Shown: positions 1 to 64,000 of the stretch, piece after piece
Layout of the letters: the number at the start of each line of letters is the position of its first letter
Numbering within the stretch: the first letter of the stretch is position 1
Assembly (NCBI RefSeq): GCF_026571515.1
Contig: NW_026857783.1
Span: 50,878-114,877 of the forward strand
Length of the DNA: 64,000 nt
From: Ruditapes philippinarum
Lineage: Eukaryota
Direction of reading: 5' to 3'
Translations under genes and position numbers: made by a program
The notes under the pieces: model-generated
What the model saw: only the letters and a program-made list of their open reading frames with translations
The model's database searches: none
What the model was told of the DNA's origin: nothing

Positions 1-1566
1 TAGATATAAATATGACATCTAAAATTTAAATGCGTCACGTATAAAAATTTTGTTGTTTTCTTTTAACAAAAAAATAAACTTAAACGCCGGAATCGAGAAA
101 TAACTGCATTGTACTATAATAACACAAACTTTGAAACCAATAATATTATTTACAATTCCATGATATCACCCAAAGTAAACAAACAAACAATGTAAAGTAA
201 AATTTGTTACAAACCAGAAAATAATGTATCTTATCTAAATTTGATAGCACGATTTAAAATCAGACCGATTCAACCTTACAATGATTTACTCACATCATCT
301 TGCATCTCTGCCTTACTTCAAAGGAAAACCCATACGTTTAGGTACTTCGAAAATATGTTAAATTGTCGTATCCAGTGTATGAAGTTTTAATTTGGCATCG
401 CCTTTGTCAAATAGTATAAATCACTTCCTGACTTTAAGAAATCGGTTCCAGTAAAACGATTGCTATCAAAACACATAACAATAGTGTCTTTATATAACTT
501 AGGTGATTTTTCTTTTTTATAAACGTTCATAGTTTTGTTAATTTCTTGGTTATATTCCAAATATATGAGAGTGCATATAGAAGCTTTATCCAAACTTACG
601 CAAAGATTAAAAACAACACATGCGAGTAATTGTATGGACTTTGAATATTTGTGCAGATTTTAACTGTAAACAAAATTACTTTCTTTACTCTCTTATTTTT
701 TCTAACTTTTTGTCTAAAGGCAAATATGTTGAAATCGCTAATGGTTTTCGGCACTTAGACAAATTTGTCATGTAGCCTTTAGTTTAATCACAAAAATAAA
801 TTCAATTTAATGTAATTTGTTGTTTTCATTGCATGCGAAGGATCCCCCATATACAAGATTTTAAAATGCATAAAAATAATATTTTATTGCCTAAAACATA
901 ATAAATGTCTAACAGAAAATGCATCCAGAGCGGCCAGAAAGTAAGCAAGGTAAAACTGCCAAACACGTTTTAGCACAATATTCAAACGGAAAGAAAAATC
1001 GCTTGAAACACACTATTGATCAAGAATAGATCGACACAAAATTAATATCGTGGGAACCAAATGAAAAAAAAATCACTAGTTATTTTGAAAATTAATTCTG
1101 ATAATTATTTAAATTGTTTTTTTTTATTTTCAGAAAAAGTTCAATCACATTTATAGTTCAAAAAACCTGTATATATTTCAGGAACGCGGTTTTAAAATAA
1201 AATGCATCTAAATTGACATTACCTGGTAATTTATGACAAATGATTATAAAGTGGTTCGAAAATAAAGCAGAATGCCTACTCTATCTGCATCAGTATACGT
1301 ATTTCATTAAACATATTTTAATGCCTGTATTAAAAGGATATTGGTTATAACTACCTGTAATAAATGTTTCTTTGAAAATAGTTTACGGAAGTTTACATTT
1401 GCTTAAACAACTCAAATATAAAATATCTCACGGTGATTTAGATTTATATCAGTCAAAATTGCTACCTGTAGGGAATAAGTTGTTATGCCCCGCTATATAA
1501 AGGCCGGGGCATATAGTGTTACCCTGTTGCGTCATTCCGTCATTCTGTCATTCCGTCATCATCAGT

Positions 1567-2700
1567 TTCCGTTCATTGTCTTAGTAACGGTTGCACACAA
1601 TCAACTTAAATTTTACATATGGATATGTTATGAGAAAATACAGGTCAAGTTAAAATTTGGTCATGGTTCAATGATCTTTGGCAGAGTTATGCCCTTTTTA
1701 CTTTGAAAATATTATTAAAATTTCAGTTGCCGTTCATTATCTCCCCAACAGTACAACACATTCAACTCAAACTTGACATATGGATATATTATGAAAAAAT
1801 ACAAATCAAGTTCGAATTTAGTCATGGTTTGATGATTTTTTTTACAGAATTATGCCCCTTTTACTTTGAAAAATGAAAATAGTATGGAATTTTTAGGGTT
1901 TTTTTTCAGTTTCCATTCGTTATCTCCCCAATAGTGTTACATATTCAACTCAAATTTGACATATGGATACGCCAAAGGAATGGGCAGGTCAATTCGAATT
2001 TGGCCATGGTTCAATGAGTTATGCTCCTTTCACTTTGAAAATAATATGAAATTTTCAATTCTGTTCATTATCTCCCCAATAGTGTTACATATTCAAATCA
2101 AATTTGACATATGAATATGTCAAAGAAATGTGCAGGCCAAGTTAAAATTTGGTCATTGTTCAATGATTTTTGGCTGAGTTATGTCCCTTTTACTTTGAAA
2201 AAAATATGAAATTTTCAGTTTCCATTCATTATCTCCTCTAGGGTATTGCACATTCAACTCAAATTTGACATATGGATACGTCAAAGAAATGCAGAGGTCA
2301 AGTTTGAATTTTGTTATGGTTCAATGATTTTTGGCAGAGCTATGCCCCTTTAACTTTGAAAAAAGGAAATTTTCAGGTCCCATTCATTATCTTCCCAACA
2401 TATTCAACTCAAATTAAAGATATGGATATGTTATAAGAATGCATTGGTCAATTTCGAATTTGGTCTTGGTTTGATGATAGCTGACAGAGTTATCCCTCTT
2501 GAACTTTGAAAAAAAAATCAGAAATTTTAAGTTTCCGTTCATTATCTCCCAATGGTTGTACACATTAAACTCAAATTTGACATATATATACATCTTAGGA
2601 ATAAGCAGTTCAAGTTTGAATAATTTTAGACAAACTTATCTTTGTTGAATGTTGGAAAAATTTTGAATTTTCAGTTTCAGCACTCATACTTTTGTGGAAC
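1567..2700. repeat. Tandem satellite array, ~160-bp unit, about 7 copies
   Basis: Unit beginning 'tttccgttcattatctccccaa...ttatgcccctttt actttgaaaa' recurs at 1567, 1727, 1908, 2058, 2218, 2376 and 2531 (periods 150-181 bp). A short hairpin (tgccccg...cggggca, 1486-1511) and an 8-bp 'gtcattcc' triplet precede it at 1485-1566. ORF 1485-1706 lies in the array and is spurious. Confidence 0.85.
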
Positions 2701-4308
2701 TGTATGCGGCCATTATTTTGGCTACAAATATTCAATATGATTTTACAAAAGGTTAAGATTGAATAATTTCAGTGCCTTTACATTGTATAAAAATGGTTTG
2801 TGTTTACATTGAATAGTTTTAAGGGGTTTGAACTTAAAATGAAAAAAAAAAACATAAACAACTTTGGAACTAAATATTATAACATCTGAAGTTTTGGCTG
2901 CATGCGGGGGGCATCCGTGGCATGATGACACATTTCTAGTAAATAAATATTTTGTAGATAATTAAAAATCACAAACATGCAATGTGTATAATACCGCACA
3001 TATACTTTAAAAATCTAAATTGTTAAGTCTTTTTTGACAAACTTGTTTAATAGCAAAGTGAAATATCAAATATCTTAATCATCCAGTACTTTAAGTTATT
3101 TGTCAGCCATATTAAAGAGCGGTCTCATTGTTGCCCAGGCTACCCAATTAATGCTTTGTTAATAAATCGCGTTTCCTTATAGGCATGATGTCAGATAATA
3201 TAATTGAAGCGTCTGTTGCAATAGTGAAGTGTGTGTTGTCAGACTTGTTCAACAAGAAGCTTATATTATAACAAACAAAGATGAAATCAAATACACATTG
3301 CATGAACAGAACGTATAATTATACCAGGAGATATTAGTGTACCAATCATGTCAAGTTCCCTGGACTAGATGTACAATACATTTCTGTTTGATAGTAAACT
3401 GTTGCTGTTTTGAATTTAACATGCGACCGGCTTTCAAACAAATAGCTTTATATGAGAGACATACTTAATTTCTTTTAACATTTTCAAGAGAGTTTCATGT
3501 TTCTTTAAAGAGATTAATTTGTTACATTTTCCAAACGTTATAATAACTGTTGAATATAACATGTAGAAAAGAAAAGGAAAAATCATTATGGTTGCTTAGT
3601 TTGTGCAATGGATTGAAAAATAAAATGTTGTCTAACACGATTGTCAATCAAATAGAATATAGACAGTTGTATTGTTACATAATAAAACACCAGTTTGAAA
3701 GACGGGAAGGAAATCCTTACCTAAAACACATAAATAAGCCTAATCTGATCATGACAACAAAGATCCTGTCTTTATAAAATCAGTTACAGTTTAGTGACCG
3801 CTCGAAATACCAGATGCCAGTATACCTAATCACGTGATATCTATGGATACCAGATTACGTCATCAGAGATACAAAATACGTCATTGATTGTTCTGTCCAT
3901 TCCTTCAAGCATATATATCATTTGGACACGTCTTTGGTTTCGAAAAAAAAAATAAATCAGGGTAATAGATCAACTTAGTAAATCAGCAGTGTTGCAATTT
4001 TAATTATTAAGTACAGTTATACATATCAGTAAATTGCTTTTGAATGCTATGAAGGACATTTTTCGTCTGCAAACCTTTGCTCCTGAATCAGGAGTATAAT
4101 ATATACAAGACGTTTGGAAAATATTGATAAATCATTTTGACTGTTATAGAGTCATTAATTTCTTTCTAGTTTCCTATCGTAAATTTTCATTTTCTATTGT
4201 TTGATTGTTTTTATTTTGTTGCTTTTGTTTTTGTTGTTTCGTAAACAAGTTAAGTTTATCTGAACATTTGCATCCTAACAATTGCATAAACGATATAAAA
4301 CACTTGTG

Positions 4309-4437
4309 CTAGGGGGCGTGGACGGGAACTTGCACTTTCCAGTACCGTCCATGAACAGGCACAATCAAACCGAGCCTGCAACATTTTCAATTTTGCCGTG
4401 TTGGGCTTTCTTTAGGGATTCTGTATTTATCTATATT
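4309..4437 (-). mobile_element. Interspersed ~130-bp hairpin repeat (Helitron-3'-end-like, or SINE). Other copies at 19123-19262, 46640-46712 (rc), and 51040-51300 / 51335-51560 (rc, tandem pair)
   Basis: Near-identical 'ctagggggcgtggacgg[gt]aacttgcactttccagtaccgtccatgaacaggc.caatcaaaccgagcctgcaacattttcaattttgccgtgttgggctttctttagggattctgtatttatc' at 4309 and 19134. Read on the minus strand it ends in a hairpin (ggacgg..ccgtcc), then 7 nt, then CTAG. The divergent 51-kb copies keep both hairpins through compensatory changes (gaggga..tccctc; cagactc..gagtctg). Confidence 0.6.
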
Positions 4438-7188
4438 ATATTGTTATGAATAATATAATTTTGTAAACATTTTGTTTCAAATTTGGGGTTAAAGCTCATT
4501 TATTCCCATAAAATTAAGAAAGAGTAAAATGTCCAAGTAATGTACGATATGATTATTTTCAAAATGTTCTTGGTAAGTATTAAACATATGCTAAAATATA
4601 CTATTTCATTTAACGCTATATTTCATTTTTGTATAAATCAATGATATGATAAAACAACATACCTTGTCTTTAGGACGTCAACACTGTTCAACGTCCAGAG
4701 AATTGTTGCCAATGTGATTGTTACAAACTCCCCTTTCAAATTACATTCATGGTACTTATTCAGTAACGTAATCATCTACATCAAGTTACAAAAGCATGTC
4801 TCTGTTAAATATATTTTGCCTATTCTACGTTTTAAGTTAAAAGAAATGAATACTTTTTATTCTACTTATCATATATGTAAAAGATGAAATATGCGGGTGC
4901 ACCTAAGGTCGAACATGCTCCTAATTCCGACCAAAATATCATAATTCATTTAATATTTCATGTTTAACACAATTCACAAAAGCGACATCATTATAATAAC
5001 GTCACTTTGTCTCTCTTTCCACACGCAACATTTTGAATTTGTTGTTTGTTTTGATTTTGGGCATTCAAGGATATACTTCAATTTTTGGTAAGTCATTTTA
5101 TTTATTAGCTTAATTTTTACAAATTTTTACTAATAATATAAAATGTTGAATATTGATGCTTTAGTCAAATTCTTTTGAAATCAATGATGTAGACAAAAAT
5201 AAAAATCATGTGTGAAGCCCGTGTACATGTTTTAAGGTCGTATGACTGAATAACTGGCTGTGTTCGGAATTACATACTGCACTCACTGAATGTTCCAAAT
5301 TCCGAACAAAAGTTGATAGAGAATGATTCACCCCAGTGGACTCAACAACTACAGCAACTACTGTTGTTACAGCAGCTGTGACTCCTCCTACATCAGCTGG
5401 TAAATTATCGCCGTCAGATATTGTAAACGAATCTGTGCTTGATGAAATTCCTACAGCTTCAACTGATTTAGTCACCACTCCATCTAAGCCATCTACCCTC
5501 GTGTCTCTCTCAGTGGAGCCGACTGTTACATCAACATCATTCATGTTTACTGTGACACCTAACATTGAGACTGATTCTATTACAACACCATCTAAATCTT
5601 CAGATGAATGTGTTCCTAAAGCAACAGACGAATCTATGTCACAATTTAGCAAACATTTAATATTCCCAAAGACTGAAACAAAGAAACCAATAGCACGTAA
5701 AATGATAATGCCAAAAGCAACAGGGGAAAAGTACAGATAATGGTTGAACGAAAAAGCAGAAAAGAAAGAAAAGGGATTGAAAAAAAAACAAGAACGTCAG
5801 AGAGAATGATTACAAAATAAACTCAAGAGAGCCAAATAGCTGAAGGAAAAACAGATTGCACTCGAAAAGAAATGGAAGGATAGAGAAGAAGCGAAGAAAA
5901 AGCTGAGAGAACTGAAGGAGAAAAAGAAGCAAGAGACTAAACAGAACATAAAAGAAATTAAGGCATCCGATTCAGATGATAATATTGCAGTAAGTCCTAC
6001 AAGCTGTTTTAAGTGCAAAACACTTTATGAGGAATATATACAGTGCATAAATTGTTTCAGGCGCTGTTTTTCTTACTGTTGTTGCCGATGAACTTACAGA
6101 CTGCCCGGATGATCTTCCTTTCGAATGTAAATACTGTTAGTGTTGGTGCAACAACATATATTCTCCACATATAGAAAATTACTTGATGCAAACTGTAGTT
6201 ATAGTATTGTCGCTTAAAATATGCTATTGTTTGAATCTTTTTTTTTTGGTATTTGAAACTATATATTTTCCTTTGCGTTGACATTCAATACTTTTTTTGC
6301 AGAAATGAATATGATTAATAAAATTTCTGAACATTTAAAAAATACTTTGATGATTGACAAAACTTATTTCTAAGGTAGATTTATGCCAAAGTACAAAAAT
6401 GGTGTGTATTTGTTTACGAAACATATTTTATTCATATATTTATTTTTAAAAAGTTCCTCATGTTCGGAATAAGGAACACCAATGTTCGGAATTACAATCA
6501 TCGTTCGGTATTAGGGGCAGTAGGTAGATCTTTTGATCGGACGATAATGCTTTTATTTGTATTCGTTAGGGTTTTAAAACTGGCAGCATAATTACTAATC
6601 TATTAAAGTAACCCACTTTGATGTGACAGATTTTAATCCACAATTTTCTGATGTTCATTGTGGTAAAGAATTATGTTTTAATATTATTGGAAAGGATCTT
6701 ACTTGTAATGTAGATAATGCAGTTTTGCAAAACGATAACAATGAGGCCATTATTAAATCAACATGCCTTGGGATAAAAATCTGAAGGATGATTATATAAA
6801 TCAGTTTGATAATATCGATACAAATAATATTACAGAAGAAATGATTAAAATATTAAATGATAAGAATTATAATGATGAATGTATTAATTCCTTGACTGAA
6901 AAACTGTCAAGTATCATAACTAATGCTGCTAAAAGGTGTAATTTAATACAAGAAAAAAAAATTCACAGAAAAGAAAAAATGCAAACTTGACCAAAAATGG
7001 TTTGATAAAGATTGCTCGAAATTTAGAAAGGAATATTACCTAAGCAGAAATACCTATAGGAAAAATAAAACCGAAGGTAATAAAAACCTTATGATGATAA
7101 ACAGTAAAAGATATAAAACAAGAGCGATCAGTAATCACATGTGTCGCCGTCATGATAGGCAAAGTTTCATGTTGGGACACAATTTTGT

Positions 7189-7995
7189 GACAGACAGACA
7201 GACAGACAGACGGACAGTGCACAACTAGGACTTGGTACTGATCATTCCTGTAAAGTTTGGATAAAATTGCACCAGTAGTTTTTATGAGTAGTAGGTCCGG
7301 ACAAGCTTTTTGCGTATCTGAAAAAAACACCTTTTTATCAAAGGGCCATAACTCGGCAAAAATCATTCAACCCGGAAAACCCGTGCAATATGCGCAAGGA
7401 AACTTGAGCTGATCAAATCCTGTAAAGTTTCATTGAAATTGCATGAAGTGGTATAAGAGAAGTAGTCCGGACAAACTTTAAAAATAAAAATTATTTAAAG
7501 GCCATAACTCTGACAAAAATCATTGGAACCGGAAAATGCTGACAATATGCACAACTAGACTTGGTACTGATCATTCCTGTAAAGTTTGGATGGAATTGCA
7601 CCAGTAGTTTATGAGAAGTAGTCCGGAACAAACTTTTGTGTATCTGGCAACACACAGAAAAAGAAACCTTTTAATCAAAGGCCATAACTCGGCCAAAAAA
7701 TCATTCAAACCGGAAAAACCCGTGCAATATACGGCGCAAGGACTTGAGCTACAGATCAATCCTGTCAAGTTTCATTGAAATTGCATTAGTGGTATAAGAG
7801 AAGTAGTCCCGGACAAACTTTAAAATTAAAAATTATTTAAAGGGCCATTAAAACTCTGACAAAAATCATTGAACCGGAAATGCTGACAATATGCACAACT
7901 AGACTTGGTACTGATCATTCCTGTAAAGTTTTGGATGAAATTGCAACCAGTAGTTTATGAGGAGTAGTCCGGACAAGTTTTGTGACGGACGCACG

Positions 7996-8042
<47 letters not shown>
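7189..8042. repeat. Tandem array (~340-bp unit with ~170-bp sub-repeat, 2.3 copies, 7218-7984) bracketed by (GACA)n microsatellites (7189-7217 and 7985-8042)
   Basis: Units start 'gcacaactag(g)acttggtactgatcattcctgtaaagtttgg' at 7218, 7549 and 7893. There are (gaca)7 on the left and (gaca/gacg)14 on the right. ORF 7982-8338 starts inside the microsatellite (DRQTDRQTD...). ORFs 7040-7366 and 7571-7768 are spurious. Confidence 0.85.
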
Positions 8043-8044
<2 letters not shown>

Positions 8045-8092
8045 GAAGTGATCCCTATATGTCGCCACTACTCCGTAGAGGCGACACAAAAA
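8043..8092 (+). mobile_element. Hairpin-bearing tail following the microsatellite (pearl/HINE/Helentron-type 3' region)
   Basis: 'gtgatccctatatGTCGCCactactccgtagaGGCGACacaaaaag' contains a 6-bp stem hairpin. The same architecture (tandem core, then tetranucleotide microsatellite, then hairpin tail) recurs at 25651-26138, 54151-55389 and as a solo tail at 48600-48700. Confidence 0.5.
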
Positions 8093-8094
8093 GA

Positions 8095-9420
8095 ATTTAA
8101 TAAAAAGTTTAAGAGTTTCAATGACAATGTCATAAAAAAACTGAGAGGATTAAAGCATAGTGATCCTAAATCTTATTGGAGTTTATTAAATACATATTCT
8201 TCTGATAAAAAAGTGATAATAAATAAAATAACTAATGAGGTTTTCCATGAGCATTTCAGTAATTTGAATGCAGATATTTTAAGAAATGAAAATGACGTAG
8301 ATAATTTAACAACTTACCAATGTTTAATGAGGCACTGAATTCGCAATTTACTGAGCAAGAAATAGATAAGGCTATAAAGGCGCTTAAGAATAATAAAAGT
8401 CCATCTATATTTGATAATATTCATTAATGAGTATCTCAAAAAAACTCCTGATAATCTGCTGGCTGTACTTACGCTATTTTTTTTAACATTATATAGACTC
8501 GGGTATCTTTCCGGATGTGTGGAGCAAGGGAGTTATCTTACCATTGTATAAAAATAAGGGGATATTAATGATCTGGATAATTACAGGGGCATAACAATAC
8601 TCAGTTGCTTTGGAAAACTTTTCACTTCGGTACTTAATAACAGATTAAATGACTTCTTGAAATCAAACAACATTCTATGTGAAGACCAAAGCAGGTTTTC
8701 AGGAAAGCATTATAGTACTGTTGATCACTCATATTTTCATTTAAAACTTTCTAGTGGACGTTAATCTAGCACATGGAAAAAAGTTGTATTGTACATTTTG
8801 TAGATTTATCGCAAGGCCTTTGATTCTGTTAATCGCACTGGCCATGTGGCATAAATTATTAAGTTACAAAATTGATCGGGAAAGCTTTTAAAATAATACT
8901 CAATATGTATGACAAAGCAAGTCATGTGTTAGTTCGAATAATTTACAATTTCAGATTTTTCACTAGTCATACTGGGAGTAAGACAAGGTGAAAACTTATC
9001 TCCAATATTGTTTTCTCTTTTCTTGAATGATCTAACTAATTTTTATAGTTTGATAAATATGAAGGTTTGCAGTTTCTAAAAGAACATATAAATGATAATG
9101 TTAAGTAATGATGAAATGGAAGTTTTATCTTAAACTGTATTTACTATTGTATGCGGATGACACTGTAATATTGTCAGAGAGCTCTCAGCAGCTTCAGTTA
9201 GCATTAAACGCTATGTTCTGACTACTGCAAGCTTTCGAATCTTGAAGTAAATTCAAATAAAACCAAAGTTATTTTATTTTGGAAAAACCAAGAGAGGTTT
9301 GCGTAATATGCCTAACTTTCACTATGAGGGGACTGTCCTTGAAATTGTTGAGCATTTCTCATTTTTAGGGTTCAAATTTTCATTTAATTAGTAAACTTCA
9401 GCAGAACTAAAACATTCCTT
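8095..9420 (+). pseudogene. Decayed non-LTR retrotransposon (LINE) ORF2 / reverse-transcriptase fragment
   Basis: Three-frame translation gives RT motifs broken by stops and frameshifts: 'FTEQEIDKAIKALKNNKSPS', 'YRGITILSCLGKLFTSVLNNRLNDFLKSNNILCEDQSRF', 'FVDLSQGL...', 'NLSPILFSLFLNDL', 'LYADDTVILSESSQQLQLALNAMF', 'FLGFKF'. Confidence 0.75.
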
Positions 9421-10606
9421 ATTGGATCAAGCCCGTTAAAGCAATGTTTTTCTGTAATTAGGAAATCTTAGGATACTTTTTTTTTACCAATAGATATGCA
9501 ATTACACTTTGTTTGATACAATGATAGCACCCATTTTTTTTATGGGTTGTGAAGTTTCGGGGGTGTTGAAGATGTGAGTGTTGTGGATGAATTTCAAATT
9601 TAAAATACCTAAAGGATAATTCATATGTACAGGTTAAACTTTTTCATCGATTGTTGGTGGCTTGGCTTTGTTTTCTTTTTGTCTCCAATGCTATGATTTA
9701 TGGGAGTTGGGTATTACCCCATTTCAACAACAAATTAAAAGTAGAGTTCTCAATTACTGGGGTAAATAGTTAATTCTAAACATGATAAGATAGTCAGCAT
9801 TCTATATAGAACAACTTCATAATTTATATACTCTGAAATAATATTAATCAGATTGGGGTCTGTTTTGTTCGAAATAATTTAAATAATCTTTTTTTGGATT
9901 GTCGCATTTTTGGATAAATTATCAAAATGTGGATCTCCTGCTTCATTCAAGAAATACTGTCAACTTAAGATTGCGTGATCATTTTATGCAAAATTGGAGA
10001 GTACAATTAATAATTCCTCTCAGTAAAATGTTAAATTACAGGATTTATAAAACAGGATTTTTGTTTTGAACCATACCTCAGCAAGTTAACCTATGAATTT
10101 AGCTTTAATTCTCTTTAAATTTAGAAGTCATGAATCACAAACTTCCATTGAAAAGGGAAAGGTTTATGATATTCCAAGAGAACTTAGAACTTGTAAAACA
10201 CTATGCTACCAGGTAACTCTTTTTAGGCGACCGAAATTCCATTATTCTTTTTGAATGTTCACATTTAGTCAATACAAGAAAGCTGTATCTTGAAAAAAAT
10301 GATTAACTATGAACGTCCAAGTACTTTTAAAAATTTGAAAAATTAATGAACCATAGTAATAAAGATATCCTTTTAGGAAAACTGCCATCATTTTGCAAAA
10401 TTATTAAGTTATTATTTAAATAAAGTTAGCTTTTTAGAATTATGTATTTTTTTTCTCTTTGTTTTTTTTCTCGCAATGATTTTTGATTTTTCTCTCTCAG
10501 TCCTCCATTATCAGTGGCAATTATTACAGTAATTTTATTACATCATGGAGTTGTATGACCATTTATAATTTGCCATTTTGTAGTATTTTGTTTTTACATA
10601 TTATTT

Positions 10607-13158
10607 CACGCCCGTTTAACTCACAACGAGTGAAAAATGTCCATCGGTTAAAATGTTGTGAGCAACTGCCGTTCCTCGTTGTGAGCACCCATCTTTGACG
10701 TGTGACACGATAAACAAGGTGAGTTTTTCATATTTTTTTAAGATTACAGACATTTATATAAAATATCGGAATGCAGTTAGCTAGCGATGTGTTTTTCGAG
10801 TATGCACATGTAAAGATATTGCCTGTTGGTCGACAATTTGATGGAAATATCGTGCGACTCAGTCACTCGGGGTAGCTGGAAAACTGGAGATATCTTCTCT
10901 CCGGACCAAATTTAACATCGAAAAACGTCGATTCTGGTGACGTTTTGTGCATTCTAACCTTAAACAGATGCCCACAAGTCTTCAGCGTAAATTATAATCT
11001 GAAAGTCTTCATAGAAACGAAGATATACCCCTTTTTGCTTTAATCCTCGTTGTAGCACCATAACCTCGTTGTGAGCAAGACAAGCGCAGTGCGTGTATGG
11101 TTTCAATATGTATTTCAGATGGTGAAAAATATAATTTTCAATCTACCAAAGCAATTTAAACGTTTTTGCACAGCAGCATTTCCTTGCAAAGACGTTGTGC
11201 ATACCCCAAAGGGAGTATTTATATTAGTTTTGAACTGTCCGTCTGTCAGTCCGTCAATCTGTCCGAAAACTAAACATTGGCCATAACTTCCTTATTAGTA
11301 AACGGATTTGATTCATATTTGAACACAACATTCCTTAGCACAAGACCTTCCTTTACGACCTGTATTTTTTACCTTGGCCCCTGAATGGCCTTACTTGAAG
11401 GTCAAATTGTCCCAAAACTTAAAAATTTGGTCATAACTTCCTTATTAGCATACGGATTCTACTCATATTTTGAAACAACACCCCTTTAGGCAAGACCTTC
11501 AAACTGATCTGTTTTTTTACCTTGTACCCTGAATGACCTTCTAGAACATCCAAAAACTTTAACATTGGTCATAACTTCTTAATAAGTAAGTGGAATTAGT
11601 TCATATTTGGACACAATGCCCCTTTGGACAAGACCTTGTTGAATTCGTGAAGTTGAAATTGTGAATTCATGAAGTTGAAATCGTGAATTCATGAAGTTGA
11701 AATCGTGAATTCATGAAGTTGGAATCGTGAATTCGTGAAGTTGAAGTCGTGAATTCATGAAGCTGAATCATGAATTCGTGAATTCCGTATTTTGAAAACG
11801 GTAATGCACGAAGTTTAAATTGTGAATTCATGAAGATGAAATAGGAAATTCATGAACTTGAAATGTCCCCACCGGTCTTTCGTAATACACACACATGTGT
11901 TTATCCTGAGCTGAAGACTGACCAAGTTATGTAAAACAAGAACTATCACGGTAAGTTGACAATGCCCCTGAAGTGCTGCTTTGTCCTTTGATTTATGGAC
12001 CAGATAGATTATTTGTTTTTGGACAATTAGATCTTCAATGTGAAGGTCATTCAAGGTCAAGGTGAAATAAATATAGGTCAGTTGGAAGGTCTTGTCCAAA
12101 GGGGCATTGTGTCCAAATATGAACTAATTCCACTTACTTATAAAGAAGTTATGACCAATGTGAATTAATTCCACTTACTTATAAAGAAGTTATGACCAAT
12201 GTTAAAGTTTTTGGATGTTCTAGAAGGTCATTCAGGGTACAAGGTAAAAAAAACCAGATCAGTTTGAAGGTCTTGCCTAAAGGGGTGTTGTTTCAAAATA
12301 TGAGTAGAATCCGTATGCTAATAAGGAAGTTATGACCAATTTTTAAGTTTTGGGACAATTTGACCTTCAAGGTAAAGGCCATTCAGGGGCCAAGGTAAAA
12401 AAATACAGGTCCGTAGGAAGGTCTTGTGCTAAGGGATGTTGTGTTCAAATATGAATCAAATCCGTTTACTAATAAGGAAGTTATGGCCAATGTTTAGTTT
12501 TTCGGACAGATTGACGGACTTACAGACGGACAGTTCAAAACTAATATGCCTCCCTTTGGGGTATGCACAACGTCTTGCAAGAAAACGCTGCTGTGCAAAA
12601 ACGTTTAAATTGCTTTGGTAGATTGAAAATTATATTTTCACCATCTGAATTACATATTGAAACCATACACGCACTGCGCTTGTCTTGCTCACAACGAGGT
12701 TATGGTGCTCACAACGAGGATTAAAGCAAAAAGGGGTATATCTTCGTTTCTATGAAGACTTTCAGATTATAAGTTACGCTGAAGACTTGTGGGCATCTGT
12801 TTTAGGTTAGAATGCACAAAACGTCACCAGAATCGACGTTTTCAATGTTAAATTAGGTCCAAAGAGAAGTTGTCTCCAGTTTTCCAGCTACCTCGAGTGA
12901 CTGCGTCGCACGGTATTTCCATCAAATTGTCCACCAACAGGCAATATCTTTACATGTGCATACTCGGAAAACACATCGCTAGCTAACTGCATTCCGATAT
13001 TTTTATATAAATGTCTGTAATCTTAAAAAATTATAAAAAAACTCACGTTGTTTATCGTGTCACACGTCAAAGATGGGTGCTCACAACGAGGAACGGAAGT
13101 TGCTCACAACATTTTAACCGATGGACATTTTTCACTCGTTGTGAGTAAAACGGGCGTG
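10607..13158. mobile_element. Large foldback (FB-like) element: ~1.03/1.07-kb inverted arms (10607-11637; 12088-13158) around a 450-bp spacer holding a 22-bp minisatellite
   Basis: The arms are near-identical reverse complements from 'cacgcccgtttaactcacaacgagtgaaaaatgtccatcgg' to its rc 'ccgatggacatttttcactcgttgtgagtaaaacgggcgtg'. Each arm has 3 copies of a ~150-bp subrepeat ('ggccataacttccttattag..'), a (gaca)-like tract and many 'ctcacaacgag' mini-palindromes. The spacer 11641-11866 is (gtgaattcatgaagttgaaatc)n with EcoRI sites. ORFs 10483-10698, 11071-11286, 11815-12099 and 12436-12621 are spurious. Confidence 0.9.
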
Positions 13159-15059
13159 TTATTTGCCATTTTGTATTATTTTGTATGTATGTACTGTTTT
13201 ATGTTGTCACATGCCCATATGGGCCCTGACGTATTCAAATAAACCTTTAAACCTTGAATTGAAGAGTTGTCTCTCTTTACTTTTAAGTGCTCATAATTCC
13301 GACCGAGATAAAACGCGGCTTAAGTGTTCGGTAATAGGTGCACCCGCTCTAACATCTTATAGTAAACTTAAAAATTTAAGCACATTTCTTCTTTTTCTTT
13401 CGAAGGCGTCCTACAATTTTCAACCACTGGAATTTCGCAAAAATGTAAACGCTTTTAGCTGAGTTAGATGATTATATGACTATTAGCATAGTTGCTACTT
13501 TCATATATTAATTATTCAAGTTTTAATGCATATATTCATATAATGAATAGTTATTTTACTGAAAGCAACGCTATACTATCGTTAAAAGGCGTGTCTAAGA
13601 AGAAGCAAGCCATGGCGTTAACCTATCTTCAATAATAAATCAATTAGTTGAATATGTTTTATAATGTTACATTTTAAAAACAAATTTCCGGCTCCGTTGA
13701 AAACAACTTTAACACTTTAAAATCTTGCAAAAAAATTCAAAGCGATTAAAGCATTAAGCATCGTGCACTATCAACAGAAAATGCTGTTTTATCTTATTTT
13801 TTTTAATTGAAAATCCGTCGTGCGTTTTTGTACCTGATCTCATTAACATCAATTACTCTACTTAAAAACAAAAGCACATTAAATCAATCAGTAAAAGTGT
13901 AAGGGAAGTTAAAGTAAAAATAAACAAGAATTTATAGGAAACAAATTCACTGCAAAAACATTACATCTTTACGTAAATTAAAGAAGCATGTGCTTTGTAG
14001 TTTTGTCATTTTCGTCTGTACTTTCATTTGTTTCAAACTCATTTCAAAAACATTTACCATTAACTGTTAACTGCAATTATATGAAAAATAAATAATTTGT
14101 CTAAAATATACACATTGTATTCATTTTATGATAGCGAAAAAATAATATTGAAAAATAATGGATATTGAATTTTCAATCAATGATTGATATTCTTTAAACA
14201 GGTAGTGTAAATTATCACCATTTTTCTGGGTTTTTTTTACGTTGTCAACCTATTGCCTTTTGTTTTGTTTACAAGGCTTGCCTCGCTGCGATATAGGTGT
14301 AGGTGTGAGTTGTAATGTAATATATTTGAGGGAAATGCTTTACTTAACGATTCTATCGTTTGCTGCTAGTAATCTTTACGTTTTGATATAATTACCCTTA
14401 AATTTATTTTGGTAAGCCACCATCAAACTAATTCGAAATTATTTGTGCTCTAGAATTATTACAATAGATGAAGTGCGTCGTGGTAAACTGAATAATTAGT
14501 TAATTAGTATGCTATCGTATTCTAATTAATTTATCTCTATACCCAATCACGTAAAATATCACACTTATCAATTAGATTGATAGATCAATTTAGCTTCAAC
14601 ATAAACATGTACAGTTACATGGTAGATAACATTTTAATGCATCAACAAAACATTGGACTATAAAAAGCTCATGTCAATCAAAGTTATATGTTTTCAACAA
14701 AAACACACAAAAAGAGTTAGGAAAACGTATTTTCCCAACGTGGTTTTTGTTTGATATAGGAAGATAGGCAATAAAGAATGATATCATCGCCCAAGAAATG
14801 ATAATGTTAAGCAGTGATACGTCTGTTATTTCTAAAGTTGCACATTCGGTTTATACATAACAGATTATGTAGAGTTCAGCACTCCTCTTCCCATCGGCTC
14901 AATTAGAGTAAAATGTAAGGTAATTGAAGAAAACAAACAACTGCTTAAACAACTTGTTTGTAATGTAATTTAATAATTACAAAGAGTATTTGTTCTAACA
15001 TATGTTTTTTTGTTTTATCTATGTAAGAACTTTGTTCTTAATTATCTAGAAATGAACGC

Positions 15060-15780
15060 TTGTGACGAATCACCACGAACGTCATGACAATATGAGCCGC
15101 GTCATGACAAAACCAACATAATGGGTTTGCGACCAGCATAGATCCAGACCATCCTAAAACAATTATTTCGTAAATTTGGTAATTGTTTAAAGGAACATTA
15201 TGCCTCAGAAATGATTTTATTTCTATTTCTCTAATCCTTTATTTTTGGTGTTCTGTTTAGTGTTTCTTCAAATGTACTCGTAGGCATATTACTGGACTGT
15301 CTTTTACTACTGCTGCTTTTTGGCAATTACTATTATTTTAATTTTAGTGACTTAGTATTTGGTATGGAAGTCAAAATACTACTTTGTTATCATTTTGCTA
15401 CTTTTATGACAAATAATTTCACTTTCATTGTACTTCTACAGTGAAATGCATCTATATGCTTTTAAACCGTTACTAGTATTTAATCCTTACAAAACTAGTG
15501 TTTACCCTTTCTAAAGAATGGAAAGTATATTCCTTTCTAAGGCAAAATGTGTCTTTAATAAAACAGAAATAAACGACACGATATACACTTTAATCTTTAG
15601 TAAACTCTCCAAAATAGATATAATTAAGCAGATGATTTTTAAATAACAGATGCTGTAAGATGCAATAAATCTTCGTTTGATTTCTAAACGAACGCGTGGT
15701 ATAGTAATTATACTGTCTGACAACAAATCAAAGGGCTGCAAGTACTATTCTCTTCTACTAAAATTACAAATATTTTCGGG
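15060..15780. repeat. Paralogous block A: the uninterrupted copy of the sequence at 27040-27235 + 29010-29420
   Basis: Long near-identical stretches, e.g. 'ggtatggaagtcaa[a/c]atacta', 'gaaatgcatctatatgcttttaaaccgttactagtatttaa', 'aaacgaacgcgtggt[a/g]tagtaattatactgtctgac'. Copy B is split by ~1.77 kb of LINE sequence. Confidence 0.85.
15093..15150. mobile_element. Hairpin-MITE family, truncated copy (left arm only)
   Basis: 'gagccgcgtcatgacaaaaccaacataatgggtttgcgaccagcatagatccagacc' matches the left arm of the full copies at 29715-29931 and 61083-61289. Confidence 0.7.
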
Positions 15781-16139
15781 GTAAGAGTTTAAAGCAGCAT
15801 ACTTCTAGATTCCTGCTAATTCATGCGTTAGTCAATAGTCATACTATAGAAATATGTTGATGAATTCTGCAAGATCAGTTTTTATCGCAGATAACTTGTA
15901 AAATCATAATTTGAATGTTTTAATCCTTTTATCTTTTTTTTTAATTCTTAGTACATTTTCCTCATGCTTGATTTTCTTGAAATATTTTTCGCTCATATGG
16001 AGGCATGCAGCTTTAAACCAAGGCCCGGTATATGCCATGTTGTACACTTCAATAAAACTTGCATATTTATGGATGTATCTTGGACTTTTTTCCGATGAAA
16101 ATGATACTTATATCGGTCAAACGAATTAGATTGATCCCA

Positions 16140-16640
16140 TGTATTTTCTAACTTTAATTTCGTAGGATCATCTACGAGCAAACATAAGAATGTCACTGAG
16201 CCATCGTATTTTCAGCACCTACTGTACAATCGACCATCCAACACACAAAGGGTTCTCTCGATTTTAAATAATGTATTGAAGAGTGTTGAAAATATTTAGA
16301 GGATATTTATGGTGGCTGATTTGTGCCATTCGTTTTTCGCCTGTGTCTCCGCTAAGCGAAAGTTAAAATTGCGGGGGAGCGGAGCGAAAACATGCTAATA
16401 AGCGGGCGCGGGGGAGATAAAAACATTACCGAGCATAAAGCAACTAATGTGATGTAGATATTCAAAAAGCTATATCAATAAATAAATACCATTGAAATCA
16501 ACCAAAAGGTACTACTTGCAAATATTATTCATAATAAAACTTCTAAGTATTTTGGATAATTGAACTTTGGAAGCATCAGTGTCAACAATATCATCTAAAA
16601 TAATACTATACATGTATATATATAATTTATGGTCAAGAAC
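16140..16640. repeat. Paralogous block A': copy of 30890-31740
   Basis: 'gtcactgagccat(t)cgtattt', 'ggatatttatggtggctgatttgtgccattcgttttt(t)cgcctg', 'aaagcaactaatgtgatgtagatattcaaaaagctatatcaataaataaatacc' are shared. Copy B carries an extra ~295 bp at 31200-31495 flanked by a duplicated 'aat[ac]aa[gt]cg' motif. Confidence 0.8.
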
Positions 16641-17663
16641 AGTGTTTAAAAAGACATCATAAGTAGCGGTAAACAAAATGATTCGATGATATTAACGACA
16701 AAAAAAAGGTATCAAATACCAGTAAGGTTAACTGGCGGTTAATTAATTTATTAAACAGCAGTTTCAAATCAGAGATGAGGTGGAAAGGTTGTTACAGAAA
16801 AAAGAATAGTAATTTTATCCCCTGTTAAGAAATCTGTTCACGATTTTGAACTTGCTAACTTGATGCAATATGAACACACAAAAATTGCTGTGACTCTATA
16901 TTCAGAGAAAATCATTTTTTTTCAGTGCCTGGTGTTTATCTTTTCATTTTCTCTTTCAAGAGTAGCTTTCTACTCTACTTTTTTAGGTTAAAATAATTTT
17001 ATACAGTGGCAAATATGTATCACACAAATCTAATAACAACCATTTTTTGAATTTGCAATGACATCTAAATTGGAAAGGTGAACACAATATAATATACCTA
17101 CATTTTAAATATTTTTAAAAGATACCATTTACAATATTCTACGTAATTGCGGTTTATTTTAGTATAATCCATACTGAAATGCTTTCATGGTCATTAAAAA
17201 TGTTTTTTTTTAAAACAATTTCTACTGATATGTAGATGCTCAGTTAGCTTAATTAAACAAACACGCCTAAAATCAACGAAAAGGTATTACTTACAGATAG
17301 TAGTCATAGTAACTTCTTAGCCTTTGGAGGCATCAGTGTCAATAATCTTTTACTGAAATGATACTTTATGGCATTTAGAAATATTTTAGGATAACTATTA
17401 CATTTTTTTACGATCAAGCACAACATATAAATGTCATCATTAGGTGACTGTAACAGTAAACAAAATATACGGTGATAATCAACAAAGAAATATGGTATCA
17501 AATTCCAAAAGAAAGTTCAGGACAAGGTTGACTACCGGTTAATTAGATATATAGATAAATTAAAAATGCGATATCAAATCGAAGATGAGGTGGTTTGTTT
17601 TAGACTGTATAAATATGAAATCTCACATACTTATATTTTACTTAAAACTTTGCGTTTAACAAA

Positions 17664-19058
17664 ATGGAAGTTTTACAGCTATTCTTTTATTTTAGGTGTG
17701 TTCTCATAGTGAAAGGACTTAACAACATGCTTACTAATGAATCGTTATCAAATTACAACAATTCAGATCTAGTGTCTACTTTGATAGCAGAACAAAGTCG
17801 AATCTGCCCTTATATTGCTTTGTGTCATGCATCAAACAGCTCTTCTTTTCAATTTGATAGATCTATGAGCAAATTACCGTGCTGCAAGGCATGTTCGTGT
17901 CAGGACACTTGTGTTCAAGAAGGTTCTTGTTGCCCGGATTATTTCAATGCAGAAGGTATAGATTTTAAGGAAAACCAGACATCACATGATAATAATAAAA
18001 AACCTGTTAGTGCCAGTGCTAACACGACGTTAACACATACACAAGAATGTGTTAAAGTACAACATGGTCGAATACAAAATCAAGACGGTTACATGATGGT
18101 AGCATCATGTCCACCCAACTTTGACGACATTGAAGTAAAAAGGAAGTGTGAAATGAAGATACATCATAGCAACCCCTTCGACATAATTGACAACGTCCCA
18201 GTAACATACGAAGATCAAAGACAAACATATAAAAATCAATACTGCGGACAATGTAACTTGCAAGAAGATGTATTTCCTACATTTTGGCATGTAACGCTCG
18301 TGTGTGATATACATTACTTTTCTTTCAAGTCCATTTCCGCGGTTAATCAATTTGAATTCATAGAGGCCGTTCTATTTACAATGCCTGGGAAGTGTAACGT
18401 AGTCTTTGAGTATGAAACTACAAATATCAGCTTAAATGCAGAACTTCGACAGTGTACATACGACACAATGATCGATAACTGCATCAAAGAACATTCGAAC
18501 ACCTTTCTTCAAACAATGTGCAAGAACTATTTCTGGACTATTACGGTGCAAGTCATTTCTGAAAGAAAAATATACAAAAACTATGCATGCCTGCTCTGTA
18601 ATGAAATAAGCTTCAGGGATAGATGTACAGTAAACCAAGAACTCAAACCAGTTGTTATTCAATTTACATCTATTTTGAACATCACTCGGAAACCATCAAC
18701 TTTCGTCGATACTTCGAAAGATGAACAACATATTATCAATCGTTATTTTCCAAACACAGACGGGGAAATTCGCTGCAAAAAAGGATTCGCACATGATATT
18801 AGAAAGGTATTGAAAATAAAAAAAGTTGTATCGAGTATGTCTTTGTACCCATTGCTTTATTCAACAAACACTTTTGTTATGATTATGAAAATACCCGGAA
18901 CTCCATTAAAGTATGCTATTTTACGTGGCGTCCTGAGTCAGGCTTATTGTTTTTCTCGTTTAGGGCACACGCTTTTTATTACTTGGGGACCTTACGCCGC
19001 TTTTCATGGAATGGCACGGAAGTGTCACATTGAAGGTTCCATGATAACCACCGTATGA
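17664..19058 (+). CDS. Uninterrupted 464-codon ORF for a cysteine-rich (27 Cys) protein with N-terminal hydrophobic leader and a somatomedin-B-like motif (CCKACSCQDTCVQEGSCCPDYF). Probably a large exon or single-exon gene for a secreted/extracellular domain
   Basis: It is the longest ORF in the window, and 1.4 kb without a stop is very unlikely by chance at ~66% AT. The C-x-C-x3-C-x5-CC-x-D-Y spacing matches the SMB domain pattern, with N-glycosylation sequons and a hydrophobic C-terminal stretch. Antisense ORFs 18105-18350 and 18432-18662 are spurious. True start and possible splice exits (e.g. AAAG|GTATTG near 18806) are unresolved. Confidence 0.5.
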   Translation: MEVLQLFFYFRCVLIVKGLNNMLTNESLSNYNNSDLVSTLIAEQSRICPYIALCHASNSSSFQFDRSMSKLPCCKACSCQDTCVQEGSCCPDYFNAEGIDFKENQTSHDNNKKPVSASANTTLTHTQECVKVQHGRIQNQDGYMMVASCPPNFDDIEVKRKCEMKIHHSNPFDIIDNVPVTYEDQRQTYKNQYCGQCNLQEDVFPTFWHVTLVCDIHYFSFKSISAVNQFEFIEAVLFTMPGKCNVVFEYETTNISLNAELRQCTYDTMIDNCIKEHSNTFLQTMCKNYFWTITVQVISERKIYKNYACLLCNEISFRDRCTVNQELKPVVIQFTSILNITRKPSTFVDTSKDEQHIINRYFPNTDGEIRCKKGFAHDIRKVLKIKKVVSSMSLYPLLYSTNTFVMIMKIPGTPLKYAILRGVLSQAYCFSRLGHTLFITWGPYAAFHGMARKCHIEGSMITTV

Positions 19059-19122
19059 ACACATCTGCGGATGTTTCTAAATTTAAAATTTTACTATTTC
19101 ATGTTTAAATGTTGAATTCTGC

Positions 19123-19262
19123 TTAAGCCGCTGCTAGGGGGCGTGGACGGTAACTTGCACTTTCCAGTACCGTCCATGAACAGGCTCAATCAAACCGAGC
19201 CTGCAACATTTTCAATTTTGCCGTGTTGGGCTTTCTTTAGGGATTCTGTATTTATCTATTTT
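19123..19262 (-). mobile_element. Second full copy of the hairpin + CTAG interspersed repeat
   Basis: About 95% identical to 4309-4437, with a few extra 5' bases ('gcttaagccgctg') shared with the rc copy at 46700-46712. Confidence 0.6.
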
Positions 19263-22083
19263 ATTAAAGAAAGTGCAACGACTGCGTGTGCACACGTGAT
19301 ACTCTACGTAAATGCATGATTTTGTCTCTGCTAATGTATACGTGCGTGCGTACTACTTTTTATGCATGCAAGAATATAGTTCATTTCATGACTTAGAAAA
19401 ATCATATATAGAAAATTATTCTTTTAATGTAATAATGCAATATTTTTTATCATTTTTCTTGTCTCATATACAACATTTTACAATAATTCTAATGGTATAC
19501 CAAAACAGTATACACTGTTGGGCTTTTCAAATTACTGATTATCCCATTAAACTATTATGATTACTGGTATATACCTTAGATGCATTGTTTTTAATGTAAC
19601 AAAATGCTAATAGGCCTGTTTTCCGACTTTCCAAACGCGATTCAAAACAATAAACGGACATTTACTTCAACATTTTACCCGTTCCTGTTAAATAAAGAGG
19701 TCATGATACACATTTGTCTTTTCAATACTAAGTTTATTTGACGGCACCTCGGCCATTATAAGTGATAAAGTTGTTTGTCTACTACTCCATTTCTATTCAG
19801 TATAGTACTCAACAATATATAATAACAGCAGTAAGCAGTCAATGGTATATTAGGTATTATGCATTTTTTAAAACTTATTCCAATTAGTTTGGGAACTTTG
19901 AACCTCTACGTAAACAAATCTTGTTAAAACACCGACACAGCAAATAACAACAAAAAAAACAAACATTGTATCATAGATGAAACTGATCAACGTTTACGGT
20001 AAACACGTAACCTATTGATCATGCATAAAATGCAAGTCTTATTCTTATAGATTAAGCGTCATTGAAATTGATAAAATGTAATATTAAGCTAGCATTAGTG
20101 TAATGGTTGGGTTATATATTTATCCACAACTGACTTTTTAATTGTAGGATGTATGCCGACAACTTTTCATAATTTTTCTTCTTTTCAAGATAGTATATGA
20201 CACTTTTTTTCAAGTATTGGGAAATTTCACCATCCAATTTAAATTGTTAATTTTCAGTGCCACTACCCCTTTTGCACATTTGTAAGGAATTATTTTTGGA
20301 TATGAAATAATTTTGTTTCTGGTAGAAATTACCTATGTTTTTGCTTTTATTTGGGGCCGATACTATTTTAAAAAAGTGATTTTAAGTAACAAGTGACCAT
20401 TTTTCTTTACATCTTTTGTCATCTTGAAAAACAAATCCATGCGCATAAAAGAGGCCCCCTTTTCACAGGCTCAAAAATGGCACATCTTTTCTAACAACTA
20501 AAACAATTTTTTAAATGTAGGTAATCTAATAAGACTTAAATCAAAAGCATCTTCAGATATATTGCAAATAGTCTTGTAAAGTGTCAAAAATAGAAACCAA
20601 GAAGAACTTTCTCCATTAGTAAAAGGTCAGAAATTATGTCATAAATTGCATAAAACGTTAATCTATAGTATATAATAATAATATGCATGAGATTTTATAA
20701 ATATTTTTGTGTGAAACGCACTGTATTTGAAGACAATTTAATGAAAGTGTATAAAACTATATATTCTGGTGCCAGTTGTGAAAAAACTTTTGAGTTTTGA
20801 AAAAGGATACAAATATGAAAGAAATTAGTCAATATATTTTGGATGGTAAAAAATCTTCCATAAATAGCAAAATAATACTTTATTATGGAATATTTTAATA
20901 TGTTTGTATACAATAAACTATATGTGTTTTATGACACAGACATTTTTTCTAAGAACTCGTTTTAGAAACTACTGCAAGATTATTGAAACATCATAATTTG
21001 AATGTAAAAATATTTCATTAGGTAAAGCTTATTTATTGTACCAATTAAATAAAATAAAAATAATAAACCTCTCAATTATTTGATTCAATATTGATATCAA
21101 AGTTTAACCCGTCAAATATATGTAAAAAGCTGAATATCAATGAAAGCAAAGTTATTTACTAGATTCTGTCAAATATGATACTAATGTCGTTGAAAAAAGT
21201 ACTCACTGTGGCATATAATGGAAAAAAGACGTTTAAAAATGTCTAGCTTGTCATCAAATTAAAAGAAAGAAAGGCAGTGTTTAACATTGTCCTAAATTTA
21301 TTTATCGGTTGTTTTTATATATTTTTTTCTTTTCTTATCTTGAATTCTGAAATACTATACCCATAAGATATGTAAAATTATATTTTACTTCAAGGCAATA
21401 AGGTATGCTATAAAAGACATTTCATACCACATTAGAAATTTCTTCCTTACCTAGATACACAATCCAAATCAATAAAAACATTGTGCGTCCTACTGCAATA
21501 ACATTGCCATCATATGTGTAATAATGTGTTCCGATTATACACGATTTCTCTTTGTTCCTATTACAGATTGTAAAAGTAAATAAAATTATTCAAAATATCT
21601 TAAACATTTAAGTTAATAACGTATAAAGTTAATCAGGAAGAGATATGCAAGGTTGGCGTAAATGATATCTGTAAAATCATAAATACTAGTAAAATGTGTG
21701 CGTTATTCAAAACGTGATATAAATTTTGATTAAGATTGTAAATTCAATTCTTATTTAGCTTTTTGAAGAGATCTTGAATACTCGTTTATCATTGACATAA
21801 CTGATAAGGGCGATAAATCATGCATCGGAAGAGCATTTCAAAAAAGATCAAGTTGGACTGTGGGAGAGATTCAGAATAAATATAATTCAGAAACTAATTA
21901 AGCAGTGTTATCACCAATGTGGTTTATAAAACACATTAAATTTTAATATGTTTTTTCTTGTTTTTTCCTTTTTTGTCATTTTTTCAGTTTTGTTTACAAA
22001 AATAGTTAATTACAACTTTTTACTTACTCCTTTCTACGAAAGCCTAATAATATCAAATAAAACAAAAAATAAAAATGCAAAGG

Positions 22084-23668
22084 AGTTATAACGCGTCTAA
22101 AGGCGTTATTATGCGAATCAAAAGGCAAAATTACGCGAAACAAAAGGTGTGATAACGCGAAAAAAAGCGTAACAACGGGAATAAAGGCGAAGTAACACGA
22201 ATATAGGCGTTATAACGCGAATCAAAAGGCATGCTTACGCGAATCAATGCGTAATAACGCGAATAATTGCATAGTAACAAATAAAGGCGTTATAACGCAA
22301 ATCAAAATGTGTATTAATGCGAATAAAAGCGTTATATCGCGACTCAAAAGGCGTAATAACGCGAATGAAAAGGCAAAGTAACGCGAATAAAAGCGTAATT
22401 ACGCAAATAAAGGTGTAAGTATGCGAAAAAGGACGGAGTTACGCGAATAAATGAGTAGTATCGCGAATAAGGGAGTTGTAAGGCGAACCAAAAGACGCAA
22501 TAACGCAAATTAAAACGCATTATAACGCCAATTTAATACCGTATTTATACTAATCAAATGGTCCAATAACGTGAGAAAGGAAGAACAATATTGATCTGAT
22601 TTTTTTGCTCAAGATATAAACTACTGTATAATAACATAATATACATTAATAATAAATATTATTCTATTTGCACAGTAATAATGTAAACTATTTGTCATAC
22701 ACTAATGAAGACTATGTGAGATTTGTCAATATAATGTGACATGGTGACTCATGGGTCCATTAGGCTCGAAATAAATACAGTTACTCTAAATTCACATGTA
22801 TCACATCATTGATTTTACACATGTCACTATTTTATATGTGGGTCATAATTATGTTATTATCTACGGATATGTCCTGTATAATAACCTAATAACCTGTAGT
22901 ATCTTCTCATTATGTGGTTGTCGCTCCTAATACAGTTAAAGGTAATAGGCTATAGGTAAGGAATTGGAAGAAACGTTAGGTATAAGTAAGTCACATAAGG
23001 AATGAAATTGTATCTTAATTATTGAAATGGTGATAATGTTTCGGTTAATTCAGTTAAAATCATAAGTCATAGGGGCCATTGTTTTCTTTGTCTTTGTAGA
23101 AAAGTATCGACTAGTTGGCTTTGAAGAAATGTATCTAATAGTTGGGTGATAGTTAATCACTTATTTGGTAAAAGTCTTTCCTAATAAGAGATTAATAATC
23201 AGACTGTGGTATTAGGACGTATCCGTGAAGAATTGAAAATAAAACGCAAATCTTGATCAATTCACTTAGATCAGCATTGTTCTTTCTTTTTTACATTACC
23301 AGGCAACTTATAATAATTTATATGGTATTGAATAAGTGTTATAACGCCTTTCGTTTTGCGTTATTTCGCATTATTTCGGTTCGCGTTATAACGATTTTAT
23401 GTTCGCGTTATAACGGCTTTGGTTTCGTGTTATAACGCCTTTTAATTCGCGTTATAGCGTCTTTTTTTTTTGCGTTATTTAGCCTTTTGATTCGCGTAAG
23501 TACGCCTTTCGATCAACGTTATAACGCTTTTGTATGCGTTATAACGCGTTAATACACCTTTTGATGCACGTTATTACGCTTTTTTGGTTCTCGTTAATAC
23601 ACCTTTTTTGCGTAACTACACCTTACGCCCTTATTTCGCGTTATTACTCCTATTTGCGTTATAACGTC
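22084..23668. repeat. Foldback-like structure: two inverted arrays of a ~15-bp minisatellite (22084-22540 forward; 23337-23668 reverse) around an ~800-bp spacer
   Basis: The forward arm is (aaaggcgttataacgcgaatc)n-like. The reverse arm is 'gcgttataacgcctttcgttttgcgttatttcgc...'. ORFs 23253-23435 and 23534-23941 are translations of the repeat. Confidence 0.85.
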
Positions 23669-23972
23669 ATGTGTCCTTTATACTTCATCCTTGCCGACGG
23701 GATATGTGTACCGCTATTCGCAAAACTACATAATGTGCATTACCTTATTTTACTGCAGGCAGATGTTGTATCTGCGTCGGGGAATTTCCACGACGAAGAA
23801 ATAGAAGTTGCTCTTCTAACAAGTGGGCTTGATAATATATTAAGTGAACAATTAGGTGATGCACTTTTAAAGTTCTCTATTTGGAAGGACGAGAATTCGC
23901 CTTTGAAGCGCCAGTTTTTTTGTAGTTATTACTGTAGCTGAAAATTGTGATAATGGAAGTTTTATAAACATT

Positions 23973-24716
23973 TTGAAATTTACACATGATATTATAAGAC
24001 ACAGTCATTATATCAATAAAGATATACAAGTATTGTTCAGCTTTAACTCTAAAGTAAGTTTAGAAGCTAACAGATTTAAACTGTCATTGAGTGGATTTCT
24101 AAGTCCTCTTCTAATTTCACGTACCAGTAAGCAGGTAAACATTAGTGACGAAATGGTAATGCCGTTATACATTTCACCATCATTTCTTTGCTTTAGGTTT
24201 ATGCTTAACATAAACGAAATAATAGAAGACTTTGGTTCATTAAGGTCATTTTACCTAAAAATGAAGGTGTCTAAAGTGAATTTTCAAGTTTCAAAAAATG
24301 GCGATTACTTCATGTGTTTACAAGAAGGCTTACAAAATGCCATCAGTGCAATGGATATATTTTCAAGAACTAACTCCTCAAATTATAAATTCATCTCAAA
24401 AACATCAGGAAAAATCCGAAATGATATATCACCAAAAGAAAGTAAAGAGAGAAGTGCAACTAATGATATCGATAAATCTCTAGTAGCAACTATTGCGACA
24501 GTTGCTATTGTTGCTTTTATTTTTATAATCAGACGTGTACTGAAACGACGTATGGCTGGACAAGTTGATACAAATCTTGTTGAATTTGCTAATGGTAGAA
24601 GTACTCAATGCACGGAATCGTTTGGTCTACCTTTGAGTGGGGAAAATGAGACTGCATTTAATGGTGGAGACTCGGCAGGAGCAGTGGTTAGACATGTAGA
24701 TGAAGAAAGACAATAA
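23973..24716 (+). CDS. Possible terminal exon encoding a membrane-proximal segment, one TM helix (LVATIATVAIVAFIFII), a basic stop-transfer (RRVLKRRM) and a ~60-aa cytoplasmic tail
   Basis: 247-codon ORF. A good acceptor (tttctttgctttag|g) lies near 24195 inside it. Whether it belongs with 17664-19058 (~5 kb upstream, same strand) cannot be decided from sequence. Confidence 0.3.
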   Translation: MKFTHDIIRHSHYINKDIQVLFSFNSKVSLEANRFKLSLSGFLSPLLISRTSKQVNISDEMVMPLYISPSFLCFRFMLNINEIIEDFGSLRSFYLKMKVSKVNFQVSKNGDYFMCLQEGLQNAISAMDIFSRTNSSNYKFISKTSGKIRNDISPKESKERSATNDIDKSLVATIATVAIVAFIFIIRRVLKRRMAGQVDTNLVEFANGRSTQCTESFGLPLSGENETAFNGGDSAGAVVRHVDEERQ

Positions 24717-25650
24717 GGAATGGTTGGATGATAAAGGCGCTGTTTCTTTAAGCAACACCACGAAAAATGTAGGTTAACAAGAAAACTAGACATTCTTCAC
24801 TCACATGTTTTGTAACTCATGATTATCTTGGACAGTCTCAATCAAACCGAGCTTGCAACATTCCTCATTTGTCATTTTGTTGTTTAATTTTTCTGTGTTA
24901 CACGCACATCATGTATGACAATGTTCATAAGTCTAGCATTTTTTCAAGAGTGATCTCCCCTTTAGTTTAAGAACTTCGCTTTTAAAAATGTTATATCTGG
25001 TGAGAACCAGGGATGCTTAAAGATTAACCATCAGAGTGTCTGTCCATCTGTCTGTCTGTTCTTTCCTAAACATTTTTTCATGAGATCACTTTTAAAGAAT
25101 TTGGAACCTTTCCAACATATTTATTTAAAATAGAGAAAAATTGAAACATTTGTTAAACATATTCATCCTGAAAAATTGTTATCTTTTGATAATTTGTTGT
25201 ATAAACATAATTTCCTTACTGGACAGCAATAATTAATACATTTCTATGATACAAACTATGAACTTAAATTTTTTTGAACGTCAAATTATTTAATTTTCAG
25301 TATTTTTTGTTGTAATTGACTTTAACCTGGTTATTAATATATATTGGATATCTTCATACTTGGACAAAACAACAGTGGCTCTTGTTATGATAAAATCTGT
25401 CAATAAAATTACTTACAAGTTTAAAAGTATGTCTGTGCTATATAATTCCAGAATCTCAAACCATTGAGAACAAAAGCTGTCCGTAAGACAGCGCGCTCGA
25501 CTTTTTTATTGCTTGCCAATAAAAAAAGTTTTTGCAGTAAAAGGCAATACAAGAATCTCTGTATTTTTAAAGTGAACAATGGCCATGAGCATTAAGATAT
25601 TTAGTGAAGAATTATTTTACTGAATTGTGTGATGTGAAATAGCATTAAAA

Positions 25651-26060
25651 GTTTCAAAGCAATATCTCAAAGGGTTAAGGCAATAAGTGGATTTTACCCA
25701 TATTCAATGTATTTTCTAAGTCAAAAAGGGGCATAATTCTGTCAAAAACCTTGACAGAGTTATGTCCTCTTGTCTGTTGATGAAGGTCGTGATGGTAAAC
25801 AAGTATGGTCAGTTTCAAAGCAATACCTCCAATGGTTTTGAAATAAAGTGAGGTGGTACAAAAAACTTAACCAAGCTCAATACACTTTCTAAGTCAAAAA
25901 AGGGCCATAATTCTGTCAAAAACCTTGACAGAGTTATGTACTCTTGTCTGTAGATGGAGGTTATGATGGTGAACAAGTATGGTAAGTTTCAAAGCCATAC
26001 TTGTAATACTTCTGAAATAAAGTGGGGTGGTACGAAAAACTTAACCAAGGTGTGACGCCA

Positions 26061-26091
<31 letters not shown>

Positions 26092-26138
26092 GGCGAGTAG
26101 GATAGCTCCCCTTTTCATAGAAAAGTCGAGCTAAAAAC
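25651..26138 (+). mobile_element. Pearl/HINE-type element: ~170-bp tandem core x2.5 (25651-26054), then (GACGCC)6 microsatellite (26055-26091), then hairpin tail ending 'gagctaaaaac'
   Basis: Core units 'tttcaaagc.ata...gtcaaaaaggggcataattctgtcaaaaaccttgacagagttatg..'. The tail 'agctcccctttt..aaaagtcgagctaaaaac' ends like 55351-55389 ('..ctcaggtgagcttaaaaac'). Confidence 0.7.
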
Positions 26139-26865
26139 ATGTAAAATCTTACGGGTAACTGTCATCATCATTATCATCATTTGTATCATCTTGTGATGGC
26201 ATCTGGATGTTTAGCTTTTTACAGATATTGTGTCACACAGCACATGCAATGACTACCCTTTAATAGACGTAGGACAATAGTTAAATGTAAAAAAAATCCC
26301 AAAAAGTCTGTCTTTGGTTTATCCTTACCTGATTTTTGAATTACAAAATTAACATAACTCATGACAGTTTTAAGTATTTTTCTTTTACAGTAACTAGATA
26401 AATATGTTCTTAATTTTTAGGTTTATAGTTGGTTGACATGCAATTTTAGTAACTACGGTTATATTGCTTACAACTGTTCATATACCATCATACTTAATGC
26501 AAAACATCAAATTCATTGTTAAAATTAAAAGATGCCCTTTCTTTGGGTGATTTTTTTTCTGCAAATAATAGTATTAATGTAAAGATAATTACTTTTGAGA
26601 AGGTATAAATTTAAGCATTTTGACTGGTATTTGTAGGGACCTTATTTACAGCATGTTGGTGATAGTTCTTAAATTCTAAATCTTGATCAATGGCCTATAA
26701 TTTTATGGTCAAAGTTATATAGACATTTTATATATTATATATTGATATTTTTTAAAGCTGTTTGTATATATAATGGAGGGTTTTATTGCCAAGAACCATT
26801 TATGTATGGGTTCATAACATTTCAACATTTTTACATCCAATATTTTTACAACCAATCCAGACCAT

Positions 26866-27027
26866 GCGTCCGCGAAGTCTGATCAGAATCCATGCCGTTC
26901 GCTTACAAACCCTATTACAAGTAGAGAAACTGATGGCGAACAGCATGGATCCTGATCAGACTGCGCGGATGCGTTGGCTGGGCACCCATTATGTTGGTTT
27001 TGTCATGGCGCGGCTCATATGTCGTAA
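26866..27027. mobile_element. Hairpin-MITE family copy (left arm truncated)
   Basis: Right arm '...ggatcctgatcagactgcgcggatgcgttggctgggcacccattatgttggttttgtcatggcgcggctca' is complete. ORF 26786-27049 is spurious. Confidence 0.75.
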
Positions 27028-27234
27028 TTTGATAAAGGCGTGTCCGTGAAGCATATTCTTAAACATTTATTTCGTAAATTAAGTAACTGTTTGAAGGCAT
27101 ATTATGCCTCAGAAATGATTTTATATCTATTTCTCTAATCCTTTATTTTTGGTGTTCTGTTTAATGTTTCTTAACAAGTACTCGTAGGCCAATTGCTGGA
27201 TGCTGCCTTTTGGCAATTAGTATTATTTTAATTT

Positions 27235-29010
27235 TAGTTCAAAGTTCAAATTTTATTTACAAATCAGCATTTTGTTTTTGCCAATACATACAAAACATAT
27301 ACATACATAGATCTTGAAATATAGCACACATAACTACAAGATACATATATAAACATTTCAAATATCAGTATTAAATTAACAAATAACAAAGTAGTGTTAA
27401 TAATATATCATTAATTTCGTCTATTTATCATTTGTTCCATGGTATTAGATCGTAAATCAAAAGCTTTTTCCAAGTACTTACTTATCAGTAATAATCTATG
27501 TTTATTATTAGATGACTTGATATAATAAAACTTATTCAGTGTGGGAAAAGATGCATTACGAATAAAAAGTTTTCTTAATTCTGAATAAAATGGACAACAA
27601 AGCAGGAAATGATATTCTGATTCTATCATGTTTCGACTACAAAGTTTACATATTCTCTCATTTCTGTTTAAACCTATATATCTGCCAGTTTCAATTTCTA
27701 GAGAATGGAAACCAAGTCTGAAACATGTCAAACGTTTTCTTAACTTGTCATTTTGTATCAATTTAGATATTCCTCAAAACAAAAATTTGATTTGAAATTT
27801 CTAAAATAAAAGAGTTTTGGCATGTTATTTATTTGCTCATGCCAATTTTGTATAATTGATCTCTAAGGCGTTGTTTAAAAATTAAGCTAAAATCAGAAAT
27901 AACATTATAGTTATGTAACAAATATGAAAATCCTAACTCATTAATAATAGTATGAGCTTGCCTAGCTCAGCATTTATTAACACATTGATCTAAATACATG
28001 CTATATATAGGCGAATGCTGATTATTAACAATTTTATTCCAAATCTTTAATGATCTTTCTTTACACAAAATTGACAAAGGAAATTTACCAAGTTCTCCAT
28101 AGACAGCACAATTAGGAGTTTGTTTTTAACACCAAGTACATACTTATAAAATTTTATTTTCAGTTTATCAATATCTTTATATTTATAAATTCCCCATACA
28201 TCTGAACCATATAACAGAATTGGAGTTATCAGACTATCAAAAAGGTGCAGTTTAGTTTTAACATCTAGCTTTATCTTGTCAAAAATACCCAATAGACTGT
28301 TATATGCTCTAAGGCCTTGCTCTGCAAGAGTCTTAGTTGCTTCAGAAAAGCTACCCGTATAAGAAAATTTTACACCTAAATATGAAAAATTATCAACAAT
28401 ATCTACAAACTGACCGTCAATATTTATACTAAAATTATGTACAGATTTTCTTCTTTCAAAAACACAAACTTTAGTTTTATTAACATTAATTTTAAGCCCC
28501 TATTTTGACGAATAACTATATACATTATCAACTTGAGCTTGCAAGCTCTCTGGACTTGTAGTGAAAAGCACGATATCGTCTGCAAAAAGTAGCAAATATT
28601 TAGACAAGAATTCAAGGTCACTATTCGACATTTTGTTAAGATCTATACATTTTTCAATATCATAAAAAAAGAATAAATAGCAGGGGAGATAATGGCTCTC
28701 CTTGCTTTAACCCAAGAGTTACGTCGAAAAATACTGACATATTCATAAAAGCATTAATTTTTACACATGACACTACTAAGACAAATATATTGCCTTTAAC
28801 ATATTTATCATTTTACAACTAATACCAGTATCTAACAGCTTAATCCATAACGCATCTCTTATAACTGTGTCAAAAGCCTTTTCATAATCAATGAAAATAC
28901 AATAGAGTTTAGAATTTTTGCTAAAACTTTCTGAATTATGGAATGAAGAATAAAAATAGCATCAGAGGTTGATCTCGAATCTCTAAAACCAAGCTGAATA
29001 TATAGTGATA
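27235..29010 (-). mobile_element. 5'-truncated CR1/L2-like LINE fragment (RT plus C-terminal zinc-knuckle), inserted into paralogous block B
   Basis: Minus-strand ORFs give RT motifs: 'SRSTSDAIFILHSIIQKVLAK' (28859-29080), 'LFDSLITPILLYGSDVWG' (28047-28292), and the tail 'LTCFRLGFHSLEIETGRYIGLNRNERICKLCSRNMIESEYHFLLCCPFYSELRKLF' (27411-27761). The 3' end on plus coordinates (27250-27330) carries an (atacata)-type microsatellite, as CR1-like elements do. The flanks 27040-27235 and 29010-29420 are contiguous in block A. Confidence 0.85.
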
Positions 29011-29714
29011 AAGTATTTGGTATGGAAGTCAACATACTATTTTGTTTACATTTTGCTACTTTTATGACAATTAATAACACTTAAAGTGTTACTTCTGCAG
29101 GTGAAATGCATATAACATGCTCTAAAACCGTTACTAGTATTTAAACATAACAAAACTCGTTTTTACTATTCTAAAGAATGAAAAATGTATTCCTTTCTGA
29201 GGCAAAAAGTGCCTTTAATAAAACAGAAATGAACGATACGATATACACTTTAATCTTTAATAAACTCTCCAAAATAGATAAAATTAAGCAGATGATTTAC
29301 TGTAAGATGCTATAAATCTTCGTTTGATTTCCAAACGAACGCGTGGTGTAGTAATTATACTGTCTGACCTCAAATCATAGGGCTGCAAGTATTTTTCTCT
29401 TCTACTTCACTTTAAATAACAAATATTTTAACTTTGTTGGTTTGCCGTGAAACCAAACAAACAAATTCAAATAATGTGATTTGTTCAATTAGTGATTACC
29501 TTCTTTATTTGTGAGAAGAAGCGCTCAATGAGTACGTTACCAGATGTGAGTATGGTGATCAGTGAATATTGTTCACAGGTTGAGTAGTTTGCATATGATG
29601 AGTATTATTCACTTTTTAACATTGTTTATGATGCAAAAAATGTTCAATCCATCATGTATATGTGGTGACGTTAAGTCACGGAAAGACAAGTGTTCAGTGA
29701 GCTTTTTCGTGAAA

Positions 29715-29931
29715 TGAGCTGCGTCATGACAAAACCAACATAGTGCGTTTGCGACCAGCATGGATCCAGACAAGCCTGCGCATCCACGCAGTCCGATCAG
29801 GATCCAAGCTGTTCGCTATCAGTCTCTCTACATGTAATGGGGTTGGTAAACGAACAGCATGGATCTTGATCAGACTGCGGGATCCATGCTGGTCGCAAAC
29901 GCACTATGTTGGTTTTGTCGTGACGCGGCTG
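29715..29931. mobile_element. Hairpin MITE, complete copy
   Basis: 'tgagctgcgtcatgacaaaaccaacatagtgcgtttgcgaccagcatggatccagac...' folds back on its rc '...ggatccatgctggtcgcaaacgcactatgttggttttgtcgtgacgcggctga', with arms ~100 bp. Both flanks read 'gaaatg'. ORF 29743-29967 is spurious. Confidence 0.85.
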
Positions 29932-30154
29932 AAATGCAGTTGTTTGTTGCAGCAGATACAGAAATAATGGCATTGCAGCAGAAACAACAAGTTCTTAACG
30001 CTGAGTATTGGAACTTGAAACTTGTAAACTTGTAGTCAGACAGCGTTTACAACTGCACGACAGCGTCAGAGTTGATCTTTGATGTTTGTTTATAATGAAT
30101 ATCACATTAATTTTCAACAGATTAGTTTAAATTTTAAAAGCTAAAAAGTTGATC

Positions 30155-30675
30155 TCTCCAGTACTGTGGCATAGAGGTGACATTGTCAATTTTATTTTAT
30201 CTCGTGGCCACGACTTATTATCTTGAGGCCTCAAGATATTATATCGTGACCACGACTTATTATCTCATGGCCACGACTTATTATCTCAAAATATTATCTC
30301 GTGGCCACGAGTTACTATCTTGTGGCCACGAGATAGTAAGTCGTGGTCACAAGATAATAAGTCGTGGCCACAATATAATAAGTCATGGCTACGAGATAAT
30401 TATGTCGTGGCCACGAGATAATAAGTCGTGGCCATAAGATAATAACTCGTGGCCACGAGATAATATCTTGAGGCCACAAGATAATAAGTCGTGGCCTCAA
30501 GATAATTACTCGTGGCCACAAGATAATAAGTCGTGGCCACGAGATAATAACTCGTGGCCACTAGATTATAAGTCGTGGCCACGAGATAATATCTGGAGGC
30601 CACAAGATAATAAGTCGTGGCCACGAGATAAAATATAACTGCAAATGTCACCTCTATGCCACCGTACTCCAGGGG
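30155..30675. mobile_element. Palindromic-minisatellite foldback/MITE: ~30-bp TIRs around a self-complementary array of 22-bp units
   Basis: TIRs are 'tctccagtactgtggcatagaggtgacatt' and 'aatgtcacctctatgccaccgtactccagg'. Inside, (tcgtggccacgacttattatc)n switches to its rc (gtcgtggccacgagataataa)n at a symmetry centre near 30335-30345, so the whole ~520 bp is one long hairpin. ORFs 30177-30693 on both strands (LVATTYYLVA..) are spurious. Confidence 0.85.
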
Positions 30676-32029
30676 CTCTCTTTTTACTGTCATTTCGTAA
30701 GTATTTTTGTATCTTTACGCGTACCTTTAAACTTCATAAAATCATAAGTGTATTCCACAAAACGTTTACTTTAGTTTTTTCTTAAATTTACGTTAAAATA
30801 GTTCGTAATCTTCAATGCAGGTTTTAAGAATTATTCAATAAGTGGCATTTTTGAAATATTTGATAAAATAAACTGTTCTATTAGACAATCAAACTTTATC
30901 AAACTAAACTTTAATATCGTAAGGTCATCTACGGACACCGAAGAATGTCACTGAGCCATTCGTATTTTTAGCGCCTGCTGTACCATCGGCCATCCATTAC
31001 ACAATGGGTTCTCTCGATTTCAAATAATGTATGCATAGAGTGGTAAAAAGAACCAATAGCTTTTATATTTTGAAAATATTTAGGGGATATTTATGGTGGC
31101 TGATTTGTGCCATTCGTTTTTTCGCCTGCGTTTCCGCCATGGAAAAGTAAAAATGGCGGGGCGCGGAGCGAAAACACGCTAATCAATCGGAACATCCTTG
31201 GCTATTATCTATAAATAACCTCAGAAACAATACGGATTGAAAGTAGTTCTACCACGTATAATAATGTACTGTTTGCTTTTGTGTCTATGAATTCACTTAT
31301 TTTAGGTGGACTTCTAATACATATTTTGAAAATCAATTTGTCAATAACTCCCATCATTAAAATAATATTTGTTTACATGCGTAGGTAAGACCAAAATACC
31401 GCATCCGTTCTTTGTATTAATTCATACCATTGTGTTCGAGGTCCTTAATCGAAGAATGACGAAAAGGGCCGAAAATTTGCGATTTCACTTAAATAAGTGC
31501 GCACGCGGGGGAGATTAAAACATTCACCGTCGCCTCACGGAGCGAAAAGCAACTAATGTGATGTAGATATTCAAAAAGCTATATCAATAAATAAATACCC
31601 TTGAAATCAACTAAAAAGTACTACCTGCAAATATTGTTTATAGTTAACTTTTTAGTATTTGGAAAAATTGAACTTTTGGAAGCATCAGTGATCATTGTCA
31701 ACAATCTCATCTAAAATAATACTATATATATATATATATATATATCCAGAATACGAACCAAATACAACGATCCGTTAGCGGCGCATTTTTATACGAACGA
31801 CCACACAGTAAATGATTTTTCAATAATGGGGCTTGAAAAGCTATACGGGAATGAACAATACAGAAAAACAATAGAAAATTTGTGGAAAAATAAATTAAGA
31901 ACCTATAGACCGTATGGAGTTAATACAAAAGAATAACGCGGCAGACGGCAACCAACGCCACGGCGGGCGTCGTTCATTGACGTTACGTCACTTCCATTGT
32001 TTTGTTTTGATATATTTGTATATAGGGTT

Positions 32030-32160
32030 AACGCACGTTTTTCCGTGTTATAACGTCTGCAGAGTCCCGAGGAACGGTTGGTGCCCGAGCCCGGTAGGGC
32101 GAGGGCTCCAACAGTTCCGAGGGACTCTGCAGACTTTATAACACGAAATAAACGTGCGTT
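32030..32160. other. GC-rich ~130-bp near-perfect hairpin (nested inverted repeats)
   Basis: 'cgtgttataacgtctgcagagtcccgagg' pairs with 'cgagggactctgcagactttataacacg', and the inner 'ggaacggttgg' with 'ccaacagttcc'. Both-strand ORFs 31903-32220 reflect the palindrome. Candidate small MITE or structured RNA precursor. Confidence 0.5.
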
Positions 32161-33394
32161 GACGCTATTATAGCATAAAATTTTCAAACAGATTCGTGAT
32201 GTATAGTTTATACAAAACACAATTGCATTAAATTCTTGTGCTTGGACGGTATTTATCCAATTCTATGTTTTACGTATGCGTTTCATTTTTCCGGGGCCAA
32301 CAACTTGGAAAATTCTCGGAACCGAACGAAATTTTGAATTTTAATTTATTTAACAAAGCTTGGCCTTTGGAGATTTATTATCTCAAGAAAAAAACGTTAC
32401 ATTACTCTACCCTCTACCCAAGACAAAACATGACCCTCAGAAATTCTTAGAGTGATTTCAGATTGACGGTAGAAAAAAGATCAGTGACATCAGAATCGGT
32501 TATTTTTTTCAAGCAAACCAGTTTATAACAAAATCAGGCACTAAGCATTATTCTCTCAAAGAAATATAATGAGCATTTATCAACATTAACATAAATAAAA
32601 AACATATTCTCATATCAATTTTGTGTTATCTAGTTTTGTAAGTTAATCGGAGTGTTAAACTGAATGACAGGTAGATTCTTCTGTATTTGTTTACATTGAC
32701 AACTGTCCGTTTCTTAGAAAGGGCGACAACCAAGATTTAGCACCGATGTCTATACGCCGTTTTTCCGGCATAGTTACTGGAATATGCAACTGAGGCCCTC
32801 GAATCAATAAATTTCAATTTAACAAGAGCGCATGGCTCTTCGGCAAACAGGCCAAATCGTCATTTTTTGTTTGTTTGTTTACTGGGCCCTGTATGTATTG
32901 CGCATAGGTGAAACCGGGCTATATAACAAGAGCGCGTGACTATGTTAACACATGGTTTTGGTCCCGTTATAACATGGGCAAAAGAGGGAAAAATAGCCGA
33001 TTTTATGCTATAATGTGAAATAAATGCTGCTGAAGAAGGCCGCAAGGCCGAAAGCTACGGCAATTTTAAATTAGCGTTTTTGCTTATATACGGCAAGTTA
33101 GAGATTTTACTTGTTTCTGAAAGTACTATTTCTCAAGGATGAACATAGTATAGTTTATATTATAGTCTATATAAGTATGAATTCCTTTTTTACAATTGTG
33201 TATTTTTATTTTGAATAACCAACCATATCTATTATCATCTTTCAATGCAACAAAATAAAAAATGTATATTACAGAACTTTAATTGCTTATTTACAACAGA
33301 AAAAACATACATAAATACAAATAATCAATCCTGATATGGCTATTAAAAATGGAAATAAATTTGTTAACTTTCCTAAAAAATATCTAAAAAATGG

Positions 33395-33520
33395 GAGTGA
33401 AACATCCATATATTTGACAAATTAGGGGTGAAACGTCTAGGTGCGAACCGTCTTGGGAGTGAAACGTCTCAATAGTGAAATGTCTTGGGAGTGAAACGTC
33501 TCACATTCCTTATTCACGCA
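33395..33520. repeat. Minisatellite (gggagtgaaacgtct-like, ~20-25-bp period, ~5 copies)
   Basis: ggagtgaaacatcc, gggtgaaacgtcta, gggagtgaaacgtctc, agtgaaatgtct, gggagtgaaacgtctc. Confidence 0.7.
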
Positions 33521-33521
33521 C

Positions 33522-34055
33522 ATTCTAAGGCAAACTCCTCACAGCGGTTACGTCACGCTTTGCTACTTTAACCACTGCCACGACTGAAATCACGTGATGA
33601 TAGTTGTATCATGTGACAAAAACATGGCGGCCAGTTTCAGAACGCCAGGGATCCCATATCAAACTGGCAGATTTATAATTACATCCTTTCCAGACAAAAT
33701 AAGTTCAAGACACACAATTTGTTATCACTTTAAAACAAGTGCCGGATCAAATCTTTTTGTGCAATCGTTCAATAACTGTTTATATTCTGCCATTGTTTAC
33801 TATGCATACGGTGTCACAGTGAAAATATCTTTCGTTATGTTTACAAAATAATTTTTATACGTATATTTTTTTACTTTCTTGTACATTAAGCATAACTATT
33901 TAACGAAAGAAAACTAAAATGTTATAAAGTATTCTATTTTAAAATTAAAAGTGAAAAAAATATATCCGGCTATATTCGACCGAATTTACTTGTGGTGACA
34001 GTGGTTACTGTACAGATCAGGGGAAGTAACCGCTGCGAGGAGTTTGATTCTAAGG
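33522..34055. mobile_element. 516-bp non-autonomous DNA transposon (MITE), 33531-34046, with 21-bp TIRs and a perfect 9-bp target-site duplication 'attctaagg'
   Basis: Left TIR 33531-33551 'caaactcctcacagcggttac'. Right TIR 34026-34046 'gtaaccgctgcgaggagtttg' (1 mismatch). Direct repeats 'attctaagg' at 33522-33530 and 34047-34055. Internal ORF 33594-33851 has no recognisable domain. Confidence 0.85.
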
Positions 34056-34367
34056 CTCTTGTCTGATACGCATCGGGAACCAGTCGGTTGAAAACAAATT
34101 GGTTCTCTTTTAAAAATTTATCGACTGCTGGCGTAGTAACATTAAAAATGTGTTTAGCAAGAATATATGTAATTTTGTAAAAGAAGGATTGAAATTCTAG
34201 TAGTTAATTGGTCAGTAAGTTTTAAAGTAGAAAGGGTAATTGTGTTTCCCTGAATATCATGACAAAGTATTGGACCTATTTTGCCTAATGTAGTCGAGAT
34301 GTGTTAAAACCAAATCATAATTCCATTGGGTCACTCGCTTGCGCTAGACGCCCCAAAACGGATAACA

Positions 34368-34698
34368 ATGCAAAAATCGAGTGTCTATGTTGCATTGCTC
34401 AGTGTTTCTATTTTGCTTATTGGAAGCGGAATTTTAGTGTATCTACTGTCAAATAAGAATAACACATGCCAATGTAATATTCCAGACAGGTGTTTTATTA
34501 ATGCGACGACAAATTCCCTTGAGCAGACGACAAATTCTCGTGATCAGACAACAAATTCTCAGAATCTCACGTTACCTACTTTCACGACGAATTTTCAAAA
34601 AATCACTTCTGCTGTAACTACGCCGAAGGAATCAGTGCATGTTGGAACAAGTTTGGCGACAACTTCGTCTCCACTTAACACAACAACAGAAATACCAG
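34368..34698 (+). CDS. C-type lectin gene, exon 1: short cytoplasmic N-terminus, signal-anchor TM (VYVALLSVSILLIGSGILVYLL) and a Thr/Ser/Asn-rich stalk
   Basis: ATG at 34368 inside ORF 34326-34739. Weak donor CCAG|GTTTGA gives phase 1, which joins exactly to exon 2. The stalk has three (Q)TTNS(R/Q) repeats. Confidence 0.6.
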
Positions 34699-35190
34699 GT
34701 TTGAAGTTTAGCATTTTATTATTCCATAGATTAATTTAAAAAGTCAGCACGGCTATAGATCTGTTGCATAAAGTATTATAATTCCTCGCATCCCAACTCC
34801 AAACAGTGGTTTTATTTAGCGATAAAATCACTGTTTTGGATGTATAATTTCTTTAACACTAGAACGGTACATATATAGTTAAATATAATCGTAAATCTTG
34901 CACTGGTAATGTTAAACCTAGTCGGATTTTTCTATTTCATGTCTACATTATTTTAATTCAACCAGATGTTTTTGGTTATTTTGAGTCTATTAATATGGCT
35001 CAGTAACTAACAATAATAATCTAATTTGTAATAGGGGCCTTTCTTAATAAATATAGTAAATATTTATAAGTACGTATTTTACAAGCTGAAACATGACGTA
35101 AGTTTAATGTTAAACGTCATTTTTATGCAAATAAAGGGTCTTATACTTAAAAAGAAAGTGTCGTCTGCATACATTATATTCTCATTATAG

Positions 35191-35270
35191 ATTGTCCTGA
35201 TAACTGGATTTCATATGAAAAGTCATGTTTTTTCATCAGTAACCAATCGGCGAGCTGGATAGATGCTATG
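35191..35270 (+). CDS. C-type lectin gene, exon 2: start of the CTLD (DCPDNWISYEKSCFFISNQSASWIDAM)
   Basis: Acceptor ttatag|AT, donor ATG|GTAAGTG, phase 1 in and phase 0 out. It carries the canonical CPxxW..Y...CY.FS....W..A motif. Confidence 0.8.
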
Positions 35271-38200
35271 GTAAGTGAAACAATGTGATCATTTTCAAAT
35301 TAAAGCTGCATGCCTCCAGATTCATGCTAATTTTCATGAAAATTGTGAGAAAGTATTTCGTACAAATATTGCAATCGGCACTTATAATTCAAGCAAATTA
35401 CCAGAAAGGTCAAAATATGCAAAAATAGCCCTTACTGCGTTAAACGCAGTAGAAATATAGTAATAAATACTGCAAACTTTGTCTTTAAACGGACGAAACA
35501 TTTAAACTGAAACACAAATCTTGACTCTTTTTACCTTTCATAAAGCAGCGCGCCTCCAGATTCATGTTAATTTTCACGAAATGTTGGACATGTATTTAAA
35601 AAGTAAAATATTGTGAAGTGATCAAAGAAAGTAATTTACACATTACAAACAGCTTTTTGAATCCACGCAAATTATCAAAAAGTGGTCAACATGTGCAAAC
35701 ACAGCCCTTACTGCGTTAGTAACGCTGTAAATATATGGTGATAAAATACTGCAAAATCAGTCTTAAACCGCACATTACATGTCAAATACAACTTGTTACT
35801 GGAATGTTTTTACCTCTTAAAATTCTAGTATATTTTCTTCATTATTGGTTATCTTGAAATATTTTGGCTAATCTGGAGGCGTGCAGCTTTAAAATCTTAG
35901 TACATTTTTATTATGTTTGCATGTTTTGATATATTTTGGCTCTTCTCAAGACATGCAGCTTTAATATAATATAGTCATTATAATAACAGATCAGTGGGTC
36001 ATTAAAGGTTAAAGAGCATGCTTTAAAGACTGTCTGTCTTTTGTGAGCTATAAAAAAGGGTAAATAATTCCTTTCCTCCCATGGTATTTATGTCTTCCCT
36101 GTAATAAGAGTTATAAGCAGTTACATGAAAATCATTGATGCAAAAAAATCATTGATGCAAAGCATCAAATGCGACGCCAAGAAATATTTGATCAAGACTT
36201 GCACCTAAATACTTAACAGAGGAGGTGTACTTTATATTGATCATAACCATTACATGTGACCTGGAGGATAGGACCCTGTTTAAAGATGCGTCAAATATAA
36301 CCAATCACTAAAATTCTCATGCCAAAAGAGAAAATTTCTTCAGATTTATTTTACCAGATACAAGGATAACTGAGTCATTATCATATAATAAAATATTGCT
36401 TAGGGTTACAGAAATACCATTGACAAATATTAGACATAAAAGAGGACCTAAAATAAACCTCCTTGGAGACACCATAGGTACTCGGAGATCTAAGTGCCTT
36501 TATACTGCTGTGAATGGGACCCAAAGGTAAATAACCATTCGCAAATTAAAGAATACATGGTTGATCATTATAATGAAGGGAAATGTTCCTTCTATTTTGT
36601 ACAAGAAGGAAATAATTTTATTAAAATGATAAAAACCATGTTATCTTCAACACATCAAATACTTTTTGAAATTTATTTCAAACAAGTACTATCGTTTGTT
36701 AAATGCTAGTACGAGAAGATAATCTATTTCAGACTTCTCTTGCAGAGCTGTATAACCGTGGAATTAATTACTACGCGATGTTTCATGTTTTCTTTTTAAA
36801 AACAGGTTTTAAATCTAAGGAGTCAATTTGAATATTTCAGTCCACTTTTACCCAACTTATCTGCATTTCTTCTACAACAGTACATACATGTACTGCATGG
36901 AATATCTTCTAAAACTTCCACAGATAAATACCTATATATAAATGGCATATCTCCTAATCTATTACTATCGTGGTCTGAAGTTTAAACTTCACTTTGAACA
37001 CTCCTTCTTTCTTCTTTTAAGATACATGTATGTATGTTTTTGAAGTGTTTCATTTTTCTTTTCTTTTCTTTTTTAAAAAATAATTTACTAACTGTAGGGA
37101 AACCTCTTTAAAATTTGCATTATTCACAAGAAATGGTATTTTTACTTTCCTTGCTATTTAGGAGTACTTTGAAAGGCGGAAGTCTTTGAAGTCTAAAGTA
37201 TTCCTTTTACACTTAAATGTTGATTCTTGTTTTAGTATGATATGACAATGCCTGGGTAGAATCTAATCTTATCAAGCTGTTTATTGGAAGGACTGAGGAT
37301 GTGCTTGTATAACACCCTATGGCAAATTACACCATAAACATTTTGGAAAGTCATAAATTACATAAACTACTAGCAAAACTGTTTAAGATACACACGGCTC
37401 ATCAAATTATTTTATGATTTCTAGAAAGAAACAGAATCTTTTTTATCCTACCATTAACATATATAGCATATATGTCCTAGTCAGTCTCAGTTTGAGAATT
37501 AAGGATTATCAAATATTGTAATTTAAAAAAATAAAGAAACAACTATTAATTATTAGAAAAGAACAGATCATCCTTTTATTTGTAAATAGTACATCATTAT
37601 ATTCCATAGACCATACAATTTCCAAGCAAATAATGATCATACTATTTGTCTCTAAAAATATCGTAAACTATTTGTACTTTATTCATAAAAAGAGTAGATC
37701 AACAAATTCGTAAAATCAGTTAAAATATTTACTACTGTCCATTTAGTATTTCAAATTATTTACCTGGTTATTATAATAACACCAATAAAATATTTCTATT
37801 TCTATCATTTTCAACATAAATCTTATAATGAGGTTAAATTGATAGAAATTATTAATTTTACAAAGTACAAAAAGTAAAAATAATAAATTAATTATTAAAT
37901 TTATAAAATGCTATTTAAAACATTCCTTAATTAAACGGCCACATTCGCTGCCGCAGCAGCGAGTATTTGTGGGTGTGACTAATCAGTGATGTAAAACTGT
38001 TAGGTCTGTTATAAACCCTGAACTATAAATAGCATGCAGTGTTAACCTGGAACAAAAACAGCTGATTTTACACAGGAGAGGTTTAATGGATGTTTTAATA
38101 TAATTTTTGAAGTCATTTTTTCTTCTTTTTTTTTCACTGGAATGCTGTATGTTTTCATCAAGTCAGACAATTATATCAAAATCCAAAAGATGTGCCTTAC

Positions 38201-40435
38201 ATAGGGCATATTTTTTAGGAAAAACCTGCTAAAAATGTTCTTGACAGGAATTTAAAATATTTTTAAACTGTTATGTATAAAAAATTTTGTGCATATGCAA
38301 CATTTAGTTTGATTAACATTTGTGAAATGTAATTTTTGACTACAAGATATTTACAACAAAATATAGTGTAAATGAAATATACCTGGAAGTTACTTTTACT
38401 GTTTTCGTGAAGTTAAAACCATTCAAATACAAATTAAATCAGTACTTTGAAATTTAGAAAACAAATCATAGCTTAATGGATTATTGTAAATTTGTTGGAT
38501 TTGATAAAGCAAGTCATTAAAAGTTATTGTTTTTTTCTTATTATTCAGCATTCCAATTTGTCGTCTGCTCAAAATCTCCCTCCTTGAAATATACATCGTC
38601 TGCTACAAATCTCTCTCCCTGAAATAAACACAGCCACGTGCTTCTGTTTACTACTGAAGGTTCATGATCTGTAATGATCACATGGCTCCTCCCAGGGAAA
38701 TTCAAATTTCAAATTTGACAACCAGTATTTTTTCCAGAAATACACTTAACAAAGTTATAGTTTGAATAATTTGGGCAATCTTTCAAAAATATCTATGCCT
38801 ACAAACATGCCAAGTGTTGTTTTAATGCATTTGGTAATTAATCTTAAATCTTTGAAAAAGGGTCCCTGAAGTGAAGCATGCATAAAATTAATAAGAAACC
38901 TGCCCTAGCGCCATCTGCTGGCTTTTATAGTCCAGTTGGGCCTTTAAATTAAAGGTAATGCTATACAAACTGAAAGATTGTCCAATACATAAATGGTCTA
39001 CTGCACTAGGAGTGAACTTCAAAGTGCACTTAATGTACACATTGAAGTGCACTAGAAGTGCACATGTAGTGCACACCAAGTGCACTTGGTGTAACCTTTG
39101 GTGTTAACTCAACTGTACCTTAGATTGACAGAAAAGAACTAACAATTTAGTAAACATGGGTTACTTCCCCTTAAAATAGAGAAAACCAGCTGAGACCTTA
39201 AAGTACACCCTAAACAGCAAAATAATAAAATGTTGCAGGCTCAGTTTGATTAAAAGTAATGGTAAAAAGAATTCATAAAAAGTTAGAAGGCCATGTGACA
39301 ACAGTAGAATTACATTGCAGAAAACCAGATAGCTTTCAACATCCGGATACTGGTACACTTTGTAAAAACAATCATTATGTGCAATAGATAAACGTGATAT
39401 GGATTAAATTCAATAGAATAATCGTTTTCAACAGTTCCATTGCGAATCCTTATACTCATTTGAATATGAACGTTCTTCTTGCAGAAAAATTCTAACCGTA
39501 TATAGAACGAAACAATAAACAATGCATAATTAACAAAAATGATTAAACAGTGTAATCTATAAAATAAAAACAAAACAACTTAACCTGAGTTAAATAACAA
39601 AATTGAATACATCATATAGGCCACAACGATATTCGGAATCCGGCTTTAACTATTCGCGACAAGCTGTAAAACTGAGTCTGTCATTTTATGAAAAAAAATA
39701 TCCAAATGCATATGCTTTTTACATAAAGTTATTAAATACAAATATAACACCATATTTGTTTAATTGATTTTTCAAAATCAAAATGAAACTAATTAAGACA
39801 ACATGCCATTAACTGCTAATAATAACAGCTCCTACCATGTGCAAAAAAAAAAACGCAAACAAAAAACAAACAAAAAACATTCCATAAGAAACGACGCCGC
39901 TCACCGGCGTCGCCAATAAGCAGAACACAACTTCCAGTTCCGGTCGTTCACGTTTCACGATAATTATCAATTTTCCCGAAATGGAAATCTAATTGATTCC
40001 AATCTATTTCCCTGCCATTGGATTCTTTGCGATGTCATGATTTCGGATGGTTTATTATACTTGATTGATAAATAATTAAAATAGCGTAAATTAGTAAATT
40101 TTGTATAAGAGCTGGCTTTTAGGCTTTGCAAAATTCATATTAACTAGCTAGAAGAGCAGGTTTGAAGTGTCTGCTCGTATAGCGAGCATAGCGGTAACAA
40201 AAGTAGCGTCCAAACTTTGATGGTTTTGAAAAAATTGGCCGGAAGTTCACTTCACTTTGGACAGAAGCTCTTCTATCTGGAGATCCATTTTTACAAATCT
40301 TAAGGAAATAAAAATTAAGCTTTCACATTTTGATTCTTAGCGAGTGGAGGTCTTTGTAAAAAAATACACGTACTTAAAGTGTATTGTTTTCAGAGATTTA
40401 CCTTATTCGTATGATTTAAAACATGTTTGTTCCAG

Positions 40436-40541
40436 ATCCGATGTCAAAAACTGAACGGTCATCTTGTAGAAATTACATCTGCTGACGAAGATCAGTTTCT
40501 GAAATACCATATTGAAACACTTGACAGACAAAATAGTAGAG
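40436..40541 (+). CDS. C-type lectin gene, exon 3: CTLD middle (IRCQKLNGHLVEITSADEDQFLKYHIETLDRQNSR)
   Basis: Acceptor tgtttgttccag|ATC at phase 0. Canonical 'C...GA.L..I.S..E..FL' motif. Donor AGAG|GTAAAA gives phase 1. Confidence 0.8.
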
Positions 40542-41879
40542 GTAAAAATTATTTATATGCCACATTGGTTTTAGTAAATTTTAATATGATCAAAGAGCGG
40601 CTGCAATATATACATTGCGAAGCCAGTGATTATTTTTTAACTTTGATATGAGATTTAAGGATTTTCTACTTTCGGCACTTTCTATGGAAGCACCGGAAGG
40701 GACGTGCATCATACGCTTAAATCTACGCGAACGCTGTGCTAACAGAGTAATTCAAGTTTATATCGTTTATTGCCTAGTTAGACTTGAATTACTTACCATA
40801 AATATTGTTGCATATGTTGTCATCGCTCATATTATGAGTAATATACACGAAATTGTTTTTTTTTTAAATTCAATCGATAAAATCTAGTATTTTAAATGTG
40901 AACTCGAAAAAAGAATAAATTATTATAATTGAGTATTATAAATGATCAAAAAGGCGTAAATGATAGGCTTTTACAGAGAGATCTGTAAAGCCAAACTAAA
41001 TAAAGAATAATATCAAAGTGTACAATGCATGTGTTTGTTACGTCAAAATCGAGTTCATTTCTTCCATTTATGTACTCATCTCTATAAGGCGTTTATTTAC
41101 AGCACGATATTTTTATAAATAAAAGGAGGTTTTAATTTGAAAAGCCTTTTAATATGATTATTACAAACTATATATGATGTCACAGCATTATTGCATAACC
41201 GCTTACGGCCGGAAAGAATATGCGGGAGGGGGCGTTAAGGGAAAAAAACACATACGGACTAGCAAAAATAGACTTACTCCGAAATAAGAACATTTTGGTG
41301 TTTTCCCAGCTAATCCGTAGGTACAAACACAATTTTACAGTAACAGTCTCGAAAATAAGTTAATCTATTGTGAATGGTAGTTTAACACGGGGGATGAGCT
41401 GGTACACGTTGGAGTTCTTATGATAACTTGTCAGGGGTTCTTGTGATAACTGTCACGGGGTTCGTCGGAAAATTTTTGTAAATACTACAAAACACCCGTC
41501 AAAATGCTTAATTTCATCTTTAATATGCGAGTGGTAAATTAAACTTTAATAATTAAGGTCTCTTGTCATCTTGTATGTGTCAAAAACTAATTCATAGTCC
41601 TTTTACATCGCCTCCAGTTTAAAATCTGGTAGTTTTTAGTAAAATTTCCTAACTATTTGCCAATTTGAATGTAATGAGTATGCATCCTTGCCATACATAA
41701 TTACCTAATTATAATGCAAAATTGCATACATAAAGCCCCGACTAACACATTTATGCCCGATTTTTCAAATGTCCTGGAGTTCTTGTGATAACTCTGAAGC
41801 TGTCCTAAAGTTCATTTCTTGCGCTAAATCAGGGCGCGTTTTAGCGTTTGTTATAAAAATGTTGAATATATTAAATTTC

Positions 41880-42020
41880 AAAAGTTACCAAATTTAAAAA
41901 GTAACCCAATTTCAATAGTTACCACATTTCAAAGGTAACCAAATCTGAATAGTAACCAAAATTAATAAGTTCATTTCAACAATTACAAAGCTCAAATAGT
42001 AACCAAATCCTGGTAATATT
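41880..42020. repeat. ~20-bp minisatellite (agt[t]accaaattt[c]aa, ~7 copies) ending 4 bp before the kringle exon acceptor
   Basis: aaaagttaccaaatttaaa / aagtaacccaatttcaat / agttaccacatttcaaa / ggtaaccaaatctgaat / agtaaccaaaattaat ... / agtaaccaaatcctggtaatatttcag|. Confidence 0.7.
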
Positions 42021-42024
42021 TCAG

Positions 42025-42276
42025 AATGCTTCAGTGCCTATTCAAAACAATATAGTGGCACTACAACTACGACGTACGACGGACACACGTGCCAGCGATG
42101 GGATTCACAAACTCCCCACACACATACACGAACTCAACCCATCAGGTTTCCAGAGAGATCTGTGACAGATGCTGCCAACTATTGTAGAGATCCCGACGGC
42201 TTAGGGTTACCATGGTGTTACACAACAGACCCCAAAATTAGGTGGCAGTATTGTGGCATTTACGAGTGTCCGGGTG
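42025..42276 (+). CDS. Complete kringle-domain exon (phase 1-1) inside the last CTLD intron
   Basis: With one base carried in it translates, with no stops, to 'ECFSAYSKQYSGTTTTTYDGHTCQRWDSQTPHTHTRTQPIRFPERSVTDAANYCRDPDGLGLPWCYTTDPKIRWQYCGIYECPG'. That is the kringle signature with all 6 Cys (CQ.W, NYCR[DN]PD, PWCYT, W.YC). Acceptor tttcag|AA, donor GGTG|GTAAGT. Confidence 0.7.
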
Positions 42277-42950
42277 GTAAGTGGCTGTTAGATAATATTC
42301 TCTAACAAATGAAATTGAGACAGTGAAACTTGGAAGAAAAACCCAAGAGAAATAAATGTTACATGAACTCGAACTTGACGTCATTCTAATATAGTTTATA
42401 CGCTATAATCATTTTAACTTTACATAGTATCGCAGAAATTTTTCTGCGCGGCAATATTTTGTCACAATTTTCTGCAATTATATCGCAAAAAGTTCAAAAG
42501 TTTCAATTGAAAAAAATATGTACCATCGAAATCGTCAAACATTTATTTCTCATTCTTGTGTACAAAAGATCTTTATTAAATGCATCTCGTACTCTATCTA
42601 GTTTCGTTTTCAATTTCAGGATTTAAAAAAGGTCATTTAAACTCCTTTTTGTATTTGATGTAAAAAAAACTGTCAAAATGTCCGAAAAAGGTGGTGTGAA
42701 GTAAGGAGGTCATTGTACATTGTTGAGATCATAAAATATATATACACAGTTGCAAAACCTATATCAGACTCGAGTTGCGTCTCGTCCAATGTAGGTTTAA
42801 CAGCTGTGTAATCATCCAATAGAATTCAGTATTGTACTCAACACTATAAATTTACGTCATGATATTATGTCTAATATCGTACAAGAACGCATCATACATG
42901 AAGGCATGATACCTTTTTATCAATCTTTAAAAACGTTTGTTTCCTTCCAG

Positions 42951-43159
42951 GGAACTACTGGGCCGGAATGGTCATGCTGGAAGATGTCTGGAAATGGATC
43001 CACACGGAGACTGAACTTGATCAAGGTTACACTAACTGGTATCATGACCTAAACTGGGAATATTGCGGGTCATTGATTTCGGAGGTAAACTATCAATGGA
43101 AGAGAAGCGAATGTACACATACGGCAATGTACATTTGCGAACAGACGAAATATACATAA
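42951..43159 (+). CDS. C-type lectin gene, terminal exon: CTLD C-terminal half (..NYWAGMVMLEDVWKWIHTETELDQGYTNWYHDLNWEYCGSLISEVNYQWKRSECTHTAMYICEQTKYT*)
   Basis: Strong acceptor ttccttccag|GG at phase 1. It contains WIGL-like, W.W.DG-like, 'NW....EYC' and 'W....C....YICE' CTLD hallmarks and ends at TAA 43157-43159. The overlapping ORF 42867-43052 is the wrong frame. Confidence 0.8.
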
Positions 43160-43864
43160 GATAGTTGTCGTCTGTTTATGATGAACTCTTTGTGAAATCA
43201 GACATTGAATGAACGCAGAACAATTCAATTCTATTCTTGATTCATTGAAACAACATTACAGCTAACTGCTGCCACCGTTCTTTGCCGTAAAATGGTACTA
43301 TTTTACAACACACAATAATTCATGATCATTTGATATATTTTGTACAAACATGAGTATAATATTTGCTGTATTTGCATATGCATGAAGTTAAAAACAGCAT
43401 GAAATCTCCAGTTCAAATAGGGATAATAGAGTTAGATTTAATTTATGTCTTGATAATATTTAAAGAGACTTCGAGTATTTAAAAAAAATCTTCGTGATTT
43501 GATTTTGCAAAACTAGAAATCTCTAGAAACTCTTCAGAAAATGTGTGATGACATATTCTGTTTAAAATTCAAAAGTAGTGTAACTGTAAATGTTGATTTT
43601 TCTAGCGTCATCATATTTTACTTTTGGGCATACATGGCCTGATGTTGACCTACATTAATGTAATAGCAAAACTGTATTTTTGATAAGTTTATTTATACTC
43701 ACTCTTCGTCTAAATTTAGTTGAGTTCTTTGCTTATGATTTTCATGTTGGAGGGCTGAAAAAGAGAATCTCAACTTAGCATAGGAAAACTTTGCTACATG
43801 TTCTCTATCAAGAATTTGGAGAGTCATAATTTTGTCAAAGTTCAGAAATTAATACTTTTAAGGG

Positions 43865-44110
43865 AAAGGATGTTTAAGCTCAGTCGGTAAAGCCTCGAAA
43901 CGGCTTTCCGAGGGCCCCGGGTTTGAGTCTCGGTCTCGGTCAGGGAACGTGTTACATTATCGCGTTTTCCGGTAAGGCCAACATTTTTTTATTAAATGTT
44001 TTACGGGACATTTTTTTAAAAAATTGGGTCGGGGGGGGGGGGTAAAATAAAAATAAAATTCAATATTTTGATCAGTCGACCACAAAATAAAAATAAAATG
44101 ACAAATGAGG
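43865..44110 (+). mobile_element. tRNA-derived SINE-like element with A/B-box-like head, A/T-rich body and (G)12 tract
   Basis: 'aagctcagtcggtaaagc' resembles the tRNA D-arm/box A and 'gggtttgagtctcgg' the T-arm/box B. The body recurs inverted at 45730-45880 and 48990-49060. It is not a tRNA gene (no cloverleaf). Confidence 0.55.
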
Positions 44111-45729
44111 TGAAAATTTTTTATTTTCGAACATTTTTTTTAACACTCCAAAAACAGATTTTTTATCCATAAAATCAATGATTTTATAGTTTTGAAATAT
44201 TTTTGACATGATTTTTAACAAAATAGTTGAAAAAAATGTTTTAAGTCACTTTTGCTTTTGTTTTATGTAAATATTTAATGCTGATCTAGAATTTGTATTA
44301 GTTTGTCTTTTCGCATTACCAAATTCAATGTTTAGTCCCTTCATTTCAAGAGTATCCAAACAAGGTTGTATTGCCACTCTCAAGCTTTACAATACTGAAA
44401 CAAGCTTGCAACCTGATTATAGTGATAGAACAACCAACCTATTATAAGCTTACTGATAGTTTCCTCATGGTAATCCAAATTAAGTTCCTGACAGGATTCT
44501 TATCAACAACATCACACAGGGAGAGTGATTTGAGGTCAGAAACCTTAACCATTCACTAAGGTACAACATAATATTGTACAATGTCAGTTTCACAAGGTAA
44601 ATTAAATCAACAACTTTAGATTATCTTTAAGAGAGTAAGTTATGTATGTGCAAAAAGTTTGCAATTTCTGAAAATTATTCATAGTTCAAATGATTAGTAA
44701 AATGAAAGTCATTGACAGTAAATAGATAATCAAATGGCATACATTGTTACAAAATCAGGGTTTTCTGTAGAGAATTTATTACAGGCAATTTTTTACAGAA
44801 ATGTCAAAGAGGACTTATGCTCATAATCTTACATTGCAAAAAAAGGCCAATTTTCTCAATATTGATCTAGTAAAAAACACATAACTACTGCCTTTAGTCT
44901 ACTGGTCAATGGTCATGATATAATATAAACTTAATAAATGTTATAGATGACTGTGTTCAATTATAAACAAGCCTTGTATTTCAACAAGACAACAACAACA
45001 AAATCTGTCCACCAAAGAAGTTTCAATAATTTATTATTTTGGTATTATAAATTAATCAATTGTTTTCAAAGATTCATAATAAAGATTTTTTATTATCAAT
45101 TTACTAACAATAAATGTTAGATTCTACAATGTAAGTAGAACTCGTACGAGTTGAATTTCGATTACTCAATTTTCTCGATATGTCAAAGTAAAATGCAAGT
45201 CCAGATTTTCCACCTTATTTTTTTTATAAAAACCTATACATGAGTCTAAATTTTAATGTGTCAAAGTTTTCTCATGTTCCGTGGTAAATCGAGTAAATAT
45301 TTCATTCTGACACCTTAGTCGATCAACGACTTTGATCCCGTGCCCATTTAATTTTTTACAACTGTTCTGAAAGTGTAGATGATTCAAATCAACTTATGCA
45401 ATGGATGTTACTTCCCAGTCGTGCTTTCAAACAGCTTTGCAGGCTATCATGTGTGATAAAATGCTCTAATATTTATTCCTCAAATTGCCATAGTTGTAAT
45501 GAAAGCGAACTTTCATGACCCCGCGACCTTTCATGACCCGGTGTCGCGTGATATTCACACGGGTTAATTTATTACAAGCTTGTTAAGTTATTGCCCTTCC
45601 CTTTTGTTACGCCTTTTGTAACATTTTGTAAACATCAAAGCGATTAACTTGTCATTTGTTTTAAGCAAGTTCCTTTGCTTTACCAAGATTCTACAGTTAA
45701 GTACCGAGTAACTTTTAATTTTGACAGAA

Positions 45730-48700
45730 GTGGGTAAGAGAGGTCGGCGGACAAAATGAAAATAAAAGTTCTTAAATGAACTTTTATTTTTATTTGATTT
45801 TCTCTAAAAATACGGTCGGCGGTCCCGTAAAACATTTTATAAAAAAATGTTGGCCTTATTTATGGGGAGAGAGGTAGGTGATTTTTATTCAGGTCCATAC
45901 TACAAGTAGTTTAGTTCCTAAAAGATGTTTTGTGCTTTACTTGTAAGCAATATGATCCGGTTTTTAGTCATATATTTCTTCAGAATCTGCACTGCAGATT
46001 TATCTCTATATTGTCTCATAAAACTGCAGATTATACAGTTTGAAAATTTGAATCGAGAGACCAATGCATTTTCTCCCATTCCAACAATATCTAAGCATGA
46101 CTAGAAAAAGTAAATCTACAAAACGTTAGTCCTTTGTGTTTAGAAACATTAATTTAATTAAACAACCAGTTTAACCTATTTTCCTGTTCGTCAAATGCGT
46201 TAGAAAAAATAAACAATGTTACAGTATAGACCAAGCGACTTTGATCCAATTTTGTTACAGTATATACCCAGATTTCGGTTACAGATTAGATACTTGCCAA
46301 ATTTCAAACAAAGTTCGTGTATCCATTATTTTTATGAAATAAACCATACTTTTCCAATTAATATATTCTTAAAATGTTGTATCACATTTGTTCTTCAGCA
46401 GAAAAGTTATAGTTTGCTATTTACCTTACTTAAAGTACTTATATTCAGATTTAGACTTTTTGCAGAATAAGTAATGTCCTAAGGACAACAACAGTAACGT
46501 TTATCAAATTGTATAGAGAGAAGAAATGTTATTGCTTCATTCCATTACACATTATAATAATGCTTATTAGTAATAAAATAGCGAGAAAAAAAGAATCCTT
46601 AACATGCAGAAGTCCAACATGGAAAACATGAAAATATTACAGGCTCAATTTGATTAAACCTGTTCATGGACGGTAGTGGTAACTGCAAGCTATCGTCCAC
46701 GACTCAGAGCACCGGCTTAAGCCTAGGTCACAAATAAGAAAATGCCGCCGGGCGGCGTCTGTTTCTCCAAAAAATCATAATATCGGCCAGCGTCCGTCCG
46801 GCGGCAGTGACTATCGGACGGCAACAACTGAAAATTTTGCTCATCGGGCGGGCGCCTTCGAGTTTTAAGTAATACTTAAAAGCTAACGGCGGCCGGACGA
46901 CAATTTTTGGGTCACTGAGTATAAAATATTATCGAGCGGACATCGCTCGGTCGCCGGGCGGCGACCGGGCGATGATTTTTTGATCGGGCGATTTTTTGTT
47001 CTACTAAAACACCGTCCGATTTAAAAGGCGTCCGGGCGGACATCGGCCGGGCTCCGCCCGGTGCCTGAATAGTGACAAGTAGTCAAACTATTATCGCTCG
47101 GTACCTGGACGATTCATGTACAGGCACCGGGCGGTCATCGTTTTGTCATCCGGCGACCGGGCTGCTTGTGTTTGTTGTAATTTCAGCTTGAAGAAGTTGT
47201 AATTGCCTCAAAATATATTTGTGAATTTCTTTTGAATACTAGTAAACATGAATTTTTTCTTCAATGTCCATGCGAATGTCTGATTGATTTTTGCCTTCTA
47301 CTTGCCGTTGGTGACTCGGTGTCAACAACACGGACCATCGCCTTGGCCTTCCCCTTGGCTTTGGCAGCTGACTTCTTTGCTGGCATAATTACAACTGGCT
47401 GATTTATAAAGGATGTCGTCATTGTCGCCCGGCGCCCGCGAGACAACCGTCCGATTCACTTTTAAATCGCACAGGCGCCGTACGGACATCGCCCGATCCG
47501 TTCAATTCTTTCTGGCAAAAAAATCGCCCGACGACTGTTTCATTCATGACCACGCAAGGTATCAGATTTAAAATCGCTTTGCGTCCACGACATCAAAAAA
47601 TCTGCCGATTTTATAAAAATCGTTTAATCGGACGGCGCCCGTTTTATTTGTGACCTAGGCATAAAGCAGAATTCACATTGGTAAACTTTAGATTTTTGAA
47701 CATATGTGGATGTGTTTATATGACGGTTATCATGGAACCTTTAATGTGACACGTTATTGCAATTCCATTTCAGGTTAAAATTGCGTGTGCCCTTAACGAG
47801 AATACATTGGGTGAAACTAAATAAATTGGAGTTTGTGAAGTATGCATACCACAGGTAAGCTGTCAAAAGACACAATTAAAAAGCAGGCAACTAAGGGTGA
47901 TTAAACAGTATTCAAGTGAGAAATACTGCAACCTTAAAACTTATTTTAAGTTGGAATGAATTTCCATCTACAATAATGTATTTTGTAAGTAAAGGGTTTG
48001 TTACTTTTGGTTTTCTTGGATTTTAAGTTTCAACGACACGGAGGTCATGTGAAAACATTCCGTCTTCAGTGTAAAGAAAGACCCCAGATACCCCTTCGTA
48101 AAACATTTCAGACACGAGCGGGTACAAGACTAGAACCACCGATCTTCCGTAAACTAGCTTGATAGATTCATCCAACGTCATGACGGGATTTTAATCACAG
48201 CAGTAAAGGAAAGCTGATTTGAAGTCGACGATTTTATCTCGGCTCTGTCACTATTATTTACCTCCACCAGGCTATATGGAAAAGATATTGTAATTGTCTG
48301 ACCTTATTTTTTACTCTATATCTTTCAATATTATTTTCTTTTTCAGAGACATGAAAACTTCTATACAGGATGTCTGAAATAAAAAAAATAATAAAAAAAT
48401 GACAAAATAATCTTCACTTCAACAAAGAAGCATTCGAAATGACGCAAGGGTCATGGTTTGTTTTGAATGCTTTTTGGTTCGAGATGAGGAGTTTTAACAA
48501 CATTGTCTTTTTAAAATCTATATTTTGGGTTTTCGTATCCCAGATTGCAACAGAAACCATTTGAACAACTTTGGTAGAAATTCATGTAAATTTCATAAAA
48601 TTTAGTCAAGTAGTTACTGAGCGGATGAGATTGGACAGACATGTGTTCGACAGACGGACGAATAGGCATCTGGCAAATAATCTCACCAGTTGAGTTTCTA

Positions 48701-49060
48701 GAGATTTAAAAGTTCATACATTTTACTTAGCATATATTTAGTAAATATCGAGGTCTAAGCTGTAACCGAAATCTGGTAATATACTGTAACAACATCGGAT
48801 AAAAGTCGCTAGGTCTAAGCTGTTATAGAACCAATATAAAGATGAATCTGCGTGGCAGGTTCTAAGGAAACATATGACAAGATACCGGATCCTGTTCCTA
48901 ACGAGCGAAGCACAAAAATCTTTTAGAAACTAAACTACTTGTAGTATGGACCGGAATAAAAATCACCTACCTGTCTTCCCCACAAATAATGCTCCGTCTT
49001 GAAAATTGTATACTGTAACCCGAAAGCGCGATACTGTAACACGTTCCCTACGGTGAGGAT
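45730..49060. repeat. Large inverted-repeat structure: arms ~45730-46300 and ~48744-49060 in mirrored block order, flanking ~2.4 kb that contains the GC-rich TIR element
   Basis: The left arm has blocks SINE-tail (45730-45880), X (45850-45930) and Y (46215-46300). The right arm has Y' (48744-48830, 'ctgtaaccgaaatctggtaatatactgtaaca'), X' (48890-48975, 'aaactacttgtagtatggacc') and SINE-part' (48990-49060). The order is reversed, as expected for TIRs or two inverted copies of a ~570-bp element. Confidence 0.55.
46722..47659. mobile_element. ~940-bp GC-rich TIR element (TIR 'cctaggtcacaaataa..' / '..ttatttgtgacctagg') packed with (c)cgggcgg / tcggacgg motifs
   Basis: The termini are reverse complements over ~18-25 bp and further out ('gcttaagcctaggtcac' vs rc 'gctttatgcctaggtcac'). 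Internal GC is far above the genome background. The minus ORF 47261-47446 (lysine-rich 'PAKKSAAKAKGKAKA') is short and unsupported. Confidence 0.7.
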
Positions 49061-49149
49061 GTACATTGAAAAACAGTATTTATAACATGTCTGGTTCAAG
49101 AAGAAATAGTCGTAATAAACTTATATCATATAGATTTTTTAACAAGGTT

Positions 49150-49525
49150 ATGAAACAGAAATGTATGTCTCTACAAGTAATATTCCTGCTAAACACAGAT
49201 CCGCTCTGGCTAAATTCAGATGCGGTGTTGCGCCTATACGTTTAGAAACGGGGCGATATGAAAATATGTCTGTTAATGCTAGACTGTCCTATTTGTAAAA
49301 ATGCAGTTGAAACGGAAAACCATGTCTTATTAGAATGTTCTACATATGAAACAATAAGAAGGAGTTTATATGAAGAAGCTGTTAAAATTAATCATAACTT
49401 TCACGGATGGAATGATGATCACAAATTTGAATTTGTTCTATCTTATCACGATATTGTAAGAGAAAGTGTCAAAGCCTGTTTCTCAATATTAAATATGAGA
49501 TCGAACCTTCTGTACAGTTAGTTTT
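49150..49525 (+). pseudogene. LINE (CR1/L2-like) ORF2 C-terminal fragment, frameshifted
   Basis: 'RSALAKFRCGVAPIRLETGRYENMS' then, after a +1 shift, 'CPICKNAVETENHVLLECSTYETIRRSLY', the conserved C..C..E.E.H.LL.C..Y...R tail also seen at 27411-27761 (-) and 51579-51788 (-). Confidence 0.75.
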
Positions 49526-49689
49526 TATAATAGACAGTTACTTTTAATTGTACAGGTATATTTGCTTGGTTTTTTAACATGTTATTTTTTGTATTTTATA
49601 ATTTTTGCTCTTTTTAAGCCAATGGCCAAGTAATATCTGATGATACCCATGTACCCTGAAACATTCGTGTTCTTCAGTAATCATATCCT

Positions 49690-50445
49690 ATACATTCATT
49701 TTCTTACTTAGTCACGCCCCTTACAATTATTTTCATGGTCATGCCATGTAGATCTATTTTTCTTACTTTTCATAGACTGTACATCCATATTCTTACACGG
49801 TCACCTTCTTTACAAAGATGTACTTGGTCACGTCCTGTACATCTATGTTCTTACTTGTAATATCCTATACATTTATGTTCTTACATTGCCACGTCCCTTA
49901 CAAACATGCGCTTGGTCACGTCCTGTACATATATATTCTTACCTGTAATGTCCTATACATTTATGTTCTTACATGGCCACGTCCCTTACAAACATGTACT
50001 TGGTCACGTCCTGTACATCTATGTTCTTACTTGTAATATCCTATACATTTATGTTCTTACATTGCCATGTCCCTTACAAACATGCGCTTGGTCACGTCCT
50101 GTACATCTATGTTCTTACTTGTAATATCCAATACATTTATGTTCTTACATTGCCATGTCCCTTACAAACATGCGCTTGGTCACGTCCTGTACATCTATGT
50201 TCTTACTTGTAATATCCTATACATTTATGTTCTTACATTGCCATGTCCCTTACAAACATGCGCTTGGTCACGTCAAGTACATTTATATTCTTACTTGTAA
50301 TATCCAATACATTTATGTTCTTACATGGTCACGTCTCTTACAAGCATGTACTTGGTCACGTCCTGTACACATATATATTCTAACCTGTAATGTCCTATAC
50401 ATTTATGTTCTTACAGGGTCACGACTCTTAAAAACATATAATATA
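49690..50445. repeat. 88-bp satellite (~8.5 copies), with an extra diverged ~1.3 copies at 51950-52065
   Basis: Unit 'cacgtcccttacaaacatg[ct][ga]cttggtcacgtcctgtacatctatgttcttacttgtaatatcctatacatttatgttcttacattgc'. ORFs 49818-50592, five overlapping, are spurious. Confidence 0.9.
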
Positions 50446-51039
50446 TTCATACTTAATTTTTGTCTCATTCGTATATACATTTTTATACATATTTACACAT
50501 ATTCACATAAAATCTGCATACGACCATTCTATTTAAGAATTTCAAGAGACATTATATCAATGATAAACATATTCAAGACCTATTACAGTTAGACTAAAAT
50601 CAAATAGTTAAATTACAATGTATTTAAACAAAATATTAAAAGTAAGGTAACCATCGCTAATCGAAAAATGAAAACTGCTAAGAAATTGAAAATTGTAAAT
50701 CGGAGCCCTAACGCGCCTATAAAAACGTTTTAAAAGATCGATTATCATCCAAGATAAGATCTTGCATGGCCTGATTAGCGAGGATTACCTTAACCTTGGT
50801 AAAATACATTATCATGTTTAAAGCAAATATAATGGCATTATTTACAAGAGAATAAAAGACGACGTTGTAGAATGTTAAAACATGTTTTGGCACAATAACG
50901 TATCATTTCAGTTTTAGTGAACAGAAAAATTAATTGTTCATTTTTAGACATTTGTACAAATACATTATCTACCGTTTTGGCTTCATCAAATAATGATTTT
51001 CGCAAGTCATCGTACACAAAGCAATCAAGAATGACATTA

Positions 51040-51560
51040 CTGTCACAGAACTGGCATTTTCATTTCAATACATCTAAATTCTGGAAACAAAGTGATCCCT
51101 CGGAAACATTAATTACAACAAATTAACATAAGAATTTCAGACTCGGTTTGATTGAGTCTGTACATGAGGGATAATGTATAAGTGCAACATCCCTCACACC
51201 CCCTAGCACCGGCTGAGCGGTACTCAATTCTCAACACTTTATAGTGTTGGCATCAATGACCCCGAAGGACCAGAAAATATAACAACACTGAACTTTTTAC
51301 GGCTGCCACACGGCACTTGACACCTGCTGTTGTGAAGTACAAAATTCTGGAAACAAAGTGATCCCTCGGAAGCATTAATTACAACAAAATAACATAAGAA
51401 TTGCAGACTCGGTTTGATTGAGTCTGTACATGAGGGATAATGTATAAGTGCAACATCCCTCACGCCCCCTAGCACTGGCTGAGCGGTACTCAGTTCTCAA
51501 CACTTTATAGTGTTGGCATCAATGACCCCGAAGGACCAGAAAATATAACAACACTGTAGT
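51040..51560 (+). mobile_element. Tandem pair of ~290-bp elements whose 3' ends are hairpin + 7 nt + CTAG (Helitron-terminus-like), diverged relatives of the 4309/19134 repeat
   Basis: '..cagactcggtttgattgagtctgtacatgagggataatgtataagtgcaacatccctcaca(c)cccctagcac[ct]ggctgagcggtactc..' at 51131-51240 and 51391-51500. ORF 51239-51475 is spurious. Confidence 0.55.
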
Positions 51561-51578
51561 GAAGTACGGGGCAACTTT

Positions 51579-51790
51579 TTAAAAGTTGCCTTCGTAAAAA
51601 AAGCCTTCGCAACGCCCAGTTTCTATGCGTAAAGGCGCAACACCACAACGAAACTTGCTAAATGCAGTGCGATGACAAGGAGGCATAATGAGTTTACAAA
51701 ATAATTCTGTCTCATATTTTGTTTTAAACAGTCGATATGTACGCAACTTATTGCCACCACGACCAGAAGGACCGGTGACACTATTCAAAG
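51579..51790 (-). pseudogene. LINE ORF2 C-terminal fragment
   Basis: 'RTAFSKFRCGVAPLRIETGRCEG' matches the same conserved tail as 27600-27700 (-) and 49190-49260 (+). Confidence 0.65.
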
Positions 51791-54150
51791 ACTAGAGCAA
51801 GTTTAAAACAAAATTTTCTTGCAATATAGTTGTAATAATATTCACTATAGTATGTTTTGGAATGGAAATTCTTATATCACTATATTGGCGTGCATTACAA
51901 TTTTTTAACATATCATTAACATAGCAAGACCAGTTCTTACATGATCTACATGTACTTGGTCACGTCCTGCACATATATATTCTAACCTGTTATGTCCTAT
52001 ACATTTATGTTCTTACATGGCCAGTCCTTTCAAACATGTACTTGGTCACGTCCTGTATGTTCTTTTTACACTTAAAAGAAAAAGTTTTTATATGTATAAA
52101 ATTATGCTTATAAAAATTTTTCAAACATCAAAGAAAATGTAAAATATTAAATGCAAATATTTGTGCACATTATATGTAATCATTAAAATCTATACATTCA
52201 TTTCGTACTGAAAGTTTGACTTATACTTTATAGAAAATAAATTTTTGATTTACCTCCCTTTTTTACATGAAATGTTAAATTCGGTAATATTTTTATATAT
52301 TATGCTTCTTGGAACTTACATATTGATAAATCTTAATTGGAGCATCATATTGATGATATAAAACCATAAAAATATTGTGTAACAGGAAGGATCTTTAACA
52401 AAATCATTGCAAAAAGTCTTTTAAAATTACATTATTCTAAGCATGTTACAACCGAGGTATCTCGTCTTATTGGAAACGTAGAGCAGGATTTTTGACAATT
52501 TATTTAATACATATTATATACCTCACCAATTTTTACAAACTTACTTGATCTGAAATATTTATCTAGTTATATCTACCGCCCATGCATTTTGGTAAAAATA
52601 GAGTTTAAGACAATTTATTGAACACACCATATATATCTGACCAATATCTACATGGTTATTTGATCTTGAATATATCATTTACTCAATCTGCTGGCAAATA
52701 TGGCAGATCGGTCTCTTTTTTTATCTTAAGTTTCAGAAATCTAACCGAAAGATTTCTCTCCATCACCAGCATATATTATCTTTATTAGCAACTAGTTGAT
52801 TAAGCCTTTTCATGCAACATCCCCTGAACACGCCAATTTTAAATCAATGAGTAGCTTAATTGGTGGAAATAATCATTTTAACTGCATATTATATTTTATA
52901 AAAAGAGATTTTTTTTCCAATGAAAAATATAAAATATCGTGCGCTTCATCACCATAACATTTTATTTTTGACGCATTCTTGTTAGTTTCTATAAATGTGA
53001 TAGTCTTATGTGATGTGTGACACGAAAAAAAGTCAAGATATTTGTATTTGATAAAGGAAGCAATTAAATCAAGTTATGTTTTAAATCATATAATTATAAT
53101 ACTTTTTTCGTAATCTTACGTATGTTATTAATCTTATAATGCAATATAAACTACCTTGAAATTTCTGGCAAAATGAAAAAATAAAACACTTACATCTTTT
53201 TAAACATGTATTTCTTTTTTCAAAGCATATTTACATATAACAAACATACAATAAAACTATAAAAAATGTCATTTAATATGTATCATAAAAGGGTGGTTGC
53301 TATACTTTTCCGTATAGTAATTTATCAAGTATGCTTCTGTATTAATTCGATATGGTGAAAAGATTACATAATTTAGTTTCGATAAAAGTGCGAATACTTG
53401 GAAGGTTTGTAATAGAAAAATTAAACGTATCTTTAAAGAAATAGAGTCCTACGGAAAAACCCCTTTTATTTTAATATGGGTTTTAAAACTGTTTTATTTT
53501 CCCTTTTAAAAAATTTAAATTTTTCTGAAGTAAATAAAAATTTTTTATCTAAAGATAAAACTCAAAAATAGGGTTTTTCACCCTTAACAAAAAAAAATAA
53601 GACAAATTTTTGTGAATTAAACTTGACAATGTTTTTAAAAAAAAGACCGTTTTCCTAACTTAAAAATTATGCAAACCTTAAAAGAAAAATAACACAAAAA
53701 AGAAAAAAATAGTGAATTTGAAAAAAAAATTGGAAAAAAGGAAAAATTCCCGAATTTGAAAAAGTTTCCATTTTCCCCTAAATTTAAAACCTTTAGTATT
53801 TTTAAAAAAATGGGGGCAAAACAAATAAATTGGAAAAATACAGTGGAAACTTAAATTTCAGAAATAAATTTATTATTACCCTTTAAACTTAATTTTGATG
53901 CGCGCTTTTTATTAGACACTTTAATTGTGGTAATGAAATATCCAAAAATAAAATGTTAAACTCTTTAAAACTGGCAAATTCTCTACAGGGGCGAGGTGAA
54001 CAATTTCTGAGTTGACCAGTTTAAATATCAACTATACCTTATACATATGTATACATTTAATTAGACAGTCTGTGTCGCAGCGTTTTAGGAAACTCAAAAT
54101 GTGAAACATTTTATTCAGGCCCATACAAAGAGAGTTATAAAACATATAAA

Positions 54151-55389
54151 CAAGGGGGCCATGATGGCCCTAGATCACTCACCTGACCCATTGAACTCGT
54201 CCAAACAATTACCTAGACAAGCATTCTGACCAAGTTTCATAACAGTTGAGTCAAAAATGTGACCACTAGAGTGTTAACTAGGATTATCCATATCTGTGTT
54301 GCCTAGTTTTTTACCCAGGTGACCTATATTCGAACTTGACCTAGAAATCATCAAAACAAACTTTCAGACCAATTTACAGGATATTGGGATCAAAACAGTA
54401 GCCACTTGAGTGTTAACAAGATTTTTCTATTTTTAGCTCCAGAGCCCTAGTTTTTCATCCGAGATGACCAATGTTCGAACTCTTCCTTGCAATTACCTAG
54501 ACAAGCAACCTGACCAAGTTTAATGACACTCGAGTCAAAAATCTGACCGCTAGAGTGTTTACAAGGTTTGTCTATTTTTAGCCCTGGTGACCTAGTTTTT
54601 CATCCGAGATGACCAATGTTCGAAATCATCCGTACTATCACTTAGACAAGCATCCTGGCCAAGTTTGATGTTGATTGAGGCACAAATGTGACCGCTAAAG
54701 TGTTAACAATGTTTTTTTTTCTATTTTTAGCTCTGGTGACCTAGCTTTTCATCCTAGATGATCCATGTTGAAATCATTTGAGCTATCAACAAGATAAGCA
54801 TCCTGAGTAAGTTTGATGATGACTGAGGCAAAAATGTGACCGCTAGATTGTTAACAAGGTTTTTAGTCTTTTAGCTCCGGTGACCTAGTTTTTCTAGACA
54901 GCAAGCTGACAAAGTTTGATGATGATTGATGCAAAAATGTGACCGCTTGAGTGTTAACAAAGTTTTTCTATTTTTAGCTCCTGTGGTCTAGTTTTTCATC
55001 CGAGATGACCCTCGTTCTTGCTCATTCAAGCTATCACCTAGACGCACTCCTGTGACCTAGTTTTTCATCCGAGATAACCCATGTTCGAACTCATTCGAGC
55101 TGTCAACTAGATAAGCATCTTGAGCAAGTTTGATGATTATTGACGCAAAAATGACCGCCCGGGTTTTAGCAAGGTTTTTCTAGTTTTAGCTCCGGTGACC
55201 TTGTTTTTCATCCGAGATGACCCTCGTTCGTACTCATTCGAGCTATCAACTAAATAAGCATCCTGAGTAAGTTTTATGATGATTGAGACAAAAATGTGAC
55301 CGCTAGAGTGTTAACAAACAAGTGTGGACGGACGACGGACAGACGACCCTAAAAGCTCACCCTGAGCAAGCTCAGGTGAGCTTAAAAAC
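54151..55389 (+). mobile_element. 1.2-kb tandem-repeat element (pearl/HINE/Helentron-associated type): 5' palindromic head, ~8 units of ~135-150 bp, (GGAC)n-like tract, hairpin tail '..agctcaccctgagcaagctcaggtgagcttaaaaac'. The insertion is proven by an empty paralogous site
   Basis: The flanks 53330-54150 and 55390-55700 are collinear with 63040-64000, where 'acatataaa|gaaaac|tatttaacc' (63763-63786) is uninterrupted. Here it reads 'acatataaa[CAAGGGGGCCATGATGGCCC....CAGGTGAGCTT]aaaaactatttaacc'. The repeated core motif is 'ctagtttttcatccgagatgacc'. Confidence 0.85.
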
Positions 55390-57832
55390 TATTTAACCAA
55401 TACTTAAGGTATAACAAAAGTTATTGTGATTGAACAGAAATGAAAGAGTGGTTATGAAGAAGATACTAAGTATTTCCAATGTTGTTAATCAAAATTTGCC
55501 AACATATTTAAAGTTTGTACTTCAACCATAACTGATATCGAATGTATACATGTATATAGGCCTATACGAAATATAACTGGAAAACAGCCAAATTCTGATA
55601 CTCTTTGAAAACGGCGTCACTACTGACTATCATTTTCATTACCTTTTTGATAGTTCTTTAGTTTTTGCCATAAATGATTTGTACTTCTATCAAGATACAT
55701 AACATACATGCTGGTTTTCTTAAAATTTATAATTGATGTTTTAAGAAGACGAATTGGTTGAAAAGGGTATCCGAAATACCATGATATATCCGTCACTCGT
55801 AACATAATAAAATATGCATTTCATTTCAATTCTTCAGTTAAAATTTATTAGTTGTACAGTTCAGTCAAATAATGAGTCATTTTTAAATCAATATTACTAT
55901 TAATGGCATGTTCATGTCTGCTAATCGGTCAAGTTTGTTTGATATTTTGTCCTTAACTTTTCGCACCATGTAGGGTACCTTATCTATGTTATATTCTTAA
56001 GGGAACATTCGACCGAAGTAAGTAGATTTTTACACTTAGGAATTTTATGAATAGTAACTAAAGAATTTCTTAAAAAAAACTTATGGAAATCTAATGAATA
56101 TTTTAAGGAAAACCTTAAAAAGTAAGAGAATGTTTTCCCTAAGGAGCTGATCTACTGATTTCTTACATCCAGCGTGGCGTTGTTTACAAGCTGATTTTCT
56201 ATCAGATCAGATCTATTGACACAGACCATTTAACAAACACGACTGTTTTGTGTGTTATTCAGACTATAGCTATACCTTAAATATAGTTTAAATGTTTTCG
56301 TAGAAACACCTGGTTTAACAGCTTGCCTTTTCCTTCTTTTTTTTCCTTTTCCAAATGTATATATAAATGCAAGGTCATAACCACTGATTTATAATCGAAC
56401 AGTTGTAATATTTGTAAAGTGTATTGTATTATAAAAAGAATAGGAAAGGTGAGCATTCTTGAAAATGAATATGCTTTTTAAAAGATTTTAAACTGGATTT
56501 AATGTTTTATCTTTAAATGCCAAGTTTGACAGATATTAAATTGAAAAGTATCGTATTTCGACTCTTGTTCATTATTATTTTTCTTTTGCTAAATTGAACG
56601 TGTAATATCATATTATTAATATTTTAAAATTAGATGGCTACAGAAGCAGGAACACCCAGTTATCAGGATAAAGAACTACGGCAGGTAATGTGCAATTCTT
56701 CTCAATTTTCTCGTAAATTTAAGAATAATGTTGTTTTATTTCGAAGTTCTAGAAATAAGTTAAAAAAGCGATTAAAGTTTAAATATAAAAGAGTCAAGAA
56801 TCACAAAAGGAATCATAACTCTTGTAAAATTGCCTGTTGAACTATAGACATTATGATCATATGATCAAAAGTTAAAAAACTGTATTCAGTTATAACTCGA
56901 GAGCAATGTTTGTCGTACAGTACTATTTAGAAAATACAATACAAATTAAATTTCATCTAATTATAAGAAGTTAAAAATGACGTTGGACAAAACAATATGA
57001 AAGGGTTTCAAACTATGATAATATCATATGAATATAAGGCACATACAAAATTTATCCATGTAATGTTGATAACATTCTGACCTCAGGTTGCCTGATTTCG
57101 TTACGTGCCAACATTCGTTGTCCATTCTTCCGAGGAAGCTGCAATAAAAACACTTCATACACAACACAAAAGTCTTGACGAATGCAAATGTTATGTCATC
57201 ATTTCCATTTCACAACATTAACTTGTTTATTCTTTTGTTCATTTTGTAAATCAAGTTTCGTTTCGTTCAAAGCCTTGATAATGGCCGTGTTGTCATTACG
57301 GTATTTCAGGTAAAATATCTGGAAATTGTTATTCCGACATATGCTTGAATATATTATGTATTTGATCGGTTAAAGTCGTTTTTTATAAAAAAAAAACTTT
57401 GTTGCTTGGAATATAAATGAAAACCTAATAAATTAAATATCGTCAAAATTTTGATTGTTAATTTTTAATTACTTTGCAGAAAAAAGTTTTGGGGGGTCAC
57501 AGACTTATGACTGAAGCAATATTCCAAAATCAGAAAAACGATCAATTGAAATAAGTTTTTTTATCTGGCAGTAACAAGGAAAGGGTTAAAACTCTAATTT
57601 TAGGACAAAAGGAAAGTACGAGTTATACCATAAATAATTCATTGTACAACTTAATTTGCATCTCTTTTGAATTTGGAGGTTTGTTCTGGACATCCATCGT
57701 GTGCTTGTATATATTCTGTTTCGTAATTATTTCATTCACCTTTTGTTTTGCAACATCTATTGATGTAACGCAATTTAAAATGAGCGCTCTTATTTTCAGA
57801 ATGAGAGGGTAGAGAAAGGACAGAACAGGTTC

Positions 57833-58198
57833 TTGCGTCACAGAAACTTCATTTTTCAACGAATCGACATCGCGTTAGTTCTTGCTAATTGCTATCAGAT
57901 AAGAACCATTGTCTCAGAACCCAACAAACATGAATATTACAAGATACCATTGGGGTTTGCGATAGGCTCAATATGTTCACAGATTTTGTTTACGATACTG
58001 ATGGTCATTACTTGGCAATCAGATAAAAGGTCAATCGACTCTCAAGGCAATATAAAAAAGGCTGAAAGTTTGATAGGCAAGGTCTCGCAATTCATTGCCA
58101 TGCTTTTAGTTCTATTTATTGTCATTTCAAACATTGTTGTTGTAGAATTTGGGGCTATGACCAGCAATAATAAAGGAAATAAAACTGACTCAAGTTGA
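57833..58198 (+). CDS. Possible exon/ORF encoding two hydrophobic helices (IPLGFAIGSICSQILFTILMVITW; VSQFIAMLLVLFIVISNIVVVEF)
   Basis: 121-codon ORF with TM-like segments. There is no recognisable family and it overlaps the antisense ORF 57623-57859. Weak. Confidence 0.15.
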   Translation: MRHRNFIFQRIDIALVLANCYQIRTIVSEPNKHEYYKIPLGFAIGSICSQILFTILMVITWQSDKRSIDSQGNIKKAESLIGKVSQFIAMLLVLFIVISNIVVVEFGAMTSNNKGNKTDSS

Positions 58199-61082
58199 GA
58201 TCTTACTTTTTGCAAAAAATAGTATCGTTGTTGTGGAGATGATTTTAATCAGAATGAAATGAAAATGTACTGACAAGAGGGATAAAAAGATATAAGATAG
58301 CAAAAAAAAATCAAATTATGAACTTGAACTTTTTTTAAGACATTTATAATATTTTTCTGAGAAATAGTGGTTGAAATAGTGTTAAAGATTTTTCTACTCA
58401 GCAGGCTCATTACATTATATCATCAGTTCCCGAATTTTGCAATATTTACCCCCCTTGCACAAGCGACAGCCATTTTGGGGTCAATATTTGATTAAATATT
58501 ATTGACAAAATATGAAGAAAAATAACCAAACACACAACTGATTTAGGTGAACTGTGAAATTCTTTTATATGAAGGCAAATATTATTATACTAGCACCTAT
58601 ATATAAAATATTTTTATCAATTTGCATGAGGATAATAAAATTATGAGATTTTAATTTTTTTTAGGCATAAATATATCATGAATGACCTTCAAAATGGCGG
58701 TCAGTGGAGGTAATAATTACTATGTGAAAAGCATCTATAATTAATAAGTAGTTATTCTGGATGTATACGTCATGTATATAAATGTGTTTAAAATGATAAT
58801 TCACCAATGTAGCATAACTGTTAATCTAAAATAAAAGATAAAATTATTGTCCGTTTTGATTCTTTTTAGTTGACATTTTGGATTCGTTCGATTCATTATG
58901 ACAAATTAAGACGAAAATAATTCAAACATTTGAAAACATTTGTTTTACTTTGTAAGCACATGCATACCGTTAAACCTAATGCATTTGTATTAAGCTTTTT
59001 TTATTAAATGAATCTTCGGATTTATTTGGAAAGTATGGAATCAATATAAATGTCCGTCCAGGTTGAAAATAAAGACATACTTATTATCATTTTATTGACA
59101 AGTTATGTTTATATTGTTCCGGTTTCAAAAATCTGGAGAAAAACATATTTCATCACAAAACACCTGAAACTTTTGTAAAAGATATTGTTTCCTCATGTTC
59201 AACTAAATTTACCCCGCTCCACCCTACCTTCATGTGCGGTGTCCAAGTGGGTGTATGTTGTCCCGTTTTAGTCAATTATCGCTGAGAGGCGGTTGTGCTC
59301 CATGAACATGTTTTTCCTTTGTTGACCTCCGCTCTTATGTTTTAACAATCTCTTTTTCAGTCAGACAGTTTATCTCAACATGAAAATTGTCTTTCTTTAA
59401 TTCTAAAGCAGAACAGCAGTTTCACTTCATAGATATCATTTTAAATTTGACATAAACCTTACGACAAATCAAGCACACAGATAAATCCTCATCAATCATT
59501 TCAACGCGGAGATTTCTGTATGGTCTTAATCTTTTCATTTTGAATTATGGGTGAATAAGTATATTACAATTAGAATGTCTCCATAAAATATTTGTTAACA
59601 AAAGAACACATGTCAATGTTTGTGGTTAAATCTATTGTTATTCAAATAAAAGGGTCAGAGTAGGGATCTATCAATTAAATGGTCAGTTTTATTTTAGTTT
59701 CTTTTATTAAGAGATAAATAAACTGAAAGTACATATCTGAAGTTTTTAGTCAAGAACCTAAACCCGTGTTCATTAAAAAAATCTTGATCATATGATTTTA
59801 TTTTTATTGCCTTATTGAGATAAACGTGACCGTATTATGGAACATAAACAAAATGTAACAAAACAAAGCTGACTTGCAAAGAAACGACCTTTTTCTGGGT
59901 TAAAATTAAGGAAAAACAATACAAATACATCATTAGATAGATCAAAATAAGGATAAATGTCAGGATCAAGATCTATAATTGTATAAACTGTTAATGCGAC
60001 ATTAAGTCAATCTAAATAGCATCACTATAATGGCATTACTCAAATTTATGGGATTACTGCCATCTAAATGTAAATGGTAGGGGAATAACTGCCATCTAAG
60101 TGTACACGTCAAAGTAAAAATAACTTACGATTTTGCCATGCTTAAATCCTATAGTCTAGTTCAAATCGATAACCCACGTGATTTACAGATATTTCTATAA
60201 ATATCATTTGCAATGTATCGATAACGTTCAATTGATAAAAAGAGTAGGACAGTTTTTTTTTATATTTCTGACAATTGTTATATTTCATCCTAAACAATTG
60301 TTTCTCATTATTGGTCAATGGCCATTATAATAGTCAATATTTTTGAAATATACCTATTGACAATTTAGTTCAACTCGACAACGAAAAGTAAACATACTGT
60401 CACTTGAAATACCCATATTTTGTAAGGTAATAATTCTAATTTTATTCTAAAATTTCATAAACATATCATTTCAAGCCCACGATGGTATCTAGCTTATATT
60501 AAATACTTAATATAATGATGAGGATAAATAATAGAAAATATTTGAGTTTCTTTAAACTAATCCTTATCTTGATCAGGCCTTAACTCTTTGTGAGCACGAG
60601 GCCTGGTTAATCATGTGCAAACACAAACACAAATTAAATAAAATTAAAAAAAGAAAACTTTATACAAACAATCTATTTACAGACATAGTGTCGCTGTTTC
60701 TCGACTGACCTTCTGTTTGATTACAAAATACTGAACCCTTAAATGTGCATTGAAATAACTGACAAAAGAAAACACTTCCTGCCAAGACATTCGATAAAAA
60801 GTTGTAGTCCTAAAGCATTTCTTAATCAAGTAAACCTTACAAGAAATAAAAAATACCTGGCGACGGTGTACAGGTTTTATAGTGCTTTTTTTCTGTGAAT
60901 TTTGGTATTAAAAAGATTTTTAACGCCAGGTATATTCTGCTCAACAACTTTATTTCAAACCGCAACAAAATTGTTTCTTTGAGGGAAAAAAAGTAAAATA
61001 TTTAGTTCGAAGAAGATAATCATTCTAAATATACCAAATCATCAGAATAACGCCATTTGCTTGTTTCAACGAAAATAACATT

Positions 61083-61289
61083 TGAGCCGCGTCATGACAA
61101 AACCAACATAGTGTGTTTGCGACCAGCATGGATCCAGACCAGCCTGCGCATCCGCGCAGTCTGATCAGGATCCATGCTGTTCGCTATCATTTTCTACTTG
61201 TAAAAGGGTTAATAAGCGAACAGCATGGATTCTGATGGGATCCATGCTGGTCACAACGCACTATGTTTGTTTTGTCGTGACGCGGCTCA
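61083..61289. mobile_element. Hairpin MITE, complete copy
   Basis: 'tgagccgcgtcatgacaaaaccaacatagtgtgtttgcgaccagcatggatccagaccagcctgcgcatccgcgcagtctgatcaggatccatgctgttcgc' plus its rc arm, ending 'cgtgacgcggctca'. Same family as 29715-29931. Confidence 0.85.
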
Positions 61290-64000
61290 TTTATTTATGG
61301 ATTGTATGCAATGTAAAAACTGATTAATTATTAGATAGTAAATTGTTACTTTGTTGCACATTAGACATTGAACATGTTCAAATGAATTATTTTCAAGCAG
61401 ACGATTTAATCATGATTAAGAACAAATTTGCGATTTTATTAAGGAAAGTGCTCAAGTATCGAATAAATATGCTGTTTCAAAGTCCGTATATGGTCATAAA
61501 ACGAATAAATGATTTACCGAATCGGATGCAATTTCCTTGAAATGTTTATCAATCAATCAATCAATATTTTTTATTTCCCTTAAGATATGCAATATAGATA
61601 CATGACAACATGAGGTAAATAGAAAAATAAGAATAAATCGCGGCACTTATCAAATCAAATATCCACATGAAAGCAAATGCGGAAAAATAATTTATAATGA
61701 CTAGTAAATTTAAATAATGTCATTATCAAAAACAATGAAAAATAAAGATAAATCTTACATAAGAAGGGGGAAAAAGAAAATGAAAAAGACAATATATCTA
61801 GGGGCCAATAATTAATTACCTGTAAAGTTAAATGGAGGCCACGTTTAACTGAGCGGCAAATCACACAGTGATTGAACTAAAAATGCAAGCTATGAGTACA
61901 TCTATTACCCAGGAGGATGTTTGTCATATTTGTTTCGTAGCTTAATGTTTTACAACTAATTACAGTCTGGTTAGCATATTTAAAAAGTAATAAGAGTGGA
62001 GCTAAGAGGGCGGTGACATGTTTTTCTTCAAATACATACTTGGCGGTGTCAACACAGGCCAAAAATGATGTACGAAGTGACCTTCCTTCATCAATAAGCT
62101 TAAAAAGGACCATATGACCTTTTTAGTTTTGGATCACGGTAAATCTTGAACTTACTGATTTACTACGCTGCATTACTTAAAAAGTTCATAATACCACTTT
62201 TATTTTTTAAATGGTAGACCAGCTTAAACAAGTGTTGTGTGGGGCGTATACATTTATCTCAATTTTCATTTAAACATATTTGAGGTTAAGTTTTTTTACT
62301 AAGTTTATTAACATTTTGTTTTCTTACCAATTTTAAAACGTATAAATCCACATGCAATTTAACAATAAAAGTTACTTAGGCCTCATTCAAACCCTTTTGA
62401 AAATATCATTTTCTAAACCCTTAGCCTACCTTTAGTTAGCTCTGCTTTTAAACCGGAACAGTACATTAAAATTGTAAGGGATTTCAGGGATTAAAACATA
62501 AAATTTGAGTTGCCGAAATAATGGATTCTTCTCAGACTGTACGGATATGCTAGCAAGCCTAGCTCTATCCTGGTATCAAACGCAATGTATTCAGCAAATA
62601 CTTATTCAGTTCAAACTAATCAGATTTAATGATCAATAACGGTTTATTTGCTTTTTTGAAAATATGTATAAACATCTGGCTTAATACAAATGAACTATGT
62701 TATTTCTTCTAAGCTTTACAACTTATGTTTATATACAGATAAATTGTAATATGCATTTTGATTTAAATACAGTGTTAATAGGAAATGAACACCGAGGGTT
62801 CTATAAAATGTTTGTCATTAATAGACTTCCGTAGTCTTTCATTTTGACAATTTTATCTATACATTCTAAATTTATTCACTTTTATTGTAGATAAAGCTCC
62901 TACAAGTAAAAGCTGGTGATTAGCATTAAAGGGAAAGGTTTAATAAAGACCAAATGAACGACGATGTTTGCAATTTCCGAACCCCATGTTCTGGTCGTCA
63001 TAAGTCACTGCGTAATTTTTCAAGTATTTTTACAGTATTAATCTGATTTTTAAAGGATTACATAATTTAGTTTTGATAAAAGTGCGAATACTTGGAAGGT
63101 TTTTAATAGAAAATTATATTAAACGTAACTTTGAAGAGTCTTATATTTTGCAAAAACCCTAGTTTGCTTTGTTTCGTCCTTACAATATCTAATATGGGTT
63201 TTACTCTGTTTTATTTCTTTTAAATTTAGTGTTTTCTAAATGAGTAAATATAACGACGATAAAACACAAAAATAGGTTGAGACGGTTAACAAAAACAATA
63301 TAGACAATTCTGTGAATTAGCTTGACAATGTTTTAAAATAGACCTGTTTCCTAGAGTTACAAATGATGCAAACCTTCCTAGAAAATAACACAAAAAGAAC
63401 AGAATATGTGAATTTGAAAGAATTGAACAAGGAAAATTCTGATAGAAATGTTTCCATTTCATAGTTTAAAACCTCAGTATTCAGTGAGGCAAAACGCATG
63501 TAGATCTTGATTTTCAAAAATAGATTTATATACTTTATCTCATTGATGTGCGCTTCTTACTAAATACTTTAACAGTTGTAATGAAATATCCAAAAATAAA
63601 ATGTTAAACTCTTTAAAACTGGCAAATTCTTTACAGGGGCGAGGTGAACAATTTCTGAGTTGACCAGTTTATATCTTAACTATACCTTATACATTTATAT
63701 ACATCGGTGTCGCTGCGTTTTAGGAAACTTTTTATTCAGTTCAAACAAAGAGAGTTATTAGAACATATAAAGAAAACTATTTAACCAATACTAAAGGTGC
63801 TAAAATAGTTATTTTGATTGAAAAGAAATGAAAGATTTGCGATCAAGAAGATATTTAGTATTTCCTATGTTGTTAATCAAAATTTACCAACATAATTAAA
63901 GTTTGTACTTCAACCATAACTGATATCAAATCTATCAAATTTTGATACTCATTAAAAACGGCCTCCATGACTATCATTTTCATGACCTTTGTGACAGTCC

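Follow-up and report, generated by a model that had tools for sequence, protein, structure and literature searches.

The GC-rich block at 46720-47661 of the window, the 64-kb stretch of DNA analysed here, is very probably a non-autonomous copy of a PIF/Harbinger transposon, internally deleted and MITE-like, whose arrays of a short CG-containing motif are putative binding sites for a partner protein. The preliminary description had placed a GC-rich block with clean inverted termini at 46722-47659 within AT-rich DNA, and both observations were borne out. The 942-bp element has a GC content of 48.2%, 82 CpG and a CpG observed/expected ratio (o/e) of 1.51, against a GC content of 32.2% and an o/e of 0.89 for the whole window and of 32.7% and 0.85 for the 4 kb of flanks around it.

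Boundaries and insertion site

A repeat search of the window paired inverted arms of 21 nt at 46717-46737 and 47644-47664 that are 95% complementary (one mismatch), and within these arms lies a perfect terminal inverted repeat (TIR) of 17 nt, GCCTAGGTCACAAATAA. The TIR ends coincide with a step in composition as well as with the boundaries of a paralogous empty site, from which the limits of the element were set; the same A...A terminal register is found in an element of the sea urchin Lytechinus variegatus (L124, see below). The element reads 5'-AGCCTAGGTCACAAATAA ... TTATTTGTGACCTAGGCA-3' and is strongly self-complementary (DNA fold z = -10.8). Its parts are the following.

46720-47661, plus strand: whole non-autonomous PIF/Harbinger-type element, a probable assignment (limits from the empty-site paralogue and the A...A register)
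46721-46737, plus strand: left TIR, GCCTAGGTCACAAATAA (repeat search)
46738-47165, plus strand: left subterminal array with 15 CGGRCG cores (motif count, composition)
47166-47410, no strand: motif-free core, GC 38%, 5 CpG
47411-47643, minus strand: right subterminal array with 7 CGGRCG cores (motif count, composition)
47644-47660, minus strand: right TIR, the reverse complement of GCCTAGGTCACAAATAA (repeat search)

The two flanks of the element are collinear with a single uninterrupted paralogue and form the halves of an older host repeat that we call H.

46571-46719, plus strand: left half of H, with 78% identity to 19266-19123 and 75% to 4442-4306
46717-46719, no strand: left target-site copy, TTA (empty versus filled site)
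47662-47664, no strand: right target-site copy, TAA, with one substitution relative to the left TTA and to the empty paralogue
47665-47768, plus strand: right half of H; 47683-47768 is 78% identical to 19091-19006
19006-19266, minus strand: uninterrupted paralogous copy of H, the empty site (alignment)

Local alignment extends the match of the right half back to the junction at 47665, and in the paralogue this half is contiguous with the left one. The empty paralogue reads GGC TTA AGCAGAATTC (junction sequence GGC TTA AGCAG), while the filled site reads GGC TTA, the element (AGCC...GGCA) and then TAA AGCAGAATTC. Three base pairs were thus added, of which two of three match between the copies; both copies fit TWA and differ in the middle base. 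This empty site, at 78% identity, is paralogous and does not represent the true ancestral allele. The element is a discrete cut-and-paste insertion into a TTA inside an older interspersed repeat and, having its own paralogous empty site, its TIR-like ends are distinct from the surrounding inverted duplication, of which the preliminary description had considered that they might be a part.

ORFs in the element do not exceed 61 aa, and it shows no similarity to a transposase or MADF protein. The sole ORF of the core, on the minus strand, is 41-61 aa long and Lys/Ala-rich, with no significant match to anything. We considered this ORF (MPAKKSAAKAKGK...) as a relic of the N-terminus of the MADF protein described below (MPPKQPRKVTKKGG..., L057) and dropped the idea at a BLASTP E value of 2.9; nor did it resemble the N-termini of the related transposases. 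No exact-protein record was found for the 61-aa internal ORF or for a neighbouring 464-aa ORF. A search with joined ORF translations of at least 45 aa (the 13 longest of the element), aimed at spurious gene calls inside other copies, found no match among 5.8 billion proteins, and Rfam and tRNA scans gave no matches. The 64-kb window holds no second copy of the exact family, no other site for the terminal 16-mer with fewer than 3 mismatches, no autonomous partner with the same ends and no DDE_Tnp_4-type transposase gene anywhere. Since this copy encodes neither a transposase nor a partner protein, it could move only in trans.

Relatives with the same termini

The same ends recur on many elements elsewhere, and absence of such recurrence was what would have spoken against a transposon. 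Scanning metagenomes with the terminal 16-mer returned at least 81 ends of one family. Among the matches listed, TG precedes CCTAGG in 79 of 81 ends, and the bases immediately outside are TAA in 47 and TTA in 30, so that 77 of 81 show TWA. The exact family of the window copy has no member among the metagenome matches listed and none among called proteins, and patterns made of the TIR or of the TIR plus subterminal sequence had 0 matches in viral contigs and in prokaryote-genome contigs. In the literature, the TIR string gave only unrelated primer matches.

An autonomous form of 5,163 bp with both TIRs is complete at 4871-10033 of contig JARPNT010002736.1 (L123) and was also seen in JAAUYG010068581.1 (L057). 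Its terminal nucleotides equal the right end of the window copy at 18 of 18 positions, TGCCTAGGTCACAAATAA. Unlike the window copy, which has no genes, it carries two. One encodes a 439-aa DDE_Tnp_4 protein (PF13359, E 4e-31). The other encodes a MADF protein. With its exons 1 and 2 joined conceptually across an inferred splice it reaches 37.3 bits against a cut-off of 22 (MADF_DNA_bdg, E 3.7e-9); exon 1 by itself, at E 0.005, stays under that cut-off. In the JAAUYG01 metagenome assembly this autonomous element is paired with a short derivative, a 670-bp MITE family with other internal sequence and motifs (ATCGCA, ATCGTGCA, GCAGGCA) and a CpG o/e of 1.0. Both contigs come from a different organism, and no other DNA of the window matches them.

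A second coding relative lies in the chromosome-level assembly of Lytechinus variegatus (GCA_018143015.1, CM031015.1 at about 6,402,935-6,405,828, corresponding to L124 6663-9556) and encodes a 'putative nuclease HARBI1' (P0018). It has the termini AGCCTAGGTCACA...TGTGACCTAGGCA and a perfect TTA/TTA target duplication. Its terminal 13 nt are identical to those of the window copy at both ends (AGCCTAGGTCACA / TGCCTAGGTCACA), with the same A...A asymmetry, and both elements have GC-rich subterminal domains of CGGNCG-type motifs around an AT-richer interior. In its subterminal arrays (GC 63%) CGGCCG occurs 14 times in 610 bp, where 0.75 copies are expected, and once in the remaining 12.6 kb of the locus. 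The two elements differ in that the sea urchin one is 2.9 kb long and encodes a DDE_Tnp_4 transposase, whereas the window copy encodes nothing; in the motif, CGGCCG (CCGGCCGATG) versus CGGRCG; and in the inner TIR, CACATAGCC versus CACAAATAA. Outside the ends and motifs they share no alignable similarity. Precomputed PF13359 and PF04827 domains are present in L124 and in a further locus, L128, while no recognisable ORF1 was found in L124. L128 shows the same terminus after TAA (TAA followed by TGCCTAGGTCACA) at the sole end on its contig, and related termini with matching 3-bp duplications were found in L125 (TAC/TAC) and L126 (TAA/TAA).

The terminal dozen nucleotides, GCCTAGGTCACA, are common to at least four sources, namely the window, the JAAUYG/JARPNT organism, the sea urchin and a Logan run. 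At the level of sequence, these comparisons show that the terminal 13-18 nt of the window copy correspond to the conserved end sequence of its Harbinger clade, and by the same resemblance the copy probably belongs to a HARBI1-like clade common in marine invertebrates.

PIF/Harbinger transposition duplicates a 3-bp TWA target and requires, besides a DDE transposase, a Myb/MADF-like protein (bioRxiv 10.64898/2026.05.26.728016). Short TIRs at the exact ends of the insertion are present in the window copy. The DDE_Tnp_4 / Plant_tran transposase is present in relatives with the same termini and not in the window copy, and a Myb/SANT/MADF-like second gene in the L057/L123 relative only. Tourist-like MITEs are usually shorter than about 800 bp and non-coding, with a high, homogeneous copy number; the window copy is non-coding and, at 942 bp, above their usual size.

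Motif arrays

The preliminary description had spoken of dozens of short CG-containing motifs. The interior is indeed dominated by such motifs, but the count is 22 copies of CGGRCG or its complement, about two dozen, out of 33 in the whole 64 kb. A first-order Markov model with the composition of the element itself predicts 1.7 +/- 1.3 copies, an enrichment of about 13-fold, and 22 copies were reached in 0 of 500 simulations. The extended consensus is RYCGGRCGR (about 9 bp). The left array holds 10 forward and 5 reverse copies (GC 54%, 49 CpG) and the right array 1 forward and 6 reverse (GC 49%, 28 CpG), so that the polarity is mostly opposite at the two ends, and the core between them has zero. 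Along the element the motifs showed neither strict spacing nor periodicity.

By analogy with Harbinger3_DR and mPing/Ping, we infer that the motif arrays are probably binding sites for a MADF/Myb-like partner or for the transposase. The conserved end sequence would be what the DDE transposase recognises and cleaves, and the 22 RYCGGRCGR copies would serve as multiple binding sites for a Myb/SANT/MADF-like ORF1 partner, which would recruit the transposase to the element ends. In the account given by PMC9710019, which cites Sinzelle 2008, a Myb-like protein of Harbinger3_DR binds a 9-bp subterminal motif, and ORF1 has been described as binding at the element ends and bringing in the transposase (PMC2836001). 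The zebrafish pair Harbinger3_DR / Harbinger3N_DR provides a functional model in which a non-autonomous element is mobilised in trans, as far as these sources describe it (PMC9710019, PMC2836001); it has no sequence relationship to the window element. Conserved ends together with arrays that change from family to family (CGGRCG, CGGCCG, ATCGCA and others) would fit a two-key recognition, the ends being read by a conserved transposase and the arrays by a fast-evolving MADF/Myb partner.

A second model is mPing of rice, a Tourist MITE of 430 bp. Within the mPing/Ping/Pong group it is, like the window copy, a short PIF/Harbinger deletion derivative with a TTA/TAA target, and both ORF1 and transposase must be provided to it in trans (PMC2836001, PMC4561436). 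This group belongs to a plant lineage and its termini are unrelated to those of the window copy; comparable CG-motif arrays do not figure in the pertinent passages of these two papers. Emigrant/Lemi1 of Arabidopsis offers a precedent for proteins of an autonomous partner that bind both the TIRs and the subterminal motifs of a MITE, in this case from another superfamily (Tc1/mariner-pogo, TA target; PMC1636448).

It is also conceivable, though unlikely, that the arrays are a neutral by-product, either of slippage or duplication of a GC-rich seed or of degraded coding remnants, and that only the TIRs matter for mobility. Such an origin would agree with the lack of strict spacing and with the variety of internal motifs among relatives that share the termini (CGGCCG in L124; ATCGCA and GCAGGCA in the 670-bp MITE). 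It accords poorly with the enrichment over the element's own composition, with the opposite polarity at the two ends and with the cognate array at the same subterminal positions in the transposase-encoding L124, absent from its interior and flanks. Subterminal binding motifs moreover have published precedents in Emigrant/Lemi1 (PMC1636448) and, as PMC9710019 outlines, in Harbinger3_DR. We favour binding sites as the likelier reading of the arrays.

Flanking inverted arms

The element lies within a larger block that has inverted arms of its own.

45859-49015, no strand: 3.16-kb block with imperfect inverted arms, holding H and the probable Harbinger copy and inserted in a SINE copy

The inverted arms of about 400-570 bp proposed in the preliminary description (45730-46300 / 48744-49060) are real but shorter and interrupted: 45853-46036 pairs with 48813-48992 at about 84%, and 46221-46290 with 48754-48823 at 87%. 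The outermost stretches of that proposal, 45730-45858 and 49018-49060, are not inverted repeats of one another; they are neighbouring fragments of a single SINE copy. A SINE paralogue at 43866-44081 is contiguous across the block junction (...GGCCTTA followed by CCGGAAAACGCG). The locus is cleanly nested at four levels, from outer to inner the SINE, the inverted-arm block, repeat H and the Harbinger copy. With two paralogous empty sites within the same 64 kb, it is a useful worked example for dating and ordering insertions.

As to the suggestion that the whole region could be a composite element, the 3.16-kb block does behave as one insertion relative to the SINE paralogue, but the GC-rich element is a separate insertion nested in repeat H, a third repeat within the block. 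That the block is one mobile composite unit with the GC-rich element as its passenger appears to us improbable. The SINE copy uninterrupted exactly at the block position and arms that are 84-87% complementary would speak for it. Against it, the GC-rich element has its own empty-site paralogue in H and hence inserted independently, and the arms are not strictly terminal, as nothing on the left pairs with the last 24 nt or so of the right edge (48993-49015). Neither coding capacity within the block nor another copy of it was found in the window. Since the arms have no coding capacity and share nothing with the termini of the element, they are not its mobilising ends, and we retain the GC-rich element as an insertion in its own right.

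Non-identical TWA flanks are seen in the window copy (TTA...TAA), the 3.16-kb block (TTA...TAA) and the autonomous element of L123 (TAA...TTA), and in 9 of 15 complete MITE copies of JAAUYG01, 8 of them TAA/TTA mixtures. In copies from megabase-scale contigs, two of which are chromosome records, the flanks match in 3 of 3. A scan for other TWA-flanked TIR pairs in the window gave no usable cases. Gilbert et al. (2015; PMC4561436) have proposed that PIF/Harbinger transposases cut inside the duplications. Excision would in that case leave the element with overhangs of 3 nt from the donor, like those of piggyBac, and ligation of these to a TWA target whose middle base differs would leave the target's base on one flank and the donor's on the other. 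We consider it very doubtful, however, that the non-identical flanks are a signature of such chemistry rather than of mutations or assembly chimeras.

CpG content

CpG islands are commonly defined by a length of at least 200 bp, a GC content of at least 50% and an o/e of at least 0.6, and are in practice unmethylated and associated with promoters. In 500-bp bins along the window, 46751-47250 ranks highest, with 47 CpG against a median of 10. The left domain of the element passes the formal thresholds (428 bp, GC 54%; o/e 1.55 over 46722-47165), and the element as a whole falls just under the GC threshold. The preliminary description had read the block as CpG-island-like and of transposon origin. 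Its origin as a TIR transposon with an interior of CG motifs stands, whereas its readings as an island, as an insulator or as a sequence that attracts methylation found no support. A single repeated motif, in an arrangement shared with the transposase-encoding relative, explains the whole CpG excess, and the resemblance to a CpG island is a side effect of the arrays. Because the background o/e is 0.89, there is no strong CpG depletion for the block to contrast with. Its CpGs may be intact because the copy is young or because the region is unmethylated in the germ line.

That the block serves the host as a regulatory CpG island or as an insulator, perhaps after exaptation of a transposon, and is kept for its CpG content is highly improbable even though the left domain qualifies formally. 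The CpGs fall almost entirely within one repeated transposon motif, a coding transposon from a different species (L124) has arrays of the same design, and the window is not CpG-depleted. The element moreover sits inside nested repeats and not at a recognisable gene start, and no Rfam family matched. The block is most probably ordinary selfish DNA and not a special regulatory island. In the annotation of an AT-rich, invertebrate-type genome such a block should be masked as a non-autonomous PIF/Harbinger element instead of being taken for a promoter or regulatory island.

Superfamily assignment

Subterminal motif arrays are also typical of hAT and CACTA elements. They are found in pogo-like MITEs too (PMC1636448), and the left junction (TTAA followed by GCC) and the TTAA of the empty site would allow a piggyBac-like reading. 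Membership of another TIR superfamily, be it a piggyBac-like TTAA inserter, Tc1/mariner/pogo (TA), hAT (8 bp) or CACTA, has nevertheless next to no probability, as the coding relatives carry DDE_Tnp_4 and MADF and 77 of 81 related ends among the matches listed show TWA and then TG, with neither TTAA nor TA in register. TTAA on both sides, as for piggyBac, is absent, the right junction being GGC followed by ATAA (or GGCA followed by TAAA). The empty site leaves room for only about 3 duplicated bases, which excludes the 8-bp duplication of hAT. A TA reading, as for Tc1/mariner/pogo, needs an extra base relative to the empty site and does not fit the register of 47 of the 81 related ends among the matches listed (TAA followed by TG).

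As a separate observation on the surroundings of the element, the neighbouring 464-aa ORF matched metagenome proteins only (DUF8401), the best at 88%.

Insertion of the element into an older repeat

The GC-rich block of 942 bp (46720-47661) is closed by inverted arms of 21 nt, 95% complementary in a repeat search of the window (46717-46737 and 47644-47664), with a perfect terminal inverted repeat (TIR) core, the 17-mer GCCTAGGTCACAAATAA. Elsewhere in the window the TIR 16-mer does not occur with fewer than three mismatches. Self-BLAST of the flanks showed that 46571-46720 matches 19266-19123 (78%) and 4442-4306 (75%), and that 47683-47768 matches 19091-19006 (78%). As both flanks match 19006-19266, they adjoin in a paralogue of the older repeat, roughly 260 bp long and here called H. 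The junction of this uninterrupted paralogue reads GCGGC TTA AGCAGAATTC and that of the filled site CCGGC TTA / AGCCTAGG...CCTAGGCA / TAA AGCAGAATTC. Three bases were gained besides the element; TTA on the left and TAA on the right are both TWA and differ in the middle base. The element is a discrete insertion at TTA, with its own empty site. A register with TAA/TAA flanks and GCC...GGCA termini would call for an indel when set against the paralogue; the adopted register is that of a relative in the sea urchin Lytechinus variegatus (L124).

Composition and motif arrays

The block is sharply bounded. Between its arms GC is 48% and CpG observed/expected 1.51, against 32.2% and 0.89 for the AT-rich window as a whole, and the most CpG-dense 500-bp bin of the window falls within it (47 CpG; median 10). 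Its interior is divided as follows.

Domains of the element
46738-47165: left domain, GC 54%, 49 CpG
47166-47410: core, GC 38%, 5 CpG
47411-47643: right domain, GC 49%, 28 CpG

The element contains CGGRCG or its complement 22 times, the remaining 63 kb of the window only 11 times. With a first-order Markov model of the element's own sequence the expectation is 1.7 +/- 1.3 copies, and 500 simulations never reached 22; the arrays go beyond mere GC-richness. Alignment on the core gave the consensus RYCGGRCGR, many copies lying within ATCGGGCGA(T)n or short palindromes such as CCGCCGGGCGGCG. Their polarity is biased and the two arrays are oppositely oriented: forward copies prevail in the left domain (10, with 5 reverse), reverse copies in the right (6, with 1 forward). 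The CpG-island look of the element arises because the motif contains two CpGs, and these sequence analyses gave no sign of a host regulatory role for the 942 bp. Folded as single-stranded DNA the element reaches -195 kcal/mol, compared with -132 +/- 6 for shuffles (z = -10.8). No coding capacity was found in it.

Nesting within a second insertion

The preliminary description placed the element between large inverted arms, possibly as part of a composite. The arms are real, 45853-46036 pairing with 48813-48992 and 46221-46290 with 48754-48823 (84-87%), but the outermost parts of the arms as first described turned out to be the two halves of a SINE copy. The fragments 45742-45858 and 49019-49049 are one copy, split by a 3.16-kb block (45859-49015); its unbroken paralogue is listed here.

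Paralogue of the split SINE
43866-44081: tRNA-derived SINE with A-box and B-box-like sequences (GCTCAGTCGGTAAAGC ... GGGTTTGAGTCTCGG); no tRNA called by ARAGORN

This paralogue runs uninterrupted across the block position (...ATGTTGGCCTTA / CCGGAAAACGCGATAATGTAACACG), so the 3.16-kb block is one insertion, flanked by TTA on the left and TAA on the right. With this copy, the window contains two paralogous empty sites. The block holds no ORF of note, about 24 nt at its right edge (48993-49015) are without an inverted partner, and no second copy was found in the window. The order of nesting is SINE, inverted-arm block, repeat H, Harbinger copy. The term composite applies only loosely, to a set of nested repeats, since the ends of the Harbinger copy lie 430 bp and 1.1 kb from the arms and are unrelated to them.

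Relatives in metagenomes and marine invertebrates

A metagenome scan with CCTAGGTCACAAATAA returned at least 120 loci. Among the matches listed are about 81 ends of a single high-copy family, which come almost exclusively from assembly JAAUYG01. In these ends CCTAGG is preceded by TG in 79 of 81 and the outer three bases are TAA (47) or TTA (30), with no constraint further upstream. The family is a MITE of roughly 670 bp, very young and high-copy; on dozens of contigs it breaks the short-read assembly ~100 bp inside the element. Its termini are identical to those of the window element and its arrays differ (ATCGCA and GCAGGCA versus CGGRCG).

The same end is found on JAAUYG010068581.1 (L057), followed by two ORFs, one weakly matching MADF and one of 439 aa matching DDE_Tnp_4 (E 4e-31). 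An identical transposase copy on the 14.8-kb NCBI contig JARPNT010002736.1 (L123) belongs to a complete element of 5,163 bp bounded by TGCCTAGGTCACAAATGG and TGCCTAGGTCACAAATAA, and when ORF1 exons 1 and 2 are conceptually joined its MADF score rises to 37 bits (E 3.7e-9; cut-off 22). A DDE transposase with a MADF/Myb-like gene is the canonical arrangement of the two genes in PIF/Harbinger elements (bioRxiv 10.64898/2026.05.26.728016; PMC2836001). The rest of the window has no match to the JAAUYG01 and L123 contigs, which therefore belong to another organism. A third repeat family in another metagenome (JGI Ga0209365; L082, L085, L109) starts with AGCCTAGGTCACAAATAAT(C/T)ACT(A/G)ATA; it has the terminal core of the window element with AG instead of TG, and its internal sequence is about 75% alike across the three contigs.

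Homologues of the L057 transposase number 3,920 at E <= 1e-30; those with names are "putative nuclease HARBI1" of bivalves (Ruditapes, Saccostrea, Mercenaria), sea urchins (Lytechinus) and amphioxus. The best architectural match to the window element is the L. variegatus copy L124 (GCA_018143015.1, CM031015.1), of 2,894 bp with a 23-nt perfect TIR starting GCCTAGGTCACA and a perfect TTA/TTA target duplication. Its subterminal domains, 63% GC in a 35% GC neighbourhood, hold 14 of the element's 15 CGGCCG motifs (CCGGCCGATG; composition-based expectation 0.75 +/- 0.8); a single copy lies in the 12.6 kb of the locus outside these domains. The termini, A-GCC...GGC-A, are exactly alike in L124 and the window copy, whereas the arrays are CGGCCG in the former and CGGRCG in the latter.

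Further members of the clade
L125: TAC/TAC duplication, TIR AGCCCCTTTCACAA
L126: TAA/TAA duplication, TIR TAGCTCAGTCACA
L128: Logan contig, TAA / TGCCTAGGTCACA at the sole end on the contig

A conserved end, a 3-bp T-rich/A-rich target and GC-rich subterminal CG-motif arrays are thus features of a Harbinger lineage that codes for proteins; the window element has all three, but no coding sequence. It is almost certainly a non-autonomous class II element and very probably a PIF/Harbinger. Known here from one copy, it is new, and its kind, non-autonomous PIF/Harbinger of a HARBI1-like marine-invertebrate clade, is well known. The earlier reading of a GC-rich TIR block dense in CG motifs is upheld by the arms, the GC and CpG contrast and the motif counts, and that of a transposon by the TTA insertion with its own empty site and the Harbinger-clade termini; the regulatory role suggested alongside gained no support.

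Non-identical target flanks

Left and right flanks differ in the window copy and the 3.16-kb block, and also in the L123 element (TAA...TTA). Of 15 complete JAAUYG01 MITEs, 9 have unequal flanks, and 8 of these combine TAA with TTA. The staggered-cut model of Gilbert et al. would permit overhangs derived from the donor (PMC4561436), yet we consider it very unlikely that the mismatched pairs arose in this way. Random pairing of TAA and TTA should leave about half of the copies matching, the outcome to be expected when short-read assemblies collapse a young high-copy repeat. All three copies taken from contigs of megabase scale, two being chromosome records, have matching flanks. We therefore read the mismatches as substitution or chimeric contigs: the TTA/TAA of the window copy is attributed to a point substitution, and the other cases are probably chimeric contigs.

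A possible role of the arrays

The element would move only in trans, with a transposase acting at the conserved termini. The motif arrays are, on balance, likely to be protein-binding sites, and could serve as multiple docking sites for the MADF/Myb-like protein of the family. We propose docking on the strength of published work on Harbinger3_DR, whose Myb-like protein binds a subterminal motif of 9 bp and recruits the transposase to the ends (PMC9710019 and PMC2836001, both citing Sinzelle 2008); a pogo-like MITE offers a parallel case (PMC1636448). Identical termini with arrays that differ by family fit a conserved catalytic partner and a fast-evolving DNA-binding partner, and MADF proteins do evolve fast (PMC9710019).

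Other repeats of the window

The window looks like a repeat-rich animal genome. Besides the tRNA-derived SINE it contains several foldback-like repeats, the tail of a LINE reverse-transcriptase ORF and an 88-bp satellite. This 88-bp tandem repeat, in about nine copies (49672-50463), comes after an ORF at 49258-49521 (CPICK...ETENHVLLEC) that we liken to the C-terminal tail of a LINE reverse transcriptase. Two arrays of a 22-bp unit (AAAGGCGTTATAACGCGAATCA, palindromic GCGTTATAACGC core) at 22080-22560 and 23320-23670, mutually inverted and ~0.8-1.3 kb apart, have a CpG observed/expected of up to 2.7 and look like a further DNA transposon of the foldback type, with long ends made up of tandem subterminal repeats. 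A near-perfect, very long inverted repeat (10619-11637 and 12086-13146) has ~1-kb arms composed of numerous exact stretches of 20-85 nt, separated by a ~450-bp spacer, forming a 2.5-kb hairpin- or foldback-like structure. A dense array of palindromic units around TTATCTCGTGGCCACGACTTATTATCT, in both orientations, extends over ~500 bp (30166-30662) and is locally CpG-rich as well. The short element at 29728-29919 has perfect inverted ends of 40 nt (GACAAAACCAACATAGTGCGTTTGCGACCAGCATGGATCC); its GACCAGCATGGATCC core recurs as inverted pairs at 26941-26957 and 61121-61252, and together these probably represent a MITE family of which the window contains several copies. Finally, a 464-aa single-exon cysteine-rich ORF (17664-19058), whose 3' end enters the paralogous H repeat, has homologues only among metagenome proteins, with Pfam DUF8401 (PF28443), the best being 88% identical (JGI sample 3300049158).

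Follow-up and report, generated by a model that had tools for sequence, protein, structure and literature searches.

An inserted tandem-repeat element with the features of a non-autonomous Helentron in one of two paralogous blocks of Ruditapes philippinarum DNA

Two paralogous blocks lie about 9.7 kb apart in the stretch of Ruditapes philippinarum DNA analysed here (64 kb in all, 32% G+C, hereafter the window), forming one of its several local duplications, and the first of them carries about 1.23 kb that the second lacks. Is this additional sequence a mobile element that integrated into one block, and if so, to which class of transposons does it belong? The original prediction, made from the letters of the sequence, was that the two blocks represent a filled and an empty site, that the pair proves transposition of a tandem-repeat element occupying 54151-55389, and that the element is related to the Helentron-associated pearl and HINE elements of bivalves. 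It proposed pairwise alignment of the two blocks and a search for conserved termini in other copies as checks, and named a deletion scar in the empty copy as an observation that would tell against insertion.

The filled and the empty paralog

Comparison of 53200-55900 with 62800-64000 by blastn, reproduced against the whole window, gave three collinear matches between the filled paralog (copy 1) and the empty one (copy 2). The left block pairs 53317-54153 with 63012-63774 at 72% identity, and the right block falls into two parts, 55385-55547 with 63773-63935 at 88% and 55589-55654 with 63936-63998 at 82%. No further copy of the block was found by blastn against the whole window. On the plus strand, the left flank of copy 1 thus comprises 53317-54150 (blastn and homopolymer comparison) and its right flank 55384-55654 (blastn and global alignment), and copy 2 extends over 63012-63998, where it runs into the end of the window and is hence incomplete. 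Copy 2 is continuous across 63771|63772, the insertion point within catataaa|gaaaac, and it is there that copy 1 carries the additional sequence. Once 1,233 bp are removed, global alignment pairs ACATATAAACAAAACTATTTAACC in copy 1 with ACATATAAAGAAAACTATTTAACC in copy 2, two sequences of equal length that differ by one substitution, and shows neither a target-site duplication (TSD) nor a deletion scar at the junction.

The boundaries of the element are defined to within ±2 nt, as both junctions lie within A runs, and by alignment alone four placements of the 1,233-bp interval fit equally well. In comparison with other copies, described below, the conserved element sequence starts at CAAG (54151), so that the best boundaries are 54151-55383, with the element on the minus strand. 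The following nucleotides, 55384-55389 (aaaaac), are flank and have a counterpart, gaaaac, in copy 2. The collinear paralogy and the uninterrupted state of copy 2 were therefore as predicted, and so was the start of the interval; its end has to be moved inward by 6 nt. As for proof of transposition, the indel is indeed clean, and the empty site is a paralog diverged to 72-88% identity, which makes the comparison a standard but indirect test.

A segment of the left flank, 53430-53870, is the window's extreme in homopolymer content, with 63% of its bases in runs of at least 3, against a window mean of 26% ± 6%. When aligned to copy 2, it resembles the copy 2 sequence with many of the runs lengthened. 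This could be an artefact of unpolished long reads or of assembly, and such inflation would account for the identity of the left flank being as low as 72%.

The comparison also bears on the target. Read on the minus strand, the empty site is aaatagTTTTcTTTatatg and the filled site aaatagTTTTT[AAGCTC...CCCCTTG]TTTatatg, where the brackets enclose the element. The single C of the empty copy (G on the plus strand) is absent from the filled copy, in which T stands; the paralogs being 12-28% diverged, the simplest reading of this difference is a plain substitution in one of the two. The integration point is within, or at the edge of, a T run, and a T|T target, which fits three of the four placements, is compatible with this reading of the one paralogous empty site of the window copy. 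The proposed T-run target, said to be compatible with the T-T preference of Helentrons, thus holds as regards the T run, and the exact T|T position is not fixed within ±2 nt.

Anatomy and classification of the element

The Helentron convention places the element on the minus strand, and its plus strand corresponds to the orientation in which pearl and DTC84 are described. Read 5' to 3' on the minus strand, it consists of the T run of the flank, a 5' subterminal inverted repeat (subTIR), a 4-nt spacer, a complementary inverted repeat (IR), a (GTCY)n microsatellite, about eight 145-bp repeats, a 3' subTIR, a GC-rich palindrome and CCTTG, followed by the T's of the other flank. The 5' subTIR, AAGCTCACCTGAG (55371-55383, minus strand), directly follows the flanking T run, and the same motif is present in ten metagenome copies and in Dreissena. 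Four nucleotides downstream, the IR CTCAGGGTGAGCTT (55353-55366, minus strand) is complementary to it, and the two pair as a 5' hairpin (55353-55383) of 13 bp with a DNA folding energy of -11.2 to -11.5 kcal/mol (z -4.7 to -5.7), a value that none of 200 shuffled sequences equalled. The degenerate microsatellite, (GTCY)n on the minus and (GGAC/GACG)n on the plus strand, occupies 55326-55347, and sister copies carry the same motif in the same place.

The central tandem array (54190-55319, minus strand), established by TRF and by alignment of the units, contains about eight units of about 145 bp, which were delimited by anchoring on the motif GAGTGTTAACAAGG. The first unit is incomplete, two others measure 103 and 212 bp, and pairwise identity among the units averages 74% (range 59-86%). 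TRF reports a 145-bp period from 54206 together with overlapping periods of 103 and 69 bp. Beyond the array, the 3' subTIR TCAGGTGAG (54178-54186, minus strand) lies between 36 and 27 nt from the 3' terminus. It forms a 9-nt perfect inverted match between CTCACCTGA (54178-54186) and TCAGGTGAG (55372-55380), which extends to 11/12, and a match of this length was reached in 23 of 5000 trials in which the two 60-nt ends were shuffled. The 3' palindrome, GGGCCATCATGGCCC on the minus strand and GGGCCATGATGGCCC on the plus strand (54156-54170), is perfect and stands 5 nt from the 3' terminus; by itself its folding energy is unexceptional (z about -0.8). The terminal motif itself, CCTTG (54151-54155, minus strand), corresponds to CTCTTG in sister copies and in a second element of the window, at 7119.

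All the parts that had been recognised in the original prediction, namely the palindrome, the tandem units, the (GGAC)n tract and the hairpin, are thus present, and it is their orientation that required correction: the so-called hairpin tail is the 5' end, with subTIR, IR and microsatellite, and the so-called palindromic head corresponds to the 3' palindrome. Coding capacity was not found, as no stop-free stretch in the element exceeds 57 aa and every unit of the array carries stops. ARAGORN predicted no tRNA gene in the element, an Rfam scan of it returned no credible match, and blastn detected no second copy within the 64-kb window. Inspection by eye of the window's stop-free translations of at least 55 aa revealed no Rep- or helicase-like open reading frame, and no Rep or helicase family appeared among the nine window translations run against Pfam. 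A full-text search of papers with 13-15-nt strings from the termini and repeats matched only unrelated primers.

The features by which HINEs are defined can be followed through the element from end to end. HINEs have a pair of subterminal inverted repeats of 11-15 nt, at the 5' end 2-4 nt from the terminus and at the 3' end tens of nt inside, to which the pair described above (9 nt perfect, 11/12 when extended) corresponds; a short IR of the DINE-1/Cg_HINE type adjoins the 5' subTIR, here at 4 nt; a palindrome lies near the 3' end, past the 3' subTIR; the left flank has a microsatellite, which in HINEs is often GTCY, and is joined by the optional central tandem repeats; and the insertion into an A/T run without a TSD agrees with the T-rich or TT target of HINEs, its exact position being fixed to ±2 nt. 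The canonical Helitron, with 5'-TC and 3'-CTRR ends, a hairpin about 11 nt from the 3' end and an A|T target, does not describe this element, with its T(T)AGCTC... and ...C(T/C)CTTG termini and its insertion inside a T run. Judged by its structure, the insert is very probably a non-autonomous Helentron on the minus strand, that is, a HINE of the class that includes the bivalve elements pearl, DTC84 and Cg_HINE. Its assignment to the Helentron superfamily would follow from this structure and from the re-classification of pearl in the literature.

Among known systems, Cg_HINE of Crassostrea gigas (Vojvoda Zeljko et al. 2020), compared by its description, has an identical module order. Its left flank consists of a 5' subTIR of 11-13 nt, an IR that complements it at a distance of 1-12 nt, and a microsatellite of the type GTCY/GTCC/GTCK, and is followed by a satDNA-like array of units of about 150-180 bp (about 145 bp in the window element) and by a right flank of about 60 bp in which a 3' subTIR precedes a palindrome (PMC7492417). 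Cg_HINE inserts at T-rich or TT sites without TSD, and its empty sites are paralogs, often inside other repeats (PMC7492417). The window copy differs from its own sister copies in that it is without the left-flank segment ATTCAAGTATCC that they keep.

Pearl of Crassostrea virginica and DTC84 of Donax trunculus were described as tandem-repeat "MITEs" with a putative AA TSD, in which an L flank with a subterminal inverted motif, core repeats, an ACGG microsatellite and an R flank with a terminal inverted motif follow one another, with A's at both ends (PMC3879986). Pearl was later re-classified as a non-autonomous Helentron. In orientation, flank motifs, ACGG-type microsatellite and A's at both ends, these elements agree with the plus strand of the window element, a likeness of architecture; they differ in the AA TSD proposed for them, against which the empty site in the window speaks. 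Moreover, the ordered core repeats of DTC84 number no more than five and each terminates in a 12-nt palindrome; the window element has about eight degenerate units.

DINE-1 and the mite element HINE-Mo share the same layout in another host phylum and without sequence similarity: subTIRs of 12-15 nt with the 5' one 2-4 nt from the end, an adjoining IR, a microsatellite, optional central repeats, a short 3' stem-loop and no target modification (Thomas et al. 2014, PMC4067079). The T's that flank HINE/DINE-1 insertions vary in number, which makes the exact boundary ambiguous (PMC4067079). For DINE-1 and HINE-Mo, unlike for the window family, an autonomous Helentron partner is known. Taken with the descriptions in PMC3879986, PMC7492417 and PMC4067079, the architecture supports the pearl/HINE, Helentron-associated interpretation from which this analysis started.

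Independent copies and competing readings

Since the window contains no second copy, a pseudo-translation of the core repeats was used as a protein query to reach related loci. It matched 81 database "proteins"; every named one is a hypothetical protein of Dreissena polymorpha, and the others are ENA or JGI entries. Two JGI contigs (sample 3300049158) show 78-84% nucleotide identity with the element, and a complete copy occupies 1316-2086 of one, L001. Nine further contigs came from scanning metagenomes with CCTGAGCNAGCTCAGGTGAGCT; the same 5'-module pattern had no match in prokaryotic genomes and none in viral contigs. The 5' module AAAGCTCACCCTGAGCNAGCTCAGGTGAGCT is thus present in ten metagenome contigs (L001 and the nine), and the window copy makes eleven. 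On the plus strand, AAAGCTCACCCTGAGCNAGCTCAGGTGAGCT is followed in 11/11 copies by 4-9 A's and then by wholly unrelated sequence, and in 10/11 it is preceded by a (GACG/GGAC)n tract and a short spacer.

The 3' module is common to six copies with unrelated flanks, those of the window, L001, L004, L005, L006 and L008, and reads on the plus strand as two or three A's, CAAGRG, a GGCC-stem palindrome, a 6-nt spacer and GCTCACCTGAG, the last being the 3' subTIR, which in sister copies is perfect over 11 nt. The plus-strand ends that recur in independent copies are therefore a head CAAG... and a tail ...GGTGAGCT. Four metagenome elements are complete and have both ends in common, and they measure 771, 694, 1651 and 1305 bp, against 1,233 bp in the window, so that the length of the central array varies between fixed ends. 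A/T runs flank 13/13 of the 5' ends and 7/8 of the 3' ends. Conservation of the termini had been set beforehand as the test by which the insertion would stand or fall, and the boundaries of the indel proved to coincide exactly with the termini of independent copies.

The palindrome is conserved in pairing more than in sequence. Extracted directly, as the MAFFT alignment misplaced one gap there, its stems are GGGCCAT/ATGGCCC, AGGCCA/TGGCCT, AGGCCCA/TGGGCCT and GGGCCT/AGGCCC in different copies, and pairing is always kept. Compensatory changes preserve the stem in seven other copies, a pattern that argues for selection on structure.

The complete copy in L001 allows a second, less exact test of the target. 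It sits within a single unit of a host tandem repeat, of which six nearby units continue across the same point and read TTTCACAGAAATGATCAC or a close variant. The filled unit differs from these by 0-2 A's at the junction, which excludes a TSD longer than 2 nt. In the 3.6-kb contig L004 (Ga0209567_10014560), the 5' end of one element lies about 460 bp from the 3' module of another, and an additional degenerate palindrome-bearing fragment is present, which shows how densely such elements can be packed.

In Dreissena polymorpha, CM035916.1 (locus L012) contains a 1,132-bp element at 2281-3412 and a repeat-less element of 247 bp at 5873-5627, each with both modules. As in the window family, the 5' end comprises AGCTCACC, a hairpin and GGTGAGCT adjoining a T/A run, and the 3' end comprises the subTIR GCTCACCTGAG, a GGCC-stem palindrome and the terminus CTCTTG; the core repeats are related as well. 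The differences are that the inner half of the 5' hairpin has another sequence, still paired, and that the loop of the palindrome differs. The element at 5873-5627 has no room for an array of repeats, and both its 3' subTIR and the arm of its 5' hairpin have degenerated.

The core repeats of such elements have entered the databases as "hypothetical proteins" of up to 456 aa (gene models at 2501-4440 of L012 and database proteins P0002-P0081), the C-termini of which translate even the microsatellite and the 5' hairpin (...TDGRTD...KSSP...). These repeat-derived proteins are almost certainly spurious, and no Pfam family was found in them above threshold. The translation of the core repeat keeps the frame PIFEL..IIKTN.LTKF..D..KNVT.RVLTRF from the window's species to Dreissena polymorpha, and within single database proteins what appears, by reading only, to be the same unit recurs in a second reading frame. 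It seems improbable that the repeats of about 145 bp are more than passenger satellite, whether as a captured coding fragment or as a module needed by the transposition machinery. Should they be so, the deep conservation of the core and of both ends would point to a single Helentron lineage that has persisted for very long in bivalves. A coding origin is unsupported, given that Pfam returned no match and every unit in the window contains stops.

These observations suggest the following history for the non-autonomous Helentron proposed here. The two paralogous blocks would first have arisen by local duplication. A copy of the element would then have integrated into the A/T run of copy 1 without a TSD, and copy 2 would have retained the state before insertion. 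By what is understood of Helitron and Helentron biology, the element may owe its mobilisation to a Rep/helicase(-endonuclease) protein supplied in trans by a Helentron, and may have moved as a rolling-circle, single-strand intermediate; the hairpin of 5' subTIR and IR would be the putative start signal and the 3' subTIR and palindrome the putative termination signal. The window copy appears old and is probably immobile, because its repeats are 74% alike, its 3' subTIR is eroded to 9/12 and the ATTCAAGTATCC segment is missing.

Alternatively, the insert could be a cut-and-paste MITE with an AA TSD, as pearl and DTC84 were originally read. This would accommodate the inverted repeats near both ends, the A's at both ends of nearly every copy and the putative AA TSD described for DTC84 and pearl (PMC3879986). 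We nonetheless regard it as very unlikely. The filled and empty sites are equal in length after removal of the element, so that there is no 2-nt gain; the inverted repeats are asymmetric, one being terminal and the other lying 27-36 nt inside and adjoining the palindrome, which is the layout of a Helentron and not that of a pair of TIRs; and the number of A's on the tail side is not constant, ranging from 4 to 9.

The direction of the indel can also be questioned, in that the element may have been ancestral to both paralogs and lost from copy 2 by precise excision or deletion. Two sequences alone give no direction to an indel, and Helitron excision has been reported in other systems. A random deletion, however, would not match the conserved termini exactly and without a scar, and precise excision would still amount to transposition of the same element, leaving its identity unchanged; we thus hold loss to be highly unlikely. 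A SINE-like retroposon on the plus strand, inserted with a short poly(A) tail by LINE machinery, is extremely improbable, for although every copy ends on that strand in ...GGTGAGCT and a run of 4-9 A's and the window holds LINE reverse-transcriptase fragments, only the A run is compatible with a SINE. Of the pol III-derived head (tRNA, 5S or 7SL) and the TSD that characterise SINEs, the scans found no tRNA-like head and no credible Rfam match, and the empty site shows no TSD. Moreover, A's stand before the opposite end too, and HINEs are where one meets paired subterminal repeats, a GTCY microsatellite and, on the minus strand, a conserved 3' palindrome. DTC84 and pearl are without complete pol III A/B boxes according to their authors (PMC3879986).

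Read as a HINE, the insert is an ordinary transposon insertion: tandem-repeat-carrying HINEs are already abundant and well described in bivalves, paralogous empty sites are a routine means of defining them, and the result is of little weight beyond annotation. It does offer a clean, internally controlled case, with filled and empty sites in one 64-kb window, and a pearl-like insertion into an A/T run without TSD supports the Helentron re-classification over a MITE with an AA TSD. The termini are also usable as search seeds, which in the plus (pearl/DTC84) orientation are CAAGRG-GGCC palindrome-GCTCACCTGAG and AAAGCTCACC-hairpin-GGTGAGCT, and which could serve annotation of the family and the hunt for an autonomous partner in bivalve genomes.

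Other elements and genes in the window

A second HINE-like element, of a different family, occupies 7119-8087 and is likewise on the minus strand in the Helentron convention. Its 5' part consists of a T run and a GTGTCGCC...GGCGACA hairpin, (GTCT/GTCC)n tracts stand on both sides of 157/342-bp repeats, and its 3' part comprises the subTIR GGCGACACA and the terminus GCTCTTG, after which comes TTTT. With the main family it has in common the 3' end CTCTTG and flanks of A/T runs. This element interrupts a LINE-like frame (WFDKDCSKFRKEYY... / KEFNKKFKSF...), and a reverse-transcriptase fragment lies at 8558-8761.

An inverted duplication, 10607-11607 and 12157-13158, is 95% identical and flanks a 22-bp tandem array at 11640-11864. 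Its arms contain tandem repeats of about 150 bp adjoining GTCCGTC-type microsatellite remnants, and they probably represent a third pearl-like element, present twice, head to head. Four other short tandem arrays, at 2016-2585, 25713-26049, 49683-50437 and 51076-51556, have periods of 161, 174, 88 and 266 bp, respectively.

Host sequence is represented by a kringle-domain exon at 42003-42302 (E 9e-23) and a C-type lectin exon at 42902-43156 (E 2e-5), both on the plus strand, which point to a gene of the metazoan host some 11 kb upstream of the element. Another pair of paralogous blocks, 15345-16624 and 29003-31740, is 78-84% identical. An open reading frame at 17664-19058 adjoins the duplicated blocks and encodes 464 aa of Cys-rich sequence, whose homologues are only metagenome proteins carrying PF28443; together, the block pair and this reading frame suggest a locally duplicated gene family.
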